Below are positions 1-64,000 of a stretch of 64,000 bases of DNA, piece after piece. Source of the stretch: an uncultured bacterium (GTDB lineage Bacteria > Cyanobacteriota > Vampirovibrionia > Gastranaerophilales > Gastranaerophilaceae); the NCBI GenBank assembly GCA_948433295.1, contig CAOJDT010000001.1, positions 1,869 to 65,868 of the forward strand. The letters are read 5' to 3'. The notes beneath the pieces were generated by a model. The model was not told where the DNA came from, did no database searches, and worked only from the letters and a program-made list of their open reading frames with translations. Within the stretch, counting starts at the first letter, position 1; each line of letters opens with the position of its first letter. The translations under genes were made by a program, and so were the position numbers.

Positions 1-2
1 AA

Positions 3-1337
3 TTAAAATTTCATTTTCGCAATCTTCAATAATGCGGTATAAGAAGGAAGAATAGTTAAATTTTCTTCCGAGTTCTTAGACGCAGCGGCAAGTTGAATCG
101 CTTTTTTTATTGAAGGTTCTACATATATATTTTCCTGTGGAACTCCGGCATATTTAAGCCGTGTAGCCATATCATTTGCACGTTTACCCGAAGTAATTAT
201 AAGTTTTTGGGCATTCTTCAACTGTTCAAAATCACTGTCCCATAACCAGGATATATCACGACCGTCAGCGTAATCATCGTTAATCGCAATAACGATATTG
301 GAATTTAAATCAACTGTTTTAAGCACTTCGCTTGCCCCCGTAGGGTTTTTGATTAATTGAATCAAAGTTTTATGCCCGTTAATAATACGGGTTTCGGTTC
401 TTCCGAATATTGATTTGTAAGAATTCAAAGCTTCTTGAATAATCTCCGGTGAAAAACCGCACTCCAACGCCAGAGAAATTGCCGCAAGCGCATTATAAGC
501 ATTATAAAGTCCTGCAAGATTCACCTTAAACCAAAATTTTTCATTACTGTGTTTAACCGTCATCTCCGAAAAATCGCTATAAACCTTCACATCAGCCGCA
601 TAATCGCATTCGTGACGTTTGTATCCGCATTTCGGACAGTAATAATGTCCCTGCTGTGCAAAAAATCGTTTTGAATACTGCAAAGGAGTTCCGCACATAC
701 AATTGAAAACTTCTGACGGAGCATTCGATTCGTGTTGATAATTATAGTCATATTCAACATTTTCAAAACCGTAATACACCGCATATTTTGTTCTGTCAAA
801 AGTTGCGACAATCGGATCATCCGCATTCAACACCAATTTAAGTTCAGGATTTTTATCAATAGCATTTTTAATAAATCCTGCGGTCGTAGCGAGTTCGCCG
901 TATCTGTCTAACTGGTCGCGAAAAAGATTCGTCACCACAAGATAATCCGAATTAATGTAATCGTAAAGTTTTTGCAAATACGCCTCGTCAGACTCAATTA
1001 CAGCATAATCAAAACGTCTGAAAGGTGCGAGATTAAGCGCAAACACATTCGCAACACCCGTTAACATATTTGCCCCTTTAAGGTTATGAATAACCGAATT
1101 CGATTGGGTTTCAATAATATGCGAAATAAGTCCAGAAGTCGTTGTTTTTCCGTTTGTACCTGTTACTGTAATTATATTTTTTTTCACATAAGACTGACAG
1201 TTTTTCAAAAATTCGGGATAGAATTTCAAAACCAACTTGCCCGCAAATGAGGTTCCCGAAGACTTCGAAAAAAGTTTTATCCCTGTATAAGCCGCTCTTG
1301 CCAGAATTAATGAAAGATAAAATTTTGGAGATTTCAT
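3..1337 (-). CDS. murT: Mur-ligase family protein, MurT-like (lipid II isoglutaminyl synthase subunit)
   Basis: Complete 444-aa ORF. It has the Mur ligase P-loop VTGTNGKTTT, a Cys4 ribbon CMCG...CPKCG and a C-terminal DUF1727-like tail. Confidence 0.75.
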   Translation of the reverse strand: MKSPKFYLSLILARAAYTGIKLFSKSSGTSFAGKLVLKFYPEFLKNCQSYVKKNIITVTGTNGKTTTSGLISHIIETQSNSVIHNLKGANMLTGVANVFALNLAPFRRFDYAVIESDEAYLQKLYDYINSDYLVVTNLFRDQLDRYGELATTAGFIKNAIDKNPELKLVLNADDPIVATFDRTKYAVYYGFENVEYDYNYQHESNAPSEVFNCMCGTPLQYSKRFFAQQGHYYCPKCGYKRHECDYAADVKVYSDFSEMTVKHSNEKFWFKVNLAGLYNAYNALAAISLALECGFSPEIIQEALNSYKSIFGRTETRIINGHKTLIQLIKNPTGASEVLKTVDLNSNIVIAINDDYADGRDISWLWDSDFEQLKNAQKLIITSGKRANDMATRLKYAGVPQENIYVEPSIKKAIQLAAASKNSEENLTILPSYTALLKIAKMKF

Positions 1338-1419
1338 TATAAATAGTCCTTTAAGCGTATTCCATTTCTCTCTCGAATACTTTATACTTCAAATATAATA
1401 CAAAAGTGTAAAAAATAAA

Positions 1420-1779
1420 ATGTATTTATTTATCGCAATAATTTTCATAGCAGAACTTATAATCGCTTCCTCACTGATTTCCAACATAGTGAAGGCAGAC
1501 AAATATGTTTGCGCAATAGACAAAAAAGTTACGCAAAGTCATCCAAAAACAGAAAAGGCGCTATTCTGCTTTCGAGAAAGCGTAAGGTGTCTGAAAAGCT
1601 GTTTTGAAGCTTCTACGGAATTTTTAAAATGTAAACAGCGCGAATTAAAAATGCGTATTATAAAAACTCTTATTATCTACGCATTGCTGCTGGTTATAAA
1701 AAGTAAATACAAAAAACTTGCAAAAGCCGCAAAATTCATAGTCTTTGCAAAAGACTACTGGGACGCGCTTTTAGCCTGA
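1420..1779 (+). CDS. Hypothetical small membrane protein
   Basis: 119-aa ORF with an N-terminal hydrophobic helix. It lies in an otherwise empty intergenic gap. No recognisable family. Confidence 0.35.
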   Translation: MYLFIAIIFIAELIIASSLISNIVKADKYVCAIDKKVTQSHPKTEKALFCFRESVRCLKSCFEASTEFLKCKQRELKMRIIKTLIIYALLLVIKSKYKKLAKAAKFIVFAKDYWDALLA

Positions 1780-1824
1780 TTTGCTTGTAATTTTCAAAAA
1801 ATATGCTATAATTAAACTCACAAA

Positions 1825-2154
1825 ATGAAAGAAGAGGTTGTTATGAGTAAAAATAAAACATTTGCGTTCGGAATGGGACTTCTTGCAGGGGTTGTCGGCG
1901 GTATCATCGCAGGCGTTCTATATGCTCCGAAACCGGGCGAAGAATCAAGAAGACAATTGAAAGACGCAGCGTGCGAATTGTACGAAAAACATTCACCTGA
2001 AATTAAAGAAGCTAAAAAACAAGCATTGGAAAATATTGATTTAATGAAATATAAGCTTGAAAGACAATTTAGAAAATTTAATAACATGGTAAAATCTAAT
2101 AAGCTTCAAAAAGCAAAAGAACTTGAAGAAGCAGATGACAGCTTTGATTACTAA
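1825..2154 (+). CDS. YtxH domain-containing protein
   Basis: N-terminal glycine-rich helix followed by APKPGEESRRQL, then a charged coiled tail, typical of YtxH. The likely true start is ATG 1843, preceded by GAAGAGG. Confidence 0.7.
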   Translation: MKEEVVMSKNKTFAFGMGLLAGVVGGIIAGVLYAPKPGEESRRQLKDAACELYEKHSPEIKEAKKQALENIDLMKYKLERQFRKFNNMVKSNKLQKAKELEEADDSFDY

Positions 2155-2175
2155 TTAACATAAGGAATTTTTACC

Positions 2176-2538
2176 ATGGATTTAACTTCACAAATAGCTT
2201 TAAATAACGGTTTAACCTTCCTGGCGTGGGCTACGGGAATCGTAGTTCTTGTTGTAGGCGGATTTTTAATTAAACTGCTTTATGATTTAAGCAAATTGTC
2301 AAAAAACGTAAACGAGACAGCAATACTTTTGAATACGGAATTAAAACCGACGCTTGACGAGTTAAAAGACACTTTGAGTTCAATCAATGCAATAGTCAAA
2401 AATACCGATCAGGGTGTTGACAGTTTTAAAAATGCCGTAGAAAAAACTTTCGGAAAGACCAAAGCTTTTTCGGAATCACTAATCGGTGGCATTATTAAAG
2501 GTTTTTCAACCGTATACAAAATGTTTGCAAAAAAATAG
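2176..2538 (+). CDS. DUF948-like membrane-anchored coiled-coil protein
   Basis: Single N-terminal TM helix, then a helical region (LSKLSKNVNETAILLNTELKPTLDELKDTL). It sits between two YtxH genes, as in Firmicute ytx-type clusters. Confidence 0.6.
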   Translation: MDLTSQIALNNGLTFLAWATGIVVLVVGGFLIKLLYDLSKLSKNVNETAILLNTELKPTLDELKDTLSSINAIVKNTDQGVDSFKNAVEKTFGKTKAFSESLIGGIIKGFSTVYKMFAKK

Positions 2539-2608
2539 TAGTTTTCGGTAATTAAAAATTTCGAGACTGCTGATACAATAAAAACGAAAGAAAAGGAGTG
2601 TAATAACT

Positions 2609-2890
2609 ATGTCAGTAACAAAATTCTTAGGCGGCTTTTTAGTAGGCGGCGCAATCGGGGCAATCGCAGGTATTTTGCTCGCACCTAAATCAGGCGAAGA
2701 AACAAGAGCTTTAATCGCTAATACTACTAAAGATGTTGCAAGACGTGCTGATGAAACAGTAAAAGAAATTCAGTCAAAAGCTGATGACGTTGTTTCTGAA
2801 ATGCAAAAAAAAGGTGACGAATTAAAAGAAAAATTACAAAACGTAATTAATCAGCAAAAAGAAGGCAAAGAAGCGCACGCTGCTGAATAA
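2609..2890 (+). CDS. YtxH domain-containing protein
   Basis: GGFLVGGAIGAIAGILLAPKSGEETRALI motif plus a charged helical tail. AAGGAG RBS upstream. Confidence 0.7.
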   Translation: MSVTKFLGGFLVGGAIGAIAGILLAPKSGEETRALIANTTKDVARRADETVKEIQSKADDVVSEMQKKGDELKEKLQNVINQQKEGKEAHAAE

Positions 2891-2909
2891 AATCTTTTTT
2901 CCGAAGACA

Positions 2910-2937
2910 AAAAGCCCGAGAACATCGGGCTTTTTTA
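2910..2937. terminator. Bidirectional rho-independent terminator between convergent genes
   Basis: aaaAGCCCGAgaacaTCGGGCTttttt: a GC-rich 7-bp stem flanked by an A-run and a T-run. Confidence 0.75.
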
Positions 2938-2947
2938 ATATATTTAA

Positions 2948-3790
2948 TTATAACTTATACGGATAGTCATCCTTAAACTCCCACCCGTCTAATTTCAAAA
3001 GTTGTCCGCAAAAAGATTTACTACCGTATTTACAGAACCTCAAGACATTATCCCGATTTTTAAAATTTCTTGTTACAGGAGTTTCACCCTCTGGCAACCT
3101 GTCATTAATATTAGTGATTGTATCCCATTCAAGCCACGTAAAAGGTTCAAAAGTACCGCGTCCCATTAGAAAATGATATTTATCAATTGCTTCTTTGTTA
3201 GGACCTTTATCTCCGTTAATATCCAAAAACACATCTATAACAACCCCACCTTTATACATTTGTAAACGGGTACCTTCAGAAAAATATACATTATAATAGA
3301 TTCCACTCTTTTTTGTCTTTACAATATTTTTAAAATAAGGTGCATAATATGTATTCCAAAAGACTTCAACATTATCTGCACCTCCGCTCGGAAGTACCCA
3401 ATCAGCGTTAGTAGTATTATTTTCTGCATTATACATCAATGCTGCTTGTGCCATTAAACTGTTAAACTTTTTAAGCCTGGTTGAGTATTCTTGTTTTTTA
3501 TATTTTTGAATCAGCGTCGGCATAGTCATTGCCGCGACAATTCCGATTATGCCAAGGGTTATCAAGACTTCCGCAAGCGTAAACCCGATTTTTCGACTCT
3601 GCCGAACAAACGATTGAGTATCGTTTGTGAGAGGTAGTGGAGCGCAAGCGAAACTCGTATGGTGCCGGTCGGACGTTACTCCGCTGGCACCCCGAATAAA
3701 TCGGGTAAACAGAGTATATCCTGCCACAAACCCTTGCCCTGAGAGGAATCTAGTTTGCCCCCCCCCCCGTTTTTTCAAGTATAGCAACAT
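2948..3790 (-). CDS. Prepilin-type N-terminal cleavage/methylation domain protein (pseudopilin paralog 1)
   Basis: KIG|FTLAEVLITLGIIGIVAAMTMPTLIQKY class III signal. The C-terminal LDINGDKGPN...DGWEFKDDYPY is shared with paralogs at 6586 and 17921. The start is uncertain. ATG 3790 is in frame. The SD-proximal ATG 3797 is in a different frame across the G11 tract. Confidence 0.8.
   Translation of the reverse strand: MLLYLKKRGGGQTRFLSGQGFVAGYTLFTRFIRGASGVTSDRHHTSFACAPLPLTNDTQSFVRQSRKIGFTLAEVLITLGIIGIVAAMTMPTLIQKYKKQEYSTRLKKFNSLMAQAALMYNAENNTTNADWVLPSGGADNVEVFWNTYYAPYFKNIVKTKKSGIYYNVYFSEGTRLQMYKGGVVIDVFLDINGDKGPNKEAIDKYHFLMGRGTFEPFTWLEWDTITNINDRLPEGETPVTRNFKNRDNVLRFCKYGSKSFCGQLLKLDGWEFKDDYPYKL
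3758..3768 (-). repeat. Homopolymeric G11 tract (C11 on + strand) at the 5' end of pseudopilin 1
   Basis: Counted directly as 11 consecutive C on the + strand. It begins 29 nt after the A of the SD-proximal ATG (3797). Confidence 0.95.
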
Positions 3791-3882
3791 TTTTCATAGT
3801 TTCCTCCAATTCGTCCAATTAAACTTTACTGCGGTTCATCCGCTTATGCAATAATTATATACTATTTTTTAATGGTTTTCAA

Positions 3883-4257
3883 CTATCTTCCAAGAGCGTC
3901 ACGCAACGCTTTTTCCAAAACTTCAACTTTCGCTTCCAAAACTTTAACTTTTGATGAACTTGTATCGGATTTCACATCGCGGCGTTCAAGTTCACGTTTA
4001 TATGCACCGATTTTTTCCATTTCCGCAAAATAAAACGGAAGCGTCAGTGCAACACCGGTAAATAATCCTGCAAGCATTATACAAACAGTATAAAAAGAGA
4101 TATTAAGGGTTTTTGTTGCATGAATTACCATATCCGCAGCCACATCATATCTTGGACCCCAAACCTGAAGCGTCATTGAATCCCGAACATTCAATATCAC
4201 GATGAACATTACGCCAAGTATTGCCAGATATGCCATTATTTGCATTAATTTTCTCAT
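3883..4257 (-). CDS. LapA-like (DUF1049) inner-membrane protein
   Basis: 124 aa with two TM helices followed by a charged coiled-coil tail. The topology resembles the LPS assembly protein LapA domain. Confidence 0.45.
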   Translation of the reverse strand: MRKLMQIMAYLAILGVMFIVILNVRDSMTLQVWGPRYDVAADMVIHATKTLNISFYTVCIMLAGLFTGVALTLPFYFAEMEKIGAYKRELERRDVKSDTSSSKVKVLEAKVEVLEKALRDALGR

Positions 4258-5165
4258 TTTTGCCTGCTTTCAAAATAATTCAGAACCTTTGTAACCTTTT
4301 CATCGGGTTCTATTTGCAACTCTATTATCTCATCAGAAAACGGTTTTGTAAACCTCAAAAAGTAGGACTGCAAAACCTGCTCTTGTGTCGTAACCTTACC
4401 CTTGCCGGCACCGTAAAGAGTATCATTATAGACAGGATGTTTCAGATGACTTGTATGAACTCTGATTTGATGGGTTCTTCCCGTAATAAGAGTAAGTTCC
4501 ACATAGGTAGCTTCATTATAACGTTTGAGAACTTTCAATAGGGTTGCACTTTCTTTTCCGTCTTCTCTTACGGTCATTTTGTGAGGCTGATTCGGATTTC
4601 TGCCGATGGGAAGCTCAATTCTATCTTCGTCTTTCGGATAATTACCTTTCAAAACAGCCCTGTATTTTTTTGTAACCAGGTGATTTTTAATTTGTTGTGC
4701 AAGAAACTCATGCGCGGCGTTGTTTTTTGCAATCATCAACAAACCCGAAGTATTCCTGTCTAATCTATGAAGTATCCCCCTTCGAAACTCGCCGTTTATA
4801 TCAGAAAGATTTTCGCCAAACTTATACAAAAGAGCGTTCACAAGCGTATTTTCAAGTTCTAGAGATGTAGGGTGGGTAAGCATTCCCGAAGGTTTATTCA
4901 CGACAAGCATATTCTCGTCTTCATAAACAATTTCAAGCGGAATATTTTGAGGCTCAATTTTTAATTCCCTGATATCCGGAAGATTAATCTCAATTTTATC
5001 ACCCTCCCTGATTTGATACGAAGACTTTTTTACAGAAGAATTGACAAACACACATCCGTCTTTTATAAACGATTGGATTTTCGAGCGTGAATAATCCGAC
5101 AAAATTCCGTTCAGAAAATTGTCAAGACGCTGAGATTCATCATTTTCATCCGCAAATAATATCAT
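4254..5165 (-). CDS. rluD: RluA-family 23S rRNA pseudouridine synthase (RluD-like)
   Basis: N-terminal S4-like domain, catalytic HRLDRNTSGLLMIAK motif and TGRTHQIRVH motif. Overlaps the neighbouring stop by 4 nt. Confidence 0.85.
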   Translation of the reverse strand: MILFADENDESQRLDNFLNGILSDYSRSKIQSFIKDGCVFVNSSVKKSSYQIREGDKIEINLPDIRELKIEPQNIPLEIVYEDENMLVVNKPSGMLTHPTSLELENTLVNALLYKFGENLSDINGEFRRGILHRLDRNTSGLLMIAKNNAAHEFLAQQIKNHLVTKKYRAVLKGNYPKDEDRIELPIGRNPNQPHKMTVREDGKESATLLKVLKRYNEATYVELTLITGRTHQIRVHTSHLKHPVYNDTLYGAGKGKVTTQEQVLQSYFLRFTKPFSDEIIELQIEPDEKVTKVLNYFESRQK

Positions 5166-5167
5166 TT

Positions 5168-5632
5168 TTACCTGGTCTTGTTGATTAAAATCAGAATTAT
5201 AAGGGCGATTACGCCGATAGTGATGTAAATATCAGAAATATTGAACACAGGAAAGCTAACGAATTTCAGCTCAAAGAAATCTCTCACAAATCCGAAAACA
5301 ATTCTTTCATGAAGGTTTCCGGCAATTCCTGCCGCCAGCAGTGATGTAAAAAATACGCCTTTCATAGAAACTGATTTTGCGTGTCTGAAAATATAATTAA
5401 ATAATAATACAAGCACCACAACGGAAAGAATAATAAGGAATTCTCTGGAATCATGCATTATACTAAAAGCAGCACCGGTATTTTTTACGTAATTCAACGC
5501 CAATATATTGTTTGAAAATCCGTAACCGCGCGTAATATCTCTTACTATCATATCTGAAAAGTACAAATCACAAATCAGAAAGAATACAAAACATACAATT
5601 AAATATAAAATTTTACTCAGCTTTTTTGACAT
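5168..5632 (-). CDS. lspA: Lipoprotein signal peptidase II
   Basis: 154 aa, 4 TM helices, motifs NTGAAFS and FGFVRDFF...FNISDIYITIG. Confidence 0.85.
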   Translation of the reverse strand: MSKKLSKILYLIVCFVFFLICDLYFSDMIVRDITRGYGFSNNILALNYVKNTGAAFSIMHDSREFLIILSVVVLVLLFNYIFRHAKSVSMKGVFFTSLLAAGIAGNLHERIVFGFVRDFFELKFVSFPVFNISDIYITIGVIALIILILINKTR

Positions 5633-6527
5633 CCAATGCCTCTATATCTACAAAATTATTCTTCGGAACGACATTTACTCTGGTAATAATAAACGCCAAT
5701 CCGTTCATGTACACTTTTACATAATCATCGTCAATCTTTTCGGATTTTGTAAGCCCAACCGAAGCAACTGCATATTCGTTAATATTGTCGGAATTAGCTT
5801 TAAAAACCCTTTCCAAAATCTGTTCGGACGGAAGGCGTTTGAAAACTTCCGTATCTTTTTTCACCGGCTGAACGATTCGTTCTTTATTAATAGATGCGAT
5901 AACAATATGATTTTCGGGCAAATCAATCTTTAATTCCGCGGTATATTCTTCACCCGCACCGATTAAGGATGGCGCATTGAGTTCCATCTTAACGAATCTC
6001 GCATCACCAAATTTCAAAGTTGATTGCTCTTCCAGAACATGTTCCGATGAAATTAGCCATTTTTTATTGACTTTTTTCAAATAATAAACGCAGGTTGATG
6101 TTGCATATAATTCACCGGAAGCCGAAATCGTATCGGATTCTTCGGTATCAGTGGCATAAGCGGTTTCGAAAGTTTCGACAACCGCATAGTCTCCGTTTAT
6201 TTTAATACTTTTGATATCGGTTTTGTAAGTAATATCGGGATATGTTTCCCAGGTATCTTTTACAAGCTTCAAATAAACATCCCTTGTATAACCGTCATTA
6301 TCCACATAATTATCGGTATAAAGTTCAGCCAATTTTTCGATATCATATTTATTTACATATTGAGTCTGCAAATCAAATAAATCTTTAATTGCTTTTACAG
6401 AATCTTTTTCATCTCTATTTTGTTCAATTCTGAGTTTGAAATTTTTGACAGTCCCGGCATAAGCAGGTTCTACATAATTGGCGCAAAATGCAGCACATAA
6501 GATTAAAGATAAAAAAACTTTTTTCAT
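5613..6527 (-). CDS. Secreted hypothetical protein
   Basis: Signal peptide MKKVFLSLILCAAFCANYVEPAYA. The 304-aa ORF is co-oriented with lspA. Function not recognisable. Confidence 0.5.
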   Translation of the reverse strand: MKKVFLSLILCAAFCANYVEPAYAGTVKNFKLRIEQNRDEKDSVKAIKDLFDLQTQYVNKYDIEKLAELYTDNYVDNDGYTRDVYLKLVKDTWETYPDITYKTDIKSIKINGDYAVVETFETAYATDTEESDTISASGELYATSTCVYYLKKVNKKWLISSEHVLEEQSTLKFGDARFVKMELNAPSLIGAGEEYTAELKIDLPENHIVIASINKERIVQPVKKDTEVFKRLPSEQILERVFKANSDNINEYAVASVGLTKSEKIDDDYVKVYMNGLAFIITRVNVVPKNNFVDIEALDVKKAE

Positions 6528-6585
6528 AATAAAATTATACAGTAAAATTCATAAAAGGCTAATAGTTTAAATAAAGTATCTTTTA

Positions 6586-7536
6586 TTACTTACAAGTTTT
6601 CTTTCCGTCCCAAGCAAGGTCATTACAGTGAAGATATTCCATATTCTCATTATAAATAACCCACGCGGCACATCCATAACCGTCACCCCCGTTAATACAA
6701 TCCTTATCAAAGGTACGTTCATTAGCGTTCACATTTTGGCTACCTAGTGGACGAATTTTATCTCTATAAATGTTAAAATAAAAAACATCTTTTCCTACCG
6801 TGTTAGGTAAAGCCTGAGGTCCGTTAATATCAATCGAAAAATCACCACAAGCAGATTGTATACAATTAATATTAGATATCCATCCTCCCATCAAAACGCT
6901 TCCATCTTTCAATTTTATAAAAGAGGAGCTCCTTTTATTTCTATTTGTACCGTTTAAAAAATATTGCCCCGAAATACTGCACTTTCCAGCGGTGTCGTCA
7001 ATACATACAGAAGTAGTGCTCATAAAAGGAGTTAATTTTGACCAAAATATTTCAAAATTCTTGTACGCATCAGCAGAAAGCCCTTGCTCATCCGTATCGT
7101 CGAATGAGGAATTCTTATCAAATCCCCAGTAATTAATATCGCCGTATTCGTTACGTGCCATCAAGTATGCTTGACTTACTGTGCTATAAGCTTTTTTTAG
7201 TTTTGTTACCGTAACTTTTTCCTGATGTTTTTGAATCAGCGTCGGCATAGTCATTGCCGCTACTATTCCGATTATACCGAGAGTGATTAAGACTTCGGCT
7301 AAAGTAAAGGCGGCTTTTGCATTGTCATTCTGAAACGTAGACTGTTCTGTCCTACATGAATTGTTACCGTTCAGAATCTCCGTTTCATTCTCGTTTGCGT
7401 TTTTCAATTTCCAAAAGACATTAGTCGACAAAAACGCTTTCAAATTTTTCGTGTAGTTTGTAATTATTCGTGCAAAGTGCTTTCTACTTTTTTGTTCCAG
7501 AGTAGTGCTGCGACTCAGTCGCCCCCCCCCCCGCAA
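6586..7536 (-). CDS. Prepilin-type N-terminal cleavage/methylation domain protein (pseudopilin paralog 2)
   Basis: KAA|FTLAEVLITLGIIGIVAAMTMPTLIQKH motif and IDINGPQALPNTVGKDVFYF core. The ORF as tracked begins at TTG 7536. The SD-proximal ATG at 7561 is out of frame across the G11 tract. Confidence 0.8.
   Translation of the reverse strand: MRGGGRLSRSTTLEQKSRKHFARIITNYTKNLKAFLSTNVFWKLKNANENETEILNGNNSCRTEQSTFQNDNAKAAFTLAEVLITLGIIGIVAAMTMPTLIQKHQEKVTVTKLKKAYSTVSQAYLMARNEYGDINYWGFDKNSSFDDTDEQGLSADAYKNFEIFWSKLTPFMSTTSVCIDDTAGKCSISGQYFLNGTNRNKRSSSFIKLKDGSVLMGGWISNINCIQSACGDFSIDINGPQALPNTVGKDVFYFNIYRDKIRPLGSQNVNANERTFDKDCINGGDGYGCAAWVIYNENMEYLHCNDLAWDGKKTCK
7522..7532 (-). repeat. Homopolymeric G11 tract at the 5' end of pseudopilin 2
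   Basis: 11 consecutive C on the + strand. It begins 29 nt after the A of ATG 7561. Confidence 0.95.
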
Positions 7537-7703
7537 ATGCAGTCATATCAAGCTTTTTCATACTCTTTCCTTTCTATTAATATAATAGTATGGCTAAGCC
7601 ACCTCTCAATGATTATAAACTATTTTTCAAATATTTTCAAGACCTCACACAACAAGACCGTTAAAATAACGGTCTTGTGTCGGTTTATTTAATGTATGCC
7701 AAA

Positions 7704-9470
7704 TTAGTGTTGTTTATATACGTTTCTTGTATAATTTTCTATCTTAGGGGTGTCTATTTCAAAGACGTGAATTCTCGCAGGTCCAAGGTCGACCCGTAAT
7801 TCGTCATTCACTGCCTGAAAAATACTTTCTTTTCCGTATGAAGGGAGAAGATTTTTTAGTTTTTGTGATTCTTTAAGAGTAGGAATTTTCACTCTGCAAG
7901 CAACACCACGGTTAACGTTTTTGTTTGCCAGTACAAGAAGGGTTCTGCCTTGATAGTGTCTTGCGTACGCGATAATCTGGTCGTTTTTATCATCAACTTT
8001 GTCAAGTTCAATAAACGTACCGTCAGGTCCGACGATATCAGCATAATCTTCTCTCAATTGATTTGCAGACTGAAGGAATGAGCGAATTGATTCATCATTA
8101 CCTCCGGGTTTTCTTGACGCGTTAAAGATATCAAGTCTTCCGCGGTGAACGGTCATTTCGTGGTTATCGGTTTCTGTTTCGGGATTATAGGAATCCTCAT
8201 AAGGATAGAGATAGTAATCTCCGTTTTGGAATCCGTCTACCTGATACATATTAAGCATAGGTAATGTAGCCTGAAGCCCTGCTGTCATTTTGCAATAGTC
8301 TGCGCCTCCGTGAAACATCGGCGAGATATCATCGTGGGTAGCAAACGAACCTATAAGCGATTTACCCGGATCTAATCTGTACGACATATCAAGTTGTTCT
8401 TTTACGTAATTCATAAAGGTTTTGGCATTAGCCCATTCATGGAAAATGTGGTATTGCCCGTAAATTGCATCAAATCCCGCACGTAAAGAATCTTCAGGTC
8501 TGTCATAAGGCATATTTGCCTGAGGAGATGCGTCTTCATAGGTATAAGTTTCGGCAAGCCATGCAAATTCTCTGTCACGCATTCTTGAATAAGGTATGAT
8601 AATATCCCAGAATTCTACAGGTTTCGCTCTGGCTACATCGGCACGGATACCGTCAATACCTAAATCTATACACATATCAACAAATTGTTTGTGTAATTCC
8701 AAAAGTTTAGGATTCAAAGTACGTTTACCTTCATCCTGCCAAGGTTGAAACATTCTGATATCGTTCCATCCTTGCGGAGTTTTAGCAAGTCCGTCGCGTT
8801 CCATTGCCATCCATTCAGGGTGTTCAAGAAACATTTCATACGAAGCACAGCTTGGCAAGTCAATCATAACTCTGATTCCACGTTTGTGGCATTCGTCAAT
8901 AAAGACTTTAAACTGGTCTTTTGCACTACCCGGAGCGGAAGGGTCTCTTAAATTCGGGTCAATTTCAAGCAAATCTTTCGGAGAATACACCGACCCTGCC
9001 GTACCCATTGCTTTAACCTTACCCGGAGTATTTACGGGGAGAACGTGAAGGGTATTAAATCCATCAGCTTTTACTTCATCAAGCCTTTCGATTGCATTGA
9101 TAAAAGTTCCGCGCTGTTCGTTTCCGTCAATATAGCAGTTGCCGTTAGTATCTTTTGCATTGAATGTTCTGGGAATCATAGCAAGGATATTTGCCTGATT
9201 ATTTCTGAACATACTTCTCAAATTATTTCTGTAAACAATCTTTTTAGGAGCCTGAGTTTCCTGAACAGGTGCGGATTGTGTTATGGAATTTGTTTGCGCA
9301 GACTTAACCGCAGGTTTATTCATTGCCGCAAGATTTTCCAAATACGCAGCAAGCATGCCTGAACGATGCTGTTTTGTTGCAGCCAAATCGTCAGATTGAT
9401 TTGAAGAATTTACAGGAACCTTAGGCAATTTATTTATATGTTGTGATAATAAGTTAGTCGGTTGTATCAT
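7704..9470 (-). CDS. GH13 alpha-amylase-family glycoside hydrolase
   Basis: GIDGIRADVA (nucleophile region II), WLAETYT (region III) and SFATHDD (region IV). Long low-complexity N-terminus with no obvious signal peptide. Confidence 0.75.
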   Translation of the reverse strand: MIQPTNLLSQHINKLPKVPVNSSNQSDDLAATKQHRSGMLAAYLENLAAMNKPAVKSAQTNSITQSAPVQETQAPKKIVYRNNLRSMFRNNQANILAMIPRTFNAKDTNGNCYIDGNEQRGTFINAIERLDEVKADGFNTLHVLPVNTPGKVKAMGTAGSVYSPKDLLEIDPNLRDPSAPGSAKDQFKVFIDECHKRGIRVMIDLPSCASYEMFLEHPEWMAMERDGLAKTPQGWNDIRMFQPWQDEGKRTLNPKLLELHKQFVDMCIDLGIDGIRADVARAKPVEFWDIIIPYSRMRDREFAWLAETYTYEDASPQANMPYDRPEDSLRAGFDAIYGQYHIFHEWANAKTFMNYVKEQLDMSYRLDPGKSLIGSFATHDDISPMFHGGADYCKMTAGLQATLPMLNMYQVDGFQNGDYYLYPYEDSYNPETETDNHEMTVHRGRLDIFNASRKPGGNDESIRSFLQSANQLREDYADIVGPDGTFIELDKVDDKNDQIIAYARHYQGRTLLVLANKNVNRGVACRVKIPTLKESQKLKNLLPSYGKESIFQAVNDELRVDLGPARIHVFEIDTPKIENYTRNVYKQH

Positions 9471-9475
9471 ATTTT

Positions 9476-12067
9476 TTAACCCTTTTGGCTCCTTTCAGGC
9501 GGCTTGAGATGTCCGAAGAAGAATTGAGAAATAACCGTAACACCAAGCAATGCTCCTCCGATTGTACCGAAAATTTTCAGCCATTTTTGAGTATTATATT
9601 TTCTCATACCTATTTTTGAGAAAAGTTCGTCAGGCGCCATACCTAGAAGAAGGAATTTTCGTTCGGATGTTGCCTGAGAACCTGCATTAAATACAAAATG
9701 CTGTAATTTAGCAAAATAACTGGTATCGCCGATTTCTCCAAAAACAGCTTTTCTGTGAGTATTTAAACCTCTCATATTAGTGCTTGTGATAACACTTGCA
9801 GTATCAGGGTGAACAGGTTCTTCATAGAGTAATCTCATTGCCCGTCTGAAGAAATCTGAATCATAAGGAACATCAACTTTTTCAATATTCGGATTTTTTC
9901 CGTAATAGAGGTTATCGACTACGCCATCTTTTACTACGATACTTGAATAATCGTTCATATTCGGCCAAGGATTTCTCGGCATATAGAATTTGGTTTCAAA
10001 ATCAGAAATATGACCGTCTACTGCAATCTGTTTACACATCTCGGCAAGTTCTTCTCTAATTTCACGAGGCAATCCGTCATTCAGACTGTTTATGTTTGTT
10101 AAAGTTGCGATTCTACGATAGAAATCCATTGTATTAATTAATCGTTCGAAAGTACTTCTTACGCCGAGCAATCGGTTATTTGCGAAAGATTCCTGAAGAT
10201 TTTTAAGCGAACAATTACCTGTATATTTGCCATCATTGGATTTTGGTCCGACAAAATGTCTGACTGTATTTTCGAAATTTACTTTTTCTCCCGAAGGTGC
10301 TTCAATGCTTTCAAGAGCATGAGCTGCAGGGTCAAAAGTTTTTCTGATTCCGTCAATATAATCTTTAGGCAACGAACTTGTTTTGACCGTATCGTTAATT
10401 GAGTTAATCTTTTCACAAACAGCATTGAGGACTGTTGTGTATTCTTTGTCGTCAGACGCAATTTTTTCTATTTTGGTACGGAGAAGTTTTGTCATAACTT
10501 CTCTGTCCATTCTGGTATTTTTAATTTCTTCAGGAGTGAATTTGAAGATATCAATAAGGCTTTCTGCGACATCATTCCAGTAATTTGCAAGCCCTGTTTC
10601 CGGAGCGGAAGCAAATTTCATAAACGCATATTTGTCAAGAACATTAGAACGAGCCTTAAAATCAGTCATAACATTTGCAACATTCTTAAGAATAGATTGC
10701 GCTCTTGCATCGAGAGTTGCCGCAGGAGTTGACATCAAAACTTTAGAAATCGGAGCTTTTGACAATTTATCCGAAGTCAATGTATCAAGAATAATACTGC
10801 GTTCGATTCCGTTTCTGACAGGTTTTACAGGATTTGTTGAGTTGTAAGCATTTATGTTACCTCTCACAAGCATACTGAATTCATCAAGAATATCCTGCAT
10901 TGCAAGTTTATCGAAAGATTTTCCTTCAAATCCTTTTTCTTTAAGCATTTTTTGGATTTGTTGTTTATCAGGGATAACAGCATCAATAATCTCTTTATCA
11001 ATTTCAGCAATTTTCAATGCCTTTTTGGAATTCTCAATAATAGAATCGAGAGCGGTTGTTGAGATAACATAAGAATCTTTGCCATTCGATTTAAGAACTT
11101 TCATCAAATCTGCCTCAACGGCGTCGGTAGTCAAACCGTCAAGACCTTCGGTCAAGTCTTTTGCAAGAGTTTTAATCATCTTGTCATCAAGAGTTTTATC
11201 TTTGTGAAGTTCAATAAATGTATTTATATTATTAATAATTTTATTTGAAGAAAGTTTTTTTGCAGACTCTCCAAAGTGGTTCAGAATCTTATCGGCTTTT
11301 TTCATCTGCAAATCATTCAAGAATCTGCTTACATAAGGTTCAGCCTGGTTACAGATTAAAGCACTCATAACAGGAGTTGCGAACCCTGCCGTTAACATCC
11401 AGAGAGTATTGTTTTGAACTGCTATTTTGCGCATTTTTTCCTGAACAAAATCGCGTCGGTTTTCGATATCTCGAGGAACTCTTAATCTGTCACCTATTTT
11501 ATTGATTTCTTCATCAGAATATAAATCCCAAGGAATAAATTGAGGGTCTTGATAGAAATTTTTCTTTCTTCCTGCACTGTCTTCATACTGTTGGAAGATA
11601 TTCACGCCGTGAATAAGCTGTGCAGGCCATTGTATAGCGACTTTAGGCCAAATTGACATTGATGCTAGAAAAGAACCCAAACCGATAAATTCCATAGCTT
11701 TTGTCATAGGAGTTTGTTTTCTTGATGCAAGATAAGCCGCAAGTGACAGACCGCCAATCATAAGCCCTTTATCATTAAGTTTGCCGAGCTGGTGGTCATT
11801 TGCTTTTCCGTTATACCCATCTTTCAATGCTTTTATATCATAGGCAAAATCTCTTACGAACACGGCAGGAATATCGGTAATACCGGTTTTTACGAGTTTA
11901 CCTTCACCTGCTAACGGTTTGATAAAAGTTCTGTTTGCAAGTTCTCTGTGGATGTCAAAATTAGGTTTTGCTTTTTTAACATTAACAATTTCGACATCCT
12001 GAATTTTATTTGTTTGAGGCTGAGGTTTATTATAATTTTGCATGTAGGATTGAATCATATTTACCAT
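9476..12067 (-). CDS. Large hypothetical membrane protein (863 aa)
   Basis: Long uninterrupted ORF with internal and C-terminal TM helices. It is tightly packed between the 348-aa ORF (1-nt gap) and the GH13 gene (5-nt gap). Confidence 0.55.
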   Translation of the reverse strand: MVNMIQSYMQNYNKPQPQTNKIQDVEIVNVKKAKPNFDIHRELANRTFIKPLAGEGKLVKTGITDIPAVFVRDFAYDIKALKDGYNGKANDHQLGKLNDKGLMIGGLSLAAYLASRKQTPMTKAMEFIGLGSFLASMSIWPKVAIQWPAQLIHGVNIFQQYEDSAGRKKNFYQDPQFIPWDLYSDEEINKIGDRLRVPRDIENRRDFVQEKMRKIAVQNNTLWMLTAGFATPVMSALICNQAEPYVSRFLNDLQMKKADKILNHFGESAKKLSSNKIINNINTFIELHKDKTLDDKMIKTLAKDLTEGLDGLTTDAVEADLMKVLKSNGKDSYVISTTALDSIIENSKKALKIAEIDKEIIDAVIPDKQQIQKMLKEKGFEGKSFDKLAMQDILDEFSMLVRGNINAYNSTNPVKPVRNGIERSIILDTLTSDKLSKAPISKVLMSTPAATLDARAQSILKNVANVMTDFKARSNVLDKYAFMKFASAPETGLANYWNDVAESLIDIFKFTPEEIKNTRMDREVMTKLLRTKIEKIASDDKEYTTVLNAVCEKINSINDTVKTSSLPKDYIDGIRKTFDPAAHALESIEAPSGEKVNFENTVRHFVGPKSNDGKYTGNCSLKNLQESFANNRLLGVRSTFERLINTMDFYRRIATLTNINSLNDGLPREIREELAEMCKQIAVDGHISDFETKFYMPRNPWPNMNDYSSIVVKDGVVDNLYYGKNPNIEKVDVPYDSDFFRRAMRLLYEEPVHPDTASVITSTNMRGLNTHRKAVFGEIGDTSYFAKLQHFVFNAGSQATSERKFLLLGMAPDELFSKIGMRKYNTQKWLKIFGTIGGALLGVTVISQFFFGHLKPPERSQKG

Positions 12068-12068
12068 A

Positions 12069-13115
12069 CTAGTTCACCACATACTTTCTTGACTTTTCGA
12101 TAATATCAGCCGAATCCAGTTTTGACGGTTTTATATCGCTTGTCATTACGTTAACTACCCCTGCAACCGTACTCAATACAGCGGCACCCAGAAGCGCCTT
12201 TCCTGCATATTTACTCATACCGGTGCCTTCTCCTTTGTAAAAATCAGCGGCACTTTTGCCGAGAGTTTTGACAAATGTCAGGGCTGATTTTGCAAATTTT
12301 TCACCTTGCCAGAACTTCAATGTAGCTACATTAAAGAACTTGTCCCAACATTGTTGAACTGCAAGCCCTACACCTGTTGCTGCCCATAGATATGAAATTA
12401 TATTTTTTGCGGTTGCGGATTTAATTACAATTTCTCTGATTCTTGGTTTTGCTTCCTGATCGGAATCGTTAAGATTTTGTCCGAGTCCGAGTTTTTTTGC
12501 TATTTTGTCATAAGGTTCGTTGCGTGTTTTAGCGTTATCCTCTTTTCCGTACATCAAATCATATCGGATAAAATCAGCACTTTCTGAAACTTTATGATAT
12601 TCAATACTCGTAATATCCGTATCATTAATACTTTCAGGAAGTTCATACTGTACTTTTGCGTAAGGTTGTTCTGTATCAACACCTGTCATCCATTTTACAG
12701 GCTGAGTAATGAAATTTTTTGAGATATTTTTTGCGAGTCCGTAGAAAACAACGCCTAGCGCAAGACGTTTCCCGAGAGAAGAAGCGGCTTTTTTGTCAAA
12801 AGGCATGTAATATTTGTTTGCAGTATTAAATACTGCCATAAGCATTGCGCTTCCAACCAAATACGGAACGTTCCCCATTGTTAAAAATTCATAAAAATTC
12901 GCGTTTTTGCTCCCTTTTAAACCTTTTGCGGGATAAACGGTCATAGCGTTTGTCAGCTTGTCTATTCCTATACGCATACGGTTTGAAAAATTATTTTTCA
13001 AAACTGTGTCGTGGGTATAAGGAAGCTTGTTCTCTTCGCCGTTGTCAGAATTTTCCTCACGTTTGTTTGACGAAAATTTCAGGACGCTATTTCGATTTGT
13101 AATCGGTAATATCAT
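12069..13115 (-). CDS. Hypothetical membrane protein (348 aa), first gene of the GH13 operon
   Basis: Several TM helices. Abuts the 863-aa ORF. No recognisable family. Confidence 0.5.
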   Translation of the reverse strand: MILPITNRNSVLKFSSNKREENSDNGEENKLPYTHDTVLKNNFSNRMRIGIDKLTNAMTVYPAKGLKGSKNANFYEFLTMGNVPYLVGSAMLMAVFNTANKYYMPFDKKAASSLGKRLALGVVFYGLAKNISKNFITQPVKWMTGVDTEQPYAKVQYELPESINDTDITSIEYHKVSESADFIRYDLMYGKEDNAKTRNEPYDKIAKKLGLGQNLNDSDQEAKPRIREIVIKSATAKNIISYLWAATGVGLAVQQCWDKFFNVATLKFWQGEKFAKSALTFVKTLGKSAADFYKGEGTGMSKYAGKALLGAAVLSTVAGVVNVMTSDIKPSKLDSADIIEKSRKYVVN

Positions 13116-13312
13116 TTTTTCTCCACACGCAATTAGTCTGGTATTTTAAGGCTTGTCAAAAAAATTTTTTGCCACTTCGTACAGTTTAGTTTACATTTTT
13201 TTACATTAAAAGTAAATTAAATATTCCCCAAAGAAAATTATGAAAAAGCAGAATTTTGACACCTTAAGTTTAACAAAAACACTTTTTGATTTCAAGATGA
13301 TTATTTAGAAAC

Positions 13313-13442
13313 TTCAGTATAAGTTTACATTTGATATTGTAATATCGTCATGCCGAACTTGTTTCAGCATCTCCTTATTATGAGACCCTGAAACAAATTC
13401 AGGGTGACATATAGTTCTTATTAGATGTAAACTTATACTGAA
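13313..13442. repeat. 130-bp MITE-like palindromic element containing an inverted pair of REP-like 27-mers
   Basis: The outer 18-bp perfect inverted repeat is ttcagtataagtttacat (13313-13330) / atgtaaacttatactgaa (13425-13442). The inner units are gtcatgccgaacttgtttcagcatctc (13347-13373) and gagaccctgaaacaaattcagggtgac (13382-13408), in inverted orientation. Confidence 0.85.
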
Positions 13443-13448
13443 ATACCA

Positions 13449-14294
13449 TTATTTATAAATATAAAAGAAAATTGAAGTAAAAATTCCTGCCAGAATACAA
13501 TAATATCCGAAAAATGCAAGTGAAAATTTTGAAATAAATTTCATAAAATATTTTATACACAAATATCCCACAACACCGGAAACAAGTGTACCAACTAGAA
13601 TTGCCGTCCAATTAAAAGTCGCAACTTCGTGAAAATCAAGTTTTACAAAAGGATAAACCATTGAAGCCCCGAGAATTATGGGAATACTCAACAGGAAAGA
13701 ATATCTTGCGGCACTTGTTCTGTCCAACCCTGCAAACAATCCCGTTGCTATTGTCCAGCCCGAACGCGAAAACCCCGGAAGTGCGGCAAGCCCCTGCGCA
13801 AGTCCCATTAAAATCGAAGTTTTCAAGTCGATATTATCTTTTTTAGCCGCAACATGCTTTGATACATATTCACTGTATAAAAGAACAAAACCTGTTATAA
13901 ATAGCAAAACTCCAACAATTGAAGGCGAAAAAACAAGTCGTTCGGCAAAATCATGGAATGGGAGTGCAACCGCAAGAGTTAATACTGTACCAAGAATTAT
14001 ATAAAGTCCCAGTTTTGCCTCATTATCCGACCAATCTTTTGTCTTCAGAGCATGAACAAAGGCGCTCAAAATATTCATTATATCTTTACGAAAGAAAATC
14101 AATACTGCAATCAAAGTTCCCAAATGCACCATTATATCAAAGAACACTTCCTGTGAAGATTGTTCTTGTATCGGAACATTCGCAAACACTTTATAAAAAT
14201 TTGAAGTAAAAACAAGATGCGCAGAACTTGAAATCGGTAAAAACTCACTCAAGCCCTGAACTATTCCCATTAATATCGCCTGTATTAAATTCAT
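13449..14294 (-). CDS. uppP: Undecaprenyl-diphosphate phosphatase
   Basis: 281 aa, polytopic, with the QGLSEFLPISSSAHL and GFSRSG motifs of BacA/UppP. Confidence 0.9.
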   Translation of the reverse strand: MNLIQAILMGIVQGLSEFLPISSSAHLVFTSNFYKVFANVPIQEQSSQEVFFDIMVHLGTLIAVLIFFRKDIMNILSAFVHALKTKDWSDNEAKLGLYIILGTVLTLAVALPFHDFAERLVFSPSIVGVLLFITGFVLLYSEYVSKHVAAKKDNIDLKTSILMGLAQGLAALPGFSRSGWTIATGLFAGLDRTSAARYSFLLSIPIILGASMVYPFVKLDFHEVATFNWTAILVGTLVSGVVGYLCIKYFMKFISKFSLAFFGYYCILAGIFTSIFFYIYK

Positions 14295-14316
14295 TTTCTT
14301 TCTCGATTATTTCAAA

Positions 14317-14679
14317 CTAGTCTTCTTCAAAATAACTGCAGCATGAAGTTTGAGTTTCCCAAACAGTAATTTTGCTGAGCTGAACGATTTTTTCTTTTAA
14401 TTTGCTATAAATAAAAGCAGCAATCATTTCACTTGACGGACTTTCGTCTTTAAAATCCGGAAGTTCGTTGATATCTTTATGATCAAGCAAATCCAAAACC
14501 GCATTAAGTTCACGTTTAAGGACTTTATAATCAATCAAAATATTACTTTTATCAAGTGTTTCACCTTTAACAAAAGCTTCAACCATCCAGTTATGCCCGT
14601 GCTGATTTTCGCATTCGCCCTCATAATTCAACAAATGGTGGGCTGCTGAGAAAAAAGCTTGAGTTTTAATTTCGTACAT
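14317..14679 (-). CDS. queD: 6-carboxy-5,6,7,8-tetrahydropterin synthase
   Basis: 120 aa, FSAAHHL...CENQHGHNW motif of the PTPS/QueD family. Confidence 0.85.
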   Translation of the reverse strand: MYEIKTQAFFSAAHHLLNYEGECENQHGHNWMVEAFVKGETLDKSNILIDYKVLKRELNAVLDLLDHKDINELPDFKDESPSSEMIAAFIYSKLKEKIVQLSKITVWETQTSCCSYFEED

Positions 14680-14688
14680 AATCTCTCC

Positions 14689-15159
14689 TTAGTTACGGTT
14701 AAGTCTCAAAATACAATCACAGAATTCACGAACTGCACCGCAGCCGCCGTTTTTTTCGGATTCAAAATTAACGATGTCTTTGACTTCTTGAACCGCGTCT
14801 TTCGGACAACCTGCAAGTCCGGCTTTTTCAAGAATACAGATATCGGGAATATCGTCACCCATATAAGCAATCTGGTCATGGGTCAGATTATATTTTTGTA
14901 AAAGTTCTTCCATAACCTGAGCCTTGTCAGTTACTCCCTGATGAACTTCCATAATGTTTAAATCTTTTGCGCGTCTGTCTACTGCATGACAATTTCTTCC
15001 CGTAATAATAGCGGTAATTACACCCTCTTTGCTTAATTGTGAAAGTCCGTGACCGTCTTTAGCGTTAAAAGTTTTGTATTCCACGCCGTTTTCGTCATAA
15101 GTAATGCTTCCGTCTGTCATTACACCATCAACATCAAATGCTGCTAATTTTATACTCAT
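14689..15159 (-). CDS. kdsC: KDO 8-phosphate phosphatase (HAD-IIIA, YrbI family)
   Basis: FDVDGVMTDG, GDDIPD motifs, 156 aa. Adjacent to kdsD. Confidence 0.85.
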   Translation of the reverse strand: MSIKLAAFDVDGVMTDGSITYDENGVEYKTFNAKDGHGLSQLSKEGVITAIITGRNCHAVDRRAKDLNIMEVHQGVTDKAQVMEELLQKYNLTHDQIAYMGDDIPDICILEKAGLAGCPKDAVQEVKDIVNFESEKNGGCGAVREFCDCILRLNRN

Positions 15160-16130
15160 TATGCTACTCCTGCTTTTAATAAATCGTGAATATGTATAAC
15201 TCCGACAGGTTTGTTGTTTTCGTCAACAACCGCAAGAGCTGTAATGGAATATTTTTCCATAAGGTTAAGCGCGCTTGCACCGTATGAATTTGCGGTAATC
15301 CTTTTCGGTTCAACCGTCATAACGTCTTTTATAACGAGGTTTGAAGGATTTCCGTATTTCATAAGAGTTCTTCTGATATCACCATCGGTGAGAACCCCCG
15401 AAAGTTTTCCATTTAAATCAAGAATCATTGCCATACCGAGCTTGTGACTTGAAATAATTTCAACAACTTTACCGAAGCTGTCGCTTTCGTGAGCAACAGG
15501 CAAATCTTCTGTCTTCATTAAGTCTGAAACTCTGTACAAGAAACCTTTGCCGAGCGCACCTGACGGGTGGAAAACAAGAAAATCTTCTTCCGTAAATCCG
15601 CGTTTTTCTAACAAACAAACCGCGAGCGCATCACCCATTGCCAGAGTTGCGGTAGTTGAGGCAGTAGGAGCTTTATTCAAAGGACAAGCTTCTCTTTCAA
15701 CGGAAATATCCAGAACAACATCAGACGCCTGAGCGAGCGTTGATTCCATTTTTCCTGTCATACCAATCATAGAAACGCCAAAACGCTTAATCAGAGGAAG
15801 AAGGTTCAAAAGTTCCTGAGTTTCGCCGCTATTGGAAATAGCGATAATAACATCGTCTTTTGTAATAATACCGCTGTCACCGTGAGTACTTTCCGCAGGG
15901 TGAAGGAAGTATGAAGGAGTTCCTGTAGAAGAAAGCGTTGCCGCAATCTTTTTCCCGATTAAACCTGATTTCCCCATGCCTGTAACGATTACTCTGCCGC
16001 GGCAATTGAAAAGTATATCTATGGCTTTGTCAAAATTATCACCGATATTATCTTTCAGTCTCATAATAGACTTAGCTTCAATATCAAAAACTTCTTTAGC
16101 CAATTCATTAATTCTTGTTGTAGTCATCAT
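15159..16130 (-). CDS. kdsD: Arabinose-5-phosphate isomerase (SIS + tandem CBS)
   Basis: SIS motif VTGMGKSGLIGKK, a C-terminal CBS pair, and 1-nt overlap with kdsC. Confidence 0.85.
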   Translation of the reverse strand: MMTTTRINELAKEVFDIEAKSIMRLKDNIGDNFDKAIDILFNCRGRVIVTGMGKSGLIGKKIAATLSSTGTPSYFLHPAESTHGDSGIITKDDVIIAISNSGETQELLNLLPLIKRFGVSMIGMTGKMESTLAQASDVVLDISVEREACPLNKAPTASTTATLAMGDALAVCLLEKRGFTEEDFLVFHPSGALGKGFLYRVSDLMKTEDLPVAHESDSFGKVVEIISSHKLGMAMILDLNGKLSGVLTDGDIRRTLMKYGNPSNLVIKDVMTVEPKRITANSYGASALNLMEKYSITALAVVDENNKPVGVIHIHDLLKAGVA

Positions 16131-16223
16131 ATTTCCACCTCGTTTTAAAAATTATTATACACTAAAAGAATGAAATAAGGTCAATACATTAAATTTTATT
16201 ATCATTTTGACGTCGAAAAAACT

Positions 16224-16484
16224 ATGAAATTTATGAGTTTTAAAAAACACAATTCGGCGGAAATTCTTGAACGAATAGAGACATACATAAACGAATCCGA
16301 TTGCAAAGAAATGGGGATTGACATATCCTGCCTGAACATTTTTGACGCATCAAAAATATTACTGGTAACTTCGGCTCTTCATTACAGCAAATACCCTGAG
16401 GGAAAATTAAAATGTAAAGTTCAATCAGAGGGGATTAAAAATTTAATCGCGGGATTTTCTACGAGAAACCTTGAAATTGTGTAA
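16224..16484 (+). CDS. Hypothetical protein (86 aa)
   Basis: Isolated ORF followed by a hairpin (cttttatcc...ggataaaag). No recognisable family. Confidence 0.3.
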   Translation: MKFMSFKKHNSAEILERIETYINESDCKEMGIDISCLNIFDASKILLVTSALHYSKYPEGKLKCKVQSEGIKNLIAGFSTRNLEIV

Positions 16485-16528
16485 TATCTTGTACAAATCC
16501 TTTTATCCTAAATTTATCTGGGATAAAA

Positions 16529-16555
16529 GAGATTCTGAAACAAGTTCAGAATGAC
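16529..16555. repeat. REP-like palindromic 27-mer
   Basis: gagattctgaaacaagttcagaatgac. The self-complementary core is attctgaac/gttcagaat. It belongs to the same family as the copies at 13347, 13382 and 48551. Confidence 0.85.
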
Positions 16556-16580
16556 GTACCGGTTAGGATTTGACATACAC

Positions 16581-17897
16581 CTAGAACAAATACGCCGCAA
16601 GTATCGCAAAAATAATCAAAGGGATATTAAAATGCAAAAAAGTCGGGATACAGGTATCTGTAATATGATTATGCTGACCGTCCGCGTTTAAACCAGCAGT
16701 AGGACCCAGTGTCGTATCAGACGCAGGAGAACCCGCATCACCAAGCGCCGCCGCTGCCGCAAGAATTACAACCGTTGCAGCGGGTGAAAATCCTAAATGC
16801 GCGCAAACAGGAATAAACAACACAGCAAGTATAGGAATTGTGCCGAACGAAGTTCCGATTCCCATTGTTATAAACAACCCGAGAAAAAGCATTAAACTTA
16901 CGGCAATGAATCTGCTGTTCTGCATGAATGGAATTATGGATTGAACAAGAACCTCAATTCCTCCGGTTGATTTCAATACAAGAGCAAACCCTGCCGCCAC
17001 AAGCATTACAAAGGCAACATAGCCCATTAAACCTATGCCTTCGTTAATAAGTTTATCCATTTTTCTGTGGCTCACGGCACCGCCGCCAAAAACAATTCCC
17101 AATCCCACAAGCGCACCGAGCGGAAGTGATTTTGTCCATAATTGTACGATTAATGTTGCAAACGCACCGATTAAAGTTATGTAATGGTTTTTATTGAGTT
17201 TTAAGGATTCCGCATCTTCTTTTTCAAGTTCATTTTCAACAGGCTGAATATCATTATACTCTCGAGGTTTTCTATAAGAAATCAACACTGCAACCATAAG
17301 CCCGACAAACATTCCAAGCCCGAGAATCCAGGTAGACTTCCAAACATCACTTTTTAAAACATCCATGCCGTTAAGCGTCATATTCTCAGCAATTAAGCCC
17401 TGAAATATTAACCCGAAACCCGCAGGAATCATAATGTACGGAGCCTTTAAGCCAAACGCCAGCGCGCATGCAGCCGCACGCCTGTCTAGTTTAAGTTTAT
17501 TCATCACATGCAGCAAGGGCGGAATCAGTATCGGTATAAATGCAATATGCACCGGAATTAAGTTTTGCGAAAGCATAGCTATACCTGTCAAAATCGCAAG
17601 AAGCATAAACTTTTTATCTTTTATAATATTCGCGATTTTTCTTGCAAGAATTGTAGCCAGCCCCGTGTGCGTCATTGCCGCAGCAAAGGTTCCCAGAAGA
17701 ATATAACTGAGTGCGGTTTCGGAATTTCCGCCCATACCGGAAATAAAAGTCTCCATAATTTTATCAATCGGTAACCCGCTGACAATACCTGCCGTTATAG
17801 CAGAAATTATTATTGCCAAAAGCACGTTAATACGACATACGCAAAGTATACATAGTAAAATTACCGATACGACTACAGGATTGAATATTACTTCCAT
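16581..17897 (-). CDS. NhaC/YuiF-like Na+/H+ antiporter-family transporter
   Basis: 438 aa, about 11-12 TM helices. The N-terminal VNVLLAIIISAITAGIVSGL...GGNSETALSYILLGTFAAAM resembles the YuiF-type family. Confidence 0.55.
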   Translation of the reverse strand: MEVIFNPVVVSVILLCILCVCRINVLLAIIISAITAGIVSGLPIDKIMETFISGMGGNSETALSYILLGTFAAAMTHTGLATILARKIANIIKDKKFMLLAILTGIAMLSQNLIPVHIAFIPILIPPLLHVMNKLKLDRRAAACALAFGLKAPYIMIPAGFGLIFQGLIAENMTLNGMDVLKSDVWKSTWILGLGMFVGLMVAVLISYRKPREYNDIQPVENELEKEDAESLKLNKNHYITLIGAFATLIVQLWTKSLPLGALVGLGIVFGGGAVSHRKMDKLINEGIGLMGYVAFVMLVAAGFALVLKSTGGIEVLVQSIIPFMQNSRFIAVSLMLFLGLFITMGIGTSFGTIPILAVLFIPVCAHLGFSPAATVVILAAAAALGDAGSPASDTTLGPTAGLNADGQHNHITDTCIPTFLHFNIPLIIFAILAAYLF

Positions 17898-17920
17898 AAG
17901 CCGATTTTATCATAAACAAA

Positions 17921-18766
17921 TTACCAAGGGTAATCTTTTTTTAACGTCCAACCGTCAATCATTATTACAGCACCGCAGTATCCGCCTGTACCGGTCTCAC
18001 AGGCAAATGAAGGCACATCAATGTTGCTTCCAATACCGGACATTAAAGCTTCACGTGACGGAGCAGGATGACAATCTAAACCTTTCGGGAAAAAACCGAG
18101 TTTTTTAATACATTCCGTAGCAGTTGGTCGTCCTGCATCTCCCCAACTCATAAGAAACGGAAAGATATCTTTACCTATAGTGTTAGGCTTTTTAGGTCCG
18201 TTAATATCTATATAAAACCATCCGCCATTTCCAGTTCTATGAAGCCAATAATAAACAGAATACCCAGAAGATGTTAGAAAAGACATACCTTTAACATTAA
18301 TTGAAGTTTCAGTACCTTTTATTGTATAAATCTTATCTGTCCAACATTCTGAAGAAGATGGAAGGCATTTTTTTACAGTTTTAATATTCGGAAACATATA
18401 ATTTTCACCAAAGTATATGTCTCTTTCATCAGCATCATCAATATTTCTAAAATCCCAAGAATCCAGAGTTCCGTAGGAACTTTCGGAAATCCTGATTGCT
18501 TGATTTATTTCAGAATAAGCTTTTTTTAATTGCGTAAGTGTTTGTTGTTTTTGATATTTAGCAATTAACGACGGCATTGTCATTGCAGCCACTATTCCGA
18601 TTATGCCCAAGGTAATCAATACCTCTGCCAGAGTAAAGGCTTTTTTACGAAATAGGTTACAATGAGTTACGCCCGTAACATCTGATGTTATATTAAATGC
18701 ATTTATATTATGATGTAAAAATTTAAACGGAGAGCTTAAAAGACCTGCCCCCCCCCCCGAAAACAA
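17921..18766 (-). CDS. Prepilin-type N-terminal cleavage/methylation domain protein (pseudopilin paralog 3)
   Basis: KKA|FTLAEVLITLGIIGIVAAMTMPSLIAKY, YIDINGPKKPNTIGKDIFPF and the C-terminal DGWTLKKDYPW. The tracked start is TTG 18766. The SD-proximal ATG 18788 is out of frame across the G11 tract. Confidence 0.8.
   Translation of the reverse strand: MFSGGGAGLLSSPFKFLHHNINAFNITSDVTGVTHCNLFRKKAFTLAEVLITLGIIGIVAAMTMPSLIAKYQKQQTLTQLKKAYSEINQAIRISESSYGTLDSWDFRNIDDADERDIYFGENYMFPNIKTVKKCLPSSSECWTDKIYTIKGTETSINVKGMSFLTSSGYSVYYWLHRTGNGGWFYIDINGPKKPNTIGKDIFPFLMSWGDAGRPTATECIKKLGFFPKGLDCHPAPSREALMSGIGSNIDVPSFACETGTGGYCGAVIMIDGWTLKKDYPW
18748..18758 (-). repeat. Homopolymeric G11 tract at the 5' end of pseudopilin 3
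   Basis: 11 consecutive C on the + strand. It begins 30 nt after the A of ATG 18788. Confidence 0.95.
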
Positions 18767-18874
18767 CTGTGGTTAGTGATTTTGACATGTAACTCTCCTT
18801 TTCATAAATTACAGTATTTATTATAAACTATTTTTCAATAAATTTCAACAATTTTTTCATAGTATAATATATTT

Positions 18875-19315
18875 ATGAATAAACATTCCGAAAAAGCTAT
18901 GAACTTATTTAGAGAGGGTTACAACTGTGCACAATCAGTATTTTGCACTTTTGCAGAAGAACTGGGCATGGATTTTGATACAGCGTTAAAACTTTCATCT
19001 TCTTTCGGTGGAGGAATGGGAAGAATGCGAGAGGTATGCGGTGCTGTAAGTGCAATATTTATGATTGCAGGATTAAAATACGGCTATACCGAACCTGATA
19101 ATATGGATGTCAAAGCCGAACATTATGCAAGAATTCAAGAACTTGCAAAAAGATTCAAAGATAAGAACGAAACAATTATCTGCCGCGAATTACTCGGTGT
19201 TGACGCCGATGATAATCCTATCCCGTCGGCAAGAACACCCGAATATTACGCCTCCCGTCCTTGCGAACGGTTAATCGGCGAGGCGGCAGAAATCATTTCG
19301 GAATATATGGATTAA
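18875..19315 (+). CDS. C_GCAxxG_C_C family redox protein
   Basis: YNCAQSVF...GGGMGRMREVCGAVSA...CRELL motif pattern. Confidence 0.8.
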   Translation: MNKHSEKAMNLFREGYNCAQSVFCTFAEELGMDFDTALKLSSSFGGGMGRMREVCGAVSAIFMIAGLKYGYTEPDNMDVKAEHYARIQELAKRFKDKNETIICRELLGVDADDNPIPSARTPEYYASRPCERLIGEAAEIISEYMD

Positions 19316-20271
19316 TTGTGCATTTTATGTGTTAAAATTTTACATAACAACGCAAAAGCACCTTTTGTTGCATTTGAATCCTGTAAAGCATTTAACATCA
19401 TAAAATCGTGATGTGCAAGATTAACACGAACACTAATTACATCAACGCCTGCTTCGTCAAGTTTGGCAGCATAAGCTTCGCCTTCATCACGCAAAACATC
19501 GTTTTCATCTGTAATAATAAGAGTGTCAGGCAATCCCGCCAAATCTTCAACACAAGCACATGCCGGAGATACATACAAATCATTTTTATAACTTTTATCA
19601 GGAAGATAAGCATTCCAGAACCATTCCATGGCTTTTTTCGTAAGCCAAGGTCCGTCTTTGTATAGTTTATAAGATTCCGAATCCATATTAGCATCGGTTA
19701 CGGGATACAAGAGTGCCTGAAATAAAATTTTAGGTCCCTTTTCACGCAATGCTCTCAATGCAGTCGCAGTTGCCAAATTGCCGCCTGCACTGTCTCCTGC
19801 AACGACTATTCTGTCAGAATCAATATTAAACTCTTCAGGATTTTCATAAAGATATTCAAGAACCGCATAAGACTGATTTAATGCTGTAGGATAAACAGCT
19901 TCGGGCGAACGGGAATAATCCACGAATACAACAACAGAATTGGTGCATACTGAAAGCTTACGGATAAGCATATCATGAGTTTCTTTGTCTCCGAGAATCC
20001 ATCCGCCCCCATGCAGATAAAGTATTACGGGCAGAGTTACATTATAGTTTTCCGGTCTTACAAGTCTTATACTGACAGTCCCCGCTGTTTGTGTATGAAG
20101 TTCTAAATCCGCAATTGCTGCAGAAATCTCTCTATGAGTTTCTCTTTGTAATTCAACGAGAAACTTTCTTGCCTCATCAGGAGTCATTTCATAAAGTGGT
20201 TTTCCGCCTTTAGCAGAAAGTTTTTCAATAAAAGATTCCGAAATATTTTCTAATTCTGGTTTTTGTGTCAT
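19312..20271 (-). CDS. Alpha/beta hydrolase fold-3 esterase/lipase
   Basis: HGGGW oxyanion motif, GDSAGG nucleophile elbow, C-terminal DxL...HHDF. Confidence 0.8.
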   Translation of the reverse strand: MTQKPELENISESFIEKLSAKGGKPLYEMTPDEARKFLVELQRETHREISAAIADLELHTQTAGTVSIRLVRPENYNVTLPVILYLHGGGWILGDKETHDMLIRKLSVCTNSVVVFVDYSRSPEAVYPTALNQSYAVLEYLYENPEEFNIDSDRIVVAGDSAGGNLATATALRALREKGPKILFQALLYPVTDANMDSESYKLYKDGPWLTKKAMEWFWNAYLPDKSYKNDLYVSPACACVEDLAGLPDTLIITDENDVLRDEGEAYAAKLDEAGVDVISVRVNLAHHDFMMLNALQDSNATKGAFALLCKILTHKMHN

Positions 20272-21377
20272 ATATTCTCCTTTATTTCGATTTTAGCTTT
20301 CTTTTCAATAACATTTTCAAACAAATCAAGCGCTTCAAAAATCGCCTCATCCATTTTTAGATTTTTATACCTTCCAAGTCTTCCGAGAAAATACAAATTT
20401 TTATAGGCTGTGGCATAAGCCGAATATTCTCTGTAAAGCTTCAAATTTTCATCCTTACACACAGGATAGATTCTGTCATTTTCGCCATAAACATATTCCC
20501 TTCGGTATTCCTTTGCAATTACTGTTCCATTAATACGTGACTTTGAGTAATGCTTAAATTCATGTATACGTTCAAAATCCTGTGTGCACGGATAATTGAC
20601 CACTCCGGCAGACTGATAATTTTCACAATCATATTCCTCAATCTGAAATTCTATACTGTCATAAGGAAGCATTCCGAATTTATAATTAAAAAATTCGTCA
20701 ATTGAACCCGTAAAAAAAATTCGCTTAAAATCTTTATGAATCATATATTTGTAATCCGTGTTAAGACAGACTTCTATATTATGATTTTTAAGCATATTTT
20801 CAACAAGAACGGAATAACCTTGCGACGGAATCCCCTGAAATTTATCATTAAACATTCTTGAATCTCTGTTTATTCGAATTTCGGCAACTTCGCCAAAATT
20901 TTCATAAATATACTCCGCAAGAAACTCAAAATCATCATCGTTAAATGCAGTTAAAGTACAAATCCCGACAACAGAGTTATATTTAAAATTCTCAAGAAGC
21001 TTATGTTCAAGCCTTACGGCAAAACTCTGCGGAAACAAGTCATAAAGCGCGTCAATATTTAACGGAAAACTTACCTCTTTACCCTCAACAGCTACACTGC
21101 TCTTATGAATATATGAATTAAATTCCGAAAATTGTTTTACGTAATCCCATACTTTTCTGTTGTCTGTATGAAAAATATGAGAACCGTATTTATGAATTAA
21201 AATACCGTTTTTATCAACATAATCATAACAAATTCCCGCAAAATGCTTTTTCTTGTCTACAACAATAACCTTTTCGCCCAGGGCATTTGCAAGTCTTTCA
21301 GCAATTACGGCTCCGGAAATACCTGCCCCTACAACAAGATTGAGACCATCGTGTTTTTCACTAATCCATTTTTTCAT
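20268..21377 (-). CDS. glf: UDP-galactopyranose mutase-like flavoenzyme
   Basis: N-terminal FAD fold VVGAGISGAVIAERLA, the KYGSHIFHT motif, and a size of 369 aa. Confidence 0.7.
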   Translation of the reverse strand: MKKWISEKHDGLNLVVGAGISGAVIAERLANALGEKVIVVDKKKHFAGICYDYVDKNGILIHKYGSHIFHTDNRKVWDYVKQFSEFNSYIHKSSVAVEGKEVSFPLNIDALYDLFPQSFAVRLEHKLLENFKYNSVVGICTLTAFNDDDFEFLAEYIYENFGEVAEIRINRDSRMFNDKFQGIPSQGYSVLVENMLKNHNIEVCLNTDYKYMIHKDFKRIFFTGSIDEFFNYKFGMLPYDSIEFQIEEYDCENYQSAGVVNYPCTQDFERIHEFKHYSKSRINGTVIAKEYRREYVYGENDRIYPVCKDENLKLYREYSAYATAYKNLYFLGRLGRYKNLKMDEAIFEALDLFENVIEKKAKIEIKENI

Positions 21378-21502
21378 ATAAAAATGTTAATTCCAACATT
21401 CGTTAAAAAAAATAAGCCTGTTGTACAATTATTTTTGACAAAAGTTTTATAAACCTTAATATTAACTTTTGCCTTAAAATTTATTTGATTTCCTGGAAAT
21501 AA

Positions 21503-22405
21503 TCAAGCATTAACCAAATTTTTAATATCGGTTTTCGGAGGATTACCGAACATTTTTTTATACTCTCTACTAAATTGCGTCGGACTTTCATAACCGACAA
21601 GATAACTTGCGGATTCGGCGTTGTGCTCGCCTGAAATCATGAGCCTTTGGGCTTCATATAATCTTAATTGTTTTTGATACTGTAAAGGTGAAATTGTTGT
21701 AACTTTTTTAAAATGTCGATAAAAAGAAGATGTCGCAAGATTTAAACTTTTAGCCAGTTCATCCATATTGATTTTTTCTTTGTAGTTTTCTTTTAATAAA
21801 TTTATTGCACCTGCTATCTGATTATACTGATTTCCTTTTGTATTTGCAGCTTTGATTAAATTTCCAAGTGGTCCTGAGAGCAATAAATAATGGATTTCTT
21901 TCAAAATCATCGGTGCTAATATTTTCTGTTTCCCTTCGGGTTGTTCTAATAATTCTGCAAGTCTGATAAAAGCATTTATTAAATCTTCATCGGCATCAGC
22001 TCCCGCAAAACAAGTTTGATTTTTATTACATTCAGGCTCAATTAACTCCATTTCAGTCATTAATTGAGAAATCAGATAAGAATCCAGCTCAACAACAAGC
22101 CCTATGCATGGATTTTCTTTGGTTGCATCTTTAATCCTGCTCATCAAAGGGATATCAACCGAACACACAATATATTGTCCGGCTCCGAAAGTAAATTCTC
22201 TGTCCCCGAAAATTGTTTGTTTACTTCCCTGCAAAAGCAAAATCGCAAGCGGAGTATAAAAACATTTTTTCAGTTCTGACGGCTCTTCTCTTTTTGAAAT
22301 TTTAAACCCTTTAATCGAAGTATTGTAATATCCTGGTTCATTATAAAGTTTAATAATTTTTTCTTTAATTTGTTCCAATCTGTTCATAAAAAAATTATAG
22401 TACAA
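21503..22405 (-). CDS. AraC-family transcriptional regulator
   Basis: AraC_N-like sensor domain plus a C-terminal dual HTH (SPLQYQKQLRLYEAQRLM...VGYESPTQFSREYKKMFG). Divergent from the 22504 operon. Confidence 0.85.
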   Translation of the reverse strand: MYYNFFMNRLEQIKEKIIKLYNEPGYYNTSIKGFKISKREEPSELKKCFYTPLAILLLQGSKQTIFGDREFTFGAGQYIVCSVDIPLMSRIKDATKENPCIGLVVELDSYLISQLMTEMELIEPECNKNQTCFAGADADEDLINAFIRLAELLEQPEGKQKILAPMILKEIHYLLLSGPLGNLIKAANTKGNQYNQIAGAINLLKENYKEKINMDELAKSLNLATSSFYRHFKKVTTISPLQYQKQLRLYEAQRLMISGEHNAESASYLVGYESPTQFSREYKKMFGNPPKTDIKNLVNA

Positions 22406-22503
22406 ATATGAGAGAATCAGATAAGAAAAAGATAGAATTAGGTCTTACAAAATTTTAAAAATATGTAAATAATATAAAGTGAGTTATTAGGAGAATTTGA
22501 AAT

Positions 22504-23520
22504 ATGAAAAATTTTTTATTAGTTATTGTATTGGCAATTTTTATTTTAAATATTGGAGGTAAAACAATGGCACAGGATGTTTTAAATATAAAACAGCAAG
22601 ATATAATAATGATTTCATCTTATACTGCACGCGGAGATATGGAAAATCTTGAAAAAGCACTTAATAAGGCTCTTGATGACAAAATGACAGCAAACGAAAT
22701 CAAAGAAATTCTTGTTCAAATGTATGCTTATTGTGGATTTCCGAGAAGCCTTAATGCCTTGACAACATTCAAAAAAGTCGCTGAATCAAGAAAAGATATT
22801 AAAAACGGAAAAGCAGGAAAAGTTCTGCCCAAAAATACAGATAAATTTGCCTATGGAGATAAAGTCCAGGTCGAACTGACAGGAAACCATATTCAAGGCG
22901 GAGTTTTTGAATTTGCACCTGCAATTGACCAATATTTAAAAGAACATCTCTTTGCGGATATTTTTGCGCTCGGCGTATTAACATATCAGGAACGCGAAAT
23001 TGCAACAATTTCGGCTCTTTCGTCAATGCAAGGGGTTGAATCTCAATTAAAATCACATATCAAATGCGGAAAAAATACAGGTTTAACAGATGAACAAATC
23101 GCCAAAATCCTTGATTTAACGAAAGAAGCAAGAAGCGGTGCTTTTAATATCGGAGTAAAAAATGATGCTTACGCTCAATATTTCAAAGGTCAAAGTTACT
23201 TACATCCATTAACAACAGATGGTGTAAACACTGCAAATGTTACTTTCGAACCGGGTTGTCGTAACAATTGGCATATTCATCACAAAGGCGGTCAAATTCT
23301 TCTTGTAACATCAGGAAGAGGATACTATCAGGAATGGGGCAAACCTGCTCAAGAATTAAAAACCGGGGATGTTGTGAATATTCCTGCCGAAGTAAAACAT
23401 TGGCATGGAGCGGCTCCTGACAGTTGGTTTGCTCATGTTGCCATAGCTGTTCCTGCAGAAAACGCAGCTACCGAGTGGCTGGAAGAAGTTAGTGACGAAG
23501 AATACAATAAATTAAAATAA
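22504..23520 (+). CDS. Carboxymuconolactone decarboxylase-family + cupin fusion protein
   Basis: CMD-like repeats (EILVQMYAYCGFPRSLNA; REIATISALSS) followed by a cupin (NWHIHHKGGQILLV...HWHGA). Confidence 0.75.
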   Translation: MKNFLLVIVLAIFILNIGGKTMAQDVLNIKQQDIIMISSYTARGDMENLEKALNKALDDKMTANEIKEILVQMYAYCGFPRSLNALTTFKKVAESRKDIKNGKAGKVLPKNTDKFAYGDKVQVELTGNHIQGGVFEFAPAIDQYLKEHLFADIFALGVLTYQEREIATISALSSMQGVESQLKSHIKCGKNTGLTDEQIAKILDLTKEARSGAFNIGVKNDAYAQYFKGQSYLHPLTTDGVNTANVTFEPGCRNNWHIHHKGGQILLVTSGRGYYQEWGKPAQELKTGDVVNIPAEVKHWHGAAPDSWFAHVAIAVPAENAATEWLEEVSDEEYNKLK

Positions 23521-23532
23521 AAGAGGTTATAT

Positions 23533-24087
23533 ATGCAAGAAGTCAGAATTGATTTAAGATTACCGAATGAGGAACGGAATAAAGAAATAAAAAGGAGTTC
23601 CGAACTTTGTTTTAAAATTAATAATACAATGCCGACAACGCCTGAATGCAAAAAACTTATTGATGAACTGTTTAACAACACACTGGGCGAAAATACAGTT
23701 ATAAACCCACCAATTTATACAATTTTGGCAAACAAAATAAAAATTGGCAAAAATGTTGTTATAATGAATGGCTTTCAATGTATGTCAGCAGGCGGTTTAA
23801 CAATAGAAGATAATACCATGATTTCTTTAAACTGTGTAATTGCAACCAACAATCATGACATGTATGATAGAGCCGTAATTACCTGTAAACCTGTTCATAT
23901 AAAGAAGAATGTCTGGATAGGAGTTAATGTAACAATTTTACCGGGTGTAACAATAGGAGAAAATGCTGTTGTTGGTGCTGGAGCCGTCGTAACAAAAGAT
24001 GTTCCCGATAATGCAGCTGTTGTTGGAAATCCCGCTAAAGTGATTAAATATTTGGATGCAGAAAAATTTAAAAATAAGGAGTTATAA
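23533..24087 (+). CDS. Maltose/galactoside O-acetyltransferase-like (LbH) enzyme
   Basis: Mac-type N-terminus and hexapeptide repeats (IGKNVVIM...WIGVNVTILPGVTIGENAVVGAGAVV). Confidence 0.8.
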   Translation: MQEVRIDLRLPNEERNKEIKRSSELCFKINNTMPTTPECKKLIDELFNNTLGENTVINPPIYTILANKIKIGKNVVIMNGFQCMSAGGLTIEDNTMISLNCVIATNNHDMYDRAVITCKPVHIKKNVWIGVNVTILPGVTIGENAVVGAGAVVTKDVPDNAAVVGNPAKVIKYLDAEKFKNKEL

Positions 24088-24723
24088 ATGAAAGTATTAC
24101 TGTTTAATGGTTCACCACATAAAGATGGTTGTACATATACGGCACTTAACGAAATCGAAAAAACACTGAAAGAAGAAGGTGTTGATGCTGAAATATATCA
24201 TATTGGAACAAAACCAATTGCGCCATGTCGTGCCTGCAGGGCTTGTGCTAAAATTGGCAAATGCGTTATTGACGACGGTGTTAATGAATTCCTTGAATAT
24301 GCAAAAGATTTTGACGCATTTGTTTTAGGTTCTCCTGTATATTATGCTGCGGCTGCAGGTGGTGCTGTTTCATTTTTAAACAGAGCTTTCTTTACTGCTT
24401 TTATGTCAGGCAGAGGAAATATCTTTTTGCATAAACCCGGTGCTGCAATAGTAAGCGCAAGACGTGCCGGTACAACTGCAACCCTCGACCAATTAAACAG
24501 ATATTTTACTATTACTCAAATGCCGATAATTTCCGGAAGATATTGGAATATGGTTCACGGGCAATGTCCTGATGATGTCAAACAAGATATTGAAGGATTA
24601 CAAAATATGCGATTCCTTGCCCGTAATATGGCGTATTACCTAAAATGTATTGAAGCCGGCAAAAAATTAGGAATAGAACCTCCAAAACAAGAAGATGTTA
24701 CTTTTACTAATTTTATACACTAA
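24088..24723 (+). CDS. NADPH-dependent FMN reductase / iron-sulfur flavoprotein-like
   Basis: MKVLLFNGSPHKDGCT N-terminus, CRACRAC cysteine cluster, flavodoxin-like fold. Confidence 0.7.
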   Translation: MKVLLFNGSPHKDGCTYTALNEIEKTLKEEGVDAEIYHIGTKPIAPCRACRACAKIGKCVIDDGVNEFLEYAKDFDAFVLGSPVYYAAAAGGAVSFLNRAFFTAFMSGRGNIFLHKPGAAIVSARRAGTTATLDQLNRYFTITQMPIISGRYWNMVHGQCPDDVKQDIEGLQNMRFLARNMAYYLKCIEAGKKLGIEPPKQEDVTFTNFIH

Positions 24724-24735
24724 AAAGGATTTTTA

Positions 24736-25323
24736 ATGAAGAATTTACTATTAATTATTGTTTTAATTATTTTCATTTGCACAGGAATCACATACGCAGT
24801 TACACAAAACAAACGAGGAGATATTATGAGTAATAAAAAAATATTAATAACATATTTTTCTTGGGGCGGTAATACAAAATTTATTGCCGAAAAAATTAAT
24901 GCTCAAGTTGGCGGAGACATGTTCAGAATAGAAACGGCTGTTCCTTATCCCGAGGATTATAATGAAGCAGCTTACGGAGTTGCTAAAAAACAACATGAAG
25001 AAGGCACAAAACCCGAACTTAAAGACAACGGGGATGTTTCAGGATATGATGTTATTTTTGTCGGCACACCTGCCTGGTGGTACGAAATGGCACCTGCCGT
25101 TAAAACATTCTTATCTGAAAACAATTTTGAAGGTAAAACTATAATTCCATTTATAACACACGGCGGTGGCGGTAAATACACTATTGCGGAAAATATGGGC
25201 AAATTTGCAACAGGTGCAAAGGTTCTTGAACCGCTCGTTGTTTATGAAAACGGAGATTCAAACACAGATTCTCAAATAACAAAATGGCTGAATAAATTGG
25301 GATTTGAGAAAGGAAAGAAATGA
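24736..25323 (+). CDS. Flavodoxin-like protein with N-terminal signal/anchor
   Basis: ILITYFSWGGNT...FVGTPAWWY motif pattern of the flavodoxin_4 family. Confidence 0.7.
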   Translation: MKNLLLIIVLIIFICTGITYAVTQNKRGDIMSNKKILITYFSWGGNTKFIAEKINAQVGGDMFRIETAVPYPEDYNEAAYGVAKKQHEEGTKPELKDNGDVSGYDVIFVGTPAWWYEMAPAVKTFLSENNFEGKTIIPFITHGGGGKYTIAENMGKFATGAKVLEPLVVYENGDSNTDSQITKWLNKLGFEKGKK

Positions 25324-26339
25324 AAAGTTTTGTAATATTAGGAATTTCATTGTTAACTTGTATAATGTTTGGCGTTGTAAAAACGTTTGCTTATGCGCCA
25401 CCTAAATCAAGTGAAAATGTTACTGTAAAAAAAGTAAAATTCAAAAACAGAATTGAAATAACAGTTGTCGGAAATTTATACACACCAAAAAATTTGGACA
25501 AAACAAAAAAATATCCTGCAATAATTGTTGGGCATCCGTTTGGCGGAGTAAAAGAACAAACCGCAGGATTGTATGCACAAAAACTTGCTGAAAAAGGTTA
25601 TATTACGCTGGCTTTTGATGCCTCTTTTTATGGTGAAAGCGGAGGTACACCGCGCAAAATAGAAGTTCCTGAAATAAGAGTTGAGGATTACAGTGCAGCA
25701 GTAGATTTTATGAGTAATTATCCTCTTGTTGATGAAGATAAAATCGGGGTTGTCGGAATTTGCGGTGGCGGCGGTTATGCAGTCAGCGCCGCTCAAATTG
25801 ACCATCGTATAAAAGCACTTGCAACTGTCAGTATGTACGATATGGGCAGAGCAAGAAGACAAGGTGTCGGCGATACTTTATCTTATGAAGCCAGAATGAA
25901 AACGCTTGATGAAATCGGAAAGCAAAGAACACGTGAATTCAGAGGCGAAAAACGAAAAGATATTAGAGCATTACCGATAAAAGTGGATGAAACTACTCCT
26001 AAATATGCGCGTGAATTTATAGAATATTATGAAAATCCCGAACGAGGATTACACCCGAATTCAAACGGCTGGTATTCTTATACAAGTTTAGCGCCTATGA
26101 TGAATTTCTTTCCGTTCGCTCAAATTGAAACGATTTCACCAAGACCTGTTTTGTTTATCGTTGGAGAAAACGCTGTTTCAAAATACTTTAGCGATGATGC
26201 TTATTCAAAAGCCACAGAACCTAAAGAACTTTTTGTAATAAAAAATGCAACCCATGTTGATTTATACGATGTTCCTGAGTATATGGGGCAGGCGCTTGAA
26301 AAACTTGATAATTATTTTAAACAATATCTTAAATATTAG
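25320..26339 (+). CDS. Alpha/beta hydrolase (dienelactone hydrolase-like)
   Basis: HPFGGVKEQ and the GICGGGGYA nucleophile region. Last gene of the AraC-adjacent operon. Confidence 0.7.
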   Translation: MKSFVILGISLLTCIMFGVVKTFAYAPPKSSENVTVKKVKFKNRIEITVVGNLYTPKNLDKTKKYPAIIVGHPFGGVKEQTAGLYAQKLAEKGYITLAFDASFYGESGGTPRKIEVPEIRVEDYSAAVDFMSNYPLVDEDKIGVVGICGGGGYAVSAAQIDHRIKALATVSMYDMGRARRQGVGDTLSYEARMKTLDEIGKQRTREFRGEKRKDIRALPIKVDETTPKYAREFIEYYENPERGLHPNSNGWYSYTSLAPMMNFFPFAQIETISPRPVLFIVGENAVSKYFSDDAYSKATEPKELFVIKNATHVDLYDVPEYMGQALEKLDNYFKQYLKY

Positions 26340-26499
26340 CATTAGCAAAAAAAATATAAATAACGATTCTTCCAAACTTAAAGAAGGCAGTCTCCTTACC
26401 TTTGGTTTAGCCGACGATGCAGATATTCCGCTTGAAATATTTTTAAATAATTTCGGTTTAAAAAAAGTTATGGAATATGTTTATCGAAAACAATAGTTT

Positions 26500-26522
26500 G
26501 TAGGAGCAGTTTGTCAATTGCT
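26500..26522 (+). repeat. Left copy of the 23-bp perfect direct repeat bracketing the island
   Basis: GTAGGAGCAGTTTGTCAATTGCT, identical to 43451-43473. Weaker similarity continues for about 16 bp (cttgtaaa-gtaaca vs cttgcaaaaataaca). Confidence 0.9.
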
Positions 26523-26599
26523 TGTAAAGTAACACTCTAGATGATTATTTGTAACAGTAAAAACGAGTATTTGAAATTTATAAATATAAACTAAATTTT

Positions 26600-28078
26600 C
26601 TATTCAAAAATTTGCACTATTTTATTATACAATTCTATATTCCCAACTACAACAATTTCTAATTTGTTTATTGCGCGAGTAATTTGCTGAAAAAACATTT
26701 TTAAAGGAGAGTATGGATTATGAGTAATTTTTCTTGCTTTTAATATATCATCTTCATCGTAATAAAAATGGGAATCCAAAACTGTTATTACATTTTCAAA
26801 TTCTTGTCCTATAACTTGATGAGAAGTCCCTATGGTAGAAAAATCATATTTGTGTGCATCGCACAAAGGCGAATAAAAGCCGGTATTTGGAGTATATGAT
26901 ATATAAGAATAATCCTTTTTTGATTGTATATATTGTTTAGCCTCTTGTATGTTATTAAAAAATGTTATGTTAATATTTTGATCTGAAACTTTTATATGGT
27001 GCTTTCTTTTTAAATCTAATAAGACTATGATAAAATTTGCTAGATCCTTATTCGTTCTTATTTTTCCAGTTAATTGAAATTTGGTTACATTAGAAACATC
27101 AATAGCCCACCCCTCGTTATTATTTAGTGTTTGTTTTTTATCCCCACTCATTATAAGTATAGAATTATTTTTTGAAATATTTGATATAATTTCATCAAAT
27201 TGCTTTTTATTATTCATTCGTTGCACTTCATCAATAACAACAATATCTGGAGGAGTATTTTCAAAAATCGCTTTCCAATTCTTTATTGGACAAATATTCC
27301 ATTTAAAATCTTCACATAGGGTAATATGTCCGTTATTTAAGTTCCCTACATGAATAAGAGAAACCTTATGCCCAGTTTTCATATATTTTTTTACTATACT
27401 ATAAGTTAATAATGTTTTACCACTCCCAGCTTCACCCGTAATCAAAAAGTATTTATGACCATTATTAATGCTTTTTTCTATTTTTTTCTCAATCTCTTCC
27501 TGTTCATTAGTTAAAAAATATTCTCCACTGATAAATTCTTGTGTTTTGTTAAATGGTGATATTAAATAATTACTAGGAATAAATATTTTATCGGGGTTAT
27601 CTGTTATTATATTATTTTTTGTTTGTTCTTTTAAAACAGTGATAACTTTTTGAAAATCACATTGTTTAAGTTCATTATTATCATCTAGTTTCCATATAGT
27701 GTTATCTTGTGCAACATATGTATATAAATACATTTGCTTATTTAAAAAATTTAAATAATATTTATTTTTAATAAGTTGGTTTTGAATTTTTTCTGTATGT
27801 TCACTTTTTAACTCTATATTCAGAACACTACTATCACTAAATCGTAATAAATCAAATTCTTTTCCTATTTGAGGAATAGAATAGCCGAAATAAAAGTTAT
27901 TAAAGTTTTCAATTGAAATTTTATATGATTGTGCTTGTAATATAAATTTCTCCAAAGATTCAATATCAACAATTTTAATTTCGTTACCACAAAAATTAAA
28001 ACTCTTATCTTTTATACAATGAGTTAATTTATTGTGTTCGTATATTTCGACGAGACTTTTTAAATTTATTGCTTTCAT
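26600..28078 (-). CDS. PD-(D/E)xK nuclease-like N-domain + DUF2075 P-loop ATPase/helicase-like protein
   Basis: N-terminal EFDLLRF...VLNIELK (D...ExK pattern), Walker A ITGEAGSGKTLLTY, Walker B VVIDEVQRM. Confidence 0.7.
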   Translation of the reverse strand: MKAINLKSLVEIYEHNKLTHCIKDKSFNFCGNEIKIVDIESLEKFILQAQSYKISIENFNNFYFGYSIPQIGKEFDLLRFSDSSVLNIELKSEHTEKIQNQLIKNKYYLNFLNKQMYLYTYVAQDNTIWKLDDNNELKQCDFQKVITVLKEQTKNNIITDNPDKIFIPSNYLISPFNKTQEFISGEYFLTNEQEEIEKKIEKSINNGHKYFLITGEAGSGKTLLTYSIVKKYMKTGHKVSLIHVGNLNNGHITLCEDFKWNICPIKNWKAIFENTPPDIVVIDEVQRMNNKKQFDEIISNISKNNSILIMSGDKKQTLNNNEGWAIDVSNVTKFQLTGKIRTNKDLANFIIVLLDLKRKHHIKVSDQNINITFFNNIQEAKQYIQSKKDYSYISYTPNTGFYSPLCDAHKYDFSTIGTSHQVIGQEFENVITVLDSHFYYDEDDILKARKITHNPYSPLKMFFQQITRAINKLEIVVVGNIELYNKIVQIFE

Positions 28079-28167
28079 ATAGTTATTGTAGCATAAGAAA
28101 TTCCGTTAAATACTGTATTTACATGCTTAATGTTTCTTAATATATTTATTGTAAAATGAGGTGAATT

Positions 28168-29760
28168 ATGACTTTTAATATAAAAGATTTTCAGAATAAA
28201 CTTTGGAAGACCGCTGATGATTTACGTGCAAATTCAAGTTTAAAATATAATGAATTTTCTACTCCGGTATTGGGATTGATATTTTTACGCTTTGCAGATT
28301 ATAGATTTCAAAAAGCTAAACCTGAAATAGAAAAATTAAAAACTTCATCTCGACGAGCTTTTGATGAGAAAAATGCTTATCAAGCACGAGGGATTCTGTT
28401 TGTACCGGAAAAAGCATCTTTTAACTATTTATTAAACTTGCCGGAAAGTGAGAGTATTGCAAAAGCGTTAAATGAGGCAATGTCATTAATTGAAGATGAA
28501 AATCCTATCTTAAAAGGTGTTTTGCCAAAAGGTTATGCGAGGATTCCTGATGATTTGTTAGTTGCTACAATGAAAGTATTTGCTGATGTAGATTTTGATA
28601 GAGAAAATGGGGATGTATTTGGTAAAGTTTACGAATTTTTCTTGGGCAAATTTGCTAGTTCAGAAGGTCAAAAAGGCGGAGAATTCTATACTCCGACTTG
28701 TTTAGTAAAATTGCTTGTTGAAATTATGAAACCATTCCATGGTAATGTATATGACCCAGCCTGCGGTTCAGGTGGTATGTTTGTCCAAACTGCCGAATTT
28801 GCCAAAAGAGAGAATAAAGATGAAGATAAGTCTGTCAACGATTTAATTACGGTAGAAGGACAAGAAAAAACAGAAGAAACAGTCAGATGGTGCAAGATGA
28901 ACCTTGCTGTGCATGGACTTGAAGGTGATGTAAAGCAAGCAAATAGTTTTTATGACGATGTTTTTGATTCGGTTGGGAAATATAATTTCGTACTTGCTAA
29001 TCCTCCATTCAATGTTGATGGTGTAGATAAAGAAAGACTAAAAGGAGATAAAAGATTTCCGTTTGGTTTACCAAAAGCTGATAATGCGAATTATTTATGG
29101 ATACAGATGTTTTACTCAGCATTAAAGACTCCGAAAGATGGCGAAAACGCACGTGCTGGTTTTGTAATGCCAAACTCTGCAAGCGATGCAAGACAAACTG
29201 AACAAGCTATAAGAGAAAAAATTATTAAAGATAACGCAGTTGATGTTATGATATCCGTGGGAAGTAATATGTTTCACAACGTAACCTTACCTTGTACTCT
29301 TTGGTTTTTAGATAAAGGAAAGAAAAATACAGACAGAAAAGATAAGGTTCTTTTTCTTGACGTAAGAGGAATTTATAATCAAATTGATAGAGCACACAGA
29401 GAATTTACTGATGAACAGATAGAATTTATTACAAATATTGTAAAACTTTATCGTGGTGAAAAACCTGATTATAAGTGGGGTAGTAAAAAATTAATATTAG
29501 AAAACTTCCCTAATGAAAAGTATCAAGATGTTAAAGGCTTGTGCAAAGTCGCAACCATTGAAGAAATAGAAAAACAAGGTTGGAGTTTGAATGCCGGTCG
29601 ATATGTCGGGGTGGCAGAAACCGAAGAAGAAAACTATGTTTTTGAAGAAAAACTCCAAGAATTAAATTCTGAACTTGAAAAGTTAAATAAAGAAGCAAAA
29701 GACCTCGAAAACAATATTGCACATAATATTAAAGAATTGTTAAGTCTGGGGGTAAAATGA
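28168..29760 (+). CDS. hsdM: Type I restriction-modification system methyltransferase subunit
   Basis: HsdM N-terminal helical domain, AdoMet motif DPACGSGGM, catalytic NPPF (LANPPFNV). Confidence 0.9.
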   Translation: MTFNIKDFQNKLWKTADDLRANSSLKYNEFSTPVLGLIFLRFADYRFQKAKPEIEKLKTSSRRAFDEKNAYQARGILFVPEKASFNYLLNLPESESIAKALNEAMSLIEDENPILKGVLPKGYARIPDDLLVATMKVFADVDFDRENGDVFGKVYEFFLGKFASSEGQKGGEFYTPTCLVKLLVEIMKPFHGNVYDPACGSGGMFVQTAEFAKRENKDEDKSVNDLITVEGQEKTEETVRWCKMNLAVHGLEGDVKQANSFYDDVFDSVGKYNFVLANPPFNVDGVDKERLKGDKRFPFGLPKADNANYLWIQMFYSALKTPKDGENARAGFVMPNSASDARQTEQAIREKIIKDNAVDVMISVGSNMFHNVTLPCTLWFLDKGKKNTDRKDKVLFLDVRGIYNQIDRAHREFTDEQIEFITNIVKLYRGEKPDYKWGSKKLILENFPNEKYQDVKGLCKVATIEEIEKQGWSLNAGRYVGVAETEEENYVFEEKLQELNSELEKLNKEAKDLENNIAHNIKELLSLGVK

Positions 29761-31016
29761 AATTAAATGATTTTTGTTATATCAATCCAGCAGAACAGTT
29801 GAATCGCAATGAAGAATATGAATTTATAGAAATGGCTGATTTAACTCCAGGAGATAGATACGTTTTTTCAAAACAAAAAAAAATATTTAATGGTAGTTTT
29901 TCTAAATTTTCCAATAAAGACACTTTGATGGCAAAAATTACTCCTTGTCTAGAGAATGGAAAAATATCACAATATATTGGAGAAAATAAAGCTTTTGGTT
30001 CTACGGAATTTAATATTTTTAGAGAAAAAGAAAATGTTTCGAATGCTGATTACTTATATTATTTAGTTAGCTCTACCATTGTAAAGGAACCTGCAATTAA
30101 AAGTATGTCAGGAGCAACTGGTAGACAAAGATCAAATTTAGATGAAATAAAACAAATAAATGTACCTGACTTCAATATAGCAATTCAAGAAAAAATAGCA
30201 AAAATTCTTTCAAATTACGATGATTTGATCGAAAACAACAATAAACGCATTAAGATTTTAGAAGAAATGGCACAAAAAATCTATAAAGAATGGTTTGTTG
30301 ATTTCAAATTCCCAGGACATGATGTTGCGACTTTCAAACAAACTAACCTTGGTATAATTCCAACCGATTGGGATTGTAAACCAATAGGAGAATTACTAAA
30401 ACACAAAATTGGTGGAGGTTGGGGTAATGAAGAAAAAGATCAAAAATATACAGAAAGGGCCTATGTTATTCGTGGAACCGATATTCCATACGGAAGAGAA
30501 GGTAATATTCAGAATTGCCCTTTACGATATCATACGAGTTCTAATATTAAAACTCGTTTATTACAAACTAATGATATTGTATTTGAAGTATCTGGGGGCA
30601 GTAAAGGACAACCTGTCGGAAGAGCATTGTTATTAAATAAAAATTTATTTAATCAATTTAAAGATAATGTTATTTGTGCAAGTTTTTGTAAGTTATTAAG
30701 AACTGATGTCGAACAAATCGTGCCAGAGTTATTATATTTACACCTGTTAAATATTTACAATAATGGAGAAATAGAAAAATATCAAACACAATCAACCGGT
30801 ATAATTAACTTTAAATTTACATTCTTTTTAGAAAGCGAGCAAATACTTGTGCCAAGTACCGATATTCAGGAATTATTCAAAAAAATAGCTGTACTTATTT
30901 TTGATGAAATATCATTGTTGGGTTATAAAAATCAAACTCTAAAGCAAACCCGTGATCTTCTTTTGCCACGCTTGATCTCCGATGAAATTAATGTTGAAAA
31001 TATGGAGATTTCGTAA
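29757..31016 (+). CDS. hsdS: Type I R-M specificity subunit
   Basis: Two target-recognition domains are separated by the conserved helical spacer (LIENNNKRIKILEEMAQKIYKEWF), with a C-terminal LLPRLISDE. It has a 4-nt ATGA overlap with hsdM. Confidence 0.85.
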   Translation: MKLNDFCYINPAEQLNRNEEYEFIEMADLTPGDRYVFSKQKKIFNGSFSKFSNKDTLMAKITPCLENGKISQYIGENKAFGSTEFNIFREKENVSNADYLYYLVSSTIVKEPAIKSMSGATGRQRSNLDEIKQINVPDFNIAIQEKIAKILSNYDDLIENNNKRIKILEEMAQKIYKEWFVDFKFPGHDVATFKQTNLGIIPTDWDCKPIGELLKHKIGGGWGNEEKDQKYTERAYVIRGTDIPYGREGNIQNCPLRYHTSSNIKTRLLQTNDIVFEVSGGSKGQPVGRALLLNKNLFNQFKDNVICASFCKLLRTDVEQIVPELLYLHLLNIYNNGEIEKYQTQSTGIINFKFTFFLESEQILVPSTDIQELFKKIAVLIFDEISLLGYKNQTLKQTRDLLLPRLISDEINVENMEIS

Positions 31017-31053
31017 TTTATAAATATTTTATGTTTTGTTTATAATATAAAAC

Positions 31054-31869
31054 ATGGCAAGAAAAAATATTTTTGAAATTATAGAAGAAAAATATGATCT
31101 AAAAGAAGAAATTGGCAAAATTGATTTCTTGTTTAATAATGCTCTTCTAATCATTCATAATAATTTAACTTTCCAACAGGAGCAAGGAAATGTTGAAGCT
31201 GTTGTACAGAACATGTTGTTTTTTAATTGGAAACAGCGTGGTTCGTCTTTAAATTGTGAAGAAGTTCGCAGAAAATTAGATATTGATTTAAATAAGTTCG
31301 AAAATGAAGATATTATAGTTCGCTTAGAATATTATTTAAACATTATTAGTCTGGTAAATACTAAATTAATGTATCCAAATTGTCAAAAGACTCAACAATT
31401 CGTTATGCTGGAAAAGAATATTGAAATTTTACTAGATCATTTAAATTACGAATATCTAGATATTAAAGAAGAGGAAAAAATTCTTTTAGTTCCTAAAAAT
31501 CCAGCTGCAACTTCAGTTGCAGAAATATCAACGAAAGATACTGCTATAGCAATATTAATGTACAATCATTCCTCATTAAAAGGTAATTTAAGTCAAAAAC
31601 AGAGTTTGTTGTTAAAAATATACATAGAGTATGAAAAATTGCTTAAAAAACCAATTGATGGATTTTCAGAATTTTTTGATAAAACTAAAGGTTTAATAAA
31701 TAAATTAAATATCAAGCACGACAATAAAAAAGAAATTTCAGATATAGATAATATTCAATTGGAAGAATGGTATGATGAATTATATCAACTACTATTATTT
31801 TGCGTTTTAATAAAAGATAATATTGAACGAAAAAATAAAGCAGGAAATTTTTTAAAAAGTTTAAAGTGA
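31054..31869 (+). CDS. Hypothetical protein embedded in the type I R-M operon (271 aa)
   Basis: Clean ORF 38 nt after hsdS, helical and Lys/Glu-rich. No recognisable motif. Confidence 0.5.
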   Translation: MARKNIFEIIEEKYDLKEEIGKIDFLFNNALLIIHNNLTFQQEQGNVEAVVQNMLFFNWKQRGSSLNCEEVRRKLDIDLNKFENEDIIVRLEYYLNIISLVNTKLMYPNCQKTQQFVMLEKNIEILLDHLNYEYLDIKEEEKILLVPKNPAATSVAEISTKDTAIAILMYNHSSLKGNLSQKQSLLLKIYIEYEKLLKKPIDGFSEFFDKTKGLINKLNIKHDNKKEISDIDNIQLEEWYDELYQLLLFCVLIKDNIERKNKAGNFLKSLK

Positions 31870-31910
31870 TTCACCTAATTTAACAAAACAGATGAAAACA
31901 TAAGCTTGCC

Positions 31911-32016
31911 TTGTATGTAAAAATAATGATAAAATTACACGCAAAGCAATTTGTGTTACTTTAGTTACTTACAAATTTGATTGTATGTAAAAATATTCAT
32001 AAAATTGCATGCAAAT
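31911..32016 (+). repeat. Two ~36-bp imperfect direct repeats with 70-bp spacing upstream of fic
   Basis: ttgtatgtaaaaataatgataaaattacacgcaaag (31911) versus ttgtatgtaaaaatattcataaaattgcatgcaaat (31981), about 31/36 identical. Confidence 0.8.
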
Positions 32017-32033
32017 TATATTCATGGTATAAT
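32005..32033 (+). promoter_or_regulatory. Putative sigma70-type promoter for fic-hsdR
   Basis: TTGCAT (32005-32010), 17 nt, then TGgTATAAT (extended -10, TATAAT at 32028-32033). An AGGAGA RBS and ATG 32053 follow. Confidence 0.55.
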
Positions 32034-32052
32034 TGTTTTAATAGGAGACAGT

Positions 32053-33162
32053 ATGACATATACACCTTCAAAACCTAATAAAATAGCTGATATTGAGATC
32101 GATTTTAGGCAATTTATATCTCTTATAGGTAAATCCCATTCGGCATTGTCTAATTATAATGGAGCATTGAGTCATTTAGTCAATCCTCAAATTCTTTTGG
32201 CACCAATGACGACAAAAGAATCAGCAATGTCATCTAAAATAGAGGGAACGCAGGCTACATTTACAGAAGTTTTGCAACATGATGCAGGAGAAAATTTTAA
32301 TACATATAAAAGCCAAGAGATTCAAGAAGTGCTTAATTATCGTTCAGCAATGACTTATGCTACAGAGTTATTGCAAGAAAGGCCTTTTATTCACTTGAAT
32401 ATGATTAGAGATATACACAAGGTTTTATTAAGTGGAGTAAGGGGTGAAAATAAAGCCAGAGGAGAATTTAGAAAAATTCAAAATTGGATAGGTCCTAAAA
32501 ATTCAACAATAGAAACCGCTTCTTTTGTTCCTCCTGCACCTAATGAAATTATTGATTATCTTGATGAATGGGAAAAATTTATTAATTCTGATTTTGAAGA
32601 TTTACTTGTGCAATTAGCGATTGTACATGCTCAATTTGAAATTATTCACCCCTTTCTAGATGGTAATGGAAGATTAGGCAGACTTTTAATTCCTATATTT
32701 TTGTATTCAAAAGAGTATCTTGCCCAGCCAATATTCTATTTAAGTGAATATTTTGAAACTCACAGAGAAGAATATTATACCCATTTAAGAAATATAACAG
32801 TAGAAAATAATTGGCAAGATTGGATTAAATTCTTTTTAAATGCAATTGTGGAACAATCAAAAATTAACACAGCTAAAATTAATCAAATATTAGAGCTTTC
32901 ACATAATATGAAAATTATTATACAAGAAACAACGAAATCTCAATATACAGCTAATATACTTGATACTATTTTTTCAAAACCAATTTTTTCAACAACAACA
33001 TTTTCAAAATTTGCAAATATTCCTAACAGGAAAACCGCAATTTCTATTTTGCAAAAACTTACAGAAAAAAATGTTATTCAATTAACAAGAGAAGCAAGTG
33101 GAAATAGAAGTAATTTGTATACATTCCAAAATTTGCTTGATATTATTGACGGAGACAACTAA
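32053..33162 (+). CDS. fic: Fic-family protein (AMPylase-type) with C-terminal wHTH
   Basis: Canonical Fic motif HPFLDGNGRLGRLL. The start is taken at ATG 32053 after AGGAGA, not the tracked TTG 31981. The stop overlaps the hsdR start (TAATG). Confidence 0.85.
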   Translation: MTYTPSKPNKIADIEIDFRQFISLIGKSHSALSNYNGALSHLVNPQILLAPMTTKESAMSSKIEGTQATFTEVLQHDAGENFNTYKSQEIQEVLNYRSAMTYATELLQERPFIHLNMIRDIHKVLLSGVRGENKARGEFRKIQNWIGPKNSTIETASFVPPAPNEIIDYLDEWEKFINSDFEDLLVQLAIVHAQFEIIHPFLDGNGRLGRLLIPIFLYSKEYLAQPIFYLSEYFETHREEYYTHLRNITVENNWQDWIKFFLNAIVEQSKINTAKINQILELSHNMKIIIQETTKSQYTANILDTIFSKPIFSTTTFSKFANIPNRKTAISILQKLTEKNVIQLTREASGNRSNLYTFQNLLDIIDGDN

Positions 33163-36100
33163 TGCATAAACTATCAGAAGAAGCATTTGAATTTGATTTG
33201 ATGACTGAGTGTGAACAAAAACTCGGATATAATCTTTTTGATGCCTCGTCTGAAATTATTGGAGGCGAAAATTCTACATTTGGTCGACAAACAACAGATG
33301 AAGTAATTCTTTCCAAAAATCTTCGCACTGCTCTTAAACGATTAAACCCAGAATTACCACAAGAAGCTTTAGATAATGCTTATTATGAATTAACGCAAGA
33401 TTTATCAACAAAGACTGCAATTGGTGCAAATAAGTACGTTTATTCTTTGTTAAAAGATGGTGTAAAAGTTCAATTTAAAGATAATAATGGAATAGATACA
33501 ACAGACATTGTTAAAGTCATTGATTTCCAAGAACCTCGCAATAATGAATATTTGCTTATTAGACAGTTTAAAATATCAGGTGAAAGGTATAACTGTAGAG
33601 CTGATTTAATATTATTCGTTAATGGTTTACCTTTAGTATTTATCGAATTAAAAGCAACTCATAAACATATTGAAAATGCCTTTAATGATAATATTACACA
33701 CTATAAAAAAGAAATTCCTCAAGTGTTTTGGTACAATGCATTTATTATAGTATCAAACGGAACGGATGCAAAATTCGGTACAATAACATCTAAATGGGAG
33801 CATTTTTCTGATTGGAAAAAGATTGACAACAATGACTCTAAGGGGATTATTTCAGCAGATACTTTAATGAAAGGTATGTGCAAGCCTGAAAATTTGTTAG
33901 ATATTATAGAAAATTACACCCTTTATCAAGAAGTTAAAGGTGGAATGATTAAAATCTGTGGAAAAAATCATCAGTTTTTAGGTGTTAATGCTGCTATAGA
34001 AAATTTTAAAATAAATACAGATGGAAAACTTGGTGTTTTTTGGCATACACAAGGCAGTGGAAAAAGTTTTTCAATGATATTTTTTGTTCAAAAAATACTT
34101 AGAAAGATTAAAGGCAATTGGACTTTTGTTGTTGTTACAGATAGATGCGATTTAGACGAACAAATTTATAAAAACTTTGTTTCAACAGGAGCAATTACAG
34201 AACAAAATGTTCAAGCTACAAGTAGAGAACATTTAAAACAGTTATTAAAAGAAGATCATAGAACAATTTTTACAATGATTCAAAAATTTGGCACAGAAAA
34301 AAAAGGACAAAATTTTGAACAGATTTCTGATAGAAATAACATTATTGTAATAACTGATGAGGCACACCGTACACAATATGGCACCTTAGCAATGAATATG
34401 AGAGAAGCTCTCCCAAATGCTAAATTTATTGCTTTTACCGGCACACCTTTAATGAAAGATGATGAAAAAACAAAGCTTGTGTTTGGTGATTATGTAAGTA
34501 AGTACACATTTAAACAGTCAATAGAAGATACTGCAACTGTTCCTTTGTATTACGAAGCCAGAATACCTGAAATGCAGATAATAAATGAAGATTTAGAAAA
34601 ACAGCTTCAAGATATTATTGATTCTGCTGATTTTTCAGAAGAACAAGAAGAAGAATTTGAAAAAGAATATGTAAATATGTATCAAGTAATTACAAGAGAA
34701 GACAGGCTTGATGCAATAGCAAAAGATGTAGTTGAACATTTTATAAATCGTGGTTTTATGGGTAAAGCAATGTATGTTGCAATAGATAAAGCTACTACAA
34801 TAAAAATGTATAATAAAGTTAAAGTTGAATGGGATAAATATATTAAAGTTCTTGAAAACAAACTAACAACAGCCAACGAAGATAATAAAGAAGTTTTGCA
34901 AAATCAAATTGATTACATGAAAGAAACTGATATGGCGGTCGTTGTTTCTTCTTCTCAAAATGAAGATGAACAAATGAAACAAAAAGGGGTTGATATTACA
35001 CCACACAGAACAAGAATGAAAAAAGAAGATTTAGCCACTAAATTTAAGGATAAAGAAGATAAATTAAGATTGGTTTTTGTTTGTGCAATGTGGGTTACCG
35101 GTTTTGACTGCCCAACTATTTCAACCCTTTATCTTGATAAAATTTTAAAAGAACATACACTAATGCAAACGATTTTAAGAGCAAATAGAGTTGCATTAGG
35201 TAATTACAATGGTTTAATTGTTGATTATATTGGCATATTTAAGGCATTACAAAAAGCATTAGCAATATATGGTGAACCTGCTGATGGAAGTGATTCAGAA
35301 GAAGAACCAGCGGAAACAAAAGCTGAATTGATTAAGCTTTTAGATTCAGAAGCTACAAAAATGAAAGATTTTCTTAATTCAAAAAATATTGATGTTGATA
35401 CAATATTTGATACAAGAGCTTTAGAATGTATAAAAAGAACAGAGGAAGCTGTTAATACAATATTAGAAACAGAAAAGGGCAAAACGGAGTTTCTAAAAGG
35501 AACGCAAAATCTAAAAGCATTATTTAAAGCAATTTTGCCTGATAGTGAAGCAAGAAGATTTGCAAAACTGGTTTTTGTTTGTTCAATTCTTTGTGCAAAA
35601 ATAAGAGAGGTTACAATTAAATCTATTGATAATACGGAAATCAAACAACTTGCTCAAAAAGTAGAAGAGCTGCTCAATGAATCAATAAATCTTAGATCTT
35701 ATGAAATAAAAGCCGGGGAAAAACTTGATTTAAGTAAAATAGATTTTGAAGAATTGCAACGAAGAATTTTAAAAGAAAAACAACGAGCATTGTTAGAAAA
35801 GCTTAAATCAACAATTAGTTCTAAACTTTCAATGATGTTAAAAATTAACGATATGAGAAAACATTTTCAAGAAAAATTTGAGCAGATTATTGATGAATAT
35901 AATGCAGGAAAGCTAACAATGGAGCAAATGTATGTTCAGTTAGTAGCCTTAACAAATGATTTAACTGCAGAAGAAAAACGCCATCTCGGTGAAAATTTAA
36001 CAGAAGAAGAACTCGCAATTCTTGATATTTTAACTAAACCTGAACCAAAACTTTCAAAAAAAGAATTTGAAACAGTAAAAGCTGCTGCGCAAAGGCTGGT

Positions 36101-36311
36101 AAAAGTTATAAAAAAAGAAAAATTAGTTTTGAATTGGCGTAAGAAACAATCTACAAGAGCAAAAGTTAAAGAAGCAATTGAAACAATTTGTGATGAAACG
36201 TTGCCTGAAATATATAATAAAGATTTATTTCAAGAAAAATGTAACCACATATATGACCATTTTTATGATTGTTATAATAATAGCAATGATAACATATACA
36301 ATGTAGCATAG
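33162..36311 (+). CDS. hsdR: Type I restriction endonuclease subunit R
   Basis: 1049 aa. N-terminal HsdR_N nuclease region (DLILFVNGLPLVFIELK), helicase motif I (HTQGSGKS), DEAH-like VITDEAHRTQ, C-terminal helical domain. Confidence 0.9.
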   Translation: MHKLSEEAFEFDLMTECEQKLGYNLFDASSEIIGGENSTFGRQTTDEVILSKNLRTALKRLNPELPQEALDNAYYELTQDLSTKTAIGANKYVYSLLKDGVKVQFKDNNGIDTTDIVKVIDFQEPRNNEYLLIRQFKISGERYNCRADLILFVNGLPLVFIELKATHKHIENAFNDNITHYKKEIPQVFWYNAFIIVSNGTDAKFGTITSKWEHFSDWKKIDNNDSKGIISADTLMKGMCKPENLLDIIENYTLYQEVKGGMIKICGKNHQFLGVNAAIENFKINTDGKLGVFWHTQGSGKSFSMIFFVQKILRKIKGNWTFVVVTDRCDLDEQIYKNFVSTGAITEQNVQATSREHLKQLLKEDHRTIFTMIQKFGTEKKGQNFEQISDRNNIIVITDEAHRTQYGTLAMNMREALPNAKFIAFTGTPLMKDDEKTKLVFGDYVSKYTFKQSIEDTATVPLYYEARIPEMQIINEDLEKQLQDIIDSADFSEEQEEEFEKEYVNMYQVITREDRLDAIAKDVVEHFINRGFMGKAMYVAIDKATTIKMYNKVKVEWDKYIKVLENKLTTANEDNKEVLQNQIDYMKETDMAVVVSSSQNEDEQMKQKGVDITPHRTRMKKEDLATKFKDKEDKLRLVFVCAMWVTGFDCPTISTLYLDKILKEHTLMQTILRANRVALGNYNGLIVDYIGIFKALQKALAIYGEPADGSDSEEEPAETKAELIKLLDSEATKMKDFLNSKNIDVDTIFDTRALECIKRTEEAVNTILETEKGKTEFLKGTQNLKALFKAILPDSEARRFAKLVFVCSILCAKIREVTIKSIDNTEIKQLAQKVEELLNESINLRSYEIKAGEKLDLSKIDFEELQRRILKEKQRALLEKLKSTISSKLSMMLKINDMRKHFQEKFEQIIDEYNAGKLTMEQMYVQLVALTNDLTAEEKRHLGENLTEEELAILDILTKPEPKLSKKEFETVKAAAQRLVKVIKKEKLVLNWRKKQSTRAKVKEAIETICDETLPEIYNKDLFQEKCNHIYDHFYDCYNNSNDNIYNVA

Positions 36312-36374
36312 CCGACTTGACTTCTTCTCTCTTAAGAGTGATGAATACGACACCTAAAGAAAAGGAGGTCGTAG

Positions 36375-36602
36375 ATGGAAAAAGTAGGTTTTAATATTAC
36401 GGACAAAGAATTTAAGTTATTAAGCAGAAAAACTGAGGCGGTTTATAATATAGCTGTTGTTGCTGATTATTTCTGTACCACACAGCAGGAAATAGAAGAG
36501 TTATACAATTTGACACCGATTATTAAAAATTTAAGAGCGGAAGCTGACTTTTTGAATGCATTTTTCATTCAAGCAGAAGGAAATAAAGATTCTTTAGTTT
36601 AA
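36375..36602 (+). CDS. Hypothetical protein (75 aa)
   Basis: AAGGAGG RBS 6 nt upstream of the ATG. No recognisable family. Confidence 0.35.
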   Translation: MEKVGFNITDKEFKLLSRKTEAVYNIAVVADYFCTTQQEIEELYNLTPIIKNLRAEADFLNAFFIQAEGNKDSLV

Positions 36603-36714
36603 ACAACGATTAAACCCCGTTCAAAAAGTGTTCAAAAGGCGTTCTATTGAATTTAATTTGTGCGAGTGTATATTTTTATTCAAATGACGATTTGGGAGCA
36701 ATAAACGGCTAAAA

Positions 36715-37125
36715 TTAAAAATCAAAATCCCATTTTTCGTCATCATTGAAGAAATCTTCTTCGGTATCTTGTTTTTTGATGGCAATATTGAGTAATTCTT
36801 CTAAAGTCAGTTTTTTAGTTTTTGGCTTAACCATTTCTTCAGTTATGTTTAGAAATTTATTCAGTCTTGAAACATCAATTTGCTGATTATTTGCCAAATC
36901 CTCGTTAAAATCATCAAGCATTTGGCGAACTAATTGATACATATCGTAATTAGTCAATGTTTGTTTCTTTAAAAATTCTTTTCGTTTTTCACCCCAATTA
37001 CCTTCTGCTTTCCATCGACGAACAGTCCTATCACTTACCCCAAGTCGTTTTGCGACTCCGACTTCGGTTATAAACTGCTCAACGTACATTTTTTCTGCTT
37101 TATCAAAATATTTATTTTTCTTCAT
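36715..37125 (-). CDS. YjcR/terminase-small-like HTH protein (136 aa)
   Basis: N-terminal HTH VGVAKRLGVSDRTVRRWKAEGNWGEKR, resembling phage terminase small-subunit/YjcR-type HTH. 4-nt overlap with the upstream transposase gene. Confidence 0.5.
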   Translation of the reverse strand: MKKNKYFDKAEKMYVEQFITEVGVAKRLGVSDRTVRRWKAEGNWGEKRKEFLKKQTLTNYDMYQLVRQMLDDFNEDLANNQQIDVSRLNKFLNITEEMVKPKTKKLTLEELLNIAIKKQDTEEDFFNDDEKWDFDF

Positions 37126-39077
37126 AAAGCCTTCGCACTCATTGCTTCCATTTCAATTCGCTCTTTTTCCAAAATTTTATCAGTTTCAAACAAATACAAT
37201 TTTTCTTCCTGTTTATTATCTTCTAAAAATACAGATAAATCCTGTCTGCCAAATGCTTCCATCTCTTTGTTTTTCTGAATAGCTTTATCCATATTAGTAT
37301 TGGCAATTTTTGAAACTTTAATACTCTTTTTATAATCTTTATTGCTGGAATTGTAAGCTGCTTTATAGTTTTCATATTGTTCTTCAAGTGGAATTTCACG
37401 AGTTTGTTTGATGTAAGACTTTGTAATTTTCAGATTTCGTTTCTTTATTGATAATGCTTCTTTAAACTCCTCTTTTGAAACTTTATCTGCGTGTAATGCC
37501 ACAACCGCTTTAACTGCTTTAACTGTTCCGACAAACTCATCATTATCTGCCTTAAAAGCCCACGCTTCTTTGTAATCCTGAACATCCCGACGAAGATATA
37601 CTTTCAAACCTGTTCTTGTAATCATCCAGTCTGCCCAGTAAGTAATATTGAGTTGCCTGTCTTGAATACCGTTTCGCCCAATTGTAAAATTACGAGAAGT
37701 CCTCATACAAAATAGTTTCAACGCATCACGTGACGGTGTGATTTTTTCGGTGTATTCATTGTAAAACAATTCGTCAGGACAAATTCCGTTTAGATTTTTA
37801 CCGTTTGAAGGCTTTTTATTTAAAACATTCAGGATAAAATTATCAAATATTTTCTTAAAATCTTCAAATTGCATAATTTTACCGGCTTTAATTTCGTTTG
37901 CCAGTTTTTCAGGACGTTCGACGACATTTCCACCACGATAACCCACGCAATGTTTTGAGAGCAATTCTTTAATCTTTAGAAAATCCCTTTCTACCGGTTT
38001 TGTTTGAGCATTATATGGAAGTGCAAAATGTACATTAACATTCAATTCCTTTAACATTGCAGAAGTTTGACCTTTGCTGATATCAACCTTAAAATTTGAC
38101 CTGCCGCCCGCAAAATCCTTTGAGCGGTAATCTTTCCCGTTGTCAATAATCACATCTTTTGGCAAACCAAATTTTTGTGCTGCATAATAAAAAGACTGAA
38201 ATATAAAATCCGAATTAGGATTTTTTGTTTGCAAAACCCAACCGAGCCATTTACCGGATTTGTAATCTCGCCAAACCGTAACCCAAGGGAAAACGACTTT
38301 TCCATCTGAGTCAAAACAAGCAACATCAATCTGTGCATGATCTGATACCCAAACTTCATTGCAAGTTATATTTGAGTAATCTCTATCTATATACCCGCCA
38401 TATCTTCTATTCCAAGCAGATTGACCATATCGTGCCAAATAAATACCCTGTTTAGGAATCTCTTTATCAAGTCTGCGTTTGAAAGCCATAAAGCTCGGAA
38501 AAGTTTCTCTATCTGCATTAAATTCTCTTATTGCATAACCTAAAGTCAAATCCCAACAAGTTCTTAGAGAGGGTGCACTCTCAATCAGATATAAATTTTT
38601 AAAATATTCAAAATAATCATCTTGGACGGAACTTCCTCTTAAATGCTGCCCGTGACGTGATAACAACCCGTTTAAACCATACCTGAAATATCTTCTTCGC
38701 ATTTTTATAACTGACGAATAAGAGGTTGGTTCATTTGATTCGTTCCATTCTTCAATAAATTGCTTTAAATCGTTACCTTTTAACCCGTCAGAGTTTTCCA
38801 GTATTTCTAAATACTTTTCAGCCTGTTGTTTCGCCCAATTTGGGGCTTCCGAGTATTTAATATCCGAAAAACTTACTCCGAAATATTTATCTTGAACAAA
38901 ATCAGGAAGAGATTTTAACAGAATAAAATAATTTGCACACTTTCCTTTTTTTACAATTTTAAAGACAAATTTACCAACTCGACATTGTTTTTTAAGGGTT
39001 TGTTCACTCAAACCAATAATGCCTGCCGCGGTTTTAATATCTATCCATATATTTGTTTTGTCTTTTTTCTGTTTCAT
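37122..39077 (-). CDS. Mu-type (rve-fold) DDE transposase, 651 aa
   Basis: N-terminal Mu-like wHTH (IKTAAGIIGLSEQTLKKQCR). DDE triad context: VWVSDHAQIDV, VIIDNGKDYRS, YNAQTKPVERDF. Confidence 0.8.
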   Translation of the reverse strand: MKQKKDKTNIWIDIKTAAGIIGLSEQTLKKQCRVGKFVFKIVKKGKCANYFILLKSLPDFVQDKYFGVSFSDIKYSEAPNWAKQQAEKYLEILENSDGLKGNDLKQFIEEWNESNEPTSYSSVIKMRRRYFRYGLNGLLSRHGQHLRGSSVQDDYFEYFKNLYLIESAPSLRTCWDLTLGYAIREFNADRETFPSFMAFKRRLDKEIPKQGIYLARYGQSAWNRRYGGYIDRDYSNITCNEVWVSDHAQIDVACFDSDGKVVFPWVTVWRDYKSGKWLGWVLQTKNPNSDFIFQSFYYAAQKFGLPKDVIIDNGKDYRSKDFAGGRSNFKVDISKGQTSAMLKELNVNVHFALPYNAQTKPVERDFLKIKELLSKHCVGYRGGNVVERPEKLANEIKAGKIMQFEDFKKIFDNFILNVLNKKPSNGKNLNGICPDELFYNEYTEKITPSRDALKLFCMRTSRNFTIGRNGIQDRQLNITYWADWMITRTGLKVYLRRDVQDYKEAWAFKADNDEFVGTVKAVKAVVALHADKVSKEEFKEALSIKKRNLKITKSYIKQTREIPLEEQYENYKAAYNSSNKDYKKSIKVSKIANTNMDKAIQKNKEMEAFGRQDLSVFLEDNKQEEKLYLFETDKILEKERIEMEAMSAKAL

Positions 39078-39087
39078 AAATACTTTA

Positions 39088-39105
39088 AGTTTAAATTGCT
39101 TGTAA
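39088..39105 (+). repeat. Partial third copy of the island junction sequence
   Basis: agtttaAATTGCTTGTAA versus the left junction agtttgtcAATTGCTTGTAA (26508-26527). There is a 12-nt exact match at 39094-39105 = 26516-27. Confidence 0.7.
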
Positions 39106-39337
39106 TTCTTTTTAAAGGGTGTGAAATTTTACTTTGTCAACTTTAGGACAAAAGATTCTTCTGAAAATTCAGTTATAATCAGATTTTTTATTTTTAGGAA
39201 TTTTTTGCATTTTATATTAAAAGCCTTATTGTTATTGCGTTATATCCATATTCAAAAATTGTCCCATTTTTAATGTAGAAATGTTACATAATTATATTTT
39301 GATATTGGGATAAATTAAATAAGGCACAAATTCTTGA

Positions 39338-39353
39338 TTGGGAAATTTCCCAA
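39338..39353. promoter_or_regulatory. Perfect 16-bp palindrome (operator-like) in the intergenic gap between transposition modules
   Basis: TTGGGAAATTTCCCAA, seen directly. It lies about 100 bp downstream of the stop (39452) of the 224-aa ORF, in the 374-bp gap upstream of the 651-aa transposase gene (start 39077). Confidence 0.5.
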
Positions 39354-39451
39354 AAGCTGAATTAAAATGATATTATTGAATTTCAGCATAAATTTTCTAA
39401 GATAATATATGCCGAAAAATACCGTTTTTTCGTTAAAAATTAGGGAAAAGT

Positions 39452-40126
39452 TTATTGCGAAAAATTAAGCAAATTGTTTTTTAGGTCAAAATAAAGTTCA
39501 TTGAAATTCTTATTTCTGCGCCAAAGAGTTTCAGCAATTTTGCAATTTAGATTATGAGCATTTTGATTATGAGTCAAATTTCTTGTGAGGTAACAATAAA
39601 TTTTAGAAAATTCGGTTTTATCATTTGGATTTAAAGGTCTATCTTCAGGACTTTGCAATAAAATATCCGATACAAAAACTTGTTTGTTATAAATATATAA
39701 ATAAACTTCTTGGTCAAAAAACATTCTGCGTCTTGCATTTTGAGGTTCTTGAACATAAAAATCTCTAAGCCGTTTTTCTTGTCGCTCATAAATAAGCGTT
39801 CTAAAAATTGTGTAAAATTTTTGCACTTGATCCTCACCCACTGATAAAATATGTGAGGCTTTGGTTGTGCTAATTGATTCGCAAAAACACCTTAAAACTA
39901 AATCAATTGTCACTTTGGGGTAATATTTAAAAATCGAATATTTCGCAGAAATACTTTGTTTTTTAGAGTAAAAATATATTCCATTTTCTTGTAATAATTT
40001 ACCTTCAGAAATTAATTCGTTAATTATCGGAAGTAATTTGTCTGGCTCAAGCTCTGATATTGTAGATATTTCATCAAGCGTAAATTTGTTTAGACGTTTG
40101 CAAAGAAGTAAGATTTTGTCTTTCAT
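39452..40126 (-). CDS. Hypothetical wHTH-like protein (224 aa), candidate target-selection/accessory factor
   Basis: The N-terminal ~55 aa look like a winged helix (LNKFTLDEISTISELEPDKLLPIINELISEGKL). It overlaps the ATPase gene end by 53 nt. No TniQ zinc ribbon is recognisable. Confidence 0.45.
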   Translation of the reverse strand: MKDKILLLCKRLNKFTLDEISTISELEPDKLLPIINELISEGKLLQENGIYFYSKKQSISAKYSIFKYYPKVTIDLVLRCFCESISTTKASHILSVGEDQVQKFYTIFRTLIYERQEKRLRDFYVQEPQNARRRMFFDQEVYLYIYNKQVFVSDILLQSPEDRPLNPNDKTEFSKIYCYLTRNLTHNQNAHNLNCKIAETLWRRNKNFNELYFDLKNNLLNFSQ

Positions 40127-40802
40127 CTAATATATTCCTTAAATTTTCTTCGTTTAATTCTGTAATATCATTTGTTTTTGCTAATTTTTCAACCTTGTTT
40201 ATCAATTTAACTATCTGTCTAAATTGATTATGTCGTGTCGCTAAATACTCAAGTCCATCAGGACTTATAGGAATTTCCGTAAGTTCCGATACTATTTGTT
40301 TAATATCCTGACTTTCATAACTTTTAAATTTAAAAGCCTTATAAATTCTATCTTTTAAATGAGGATAACGAGATAATTTTTTATCAATGTTTGCCATTCC
40401 AACTAAAACTAACGGACAATTTGTTCTATCATGCAAATCTCTCAAAATTTCAATGACATTATTATTTATAAGATAATCAACTTCATCAATAATTATAGTT
40501 TTAGGAGTTTGCCTTAATTTATTTTCAATCATATTAAAAGTTTCTTGGGAGTGCCAATATGCTTCTTCCCCAAGTTCATCTGATATTTCTGAAAGTAACC
40601 ATCTAACTGACATCCCTTTTGTTGCTCTAACATACACGCAATCATTTTTGAAAGTCCACCATTTTATCGTTTCAGATTTTCCAAGTCCATACTCACCATA
40701 AACTAGTGCAATTTTAGGAATGTTCGGCGGAAGTGATTTTAATTCCTCCATGAATCCTATAAATTCTTTGACGTTTTTTGTTTTTACAAAAGTTTTTCTC
40801 AT
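40074..40802 (-). CDS. MuB/TniB/TnsC-like AAA+ transposition ATPase (242 aa)
   Basis: Walker A VYGEYGLGKSE, Walker B IIIDEVDYL. It lies immediately downstream of the 737-aa transposase gene, with an AAGGAG RBS. Confidence 0.75.
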   Translation of the reverse strand: MRKTFVKTKNVKEFIGFMEELKSLPPNIPKIALVYGEYGLGKSETIKWWTFKNDCVYVRATKGMSVRWLLSEISDELGEEAYWHSQETFNMIENKLRQTPKTIIIDEVDYLINNNVIEILRDLHDRTNCPLVLVGMANIDKKLSRYPHLKDRIYKAFKFKSYESQDIKQIVSELTEIPISPDGLEYLATRHNQFRQIVKLINKVEKLAKTNDITELNEENLRNILDERQNLTSLQTSKQIYA

Positions 40803-40805
40803 GAG

Positions 40806-42974
40806 CTAATCTCCTTCTTGGTTGCTCGCATTAAACGGGGCTACAAACGAAAACTCACTGTTTCCGTTTTCCGCCCTCTGCTCGCAATCCGCATATAAAT
40901 TAATGTATTCATCACTTTTCATATAATTAACAAGCCATTTTCTATCTTCTTGATTTGTTGTTCCGTTGCTCATTAGCCATTCAAATTTTTCATAATCAGA
41001 ATTAAAAAATGGTCTGTTCATTTGCTGTTCACGAGGTGTTTGTTTGCGTTCACGTTTTAATTTCACAACAGAAAGTTTTTGAACATTTTTCATTTTCTCT
41101 TCATTTACCCCTTCAATTTCTAAAACTTCTGCATCTTCTGTCGGATAATATTTGAGAAAGTCCTTTTTGACCTTATTAAACTGACGTTTTTGTTTTTGAA
41201 TTCGTTGTTTAAATTCTTCCATATCTTTGACAGTTCCGAGATGATTTACCATCGGGTGAATTTTTTCTTCCTGACGAGCCACGCATAAAAACTCACCTTT
41301 CATTGAATAAACATAGATTTTGGATAAATCAAAAAGTGAATACCTGATAAATACTGTTTCCCTTAAATCAAGTAAAACCTCGCTTCTGTAATGCAAACCA
41401 AAGAATGTTATTCCATGTCTATTAATCGTTCTCGTTTCGGTTTTCATCATCAAATCGTTTAAAATATTTTTATCAATTTCTTGCTGCTTGGGGGCTCGCG
41501 TTAAACGGGTATCGCTACCGCTTTCACCCTCTGCTCGCCTCCGCTTTTGAACATCATTTAACATCTCTTGAATAGTTTTTGAACTATCATTAGGACAAGG
41601 TTTTGAGTTATGGTAATCAATCCAACAATCAATATATTTAATTACTTCTTGAACGGTTGGAATATAATTATTAGTTAACTTTTTATGCATTTCTCGGTGG
41701 AGTTTTTCACCTCGTTTCAACCACGCCGGCTTATCTTCAATTGAAGTCCCAATGTATGAAATCATCATCTTTTCAAACTCTTCTTGAAATTCTAAGAAAA
41801 ATCTCTCGATTACTTTCGCTCTCGCATTGTATGGTTTAGCGAATACCGATTTAATTCCTAAGTTTGAATAAACACCGTTAAATCCTGCCTCATCAAAATC
41901 TGTATGTTGGAAGTATTTTGCTTTAAACGCTTTTCCGTTATCTTGGTACACAACTTTTGGAATTAAACCGAGATTTAAAATCGCATTACGCAATGCACTT
42001 GCAATGCATTGAGTATTTTCGGTCATCATAATTTCATACCCAACAAGTGCTGTTGATTTCCAATCTAAAAAGCCAACGAGTGTCGCTCTCGTTGGCTTGC
42101 CTGTAAATGGATTAATAACTTGAAAATTAAGAACGTGTCCGTCTGCGATTAAGACATCACCGACTTCCAGTTTTGAAATATCCCTCTCAATATATGCTTC
42201 CACTTTATCGTGGTATGCTTTTTCACCCTCTCTCATTAATACCCATTTTGAATAATTTGTCTTTTTAAAGTGTTCGGCAAATCTTCTGAAAGTAAGATTG
42301 CAAGGTATGTTTTCATATCCTCGTTTTTCTAAAACGTGCTTTGTTAGATTAATTGCCTTCCCGATGCTGAACTGATTAGGATGCAGAAGGTATTTTAAGA
42401 ATATTTGTTTCATTTCATTATTTAATATTGTGTTGTACTCATTCTGTTGGGATGTCTTTCTTTGCGGCAAAAGTCCGTTTGTACCATAATTTTCATAGGC
42501 TTTAACCCAACGATGCAATGTTCCAATTGAAATTGAACCGACAAATTTGTATATTTGAGGTAAATACATTCCGCTGTTATACAAATTTAAAAAGATTTCA
42601 TCTGCTTCTTTCTTGGTTTGATATTTTGTTCGCAAGTTAAATAATGCCGTTACGATATCGACTCTTGCTAATGCGTTTAACCTTGAGTTCTCTGAAATAA
42701 AATTCACTTTATTTTCTACAGGAATTAAAGATGTTGATTTAATTTCTTCATCTTCAAGTTTTTCCTGAATTTCAGACTCTAAACTTGAATACAAAATCTC
42801 ATAAGAAGTTCCTCCATTAACTTTAACTTCCCGAGCGATGTATTTTCCTTTTTGAATAGCAATCCTAATAGAGCGGGTACTTTTTAACCCTTTTACTTCT
42901 GCTATTCGCTTTATGTCTATATAGTGTTCTGTTTTGTCTTGGATTATTGACGGTTCAAAATCTTTGCACTCCAT
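40806..42974 (-). CDS. Mu/TnsB-type DDE transposase (about 722 aa from ATG 42974)
   Basis: Mu-like N-terminal DNA-binding domains. DDE context: VLIADGHVLNF, VVYQDNGKAFKA, YNARAKVIERFF. The tracked GTG 43019 start is replaced by ATG 42974, which is preceded by AAAGGAAAAA. Confidence 0.8.
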   Translation of the reverse strand: MECKDFEPSIIQDKTEHYIDIKRIAEVKGLKSTRSIRIAIQKGKYIAREVKVNGGTSYEILYSSLESEIQEKLEDEEIKSTSLIPVENKVNFISENSRLNALARVDIVTALFNLRTKYQTKKEADEIFLNLYNSGMYLPQIYKFVGSISIGTLHRWVKAYENYGTNGLLPQRKTSQQNEYNTILNNEMKQIFLKYLLHPNQFSIGKAINLTKHVLEKRGYENIPCNLTFRRFAEHFKKTNYSKWVLMREGEKAYHDKVEAYIERDISKLEVGDVLIADGHVLNFQVINPFTGKPTRATLVGFLDWKSTALVGYEIMMTENTQCIASALRNAILNLGLIPKVVYQDNGKAFKAKYFQHTDFDEAGFNGVYSNLGIKSVFAKPYNARAKVIERFFLEFQEEFEKMMISYIGTSIEDKPAWLKRGEKLHREMHKKLTNNYIPTVQEVIKYIDCWIDYHNSKPCPNDSSKTIQEMLNDVQKRRRAEGESGSDTRLTRAPKQQEIDKNILNDLMMKTETRTINRHGITFFGLHYRSEVLLDLRETVFIRYSLFDLSKIYVYSMKGEFLCVARQEEKIHPMVNHLGTVKDMEEFKQRIQKQKRQFNKVKKDFLKYYPTEDAEVLEIEGVNEEKMKNVQKLSVVKLKRERKQTPREQQMNRPFFNSDYEKFEWLMSNGTTNQEDRKWLVNYMKSDEYINLYADCEQRAENGNSEFSFVAPFNASNQEGD
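40817..40892 (-). repeat. GC-rich hairpin repeat, copy B (inside the 3' end of the transposase ORF)
   Basis: Coding-strand sequence GCGAGCAGAGGGCGGAAAACGG...CGTTTGTAGCCCCGTTTAATGCGAGCAACCAAG. It shares GCGAGCAGAGGG...CCCGTTTAAYGCGAGC..CCAAG with copy A. Confidence 0.8.
41487..41544 (-). repeat. GC-rich hairpin repeat, copy A (inside the transposase ORF)
   Basis: Coding-strand sequence GCGAGCAGAGGGTGAAAGCGGTAGCGATACCCGTTTAACGCGAGCCCCCAAG. It is read in a different frame from copy B. Confidence 0.8.
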
Positions 42975-43450
42975 TTCGTTTTTCCTTTCGTAAAAACTAC
43001 ATTCCGTCAGATTTTTCACAGGGACGGCGTTCGCTAACGCTCAGCCTTGTCAAAATCCGCCATCGTACACACACATTAACTCATTTTAAACCCAATTGGA
43101 ACACCATTTCCGAGCTTTGTGTCGTTTTGTGTTGATAAAATTCATATCCGACCTTTGAGCAAAAATTACCGACCTCCAAAATGAATTTGAAATTACTCAC
43201 ATAGTCCTCAAAAGTCAAATAATCGTTTTACCCGTACAATTTAGTAAAACTGGGAGAATGCAGGACTGTAATTAGGTTTTAAAAATAAAATATTGGAATT
43301 TTGAGCAACTTTCTGATACCCAAAAGAGACTTTTGAGTAATTTGCGTAACGCATAAAATGATTATTCCCGACCGCTCAAACTCAAACACCAAGCCAACTC
43401 TGCCGAATAATACTTCTATGCGTTCAGATAAAATGTCCTGTTAAAGTACA
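42975..43450. other. ~476-nt noncoding, repeat-rich region between the transposase start and the island tip (candidate transposon end and/or ncRNA locus)
   Basis: No credible ORF. It has three CCGACC motifs (43148, 43169, 43368) and TTTGAG(C/T)AA motifs in both orientations (43154, 43299, 43331; inverted near 43207 and 43372). Confidence 0.5.
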
Positions 43451-43473
43451 GTAGGAGCAGTTTGTCAATTGCT
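43451..43473 (+). repeat. Right copy of the 23-bp perfect direct repeat
   Basis: GTAGGAGCAGTTTGTCAATTGCT, identical to 26500-26522. Confidence 0.9.
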
Positions 43474-43493
43474 ATACTTGCAAAAATAACATT

Positions 43494-43525
43494 AAAAAGG
43501 AGCAAGCACTTGCTTGCTCCTTTTT
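43494..43525. terminator. Bidirectional rho-independent terminator downstream of tRNA-Ser
   Basis: aaaaaGGAGCAAGCacttGCTTGCTCCttttt: a 9-bp perfect stem. Confidence 0.85.
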
Positions 43526-43529
43526 AATG

Positions 43530-43616
43530 CGGAGAGGGTGGGATTCGAACCCACGGAGGGTGTTACCCCTCACAGACTTTCGAGATCCGCACCTTAAACC
43601 ACTCGGACACCTCTCC
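43530..43616 (-). tRNA. tRNA-Ser (anticodon CGA), class II with long variable arm
   Basis: Reverse complement reads GGAGAGGTGTCCGAGTGGTTTAAGG...CTCGAAA anticodon loop...GGGTTCGAATCCCACCCTCTCCG. No encoded CCA. Confidence 0.9.
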
Positions 43617-43676
43617 ATCTGTTCTATTTATATCACAAAAATTTTAACAAAACAAAAACTTTTGTCTACTTTAAAT

Positions 43677-44660
43677 TTAATATCCGTTCGGATGATTTTT
43701 TTGCCACTTCCACGCAGTTTTAATAATCTCTTCCAGTGACGTATATTGAGGTTTCCAGCCCAAAATTGTCTTTGCTTTTTCGCTTGATGCAATCAATACG
43801 GCAGGGTCTCCGGCTCTTCGTTCACAAATCTTTGACGGAATCACTTGGCCCGTAACCTTAGCTGCAGTCTCAACGACTTCTTTTACAGTAAAACCTACTC
43901 CGTTTCCGAGGTTAAAGATATTACTTTCGTTACCGTTTTCAAGATATTTCATCGCAAGAATATGAGCCTGCGCCAAATCTGTTACATGAATATAATCTCT
44001 TATACAGGTTCCGTCTTTTGTTTCATAATCGTCTCCGAATATACTTATAAATTCTCGTTGCCCGTTAGGAACCTGCAGGATTAAAGAAATTAAATGTGTT
44101 TCCGGATTATGCGATTCGCCTATTTTACCCGAAATATGAGCTCCGCAAGCATTAAAATACCTCAGTGCTACAAACCTTATATTGTGAGCTTTTGAGACCC
44201 ATTTAAACATTTTTTCCATTGAAAGTTTTGTTTCTCCATAGGTATTTGTCGGTTCGGTTTTATCGGTTTCCAGAATCGGAATACTCTCAGGTTCTCCGTA
44301 AGTCGCAGCGGTAGATGAAAAAACTATTTTATCAATTCCGTTTTTTACCATTGATTTTAAAAGAATCATTGTTCCGTATAGATTGTTATCATAATATTTC
44401 AAAGGATCTGTCATACTTTCGCCGACTAGAGAACTTGCCGCAAAGTGAATAACAGAATCTATTTTTTCTTTTTGAAAAAGTTCATCAAGGAATTTTTCAT
44501 CTCTAATATCACCTTTATAAAAACGGGCTTTCGGGTGTACAGCCTCAACATGTCCGGTCAAAAGATTATCCGCAATAACAACATCTTGACCTGCATCAAT
44601 AAGTTCATAAACCGTATGGGATCCGATATATCCTGCTCCACCCAAAACCAATACTGTCAT
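43677..44660 (-). CDS. galE: UDP-glucose 4-epimerase
   Basis: GGAGYIGSH Rossmann motif, the YGETK catalytic motif, 327 aa. Confidence 0.9.
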   Translation of the reverse strand: MTVLVLGGAGYIGSHTVYELIDAGQDVVIADNLLTGHVEAVHPKARFYKGDIRDEKFLDELFQKEKIDSVIHFAASSLVGESMTDPLKYYDNNLYGTMILLKSMVKNGIDKIVFSSTAATYGEPESIPILETDKTEPTNTYGETKLSMEKMFKWVSKAHNIRFVALRYFNACGAHISGKIGESHNPETHLISLILQVPNGQREFISIFGDDYETKDGTCIRDYIHVTDLAQAHILAMKYLENGNESNIFNLGNGVGFTVKEVVETAAKVTGQVIPSKICERRAGDPAVLIASSEKAKTILGWKPQYTSLEEIIKTAWKWQKNHPNGY

Positions 44661-44717
44661 ATATTTCTCTCCTGTTTTTCTATATTCTGACAGAAAACAC
44701 TAAATAATTCAAGTAGA

Positions 44718-44750
44718 AAAAAAGACCCGCCAAAATCGACAGGTCTTTAA
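44718..44750 (-). terminator. Hairpin terminator after the GH77-like gene
   Basis: aaAAGACCcgccaaaatcgacaGGTCTTt. The stem is flanked by A/T runs. Confidence 0.5.
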
Positions 44751-44754
44751 TACA

Positions 44755-46698
44755 TTAATTCTGAGCGGTTTTAGGATGTCGATTTCTGAAAAAGGCATAC
44801 CCGCCGCCGACTAAAGCAGCAGCACCGGCAGCAAGAAGAAACGGTTTAAAAGATTTTCCTTTTTTAACAGCCTCTTTTACAACCTGTTCGGCTTGTTTTT
44901 CATTTACGGATACTGATGTTTTTTCCGCGGCATCGACAACTGCGGCAACAGGAGGTTTAGTCGAAGTTTCTTTTATCGTTTCTTTTACAACAGGCTTAAA
45001 TTCTTCTTTTTCTGTCAGAATATCTCTAAACTTGACAATTTTCGCATACAAATCAGCATGTGATTCATCAAGCCCTTTTGCCTTAAAGACTTTTTCAAGC
45101 GAATCCGCGATATTAAATCCGAACCCTTCCTGAAGTGCCTGATGGAATTGTTTTATATAATCAGCCGGAACTTTTCGCCTAAAGTTCGACGGAACGTTAA
45201 GCCCCGTATCACATCCGTGTTCATTAAACCGTTCAACTCTGCCGAATACATCCATAAAGAAAAAGTGATTATTCTTAGCCATCATAGGTTCTGCAAATCT
45301 TGCTTTGCAATAATCTTTTGGCTCTCTCAGACTTGCAGCATCAAGTTTCAGAATTCTGGCAAGAGGTGCTAAAGTAGAATCCAAATGCACCTTCCATCCC
45401 AACGGAATATCAGGAACTCCGCGAGCAATCTGTTTCAGAGGTTGAGGATCATGATTTCCTACACCTATAGAAAATTCATCCGGAGACCAACCGCGTTTGA
45501 GAAATGCATCATTTGAACCCCAATCATCACTCATAAAAGTGCTTCCGTAAATCTTAACCCTGTTTTTAACAGGTTCAATAAGTTGACCATCCCAGAACGG
45601 GCTGAATTCATGAACACCTGCTTCAAATTCATACATAAGATTTTTCAAATCAAAATCTTCGCCTTTAACCTCTTTCACCCATTTTTCAATAAGATTAAGT
45701 ACATTGCTTCCCTGATATTTTCTGTTGTGATCAAGAATATTGTTTTCACCCTTAGGGGTTACAACAGGAGTAACATAATTCCATGCGGCGTCGAATCTGA
45801 GTAAATCATAACGTTTTGCGGCAAGTTGAACTTTTGATTTCAAAAGTTTATGCGCATCGCTTGATTCGTCAAGAATCGTATCATAATCAAGAGACGGAAT
45901 TTTCCAACTTGGTACTCCAACATAATGGTCTTTTTTAAAGGCGTTCGGAAATGCTTTTACTTCATCGTCGGTAAAATTAATCGGGACATCACCGCATAAT
46001 TTCATTCCGTTTGCATTAAGTTCTTTTCTGCCATGCTCAAGATGTTCTTCTGCAAGAAACTGTTTAAATTTAAAATAATCCGTATCTGTTTCGTTTTCAC
46101 GCACAAAATTCAGCCAAGAGTCATTTTCTGTAACAAATTTATTATATCTTTGCTTTAATTCAGAATTTTCATCAAGTACCTTAAAGCGTTCATACGCAGT
46201 CTTTAAAGCTTTATCCTGTGCGCTTCCGTTATCAACGACATTCTCAAAATTTGCGAGAGAGTCTTTTGTTTTTTTAGAATTTGCATTTACAATTTCATCA
46301 AACTCTTCCGGTTTCAATATTGAGCCAAATTCGGACTTTGTCAAAAGTTCGGGATTAATATTTTGTTCGCCCAATGCAAGTGCAGAACTCTCATAATTAC
46401 AGTAAAAATCACCGTTCTTTTTAATTTGTCCCTGCGGCAAATCTTCAACGACATTAAAATCCAGATAGGTTTTCATATAATTTAAAAAATCAACAGATTC
46501 TTTTGATGCAAAATTACCCACCCCTGTATTTTTGGCAGATGATTGCGGCAAAGATTGAGACGGCATGATAAAAACAGATTTTCCTGTCTGCCCCGCAAGT
46601 TGTTTTGCCTCTTTAACCGTATTTGTAAATTCTTCTGTCTCCTCAGGACGCAATGCCCGTCCGAAGCTTACGCCTGCATTAACCCCTAATACTCGCAT
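44755..46698 (-). CDS. GH77-like (4-alpha-glucanotransferase-like) protein with C-terminal TM anchor
   Basis: The pattern resembles MalQ: SQSLP...GVGNF...VDFL, CGDVPINF, LRFDAAWNY, GNHDPQP. The C-terminal tail has the hydrophobic helix FKPFLLAAGAAALVGGGYAFF. The match is distant and called by eye. Confidence 0.5.
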   Translation of the reverse strand: MRVLGVNAGVSFGRALRPEETEEFTNTVKEAKQLAGQTGKSVFIMPSQSLPQSSAKNTGVGNFASKESVDFLNYMKTYLDFNVVEDLPQGQIKKNGDFYCNYESSALALGEQNINPELLTKSEFGSILKPEEFDEIVNANSKKTKDSLANFENVVDNGSAQDKALKTAYERFKVLDENSELKQRYNKFVTENDSWLNFVRENETDTDYFKFKQFLAEEHLEHGRKELNANGMKLCGDVPINFTDDEVKAFPNAFKKDHYVGVPSWKIPSLDYDTILDESSDAHKLLKSKVQLAAKRYDLLRFDAAWNYVTPVVTPKGENNILDHNRKYQGSNVLNLIEKWVKEVKGEDFDLKNLMYEFEAGVHEFSPFWDGQLIEPVKNRVKIYGSTFMSDDWGSNDAFLKRGWSPDEFSIGVGNHDPQPLKQIARGVPDIPLGWKVHLDSTLAPLARILKLDAASLREPKDYCKARFAEPMMAKNNHFFFMDVFGRVERFNEHGCDTGLNVPSNFRRKVPADYIKQFHQALQEGFGFNIADSLEKVFKAKGLDESHADLYAKIVKFRDILTEKEEFKPVVKETIKETSTKPPVAAVVDAAEKTSVSVNEKQAEQVVKEAVKKGKSFKPFLLAAGAAALVGGGYAFFRNRHPKTAQN

Positions 46699-46787
46699 GT
46701 ATTACTCCTTTAACTTTTCCTTACACATACAAAAAACGTAAATATAAAATTTTTTGATTACAATTTTCTTTATTTTACCACAAAAAA

Positions 46788-47486
46788 TTATAAATCGTTA
46801 TTATTTTTTGCTTTAAAATTATTATGAGCGTGGGCACAGTTACAAAATGGTTTGTTTGAAGACATCCCGCAACGACAAAGTGTCTGGCGGTTGCGGACTT
46901 CATACCTTCTGCCATCAACGCTCTCTACCCTTATACCTCCTTTGAGCCACAACGGACCGCTGACTTTCAAGCCTTCGTCTTCGAGTATGGTTACGGATTT
47001 TTCCAGTTCATATTCAATCTCATTGCCGTCTTTATCAAAAATCACAAGTCTTCCCGAAGGACAAAGATTGGCTTCTTCAATTGCAATTTTATCCGACGAC
47101 TCATCGCCTTTTGTAATAAGCGTCCAAATTGTTCCTTTAACATCACAAAATCGGGCAAGAGCGCAATATTTTTCATTATCGGATAAAACAAGATTTTTCC
47201 CGTGAAACTTTACTGCGCCATCAAGTAACGGCTCAAACGATGCAGTTTCGGTTCCGTCAAAACCTATTTTCTGATGGGACAAATCACAGAACGGAGCGTT
47301 TTTTGATTTTCCGCAGCGACAAAGTGCAACGGGATTTGAACGGATTTCAAAATTCTTTCCTTTTCCGTATCCGATACATTCTCCGCTTTCATCCGTGAGA
47401 ATTATTTCTTCGCTGACTTCAGGCATACCAAAAAGCAAGTATGGACCGTCTTTTGTTACCTTGATGTAAACCTCTTTATCTGACAT
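46788..47486 (-). CDS. CDGSH iron-sulfur domain-containing protein (two CDGSH-type motifs)
   Basis: CRCGKSKNAPFCDLSH and CRCGMSSNKPFCNCAH. Confidence 0.75.
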   Translation of the reverse strand: MSDKEVYIKVTKDGPYLLFGMPEVSEEIILTDESGECIGYGKGKNFEIRSNPVALCRCGKSKNAPFCDLSHQKIGFDGTETASFEPLLDGAVKFHGKNLVLSDNEKYCALARFCDVKGTIWTLITKGDESSDKIAIEEANLCPSGRLVIFDKDGNEIEYELEKSVTILEDEGLKVSGPLWLKGGIRVESVDGRRYEVRNRQTLCRCGMSSNKPFCNCAHAHNNFKAKNNNDL

Positions 47487-47604
47487 ACTGATAAATTATT
47501 TTAAATAAACAAATCTGACATCCGACGGCAGGCTATCAGGATAATTTAAAATATACCGTTTTCGCGGGATTTTTTTATAGCGATTTCAGATTAATATTAA
47601 CTCT

Positions 47605-48558
47605 ATGGACAAAAATTTTAAAATGCAGCACATATATTCAAACATTGCATTACTCACTACAGCCTTAATACTCGGACTTTCTTTCGTTGCACAAAAGTGG
47701 GGGATGGATTACGTTGAACCTTTCACATTCAACACCCTCAGAAACTTTCTCGGCGCATTAAGTCTTTTGCCGATAATTTTTGTCGCAAAACTTTATAATT
47801 CAAAAAAAGACAAAAGAACACCGCAAGAAAAAGACATTCAACACAAAACAATGGCTAAAGGCGGAATAATTTGCGGTATATTTCTTTTTTTGGCACTTTC
47901 GGTCAACCAGTATTGCATGAAGTTTGCCCCTGCAGGAAAAGCCGGTTTTATAACATCATTATACATAATTTTTGTACCGATAATTTCCGTATTCTTTTTA
48001 AAATACAAATTACGTTTTAACGTAAAAATAAGTATTGTCATGGCTGTTATCGGACTTTATTTTCTGTGCTTTAAACAGGGTACCAGACTTGCATTAAGTG
48101 ATATTTTTCTCGCGGTAAGTGCCTTTATATTTGCGCTTCATCTTCTGGCGATAAACCATTTCACACACAAAGTTAATTTTATGAAACTTTCGTGTATTCA
48201 GTTTTTGACGGCAGGGGTGTTGTCTTTAATCCTGATGTTAATTTTCGAACATGCTTCGGGAACAGCAATCCTTGCAGGTCTAAAACCCATACTGTTTTCA
48301 GGGGTTGTAGTAACGGGGGTTGCATATACACTTCAAATATTCGGACAAAAACACACTCAACCGGTTATCGCATCATTAATTTTAAGTATGGAATCGGTTT
48401 TTGCGGTTCTGGGCGGTATGCTTATACTGGGAGAAACATTATCTTACAGAGAAACTCTCGGCTGCGTAATTATGATTAGCGCTATAATCTTCTCTCAGAT
48501 ACGTTTTTCACCTACAGCGATGAAAAGATTAAAAAGAATGAAACAAAAAAGATTCTGA
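47605..48558 (+). CDS. EamA/DMT-family transporter
   Basis: 10-TM protein with two EamA-like halves. The stop overlaps a REP-like repeat. Confidence 0.8.
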   Translation: MDKNFKMQHIYSNIALLTTALILGLSFVAQKWGMDYVEPFTFNTLRNFLGALSLLPIIFVAKLYNSKKDKRTPQEKDIQHKTMAKGGIICGIFLFLALSVNQYCMKFAPAGKAGFITSLYIIFVPIISVFFLKYKLRFNVKISIVMAVIGLYFLCFKQGTRLALSDIFLAVSAFIFALHLLAINHFTHKVNFMKLSCIQFLTAGVLSLILMLIFEHASGTAILAGLKPILFSGVVVTGVAYTLQIFGQKHTQPVIASLILSMESVFAVLGGMLILGETLSYRETLGCVIMISAIIFSQIRFSPTAMKRLKRMKQKRF

Positions 48559-48575
48559 AACGAGTTCGGAATGAC
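48551..48575. repeat. REP-like palindromic unit
   Basis: gattctgaaacgagttcggaatgac, the same family as the copies at 13347, 13382 and 16529. Confidence 0.8.
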
Positions 48576-48612
48576 ACAAAATATATAACTTAAAAAATTT
48601 TTAAAATACCTC

Positions 48613-48648
48613 TTGACTGATAGTTACTATCAGGTTTTAAAATATAAT
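48613..48648 (+). promoter_or_regulatory. Putative promoter with embedded 17-bp palindromic operator upstream of dxs
   Basis: TTGACTGATAGTTACTATCAGGTTTTAAAATATAAT. The palindrome is CTGATAG-TTA-CTATCAG (48616-48632). A near-identical copy is at 52235. Confidence 0.6.
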
Positions 48649-48676
48649 TATCACATGAAAGGAGATATTTTAAAAC

Positions 48677-50428
48677 ATGATTTTGGACAAAGTTAATTAT
48701 CCGTCAGATTTGAAAAATTTATCCCTTGATGAATTAAACACACTTGCTGACGAAATGAGAGATTTGATTATTAAAAAAGTAAATACAACAGGCGGACACA
48801 TGGGTCCGAACCTTGGTATTCTGGAAGCAACAATAGCGCTTCATTACGTATTTAACTGCCCTGTTGATAAGATTGTATTTGACGTATCACACCAGTGCTA
48901 TCCGCACAAAATACTTACAGGAAGAAAAGAAGGATTCACAAATCCGGAAAAATACACTTTCTACACGGGATACACTGCCCCGGAAGAAAGTGAATACGAT
49001 TTATTCAAAGTCGGTCACACTTCAACATCCGTAAGCCTTGCAACAGGTGTTGCAAAAGCCAGAGACCTTAAAGGTGAAAAACACAACGTTATAGCACTTA
49101 TCGGAGACGGTTCATTAAGCGGAGGCGAGGCTTTTGAAGGATTGGATAATGCTGCTGATTTAGATAGTAATATTATTATTCTCGTAAACGATAACGATAT
49201 GTCCATTGCCGAAAATCAAGGCGGAATCTATAAAAACCTCAAAGAACTTCGCGAGACAAACGGCAATGCACAAACAAACTTATTTAAATCAATCGGCTTT
49301 GAATACTTCTACATAGGTGAAGGCAATAATATCGAGAAATTAATCGAAACTTTTAAAAAAGTAAAAGACATAAATCACCCTGTAGTAGTACACATGCACA
49401 CTACAAAAGGTCACGGTTTAAAACCTGCGGAAGAAAACAAAGAGTTCTTCCACTACATCATGCCGGGCGCATTGGATGAAAAACCCGCAGCGTCGACGAC
49501 ACAAAAAGAAACTTATGACTCAATTACAACAGACTATATCTTAAAGAAAGCCGCTCAAGACCCGACTATTCTTGCAATAACTCCTGCAACACCAGGTGCG
49601 TACGGGTTTACTAAAGAGTTCCGTGAAAAACTCGGCAAACAATATACCGATGTCGGAATCGCTGAAGAACACGCAGTGGCTTACGCTTCGGCACTTGCCA
49701 AATGCGGTGCAAAACCAATTCTTGCGATAATGAGTTCATTTGTCCAAAGAACTTATGACCAACTTTCGCAGGACTTGGCTCTGAATAATTCACCGATAAC
49801 AATGCTCGTTTACTGGGGAGGTATATCAGGTGCCGACGCAACACACCTCGGTTCGTTTGATATGTCTTTAATAGGAAATATTCCAAACATTGTTTATCTG
49901 GCTCCGACCAACAAAGAAGAATATCTGAAAATGTTAGACTGGTCAGTTGAACAAACTGATTATCCCGTTGCTGTCAGAGTTCCGTTCAGACCTCTGGAAT
50001 CAACAGGAATCGCAGACGATACGGATTATTCAAAATTGAATAAATTCAAAATTGAAGAAAATGGCAAAGATGTTGCAATTCTTGGACTCGGAAATTTCTT
50101 CCGACTCGGAAAAGAAGTTAAAGCCGAACTAAAAAACAAACTCGGAATCGACGCAACTCTTATCAATCCAAAATTTATTTCGGGAATAGATGAAGAATTA
50201 TTGGAATCATTAAAATCAAATCATAAAGTCGTAATAACTCTTGAAGACGGAATACTTAACGGCGGATTCGGCGAAAAAGTCACAAGATTTTACGGAAATT
50301 CCGATATGAAAGTTCTAAACTTCGGCAGCAAAAAAGAATTCACCGACAGAGTTCCTCTATCCGAACTTTATGAAAGATACCATCTGACAAAAGAATTAAT
50401 CGTAAGCGATATAGAAAAATGTTTATGA
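48677..50428 (+). CDS. dxs: 1-deoxy-D-xylulose-5-phosphate synthase-like transketolase-family enzyme
   Basis: N-terminal YPSDLKNLSLDELNTLADEMRDLII...GGHMGPNLGILEATIALHYVF...DVSHQCYPHKILTGR, the TPP-binding GDGSLSGGEAFEGLN, and a C-terminal transketolase domain. Confidence 0.8.
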   Translation: MILDKVNYPSDLKNLSLDELNTLADEMRDLIIKKVNTTGGHMGPNLGILEATIALHYVFNCPVDKIVFDVSHQCYPHKILTGRKEGFTNPEKYTFYTGYTAPEESEYDLFKVGHTSTSVSLATGVAKARDLKGEKHNVIALIGDGSLSGGEAFEGLDNAADLDSNIIILVNDNDMSIAENQGGIYKNLKELRETNGNAQTNLFKSIGFEYFYIGEGNNIEKLIETFKKVKDINHPVVVHMHTTKGHGLKPAEENKEFFHYIMPGALDEKPAASTTQKETYDSITTDYILKKAAQDPTILAITPATPGAYGFTKEFREKLGKQYTDVGIAEEHAVAYASALAKCGAKPILAIMSSFVQRTYDQLSQDLALNNSPITMLVYWGGISGADATHLGSFDMSLIGNIPNIVYLAPTNKEEYLKMLDWSVEQTDYPVAVRVPFRPLESTGIADDTDYSKLNKFKIEENGKDVAILGLGNFFRLGKEVKAELKNKLGIDATLINPKFISGIDEELLESLKSNHKVVITLEDGILNGGFGEKVTRFYGNSDMKVLNFGSKKEFTDRVPLSELYERYHLTKELIVSDIEKCL

Positions 50429-51439
50429 TTTTTTCTCTATAAACTTGTCGATTTTTTCGGCTATGTAAGTCGAGAACATCGGTAAAATACCATAGTATAT
50501 GCCCGCAAAAATAATTGCGGGCCTTACTATATTTATACCCTCAATATATTTACTAAGTTTAGGGTCTGCGACATTAATTTTTGAGAACTTTTTAATAAAT
50601 TTATCAGTAACACCGCTAACTGCTTTATCTATTCCGTATCCGCCAAAGATAGTTATTGCCGTCGAAATAGCATTGTTATAAATCAAAGCTTTTTTACGAT
50701 TTTCTTTAATTTCATCACTCGTATTCGTTTGACAGGCAAAAGATGTAGTCAAAAGAATGTCTGTTGCGGCGGTAATATGTTTAGGAATATCTTTCTCTCT
50801 ATATTGATTTTTTTTCAAAAAGTCTTGAAAATAAGAGTTATCGAAAATTTTTCCGATACCTTTTGAAAGATTTCCCGTAAACGCAGGCTCACCCTCTACA
50901 CGTTTGACTGTTTTCTTTTGAACCGAATCGATGACTGTCCGCTCAGGTTTCTTTACTCGAAAAAGTTTATCCATAACTATCGGAATTAAGGCTATAGTCA
51001 GCATGGATTTCGGTACGGCAGTCAAAAAACCTGTTGAAAGCTTTATAATTTGTGAACCGAGTCGATAAGCCGTTGAACCTGCAAGATTTTTCGCATTCGA
51101 CTGAAAAGCTTTAATGGTTTCGGGTTTTAAATATTTTTCGGGATTTTTGTCAATCTTTTTAACGGCAGATTCTACAGGAAGAGCAACAGCCTCTACAAGT
51201 GCAAATTTTATCAAACCCGAACAAATAGAATTTGCACTTGCGTACTGTTTATTTTCTTTTTCCACATTCGGTGTCGCCATTATCGCAAGCGGACGCACGC
51301 CAAGTGACATAACCAAAGATGTTCCCGCAGCAAAAGAGGTTCCGTGATCGGATATTTTTTCCAAACTTCTTAGTAGAACTTTGTTATTTAAGAATCCCTT
51401 AAAATTCGTATTATTTCGGCTTATGTTATTAACTTGCAT
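50423..51439 (-). CDS. Hypothetical membrane protein (338 aa)
   Basis: Several TM helices. N-terminal MQVNNISRNNTNFKG. No recognisable family. Confidence 0.45.
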   Translation of the reverse strand: MQVNNISRNNTNFKGFLNNKVLLRSLEKISDHGTSFAAGTSLVMSLGVRPLAIMATPNVEKENKQYASANSICSGLIKFALVEAVALPVESAVKKIDKNPEKYLKPETIKAFQSNAKNLAGSTAYRLGSQIIKLSTGFLTAVPKSMLTIALIPIVMDKLFRVKKPERTVIDSVQKKTVKRVEGEPAFTGNLSKGIGKIFDNSYFQDFLKKNQYREKDIPKHITAATDILLTTSFACQTNTSDEIKENRKKALIYNNAISTAITIFGGYGIDKAVSGVTDKFIKKFSKINVADPKLSKYIEGINIVRPAIIFAGIYYGILPMFSTYIAEKIDKFIEKKS

Positions 51440-51527
51440 TTTAATCTACCTTACTACAGTAGACTACACACATAACAAAAAGTAAATTGTTATTCATTTC
51501 CTAACTTTTATTCTATAATAAAAATTA

Positions 51528-52238
51528 ATGAAAATAATTAATTTTATTAAAGGTGAATTACGCGGCTGGGGAAAATACGAACGTATTATTTTTCCTCTGG
51601 AAATTCTTTTGATTATATTAATTTCAATTTACATTGGTGACAACAAAATCGCGCTTGTCTCAGCTATTTGCGGAATAAGTTATACTATTCTTGCTGGCAA
51701 GGGAAAGATTTCCTGTTACATTTTCGGACTTACGGGAACGCTCTGTTATGCATTTTTGGCATTTCAAAACGCACTTTTCGGCAATTTGATTTTATATATG
51801 CTTTATTATTTTCCAATGCAGATTGTAGGCATTTTCAAGTGGAAAAAGCATCTTAATAAAGATTCATCCGAAATAATCAAAACAACACTTTCTTCGAGTG
51901 AACGTATTATTTATATTTCTTCCGCACTGATTCTTTCTTTCTTAACTGCAATTATTCTCAAAAAATTTGGCGACGCAACACCTTATATAGACGCGGTTAC
52001 GACAGTATTTTCGATTGCAGGCTTAATCCTAACTATAAAACGTTGCATTGAACAGTGGTACATTTGGATTATAGTAAACGGACTTTCGGTAATGATGTGG
52101 ATTGAAGCTTACAAAAACGGCTCAAACTGCTTTGCCACCGTACTTATGTGGGCAACATATTTCGTTCTCGCGATTTACTTTCTGTACACCTGGAAAAATG
52201 ATTTACAAAACTCAAAAAATTTTTCAAAAAAGGGTTGA
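51528..52238 (+). CDS. pnuC: Nicotinamide riboside transporter PnuC
   Basis: 236 aa, 7-8 TM helices, with IEQWYIWIIVNGLSVMMW typical of PnuC. Confidence 0.8.
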   Translation: MKIINFIKGELRGWGKYERIIFPLEILLIILISIYIGDNKIALVSAICGISYTILAGKGKISCYIFGLTGTLCYAFLAFQNALFGNLILYMLYYFPMQIVGIFKWKKHLNKDSSEIIKTTLSSSERIIYISSALILSFLTAIILKKFGDATPYIDAVTTVFSIAGLILTIKRCIEQWYIWIIVNGLSVMMWIEAYKNGSNCFATVLMWATYFVLAIYFLYTWKNDLQNSKNFSKKG

Positions 52239-52270
52239 CTGATAGCAGCTCTCAGGTTTTAAAATGTAAA
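52235..52270 (+). promoter_or_regulatory. Second copy of the TTGACTGATAG...CTCTCAGGTTTTAAAAT promoter/operator
   Basis: TTGACTGATAGCAGCTCTCAGGTTTTAAAATGTAAA. It overlaps the pnuC stop, about 20 nt upstream of the DUF3737 gene RBS. Confidence 0.6.
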
Positions 52271-52288
52271 TATACAGGAGATATTTAC

Positions 52289-53152
52289 ATGAACGAAAAA
52301 ATTTTTAATAAAACATTTGATGAAGAACGCGCCCTTTATAACTTAAAAGATACAGAGGTTATAAATTGCAGATTTGAGGGCCCTGCCGATGGCGAATCAG
52401 TGCTTAAAGAATGCAGAAATTTTACAGTAAAAGACTGCGCATTTTCTCTAAGATACCCGATATGGCATGCAAACGCATTTACACTTGAAAATTCATCGAT
52501 GGATGAGAAAACCCGTGCTCCGCTCTGGTATTGCACAGATGGAATTATGAAAGATTGTAAGGTTACAGGTGTAAAGTGCCTTCGCGAATGCGATAAAATT
52601 ACTGTGACAAATTGCGAAATTGAATCTCCCGAATTCGGTTGGAGATATAGAGATTTAGAAATAAACAACTCTGTAATCGATTCTGTTTATTTCCTTTTCG
52701 AATGCAAAAACGTCAATATTTCCAATCTTAATATGAAAGGGAAATACTCTTTCCAATATACAGAAAACATAAAAATCTCAAATTCCAACCTGGACACTAA
52801 AGACGCATTCTGGCACGGCAAAAATATTACTGTAGAAAATTCAATTGTCAAAGGTGAATATTTGGGATGGTTCTCTGAAAATCTGACCTTTATTAACTGC
52901 AAAATTATTGGTACACAGCCGCTATGCTATTGCAAAAACTTAACACTGATTAATTGTACGATGGAAGAGACCGATTTGTCCTTCGAATATTCTGATGTAA
53001 ATGCTGAAATAAAAGGGCATATTATCTCGGTTAAAAATCCTAAATCAGGCATCATTATAGCTGACAGTATCGGAGAAATTATTACCGAAGACCCTGTTAT
53101 GGAATGTTCGGGCAAAGTTATACTAAGCAATTCAACGGACTCTGTTCTATGA
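52289..53152 (+). CDS. DUF3737-family (beta-helix-like) protein
   Basis: FDEERALY...ESVLKECRNF...RYPIWHA...ALWYC...SPEFGWRY...GKYSFQY...KDAFWHGKN...GEYLGWFSEN...GTQPLCYCK matches the DUF3737 signature. The start is taken at ATG 52289 after AGGAG. Confidence 0.65.
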   Translation: MNEKIFNKTFDEERALYNLKDTEVINCRFEGPADGESVLKECRNFTVKDCAFSLRYPIWHANAFTLENSSMDEKTRAPLWYCTDGIMKDCKVTGVKCLRECDKITVTNCEIESPEFGWRYRDLEINNSVIDSVYFLFECKNVNISNLNMKGKYSFQYTENIKISNSNLDTKDAFWHGKNITVENSIVKGEYLGWFSENLTFINCKIIGTQPLCYCKNLTLINCTMEETDLSFEYSDVNAEIKGHIISVKNPKSGIIIADSIGEIITEDPVMECSGKVILSNSTDSVL

Positions 53153-54296
53153 ATTTCCTTTTAAGTCTTCGATAAGTACTTTCACTTATACCCAGTTCAT
53201 TACAAATTTCTTTAACAGCCTTACCTGATTTTGACAGAGTCAAAAACTGTTCAGCTGTAATCCCTGCGTTTCTGGCGATTGCGTCCCGCTGAGGGGTTGA
53301 AATATTATATTTTTCAATAAGAGCTTTATAATTAGTACGCTTAATTTTAAACTTTTCGCATATCTGTTTTATTGTTAAGCCTGAATTTACAGCTTGTTGA
53401 AGTTCATCTCTTGACACTAAAGCTATATTATCTATAGAATTTCGTAATAAAGTCGGCACATGAGCCGCTTTAGTTTTTTGATGATAAGTAGTCACTGCAA
53501 TGTTTAAATCTTCGGCAGTTTCACGTGTTGTTTTGTTCAAACCTGCAGCAGTTCTTAGCACTCTTTCCGGTATTAAAATTTCATTATAATGATGTTGATA
53601 GTCATATTTGATATCAAGTTGTTTCAACAATTTATAAAAAGCTTCTTTATTGATTTTTAAATTTTCACATATCTCGGATACAGACAATTTATTATCAACG
53701 AGTTTTTGAAGTTTTTCAGCGGTTATTGAAGCGAGATGAATTTTAGATTTTTTACGTTCAGTGATTATACCGAATTTATTAATTAAACGGGTATAAGTTT
53801 TTTCTGGAATATTAAGAATGGCACAAATTTCTTTTACTTTTTTCCCGCTTTGAAGCAGTTCTTCAATTTGTTCTTTTGTTATATTTGAAATTTTTTCTTT
53901 TGAACGCATTAACTCTGTTTTTATATTATATTTTAAAAGCAAACCGTTATACGTATCTGCAGTAATATTCAATTCTTTTAAGATTTCATTATATTTTTTA
54001 CCTGCGTTTAACAAATCCTGAATTTGTTCTTTTGTTATTGTTAAATTACGCTCAATTGTTTTCATTCGCTGCGTTTTTATATCAAAACCCTTTAACAATT
54101 TGTAGTATTTTGTTTCGGACACATTCAATTTCGAACAATTTTGCGAGACAGAAAGTCCGCTGTTAAGAACCTCTAAAAAATCGTCTTTGGTAATTTTCCG
54201 AATATTCGCGTTGGAAATTGCAGGTATTTTCCCCTGGAAAGATGGGGGTATATAATTTCTTTTTTGATTTATGGGGCATGTAAATAATATATCCAT
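53118..54296 (-). CDS. Protein composed of about 7 tandem ~52-aa HTH-like modules
   Basis: Repeating pattern (I/V)T(K/A)E(Q)(I/L)xxLLxxGKxxxEIxxxLNIxxxTYxxLxxK(Y/F)xI across 392 aa. Confidence 0.6.
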   Translation of the reverse strand: MDILFTCPINQKRNYIPPSFQGKIPAISNANIRKITKDDFLEVLNSGLSVSQNCSKLNVSETKYYKLLKGFDIKTQRMKTIERNLTITKEQIQDLLNAGKKYNEILKELNITADTYNGLLLKYNIKTELMRSKEKISNITKEQIEELLQSGKKVKEICAILNIPEKTYTRLINKFGIITERKKSKIHLASITAEKLQKLVDNKLSVSEICENLKINKEAFYKLLKQLDIKYDYQHHYNEILIPERVLRTAAGLNKTTRETAEDLNIAVTTYHQKTKAAHVPTLLRNSIDNIALVSRDELQQAVNSGLTIKQICEKFKIKRTNYKALIEKYNISTPQRDAIARNAGITAEQFLTLSKSGKAVKEICNELGISESTYRRLKRKFIEQSPLNCLV

Positions 54297-54360
54297 TTTT
54301 AACTCTATGTAATCTCTTATCTGTTATATTAAAATACAAACAAAATAAATTTTGCTAACA

Positions 54361-54394
54361 AAAAATGCCTTAATTAAAATTAAGGCATTTTTTG
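54361..54394. terminator. Bidirectional hairpin terminator
   Basis: aaaaATGCCTTAATTaaAATTAAGGCATtttttt: an 11-bp perfect stem. Confidence 0.8.
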
Positions 54395-54411
54395 TTAAAA
54401 AAAAGTTTATG

Positions 54412-54630
54412 CTACATACTTCTTACATTAAGCATATATTCAGGGATATTATGAAGAGAACTTAATTTAGAACGCATTGTATCAAGTGAGTTCATATAAA
54501 CTCTTTGCACATCATCAAGGGGAATTTTAAAGTTAGCTTTTGAACTTACGATTTCGCCAAATTTATTTTTTATTACTTTTAAAACATCATCGTTAAATCT
54601 AAACATTTCAAATGTATTACCATTATTCAT
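54412..54630 (-). CDS. Hypothetical protein (72 aa)
   Basis: ORF followed by a strong terminator. No family recognisable. Confidence 0.3.
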   Translation of the reverse strand: MNNGNTFEMFRFNDDVLKVIKNKFGEIVSSKANFKIPLDDVQRVYMNSLDTMRSKLSSLHNIPEYMLNVRSM

Positions 54631-54648
54631 TTTACGTTTAGCATAAAT

Positions 54649-54798
54649 TTAATTCGTATTTCCGTTGATTGTGAAAGCTTGAGTTTCAATATGAGGAGTT
54701 TTTGAGCCTGCGTAATACTTGGAAATTTTCATAGAATAATTTGTATACGGAGAGGCTGCCTGATATGCTTGTTGAACTAGTTTTGAGTTTAGTGACAT
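54649..54798 (-). CDS. Possible small ORF (49 aa) upstream of the 72-aa ORF
   Basis: Hand-translated as MSLNSKLVQQAYQAASPYTNYSMKISKYYAGSKTPHIETQAFTINGNTN, with AAGG about 8 nt upstream. It is below the ORF-track cutoff. Confidence 0.2.
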   Translation of the reverse strand: MSLNSKLVQQAYQAASPYTNYSMKISKYYAGSKTPHIETQAFTINGNTN

Positions 54799-54955
54799 TA
54801 GTTACCTTAACCTTTCTTTTATAAATTACACAATTTTAATAAATTAAAACCCCAAAAATTATTGCTCCATGAATATGTATCTTTTTACAAAATTTAACAT
54901 TCACGTATGTGATACCTGATACTATGTTAACGCATTGAGGTTGTCATCATTCCAT

Positions 54956-54984
54956 AAAAAAAGACTTCCGAAGAAGTCTTTTTT
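54956..54984. terminator. Hairpin terminator downstream of tRNA-Arg
   Basis: aaaaaAAGACTTCcgaaGAAGTCTTtttt. Confidence 0.8.
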
Positions 54985-54986
54985 AT

Positions 54987-55060
54987 TACGCGCGGAGGGA
55001 TTCGAACCCCCGACCTTTTGGTTCGTAGCCAAACACTCTATCCAACTGAGCTACGCACGC
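54987..55060 (-). tRNA. tRNA-Arg (anticodon ACG)
   Basis: Reverse complement reads GCGTGCGTAGCTCAGTTGGATAGAGTGTTTGGCTACGAACCAAAAGGTCGGGGGTTCGAATCCCTCCGCGCGTA. The cloverleaf is analogous to E. coli tRNA-Arg(ACG). No encoded CCA. Confidence 0.85.
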
Positions 55061-55149
55061 TTATTATTCAATTTAAAAAAAGTTGTGAAAGGATTTAATC
55101 CCCACAACTTTTATATTATCAAAAACATATTTATTTTCAAGTACTTTTT

Positions 55150-55818
55150 TTAAACAAGACCCTCTTTCAACGCTTTTACTGCAGCCTGAGTTCTGTCATC
55201 GACTACGAGTTTTTGAATAATATTACACACGTGAGCCTTGGCTGTATGTTCCGAAATCGTTAATTCCTGTGCGATTTCGTTATTTGATTTTCCGTCAACA
55301 ACAAGCTTCAATACTTCATACTCACGCTGCGTAAGATTTGCATGTTGTTCTTTAAACATTGCTCTTGACATTTGACGCGGAGGTACTACACCGCAATTCT
55401 TTTCACGCAATATCGGAACCGCCTGCGGATCAAGCCACATTGCGCCCTCTTTTACCGTGCGGATAATCATTTTCAAAATTTCGATATTAATATCTTTCAT
55501 TACATAAGCACATGCCCCCGCATGCAGAGCATCAATAACTTCCTGTTCCGAAAGATGTGATGTCAGAATTATAATTTTTGCATTACTGCTGTTTTCGAGA
55601 ATCCTTTTGGTAGCCTCAATTCCGCTCATATCAGGCAATCCCAAATCCATAAGAACAACATCGGGATGAGAAATTTTATAATTTTCAATTGACTCTTTCC
55701 CACTTTGAGCTTCAGAGATAACCTCCAATTCTTTATGTTCTTCAAATAGTGATTTCAAACCCACTCGCATAAGCTTATGGTCTTCTACGAGAAGTATTCT
55801 TATCGGTGTAACTGTCAT
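55150..55818 (-). CDS. NarL/LuxR-family response regulator (REC + GerE HTH), orphan
   Basis: REC domain with ILLVEDH...VVLMDLGLPDMSG. C-terminal LTQREYEVLKLVVDGKSNNEIAQELTISEHTAKAHV. No adjacent histidine kinase. Confidence 0.85.
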   Translation of the reverse strand: MTVTPIRILLVEDHKLMRVGLKSLFEEHKELEVISEAQSGKESIENYKISHPDVVLMDLGLPDMSGIEATKRILENSSNAKIIILTSHLSEQEVIDALHAGACAYVMKDINIEILKMIIRTVKEGAMWLDPQAVPILREKNCGVVPPRQMSRAMFKEQHANLTQREYEVLKLVVDGKSNNEIAQELTISEHTAKAHVCNIIQKLVVDDRTQAAVKALKEGLV

Positions 55819-56049
55819 AACGTCTCCTCTTCAAGGTTAGATTTCTTCTATTATATTTATAAGTCGGGAACATTACATTTTAATCAACCGGAAAAATTTT
55901 CACAATACTAATATTAACATCTTATATTTCAGAAATATAATTTGTATTAAAATAAAAAACTTAATAAAAACTTTATCTTAATGGTGGCAATTTTTATTAT
56001 TTTGGATTATTATGTCATTGATAGGGAATCGTAAGATAAGGCATACATT

Positions 56050-57666
56050 ATGAAATACTCCAGATATTCAACGATAATTGTCGGCAGCGGAATTGCGGGA
56101 CTTTATGCAGCTTTAAAAATCGAGCAGCAGGCAAAATTGCCTGACGGAATCCTTCTCCTTACAAAATCAAAATTGGGAGAAAGCAACTCTCGTTATGCCC
56201 AGGGCGGCATGGTTGCAGTATTGAAAGAAAACAAAAACGATTCCACCGAATCGCATATTACAGATACAATTAAAGCCGGAGCAGGCTTAAGCGAATTTAA
56301 TACCGTAAAATTTATATCCGAAAACTCTGATAAAGTAGTTAAAGACCTTTTGCAATTCGGAGTTGAATTTGACAGAGATGAAAACGACAATCTTTGCTTT
56401 ACCAAAGAAGCCGCACACAGCGTACGAAGAATCCTTCACTCGGGCGGAGACGCGACGGGAAAAATGATGGAACAGGCTTTATGTAAAAAAGTTTTTGAAA
56501 ATAAAAATATTGATATTTACGAAGACGGAATGGCTGTAGAACTTCTGGTTAATGCGAATTCGGAATGCAAAGGCATTCTGGTATATAACTCATTCACAGA
56601 TGAATACGAAACAATATATTCGCCTGCCGTAATCCTTGCAACTGGCGGCATCGGGCAGCTTTACAAATATACGACAAATCCTGCCGGGGCAACAGGTGAC
56701 GGTTTGGCTCTTGCTTACAACGCAGGTGCGATTATGCAGGATATGGAATTCGTACAGTTTCACCCAACAGCTTTAGCGTTTGATGATGATGTAAACAGAT
56801 TTCTTATTTCAGAAGCAGTAAGAGGAGAAGGCGCAAAACTCGTCGACGCCGACGGAATTGAATTTATGCAAAAATATGACGAACGCAAAGAACTTGCGCC
56901 GCGAGATATTGTTACACGTGCAAACTTTAACGAAATGAAGGAAAAACATCTTGACAATGTTTACCTCAATGCAAGCTGTATTGATAAAGAAAAACTCGCA
57001 AAACGCTTCCCTAATATTTCTAAAAAATGTCTTGAACACGGAATTGATATTTCAAAAGATTTTATTCCGGTCGCACCTGCCGCACACTATTATATGGGCG
57101 GAATCAAGACAGGTATTGAAGGCGAAACTTCAATAAAAGGACTTTTTGCAATTGGTGAAGTTTCATCAACAGGGCTGCACGGCGGAAACAGACTAGCAAG
57201 CAATTCGCTTCTGGAATGTGTGGTTTGCGCGTATGAAGTCGCAAATTTCTTAAAATCAGAAAACCTTGATTCTCCGAAACAAATCGACGGAGAAATCATG
57301 TCACTTATTGAAAAATATTCCGACGATATTGAACTTGAACCGTTTGACGTAGAAACATTAAAAAATGAATTAAAAGAAATTATGTGGAATTACGTAGGTA
57401 TACTGAGAAGCGAAAGCACCCTGATTACCGCAATTGAAGGTTTGAACGACCTTCAGACAAAATTTCCGAGAAAAAATAAATGTATGAATAAATCGGAATA
57501 TGAATTTAAAAATATGCTTACGGTTGCAAAACTTGTTGCAAATTCTGCGCTCAGACGCAAAGAATCACGCGGCGCGCATTACAGATTAGATTATTTGAAC
57601 ACGAATGAAGACTGTGTTCACAGTTGTTTGACAAAAAAAGAAGGAGAATTAGATTTTGTTAAGTAG
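56050..57666 (+). CDS. nadB: L-aspartate oxidase
   Basis: FAD fold IVGSGIAGL, SRYAQGG, and the HPTAL and RGEG motifs. 538 aa. Precedes nadC. Confidence 0.9.
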   Translation: MKYSRYSTIIVGSGIAGLYAALKIEQQAKLPDGILLLTKSKLGESNSRYAQGGMVAVLKENKNDSTESHITDTIKAGAGLSEFNTVKFISENSDKVVKDLLQFGVEFDRDENDNLCFTKEAAHSVRRILHSGGDATGKMMEQALCKKVFENKNIDIYEDGMAVELLVNANSECKGILVYNSFTDEYETIYSPAVILATGGIGQLYKYTTNPAGATGDGLALAYNAGAIMQDMEFVQFHPTALAFDDDVNRFLISEAVRGEGAKLVDADGIEFMQKYDERKELAPRDIVTRANFNEMKEKHLDNVYLNASCIDKEKLAKRFPNISKKCLEHGIDISKDFIPVAPAAHYYMGGIKTGIEGETSIKGLFAIGEVSSTGLHGGNRLASNSLLECVVCAYEVANFLKSENLDSPKQIDGEIMSLIEKYSDDIELEPFDVETLKNELKEIMWNYVGILRSESTLITAIEGLNDLQTKFPRKNKCMNKSEYEFKNMLTVAKLVANSALRRKESRGAHYRLDYLNTNEDCVHSCLTKKEGELDFVK

Positions 57667-58486
57667 TTTTTATATAGAAGACCATGTTAGAAGAGCATTG
57701 GAAGAAGATATCGGATTTGGAGACATCACAACAGAGAATTTAGCAGAAGAAACAGATATGCTTTCAGGTGCACTGAACACCAGAAACGACGGTATTCTTT
57801 GCGGAGTGGAAGTTTTCAAAACCGTATTTAAAATACTTTCACCGGAAGTAAAAGTTAACTTCCACTTCAAAGACGGCGATGAGATTAAAAAAGGCGATAA
57901 AATTGCAGACATTTCAGGACCGGCAAAATATGTTCTTATGGGAGAAAGAGTTTCGTTAAACTATATTCAGAGAATGAGCGGTATTGCAACCGAAACCCGT
58001 AAATATCAGGACGCAATCGGGGATTACAAAGCCAATATTGTTGACACACGTAAAACAACACCGAATTTCAGACCGTTTGAAAAATACTCAGTCTTTGTCG
58101 GCGGCGGTCACATGCACAGATTTAACCTTTCAGACTGTGCAATGATTAAAGATAACCACATTCGTCTTGCGGGAACGATTACAAAAGCAGTTACAAAACT
58201 CAGAGACAAAATTTCATTTACACACAAAATCGAAGTCGAATGCGACACTTTCGAACAGGTAAAAGAAGCAGTAGAAGTCGGTGCGGATATCATTATGCTT
58301 GATAATATGGACACAGACACCATGAAAAAGGCTTGTGAATACATTAACCATCGCGCAATCGTTGAAGCAAGCGGAAACGTAAACCTTTCGACAGTAAATG
58401 CCATTGCAGCCTGCGGAGTGGATATTATTTCATCAAGCGCAATCGTTGCAAAAGCACCGACATTAGATTTGGCACTTGATATATAA
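57656..58486 (+). CDS. nadC: Nicotinate-nucleotide pyrophosphorylase (carboxylating)
   Basis: ALEEDIGFGDITT N-terminus, DTRKTTP and IMLDNM motifs. 11-nt overlap with nadB. Confidence 0.9.
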   Translation: MLSSFYIEDHVRRALEEDIGFGDITTENLAEETDMLSGALNTRNDGILCGVEVFKTVFKILSPEVKVNFHFKDGDEIKKGDKIADISGPAKYVLMGERVSLNYIQRMSGIATETRKYQDAIGDYKANIVDTRKTTPNFRPFEKYSVFVGGGHMHRFNLSDCAMIKDNHIRLAGTITKAVTKLRDKISFTHKIEVECDTFEQVKEAVEVGADIIMLDNMDTDTMKKACEYINHRAIVEASGNVNLSTVNAIAACGVDIISSSAIVAKAPTLDLALDI

Positions 58487-58583
58487 TATTAACAAATGTA
58501 ACAGATTTTAGCTTTGATGAAATCCGCCTCTTTTTTATTTTTTTATATATACAAGAGAACTAAAAATAAGAGAGGCGAGAGTT

Positions 58584-58976
58584 ATGGCTATTTCAAACAT
58601 TCAAGAAACTTTATTAATGTATACCAAACAAAAATCAATGCTTAACGAAAAACTTGGTAACGTAATGTTTCAGATAATGAACGCTACACGCGAAAACGCT
58701 GAATTACAAGCTAAATTTAACGACAAACAACAATATTATTACTATGAATATTATTATGCTGATGATATGACTGTTTATCAAGAGGTAATGGAACAGTTAC
58801 AGAAAGATCACGAATACGAGCTTGCTAACTTGAACTCCTGGGAATCTCAATTAGAATTGGATAAAAACAATTATGAGACCAGACTGAACGAAGTCACTAC
58901 TTTTGAGAGTTCTTGGACCAAGTTATTGCAAAACAACATCAAGAACGACTTTACATACGGAGGTGCAGGTCAGTAA
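58584..58976 (+). CDS. Hypothetical coiled-coil protein (130 aa)
   Basis: GAGAGGCGAGAG purine-rich RBS region upstream. Contains a Tyr-rich QQYYYYEYYY segment. No family recognisable. Confidence 0.35.
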   Translation: MAISNIQETLLMYTKQKSMLNEKLGNVMFQIMNATRENAELQAKFNDKQQYYYYEYYYADDMTVYQEVMEQLQKDHEYELANLNSWESQLELDKNNYETRLNEVTTFESSWTKLLQNNIKNDFTYGGAGQ

Positions 58977-59002
58977 TTCAAAATTTAATATTCGAGATTC
59001 AC

Positions 59003-59030
59003 AAAAAAGCGGTAATCATCCCGCTTTTTT
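59003..59030 (+). terminator. Weak rho-independent terminator
   Basis: aaaaAAGCGGtaatcatcCCGCTTtttt. Confidence 0.45.
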
Positions 59031-59046
59031 GTTGTATTATTTATAT

Positions 59047-60012
59047 ATGATTAACGAAAAAGAAAAACTCGGAGTGTTTATAGTTCCAACAGGAATCGGC
59101 GCCTCTGTAGGAGGCTACGCGGGAGATGCCAGCGTTTGGGCAAGAAACTTCAGCAAAAAAGCTAATCTGATTGTTAATCCGAATGTCGTTAACGCAGGGG
59201 GATTTTCGGGAATTAACGACAGGATGCTTTACGTTGAAGGGTTTTCTCTTGATGAATTTTTCAAGGGTAATATAAACCTTTTACCGTCAAACAACAACAA
59301 AATCGGAATTCTATTCGATAAAGCCATTCCTCAGGATGTTTTGAATGTTCATATTAATACGATGAATGCAGTCAAAACCGTTTACGGAATTGATATTATA
59401 GGATATGAAATTACGGAAGAGACCGTTGGAGTGGAATTTACACTCGGCGAGGACGGAATATCCGCGGGAAATGTCTTAAATGAAACGACAATGCTTAAAG
59501 CTGCAAAAAAACTTCTTGAAAGAGGAGCAGAGGCTATTGCAATTGTATGCTTGTTCGAAGACCCCGAGGATATGAATGAAGATTACGCCTCGGGCGAAGG
59601 GACTGACCCTGTGGGCGGAGTTGAGGCTGTTTTATCGCATTATATTTCAAAAGAATTAATGGTGCCTTGCGCGCATTCGCCTGCATTTGAGGACTATTCA
59701 ATATCATCGGAAATTGTCAATCCGAAATCGGCATCGGAATATATTACTCCGACATTTTTACCGTGTATTTTACTGGGACTTTCTCAAGCGCCAAAACTTG
59801 TAAAACACGGCGGAATAAGCGTTAACGATGTGGATTTTGTTGTAATGCCTTGTGACTCATTGGGTTCCACACCTGTATTTGAATCCGTAAAAAGAGGTAT
59901 TCCCGTTTATGCCGTAAAAGAAAACACTACAGCCCTCAATATTACAAAAGAAAAAGTTTCAAATAAAATTATTGAAGTTGAAGACTATGCGTCGTGTCTG
60001 GAATTAATATAA
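59047..60012 (+). CDS. DUF3326-family protein
   Basis: VFIVPTGIGASVGGYAGDAS N-terminal signature. The start is taken at ATG 59047, because the tracked 58903 start would run through the upstream terminator. Confidence 0.65.
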   Translation: MINEKEKLGVFIVPTGIGASVGGYAGDASVWARNFSKKANLIVNPNVVNAGGFSGINDRMLYVEGFSLDEFFKGNINLLPSNNNKIGILFDKAIPQDVLNVHINTMNAVKTVYGIDIIGYEITEETVGVEFTLGEDGISAGNVLNETTMLKAAKKLLERGAEAIAIVCLFEDPEDMNEDYASGEGTDPVGGVEAVLSHYISKELMVPCAHSPAFEDYSISSEIVNPKSASEYITPTFLPCILLGLSQAPKLVKHGGISVNDVDFVVMPCDSLGSTPVFESVKRGIPVYAVKENTTALNITKEKVSNKIIEVEDYASCLELI

Positions 60013-60799
60013 CTTTTTGCGGTAAATCTTTTACATTATAGAAAATGGAAGCTGCAGATTTGAAGTTTTCAGGACTTCCACTGACATAGAATTTTTCTTT
60101 ACCGCTACCGTTTTTATTAATCAAACCTGATTTTTCAAGATCTGATTTTATATATTTTGCAAAAGCCTCTGCCGGATTAATAAACATATCTTCAGGCGCA
60201 AAAGCCTTTAACTGTTCAAGCAAATAAGGATAATGCGTACAACCGAGAACTATTTTTTCGGGATTAAATTTCAAAACCGCCTGCAAATCCGCTTTAATAA
60301 TTTCAATACTTTCTTTTTTGGCTTCAAGCTTACCTTCCACGATTTTTACCCACTCCGGACATGCATGTTCTATGACTTCCATATTCGGATTAATCTTTGA
60401 AATTCCGTTTTTATATGCGTGAGAGTTTATTGTAGCATTCGTCGCCAACACTGCAATACGTTGTATTGGAAGGTTCGCAAGGATTTCGGTAACGGACTGG
60501 ATTATCGGATAAATTTTAAAGTTATAATTATTTTTCAATGTGTCATAAGTAGTTGCAGAAGTAGTATTACAAGCCATTACAACAGCTTTGACACCTTGTT
60601 TTTCCAAAAATCTGAAAATATTATCCGAAAAATTGATAAGCTGTTCCTTTGATTTTTCACCGTAAGGCATATTGGCAGTGTCTCCGAAATAAAGACAATC
60701 CTCCAACGGCAGCAGTTCTCTGAACTGTTTTAGTACAGTCAAACCTCCGACACCGGAGTCAAAGAATCCTATGGGGTTATTTTGATTGCTTGAAATAAT
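59969..60799 (-). CDS. murI: Glutamate racemase
   Basis: ACNTTS and GCTHYP catalytic cysteine motifs. The conserved PIGFFDSGVGGLTV segment lies upstream of the tracked TTG start (60742), so the start is probably a non-ATG codon (ATT at 60799 or 60796) after GGAGGG. Confidence 0.75.
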   Translation of the reverse strand: MISSNQNNPIGFFDSGVGGLTVLKQFRELLPLEDCLYFGDTANMPYGEKSKEQLINFSDNIFRFLEKQGVKAVVMACNTTSATTYDTLKNNYNFKIYPIIQSVTEILANLPIQRIAVLATNATINSHAYKNGISKINPNMEVIEHACPEWVKIVEGKLEAKKESIEIIKADLQAVLKFNPEKIVLGCTHYPYLLEQLKAFAPEDMFINPAEAFAKYIKSDLEKSGLINKNGSGKEKFYVSGSPENFKSAASIFYNVKDLPQKVILIPDTTHSLQLQ

Positions 60800-62630
60800 T
60801 GTTAATTCCCTCCACTATAGCTTTTGCGGTATCTTCTTTACGCTTATCACTCACAAGCTGCGCTCTTTCATTATCGTTTGAAATAAATCCGATTTCAATC
60901 AATATTGCAGGAGAAGTTGTGTGATTAATTACATAGAATTTAGATTTAAACAAACCTCTGTTATTTGATTTAATAAAACTTGCAATTGAAGCATGGACTG
61001 TCTGCGCAAGACTCATACTTTCCTGATGGTAGTAATGAGTTTCAACACCTGTGATTTCAGGTTTTGTACTTGAATTTACGTGAATACTTACGAAAATATC
61101 AGGCGCAACGGATTCGCTGATATTAACTCTGTCTTCCAGTGATACAAAAATATCATTCGTACGAGTCATTGTAACGTGATAGCCTTGTTTTTTCAACATT
61201 GATTCGACTCTTTTTGAAACATCAAGGGTAATATCTTTTTCATTAATTCCGTTTCTTATCGCACCGCAATCAGTTCCGCCATGACCGGCATCAATCACAA
61301 CACTTTTTACACCTGCAGGAGTTTTAATAACAGGAATTTTCGGAGCGACCTGTTTTTTAGGTGCTTTAACTGTTATTTTCAAAGCTTTACCGTCTGCCCC
61401 CAGGTATGTATTTACCATACTCGAAGCGTCAACAGGAATGGTCAGTTTCAAACCGTTTCCACTCATAAGAGACACGGCAGCCTTTGAAAATAAAGAATTT
61501 TCAAAGGTACTTTTAAATGTTTCCTGGTTATACCGGGAAACATTATAAAGATAAACATCTATAGCATTGTTATTTTTATCAAATCCATGAACAACAGGCT
61601 GGTTAAAAGTTAAAGTCATTGCATCTGTTTGATTATCAATTTGTTCAAGATTATAAGTAACCATATTAGCCGACGCAGAGTATAAACTCTTAGGTTCAAG
61701 GCGGCTCATATCCGCAATAAGAAGCGATTGATTATCATTTGAATATACAGGAATATATTTTTCTACATTAGGAGTCGTAACAACAATACGAGCTTTATTT
61801 ACAGAGAACTGACCGATTTTAACGCTTTCGGTTTCATTGATTTTAAATTCTTTATTCCTGAGATTCTGAGCCACAAGCGTATTCGACATATCAAAAACGA
61901 TTCTTGACGGATTTGAAAGAATCATCGGTTTTTCGACGGTAAGTGAACCAAACCCGTTGATTAATATTGCATTCGACTTTGTAGTAACCTTATCAATATA
62001 ATATTTTGTATTGAGTTTCAACTCCATTTTTTCGACTTCAGGCTCGGTAACCTGCTGCAAAGTCGTATTAAATGCTTGTTGAAGCTGTTCTACAATACTT
62101 CCCGACTCTGTAATTGTCTTTCTTACGGGCGTATAAATCGTCATGTATTCATAAAAATCACCCGAAGATTCGTGTTCGTCCCGGTATGTATTTTGAAAAT
62201 ACGGATTTTGACAGACACAATTTTTAAACTTTAATATTATATTATTTTTAATCTTTAAAAACTTAATATTAGCTGTATTGTAATCATCATCAAGATACAT
62301 TACGACACGAACGACATTCGGATTTGTAGAAAACTGTGAAATCTTAACCTCTTTAATTCCGGGAGAATTGAATTTCCAATCCTGTTTAGGAATAGTGAGA
62401 ACCGATGAATCAATATCAAAATAAACTCTTTTCGGATTTTCAAGAGTTACAGGCTTTACCTCTTGCATAATCTGTGTTTCGGTATTATCCTGCGCAGAGA
62501 TAACTATAATGGAATTTGATGTATCAAAATTTGCCGATGTAATTTTAAAGATATCTTCCGCGAAGACTTCGGAGCAAAATGTTGATAAAGCTGTAATTAT
62601 AAATAAAAATAGAATAAATAATCTTTTCAT
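60777..62630 (-). CDS. N-acetylmuramoyl-L-alanine amidase (AmiC-like) with N-terminal AMIN-type domains
   Basis: Signal peptide and repeated AMIN-like beta domains. The C-terminal Amidase_3 domain has VVIDAGHGGTDCGA...SIHVNS...EIGFISN. Confidence 0.85.
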   Translation of the reverse strand: MKRLFILFLFIITALSTFCSEVFAEDIFKITSANFDTSNSIIVISAQDNTETQIMQEVKPVTLENPKRVYFDIDSSVLTIPKQDWKFNSPGIKEVKISQFSTNPNVVRVVMYLDDDYNTANIKFLKIKNNIILKFKNCVCQNPYFQNTYRDEHESSGDFYEYMTIYTPVRKTITESGSIVEQLQQAFNTTLQQVTEPEVEKMELKLNTKYYIDKVTTKSNAILINGFGSLTVEKPMILSNPSRIVFDMSNTLVAQNLRNKEFKINETESVKIGQFSVNKARIVVTTPNVEKYIPVYSNDNQSLLIADMSRLEPKSLYSASANMVTYNLEQIDNQTDAMTLTFNQPVVHGFDKNNNAIDVYLYNVSRYNQETFKSTFENSLFSKAAVSLMSGNGLKLTIPVDASSMVNTYLGADGKALKITVKAPKKQVAPKIPVIKTPAGVKSVVIDAGHGGTDCGAIRNGINEKDITLDVSKRVESMLKKQGYHVTMTRTNDIFVSLEDRVNISESVAPDIFVSIHVNSSTKPEITGVETHYYHQESMSLAQTVHASIASFIKSNNRGLFKSKFYVINHTTSPAILIEIGFISNDNERAQLVSDKRKEDTAKAIVEGINNYFKQSK

Positions 62631-62699
62631 ATCTTAAACTCTCAACATTATTATATAATATTCTATTTATAATTACCAAATTGTAACAAAACGATGAAA

Positions 62700-62930
62700 T
62701 TATTTAATAATACCAAGTCTCATAGCTATACATACAGCCTGAGTCCTGTTTTTCGCTTTTAACTTTTTCAATATTGCGCTGATATATGCTTTTATTGTAT
62801 GAGTACTGACAAAAAGTATCTCTGCTATTTGCCTGTTTTCATAGCCGTCTGATAGTAGTTCAAGAATTTCAACATCTCTTTCATACAAATCAAAATTATT
62901 ATACACTTTAAATATTTTTAAATGCCTCAT
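62700..62930 (-). CDS. Small LuxR/GerE-type HTH protein (76 aa)
   Basis: ERDVEILELLSDGYENRQIAEILFVSTHTIKAYISAILKKL. Confidence 0.7.
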   Translation of the reverse strand: MRHLKIFKVYNNFDLYERDVEILELLSDGYENRQIAEILFVSTHTIKAYISAILKKLKAKNRTQAVCIAMRLGIIK

Positions 62931-63095
62931 AAGTGCCTCCTGTTATTATTATGATACAGAAAGCACAAATACAAAATCAATTTATTAATAATATCACCGC
63001 TGTAAAAATTAATTCATATAACTTTAGAAAAAACATTTAAAACAAAAAAGGCTATAAAATCAAGTATTTAGTTTATATTGAATCATTTAGACATA

Positions 63096-63479
63096 TTACA
63101 AATTTTCAATTTTTTGCAATTTTTCTAATCCTGAAACAAAATATAAAACTTGAGTAATATTTTCAGAATTCAGAGTAGTTTTTGTCGCAAGTAATTCCCT
63201 TAATTCATTCTCAAACGTGTTTTCAGTTTTTTTGATTTGTTTAGGTTCAAACAAAATATCCGCAAGGACAAATAATTCATCATTGAATTTTAAAGCATCA
63301 CTTAACTGCTTTATCGTAATAGCTTTAGGAAAATTAGCCATTTTGCCGTTTTCAAGTTTAGTTATAAGGGCAGCACTAACATTAGATAGTTTTTCAACTT
63401 CTCGCAAACTAAGCTTTAAGGCTTGTCGTCTGGATTTCAGTATAATACCGAATTTTATTAATTGTTCTTGTTTATCCAT
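63096..63479 (-). CDS. XRE-family HTH transcriptional regulator
   Basis: N-terminal IILKSRRQALKLSLREVEKLSNVSAALITKLENG. Divergent from the MuF-like gene. Confidence 0.75.
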   Translation of the reverse strand: MDKQEQLIKFGIILKSRRQALKLSLREVEKLSNVSAALITKLENGKMANFPKAITIKQLSDALKFNDELFVLADILFEPKQIKKTENTFENELRELLATKTTLNSENITQVLYFVSGLEKLQKIENL

Positions 63480-63521
63480 ATTTCCTCTCCATAAGAATTA
63501 TATCATAGCAAAAATAAAAAT

Positions 63522-63559
63522 CAACAATGTTGACAAATATTCAATAGTAATGGTATAAT
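63522..63559 (+). promoter_or_regulatory. Near-consensus promoter with overlapping palindromic operator for the MuF-like gene
   Basis: TCAACAATGTTGA palindrome overlapping the -35 TTGACA (63530-63535), 18 nt, then TGgTATAAT (TATAAT at 63554-63559). Confidence 0.6.
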
Positions 63560-63606
63560 AATATTAATCAACACTATTTTATAAATATAACTAAGAAGAA
63601 ATATAA

Positions 63607-64000
63607 ATGGCAAATTTAAAAAAAGAAATTTTACAGACATTGAAGAACGGGAAAAATATAGAAAACATTTTTGATAATTTATCAATATGTCAAGAAAATT
63701 TATTGAAAAATCATTCAAATCCAGTTTTTAGTAACAAAGATAAAAATAAAATTCTGAAACAATACACAATATTACAAAATATTGGAAAATCTTTGTATCA
63801 CTATAATGCATTAAATGAGAATAATTTGGCTTCTGATACTGAAAGAACAGCTATAGAGAATACAGTTTTAAAAGGTGGAATTAGTTATAACAAATACGTT
63901 TGGCATTCCGAAAACAGCGAACATACCTGTGATGAATGCAGAGAATTGGATGGTCAAGTTTTTGATTTTTATGACGAAGTTCCTGAACGTCCTCATCCGA
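63607..64000 (+). CDS. Partial CDS, MuF / SPP1 gp7-like (phage head morphogenesis-type) domain protein; runs off the window
   Basis: Hand-translated open frame from ATG 63607 with no stop before the window end. It ends ...YVWHSENSEHTCDECRELDGQVFDFYDEVPERPHP, matching the C..C..LDG....P.HP motif of the Mu F/gp7 family. It is not in the ORF track because it has no stop. Confidence 0.6.
   Translation, partial: MANLKKEILQTLKNGKNIENIFDNLSICQENLLKNHSNPVFSNKDKNKILKQYTILQNIGKSLYHYNALNENNLASDTERTAIENTVLKGGISYNKYVWHSENSEHTCDECRELDGQVFDFYDEVPERPHP

Follow-up and report, generated by a model that had tools for sequence, protein, structure and literature searches.

Five genes on the minus strand were analysed in a 64-kb stretch of DNA (the window). 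They encode a DDE transposase (Tnp1), an AAA+ ATPase, a 224-aa protein (p224), a second DDE transposase (Tnp2) and a 136-aa protein (p136). The five reading frames, their overlaps of 53 nt (p224 with the ATPase) and 4 nt (p136 with Tnp2) and the 374-bp gap upstream of Tnp2 lie exactly at the coordinates given in an initial annotation of this DNA. They form the core of one 16.9-kb transposon with TG...CA termini (Table 1). Homology to relatives breaks exactly at its two outermost bases, the left boundary being the base where homology with loci L001 and L002 stops. A small convergent gene, p75, follows p136 in most island-type loci and is the sixth core gene of these elements. Purifying selection acts on all six core genes, with dN/dS values of 0.05-0.16. 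As first annotated, no TnsA, TniQ, resolvase or phage structural gene was found among the island ORFs by Pfam, PHROG, NCBIfam or PADLOC, and no TnsA-like domain was found in any of them.

Table 1. Positions of the element, its genes and its flanking features in the window.
Feature	Position	Strand	Remarks
tRNA-Ser(CGA)	43529..43616	-	ARAGORN; insertion-site landmark
Left copy, perfect 23-bp direct repeat	43451..43473	.	AGCAATTGACAAACTGCTCCTAC on minus strand; abuts left end
Whole transposon	26523..43450		TG...CA termini
Left end (LE)	43021..43450	-	terminus TGTACTTT
LE conserved terminal-proximal 22-mer	43442-43421
LE 22-bp site	43424-43403		direct
LE 22-bp site	43348-43369		inverted
LE 22-bp site	43236-43215		direct
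Tnp1	40806..42974	-	MuA/TnsB-superfamily DDE transposase; 722 aa from ATG at 42974; ORF to GTG at 43019 (40806-43019), 737 aa
Insertion in Tnp1	41486..41544	-	57 nt, GC-rich, in frame; blastn alignment breaks
AAA+ ATPase	40074..40802	-	MuB/TnsC/TniB type, 242 aa; adjoins Tnp1 gene
p224	39452..40126	-	224 aa; N-terminal winged helix + C-terminal domain, unknown fold
Intergenic region upstream of Tnp2	39078..39451	-	374 bp; perfect palindrome TTGGGAAATTTCCCAA at 39338-39353
Tnp2	37122..39077	-	MuA-type DDE transposase, 651 aa; DDE_2, HTH_Tnp_Mu_2, Mu-transpos_C
p136	36715..37125	-	136 aa; small terminase subunit homologue, Mu gp27/DUF1804 type
p75	36375..36602	+	75-aa ORF; convergent with p136
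Variable defence cargo	26600..36311	.	Pfam, PADLOC
hsdR (type I R-M)	33162-36311		PADLOC REase_I 1e-177
SoFic	31981-33162		PADLOC 4e-111
Unknown ORF	31054-31869		271 aa
hsdS (type I R-M)	29757-31016
hsdM (type I R-M)	28168-29760		PADLOC MTase_I 4e-201
AbiO/Nhi	26600-28078	-	PADLOC AbiO 1e-146
Right end (RE)	26523..26574	.	plus strand opens with TGTAAAGT, then two contiguous 22-bp sites
RE site R1	26531-26552
RE site R2	26553-26574		weak PWM match
Right copy, 23-bp direct repeat	26500..26522	.	directly outside RE

Tnp1, the ATPase and p224 always occur together, at the left end, and are referred to as module 1. Pfam and PHROG bore out the first assignment of the two transposases to the MuA/TnsB-like type and of the ATPase to the MuB/TniB/TnsC-like type. 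Tnp1 matched Pfam Mu-transpos_C (1e-18), HTH_Tnp_Mu_2 and phrog_310, a Mu-like transposase family (2e-111). Its profile found MuA (2e-4) and ShCAST TnsB (6e-4) in the PDB, with D293, D359 and E405 (737-aa numbering) aligned to MuA D269/D336/E392. Tnp2 matched phrog_310 at 6e-82 and MuA (4FCY) at 1e-8, with D246, D311 and E363 at the same MuA positions; the D, D, E contexts noticed at first in both proteins align with the MuA triad. With an rve core and a Mu-transpos_C barrel, both are TnsB-type enzymes; they lie at equal distance from MuA and from ShCAST TnsB and share just 26% identity with each other. The dN/dS values are 0.07-0.12 for Tnp1 and 0.08-0.14 for Tnp2. The ATPase matched AAA_22 (7e-18), TniB (4e-9) and phrog_296, a MuB-like family (7e-45); among PDB entries the score was better for MuB (8XVB, 2e-6) than for VchTnsC (8e-4). 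It is without the N-terminal part present in the phage MuB paralogue (compared with the 292-aa MuB2 of L012).

The p224 gene invariably comes next after the ATPase gene. In the loci examined the two overlap at the 3' end of the ATPase gene, by 53 nt in the window and in close relatives. No match to p224 was found in Pfam, PHROG, NCBIfam or PADLOC. Its AF2 model (pLDDT 75), searched with Foldseek against the PDB, gave wHTH matches only and no TniQ; its profile against the PDB found the Sul7s wHTH (0.008) and no TniQ; and Pfam TniQ matched none of 39 family members. The family is narrow (only 191 representative clusters in 1.84e9 proteins), and p224 evolves fastest, with 28-44% identity where Tnp1 keeps about 70%. 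We regard p224 as a candidate target selector.

Module 2 consists of Tnp2, p136 and p75. The 374-bp region upstream of Tnp2 carries a perfect palindrome, and similar GGGGAAnnTTCCCC palindromes occur in the phage-type locus L012; to judge from its sequence, this region is probably a promoter/operator rather than a transposon end. Tnp2 is an orthologue of MuA from Mu-like prophages of the same host clade; in L012, L016, L063, L064 and L097, where MuB-GemA-Mor comes after MuA, its identity to that MuA is 60-68%. Nearly all examined copies are intact, the exceptions for Tnp2 being L025, where the gene is split, and L042, where it is partial. The overlap of the p136 start with the Tnp2 stop suggests translational coupling. 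The initial annotation had proposed p136, like p224, as a non-canonical target selector. This was not supported for p136, which is a homologue of Mu-like small terminases. It matched PF10668, the small-subunit HTH of Phage_terminase (1e-8), and DUF1804 weakly. Its viral homologues of 141-142 aa, alignable over about 100 residues, lie directly upstream of TerL and Portal_Mu, as does the homologue in a phage-type relative (HMM 4e-25; 30% identity, 1e-19). The profile searches proposed at the outset returned no TniQ for p224 and a terminase HTH, not a resolvase, for p136. The dN/dS of p136 is 0.09-0.16 and that of p75 is 0.05-0.07. The p75 region is 92% identical in nucleotides to L007 up to 36360, and Pfam and PADLOC searches gave no family match to p75.

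The ends were defined by aligning four subfamilies and by a PWM scan of the 64-kb window. They are asymmetric, as in Tn7 and Mu: an 8-bp terminus (TGTA...) at each end is succeeded by 22-bp sites, of which the left has three, dispersed, and the right two, contiguous. The three strong left sites follow the pattern AACGsATAAAAnGATTATTyGG, and PWM scores of 25-28 were reached in the LE only. The RE is kept to the last base in L007, L014, L020 and L030, with divergence beyond. It has only part of its sites in common with the LE. The scan found no end-type sites around the 374-bp gap or after the p136 gene. In four relatives with both ends visible, perfect 5-bp target duplications enclose both transposases (L007 CTCAA; L014 AAGTG; L020/L024 ACAGA; L030 GAGAA), and in L014 four metabolic genes lie between modules 1 and 2, all inside one duplication. 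The synteny comparison called for in the initial annotation came out in the same sense, with a constant core order in island-type relatives and both transposases inside one duplication.

These data bear on the earlier suggestion of two minimal elements in tandem, each with a single transposase. Tandem accumulation does occur at the insertion sites of this family, as where another island abuts a left end in L001. However, the window has a single left end, at 43450, and a single right end, at 26523, with no ends between the modules, single 5-bp duplications surround both modules even where cargo separates them (L014), and Tnp1 and Tnp2 co-diverge across relatives. For the relatives in which both ends can be seen, two independent elements are refuted, and in general this explanation is barely credible.

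The two transposases might instead form an obligate heteromeric transpososome, Tnp1 binding and cutting the left end and Tnp2 the right, with both always needed. Both are conserved, intact and co-diverging, and both are present in every element with both ends visible. Moreover, the terminal-proximal 22-mer of the LE is unlike that of the RE, and strong left-type sites are absent from the right. On the other hand, the RE sites retain the AAC...TGATTATTTG pattern of the LE sites, which fits a single binding specificity with Tn7-like asymmetry; Tnp2 has its own MuB in phage-type relatives and so looks like a complete second system; and module swapping within the island clade argues against tight co-adaptation. 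An obligate heteromer seems improbable.

The left end begins 78 bp past the 3' end of tRNA-Ser(CGA), beyond the terminator hairpin. Left ends were mapped in 20 copies; every one of them has the same orientation, at a distance of 36-135 bp on the downstream side of a tRNA gene (Ser, Met, His, Leu or Arg) or a tmRNA gene. No mapped copy, phage-type ones included, was found elsewhere. An identical Tnp1 protein (P0048) occurs at tRNA-Met and at tRNA-Ser(GGA), with different flanks and cargo. The distance to the tRNA gene is variable. In other insertion directed by TnsD, TniQ or Cas proteins this distance is generally fixed. For TnsD-dependent homing of CyCAST, too, a fixed distance is reported, 30-33 nt past tRNA-Leu (PMC10293859). 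The variable distance, unlike such homing, counts against targeted integration by module 1.

It was considered whether the two modules serve two target pathways with no satellite involved, module 1 homing to tRNA genes and Tnp2 with a DNA-binding p136 providing a second route, random or aimed at mobile DNA, by analogy with TnsD and TnsE of Tn7. Two complete DDE enzymes are under selection, and in p136 just the N-terminal HTH (residues 8-49) takes part in the top Pfam match, with further weak matches to transposase and excisionase HTHs. But p136 can be aligned over about 100 residues with proteins of the same size before TerL and Portal_Mu; each of the 20 mapped copies is at a tRNA or tmRNA site; and in island-type elements the MuB that partners Tnp2 has been lost. 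MuB gives Mu efficient target capture. We consider a second target pathway improbable.

The cargo between p75 and the right end consists of AbiO/Nhi, a type I R-M system, SoFic and one ORF of unknown function (Table 1), and relatives carry other cargo in the same slot; the cargo is exchangeable. The initial prediction that this block delivers defence cargo to a tRNA-proximal site was in agreement with these results. With the rest of the island packed with defence genes, Tnp2, p136 and p75 might themselves be a defence function and not serve mobility, acting as decoys against related Mu-like phages that enter the cell, whose replication or packaging they would hinder. Tnp2 and p136 indeed have close homologues among the proteins that serve phages in replication and packaging, and are under purifying selection. 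However, Tnp2 keeps its catalytic triad and full-length architecture, which a decoy does not need, and the position of Tnp2, p136 and p75 beside module 1 is fixed while the defence slot is variable. A decoy function is decidedly improbable.

Phage-type relatives, in which only the left end was located, give the ancestry. In L012, L016, L063, L064 and L097 the order is tRNA, LE, Tnp1, ATPase, p224-like gene, Tnp2, MuB, GemA, Mor and late genes, and an IMG/VR contig of a phage-type relative runs on to TerS (the p136 homologue), TerL and Portal_Mu. A phylogeny of the two DDE cores had been asked for; in NJ trees of Tnp1 and of Tnp2 alike, the island-type elements make up a single clade that lies inside the phage-type ones, with module swapping between Tnp1 and Tnp2 lineages inside the island clade. 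Gene content and trees together show that the family descends from Mu-like transposable phages in which two transposition modules were present already. Relative to the phage type, island-type elements lost MuB, GemA, Mor and the structural genes, and none was found among the IMG/VR viral contigs searched. Neither the p75 gene nor phage ancestry, seen through complete Mu-like prophages with a MuA closely related to Tnp2 and the Tnp1 module, figured in the initial annotation.

Given this ancestry and these losses, Tnp2 and p136 could be non-functional passengers left from a decaying prophage in a transposon driven by Tnp1. Yet their dN/dS is 0.08-0.16 across relatives at 46-95% identity, nearly all copies are intact, and the island-type elements are a single monophyletic clade with constant core order. 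It is very improbable that module 2 is such a remnant.

The reading that we prefer, tentatively and at slightly less than an even chance, is that of one phage-descended, tRNA-proximal transposon with targeting by module 1 and a mini-Mu-type satellite role of module 2. Against it count the variable tRNA distance, the failure to find island-type elements in the IMG/VR viral contigs searched, the only partial sharing of sites between the two ends, the L062 subfamily and the peculiarities of the window copy (see the last paragraph). Module 1, at the left end, would carry out targeted integration beside tRNA genes, with p224 recruiting the ATPase as its selector, a function comparable to that of TnsD/TniQ towards TnsC. 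Module 2 would be the remainder of the phage replication and packaging machinery. During activity of a related Mu-like helper phage it would enable the island to replicate transpositionally and to be packaged, making the island a natural mini-Mu-type satellite. A wider proposal, possible but unlikely, is that one lineage of Mu-like phages of gut Melainabacteria splits between two modules the two jobs done in Mu by MuA alone, and that mini-Mu satellites with defence cargo arose from these phages once. A Tn7-like module of Tnp1, the ATPase and a new winged-helix selector would then insert the prophage where it is safe, behind tRNA or tmRNA genes, and the classical MuA/MuB pair would replicate it. 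The targeting module, MuA and the small terminase would be retained in the satellites, which would travel with helper phages and act as exchangeable vehicles for defence systems; what the selector recognises would be a feature common to many tRNA genes and the tmRNA gene, with neither guide RNA nor TniQ.

The satellite role in the preferred reading invites comparison with SaPI/PICI. Like these, the island has no capsid genes, a TerS homologue of its own without TerL, portal or capsid, and a replication function from the presumed helper family. In mini-Mu, the ends and pac suffice for packaging by a helper, flanking host DNA included. P4-like and PICI hotspots likewise combine a fixed type of chromosomal site with defence genes (PMC9122126). 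The island differs from SaPI/PICI in its DDE transposition instead of a tyrosine or serine integrase and in its want of primase, replicase and capsid-size redirection genes. No natural Mu-derived satellite was found in the literature searched.

Mu insertion is almost random and depends on one transposase. Tnp1 and Tnp2 match Mu transposase families and the ATPase matches MuB; TG...CA ends, a 5-bp duplication (in relatives of the window copy) and an operator-like palindrome upstream of the MuA-type gene are common to Mu and the island family, and phage-type relatives have MuB, GemA, Mor, a Mu-type portal, TerS and TerL. In contrast to Mu, every copy examined is next to a tRNA or tmRNA gene and there is an extra module of a transposase, an ATPase and a candidate selector, and the window element is without structural, lysis and late-regulation genes (TerL, portal, capsid, tail, Mor/C, GemA).

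Melainabacteria are the sister group of Cyanobacteria, and the hosts of CASTs and of the island are related. TnsA is found in Tn7 proper and is absent in the V-K and Tn5053 branches. The TnsA-less Tn7-like V-K CAST and CyCAST (I-D) also have in a row, at one end, genes for a MuA/TnsB transposase, for an AAA+ ATPase and for a small selector (in the island the candidate p224). Asymmetric ends with several 22-bp sites are common to both; the 5-bp duplication of the CASTs is seen in four relatives of the window copy, which has a 23-bp repeat instead. CyCAST, too, inserts in one orientation downstream of tRNA genes (PMC10293859), and the cargo of TnsA-less, tRNA-attached Tn7-like/CAST elements is defence-rich, as in the island (PMC8649781). 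Unlike CASTs, the island has no Cas12k, Cascade, CRISPR array, TniQ/TnsD fold or zinc ribbon; its ATPase scores nearer MuB than TnsC, its tRNA distance varies, and it has an additional MuA-type transposase, a small terminase and direct phage ancestry. Tn5053/Tn402 (TniA, TniB, TniQ, TniR) shares with it a three-gene core without TnsA, comprising a DDE transposase, an AAA+ ATPase (matched here, weakly, by Pfam TniB) and a third, targeting protein, for which p224 is the candidate. It differs from the island in having the TniQ fold, a resolvase and res sites, not tRNA-proximal ones, as targets; the island transposase has Mu-type N-terminal domains.

The architecture is, as first suspected, an undercharacterised one of the Mu/Tn7 superfamily. 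No description was found in the literature searched of a Mu-like phage with two separate transposase modules, nor of one element combining a Mu-like phage with Tn7-like targeting, the relatedness of the two being known. If the preferred reading is true, the family would naturally connect Mu-like phages with targeted transposons of the Tn7-like kind and would add a transposon-type member to the phage satellites. It would also offer a compact system, free of CRISPR and TniQ, that is of interest for tools of targeted insertion: three genes and two ends would put more than 15 kb, always oriented the same way, behind tRNA genes. The movement of defence islands in a gut phylum that has been little studied would be explained as well. 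The presence of two transposases raises the mechanistic question of whether one transpososome is formed or two.

The family was seen in 42 species-level genomes, with few exceptions MAGs that are either unclassified or carry the label Candidatus Melainabacteria/Gastranaerophilales. Many are labelled just 'uncultured bacterium'; of those with a taxon label nearly all are Melainabacteria/Gastranaerophilales, and a few bear other labels. In a distant subfamily (L062), defence cargo follows directly after p224 and no Tnp2 lies within 10 kb. The window copy itself is flanked by a 23-bp repeat, which is unusual as relatives show 5-bp duplications, and its Tnp1 carries a 19-aa insertion absent from all homologues; given both, this copy may be atypical or impaired. 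Of the inserted 57 nt, 37 match two intergenic L012 copies at 95%, and with an MFE of -20 kcal/mol the insertion looks like a small mobile hairpin repeat.

The ORFs were taken from a six-frame list, and their domains were assigned by profile searches (Pfam, PHROG). The five minus-strand ORFs of the initial annotation were reproduced exactly, with the same coordinates, overlaps and gap (see the table), and its domain calls were borne out: both transposases, Tnp1 and Tnp2, are of the Mu type, and the 242-aa ATPase is MuB/TniB-like. Each transposase has a Mu Iγ DNA-binding subdomain as well as a Mu-transposase C-terminal barrel, and both matched a Mu-like transposase PHROG (2e-111 and 6e-82). They share only 26% identity with each other, and they match known phages at an identity of only 24-30%. 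The residues aligning with MuA D269, D336 and E392 are kept in both, in agreement with the DDE contexts read initially. The ATPase matched AAA_22, TniB and the MuB PHROG (7e-45), and MuB is its best match in the PDB; it lacks the N-terminal segment present in the phage MuB paralogue. The 224-aa protein (p224) gave no match in the domain searches, and for the 136-aa protein (p136) the match was to the small-terminase HTH, with a weak one to DUF1804. As initially stated, TnsA, TniQ, resolvase and phage structural genes are absent, no ORF of the island having matched any of these families in the profile searches.

Open reading frames of the two modules in the window, with flanking repeats and left-terminus stubs of related loci
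Feature	Sequence	Position	Strand	Details
Tnp1 ORF	window	40806-43019	minus	737 aa from GTG; 722 aa from ATG at 42974
ATPase ORF	window	40074-40802	minus	242 aa
p224 ORF	window	39452-40126	minus	224 aa; 53-nt overlap with ATPase gene
Gap between modules	window	39078-39451		374 bp
Tnp2 ORF	window	37122-39077	minus	651 aa
p136 ORF	window	36715-37125	minus	136 aa; 4-nt overlap with Tnp2 gene
5-bp flanking repeat	L007			CTCAA
5-bp flanking repeat	L014			AAGTG
5-bp flanking repeat	L020/L024			ACAGA
5-bp flanking repeat	L030			GAGAA
Left-terminus stub	L007	4366-4412
Left-terminus stub	L026	5415-5461
Left-terminus stub	L042	4711-4776
Left-terminus stub	L062	about 138-160

In the window copy, Tnp1 contains a 57-nt GC-rich in-frame insertion (41486-41544), which lengthens the protein by about 19 aa in the part joining catalytic core and C-terminal barrel and is missing in all homologues. 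Over 37 nt it matches two intergenic repeats of the related locus L012 at 95%, and the insertion folds into a hairpin. It resembles a small mobile repeat and may leave Tnp1 in this copy either impaired or unaffected.

A generic repeat search of window 20-45 kb gave no useful repeats, and the ends of the element were found solely by comparison with related loci; homologues of Tnp1 and Tnp2 are abundant in gut and rumen metagenomes. Similarity between the window and these loci breaks off at two exact bases. The left end starts at 43450, reading TGTACTTTAACAGGAC... on the minus strand, 78 bp downstream of tRNA-Ser(CGA) (43529-43616) and beyond the terminator hairpin of this tRNA; the right end stops at 26523 with the terminal sequence ...CTGTTACAAATAATCATCTAGAGTGTTACTTTACA. 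The sharp breaks therefore delimit an element of 16,928 bp (26523-43450) with TG...CA termini. Its left end carries three strong 22-bp sites (AACGsATAAAAnGATTATTyGG) in direct, inverted and direct orientation, which are conserved across four diverged subfamilies and, within the whole 64-kb window, occur at the left end only. The right end consists of an 8-bp terminus and, next to it, two weaker sites that are contiguous and share this pattern. Tn7 and Mu are known for the same asymmetry, in which three dispersed sites at one end face packed ones at the opposite end. A search of IMG/VR with the right-end motif gave one match, in a giant-virus MAG contig, presumed to be due to chance.

The initial annotation had considered the block as either a heteromeric two-transposase system or two tandem minimal elements. 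Two results argue against the latter. First, sites of the end type were found neither in the 374-bp gap nor after the p136 gene. Secondly, in four relatives in which both ends are visible, each unit is flanked by a single perfect 5-bp direct repeat that encloses both transposases. In one of them, L014, four metabolic genes lie between the Tnp1 module and the Tnp2 module, and the AAGTG duplication around both modules marks one 20.3-kb transposon; apparent 'Tnp1-only' and 'Tnp2-only' elements (L002, L014) proved to be parts of one element within a single AAGTG duplication. The window copy is exceptional: its flanks form a perfect 23-bp direct repeat (26500-26522 and 43451-43473), whereas relatives have 5-bp duplications. 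An exact search of JGI metagenomes with this repeat for an empty site gave no match. The gap upstream of Tnp2 contains a 16-bp perfect palindrome, TTGGGAAATTTCCCAA (39338-39353), and similar GGGGAAnnTTCCCC palindromes occupy the same place in phage-type relatives, i.e. Mu-like prophages with the Tnp1 module. It looks like an operator and recalls the early operator of Mu upstream of ner and A.

Comparison of related loci confirmed the synteny of the block. The order Tnp1, ATPase, p224 (module 1) is invariant, and Tnp2, p136 and p75, the last a 75-aa reverse-strand ORF of the conserved core (module 2), follow directly in most loci and a few kb further on in others. All six core genes have dN/dS values of 0.05-0.16, and Tnp1 and Tnp2 diverge in step, their identities to the window in five loci being 0.94/0.95, 0.87/0.87, 0.82/0.71, 0.69/0.68 and 0.71/0.66 respectively. 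Both transposases are intact and under selection. Taken together, the architecture initially described is real, conserved and unusual, but it belongs to a single element of phage origin and not to two tandem ones.

The tRNA-proximal location was found to be general. All 20 junctions that were mapped place the left end downstream of a tRNA or tmRNA gene, at a distance of 36-135 bp and in a constant orientation; the target genes are those for tRNA-Ser (CGA, GCT, TGA and GGA anticodons), Met, His, Leu and Arg, and one tmRNA. A few other loci showed no tRNA gene ahead of the left end: in L001 another island adjoins it, and in L005, L057 and L102 the locus sequence contains none. An identical Tnp1 protein (P0048) occurs both beside tRNA-Met and beside tRNA-Ser(GGA), among different neighbouring genes and with different cargo, which indicates recent movement. 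Tandem left-terminus stubs of 10-47 bp lie directly outside a complete left end in four loci (see the table) and may be scars left when one site received several insertions. From the stubs in L007, L042 and L062, and from the island abutting the left end in L001, it seems that particular spots were hit more than once. The adjoining island of L001 (1-9575) carries a KAP NTPase, a resolvase, R-M and Fic genes and a p75 homologue; in L002 the same element directly adjoins tRNA-Ser. Islands thus accrete in tandem at the site. In the window, a stretch of low GC content shortly downstream of another tRNA gene, tRNA-Arg(ACG) (54987-55060), contains a gene (53118-54296, minus strand) for a 392-aa protein with about seven tandem helix-turn-helix units (HTH_28, HTH_23, HTH_Tnp_1).

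At 60-68% identity, the more distant relatives of Tnp2 are MuA genes belonging to Mu-like prophages. In these loci a tRNA and a left end of the island's type are followed by a small gene, Tnp1, the ATPase and a p224-like gene, and then by a small ORF placed as ner is in Mu, Tnp2, MuB (292 aa), GemA, Mor, and lysis and tail genes. Initially p136 had been taken as a possible target selector. In the viral contig IMGVR_UViG_3300028571_002227, however, a p136 homologue (HMM E 4e-25; 30% identity, 1e-19) directly precedes TerL and a Mu-type portal, and homologues of the same size lie immediately upstream of TerL and Portal_Mu in other Mu-like viral contigs. Therefore p136 is a small-terminase homologue and not a target selector; its single-sequence structure model (pLDDT 55) was too poor for use. 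The right end of the phage-type element was not placed along this contig, which was walked in three hops. Its head-side operon ends (L149 14699-15596, about 37.1-38.0 kb of the contig) with two DNA methylases and a 185-aa tyrosine recombinase followed by three copies of the repeat CACAyAAGGTTTATTrTGTG; this region may be an invertible switch or an unrecognised right-end region. The island-type elements, which carry defence cargo without phage structural genes, form one clade nested among the phage-type ones in both the Tnp1 and the Tnp2 tree (neighbour-joining, without bootstrap values), with some module exchange visible inside the clade. The simplest history is thus that a Mu-like phage lineage with two transposition modules came first. 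It would have given rise to the island lineage a single time, with MuB, the regulators and every structural gene lost, MuA and TerS retained, and a variable slot for defence genes acquired.

The p224 gene always comes after that of the ATPase, and in the loci examined the two overlap where the ATPase gene ends. An AlphaFold model built from 27 homologues had a mean pLDDT of 75, and Foldseek matched only its N-terminal winged helix to PDB structures (MarR, IclR and Sul7s types). A TniQ identity was rejected: Foldseek against the PDB found no TniQ, the family profile against PDB sequences agreed in full with the Foldseek outcome, and none of 39 diverse family members matched Pfam TniQ. The family is narrow (191 clusters in 1.84 billion representatives) and evolves faster than its neighbours, being 28-44% identical where Tnp1 is about 70% identical. 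A BFVD fold search returned a single family member, in a deposited gut virome phage, and no match was found in an annotated phage collection. Since the ATPase lacks the N-terminal segment of phage MuB, a DNA-binding partner acting in trans is plausible.

In sequence the element is closest to Mu; functionally, its nearest counterparts are Tn7-like elements without TnsA whose homing sites are tRNA genes, namely the V-K CAST and the TnsD-dependent homing of cyanobacterial CASTs (PMC10293859). In defining features it differs from Tn7-like elements, having neither TniQ nor TnsA, from Mu-like phages in lacking structural genes and in its non-random insertion, and from Tn5053 in lacking a resolvase and not targeting res sites. 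A literature search, which cannot prove absence, turned up no account of a Mu/Tn7 hybrid with two transposases, of Mu-like phages homing to tRNA genes or of Mu-derived satellites. The boundaries, target and ancestry of the element are well supported. For the division of labour, our working hypothesis is that module 1 would carry out targeted insertion and module 2 would keep phage-type replication and packaging functions, with which the island might be a natural satellite, of the mini-Mu kind, of related phages. The variable distance to the tRNA (36-135 bp), the difference in terminal-proximal sites between the two ends and the possible lack of Tnp2 in a distant subfamily may count against this mechanism.

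In a scan of one genome per species, the p224 family was found in 42 genomes, many labelled merely 'uncultured bacterium'; the taxon-labelled hosts are nearly all Candidatus Melainabacteria/Gastranaerophilales, and a few carry other labels. Otherwise close elements differ in cargo (a DpnII-type R-M system; BREX/TerB/AbiH; cytosine methylases). A distant subfamily represented by L062 (Tnp1 60% and p224 34% identical to the window) carries defence cargo directly after the p224 gene (5966-14303), namely a MutH-type nuclease with a C5 methylase, an AbiJ-NTD3/AAA_21 protein and an HNH protein. It may be without Tnp2, which is absent from the 10 kb after p224; the sequence covered did not reach the right end of the element. 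The defence cargo initially ascribed to the window element was identified as AbiO/Nhi, a type I R-M system and SoFic. The SoFic gene and an unknown 271-aa ORF lie between hsdS and hsdR, inside the type I R-M operon (31054-33162).
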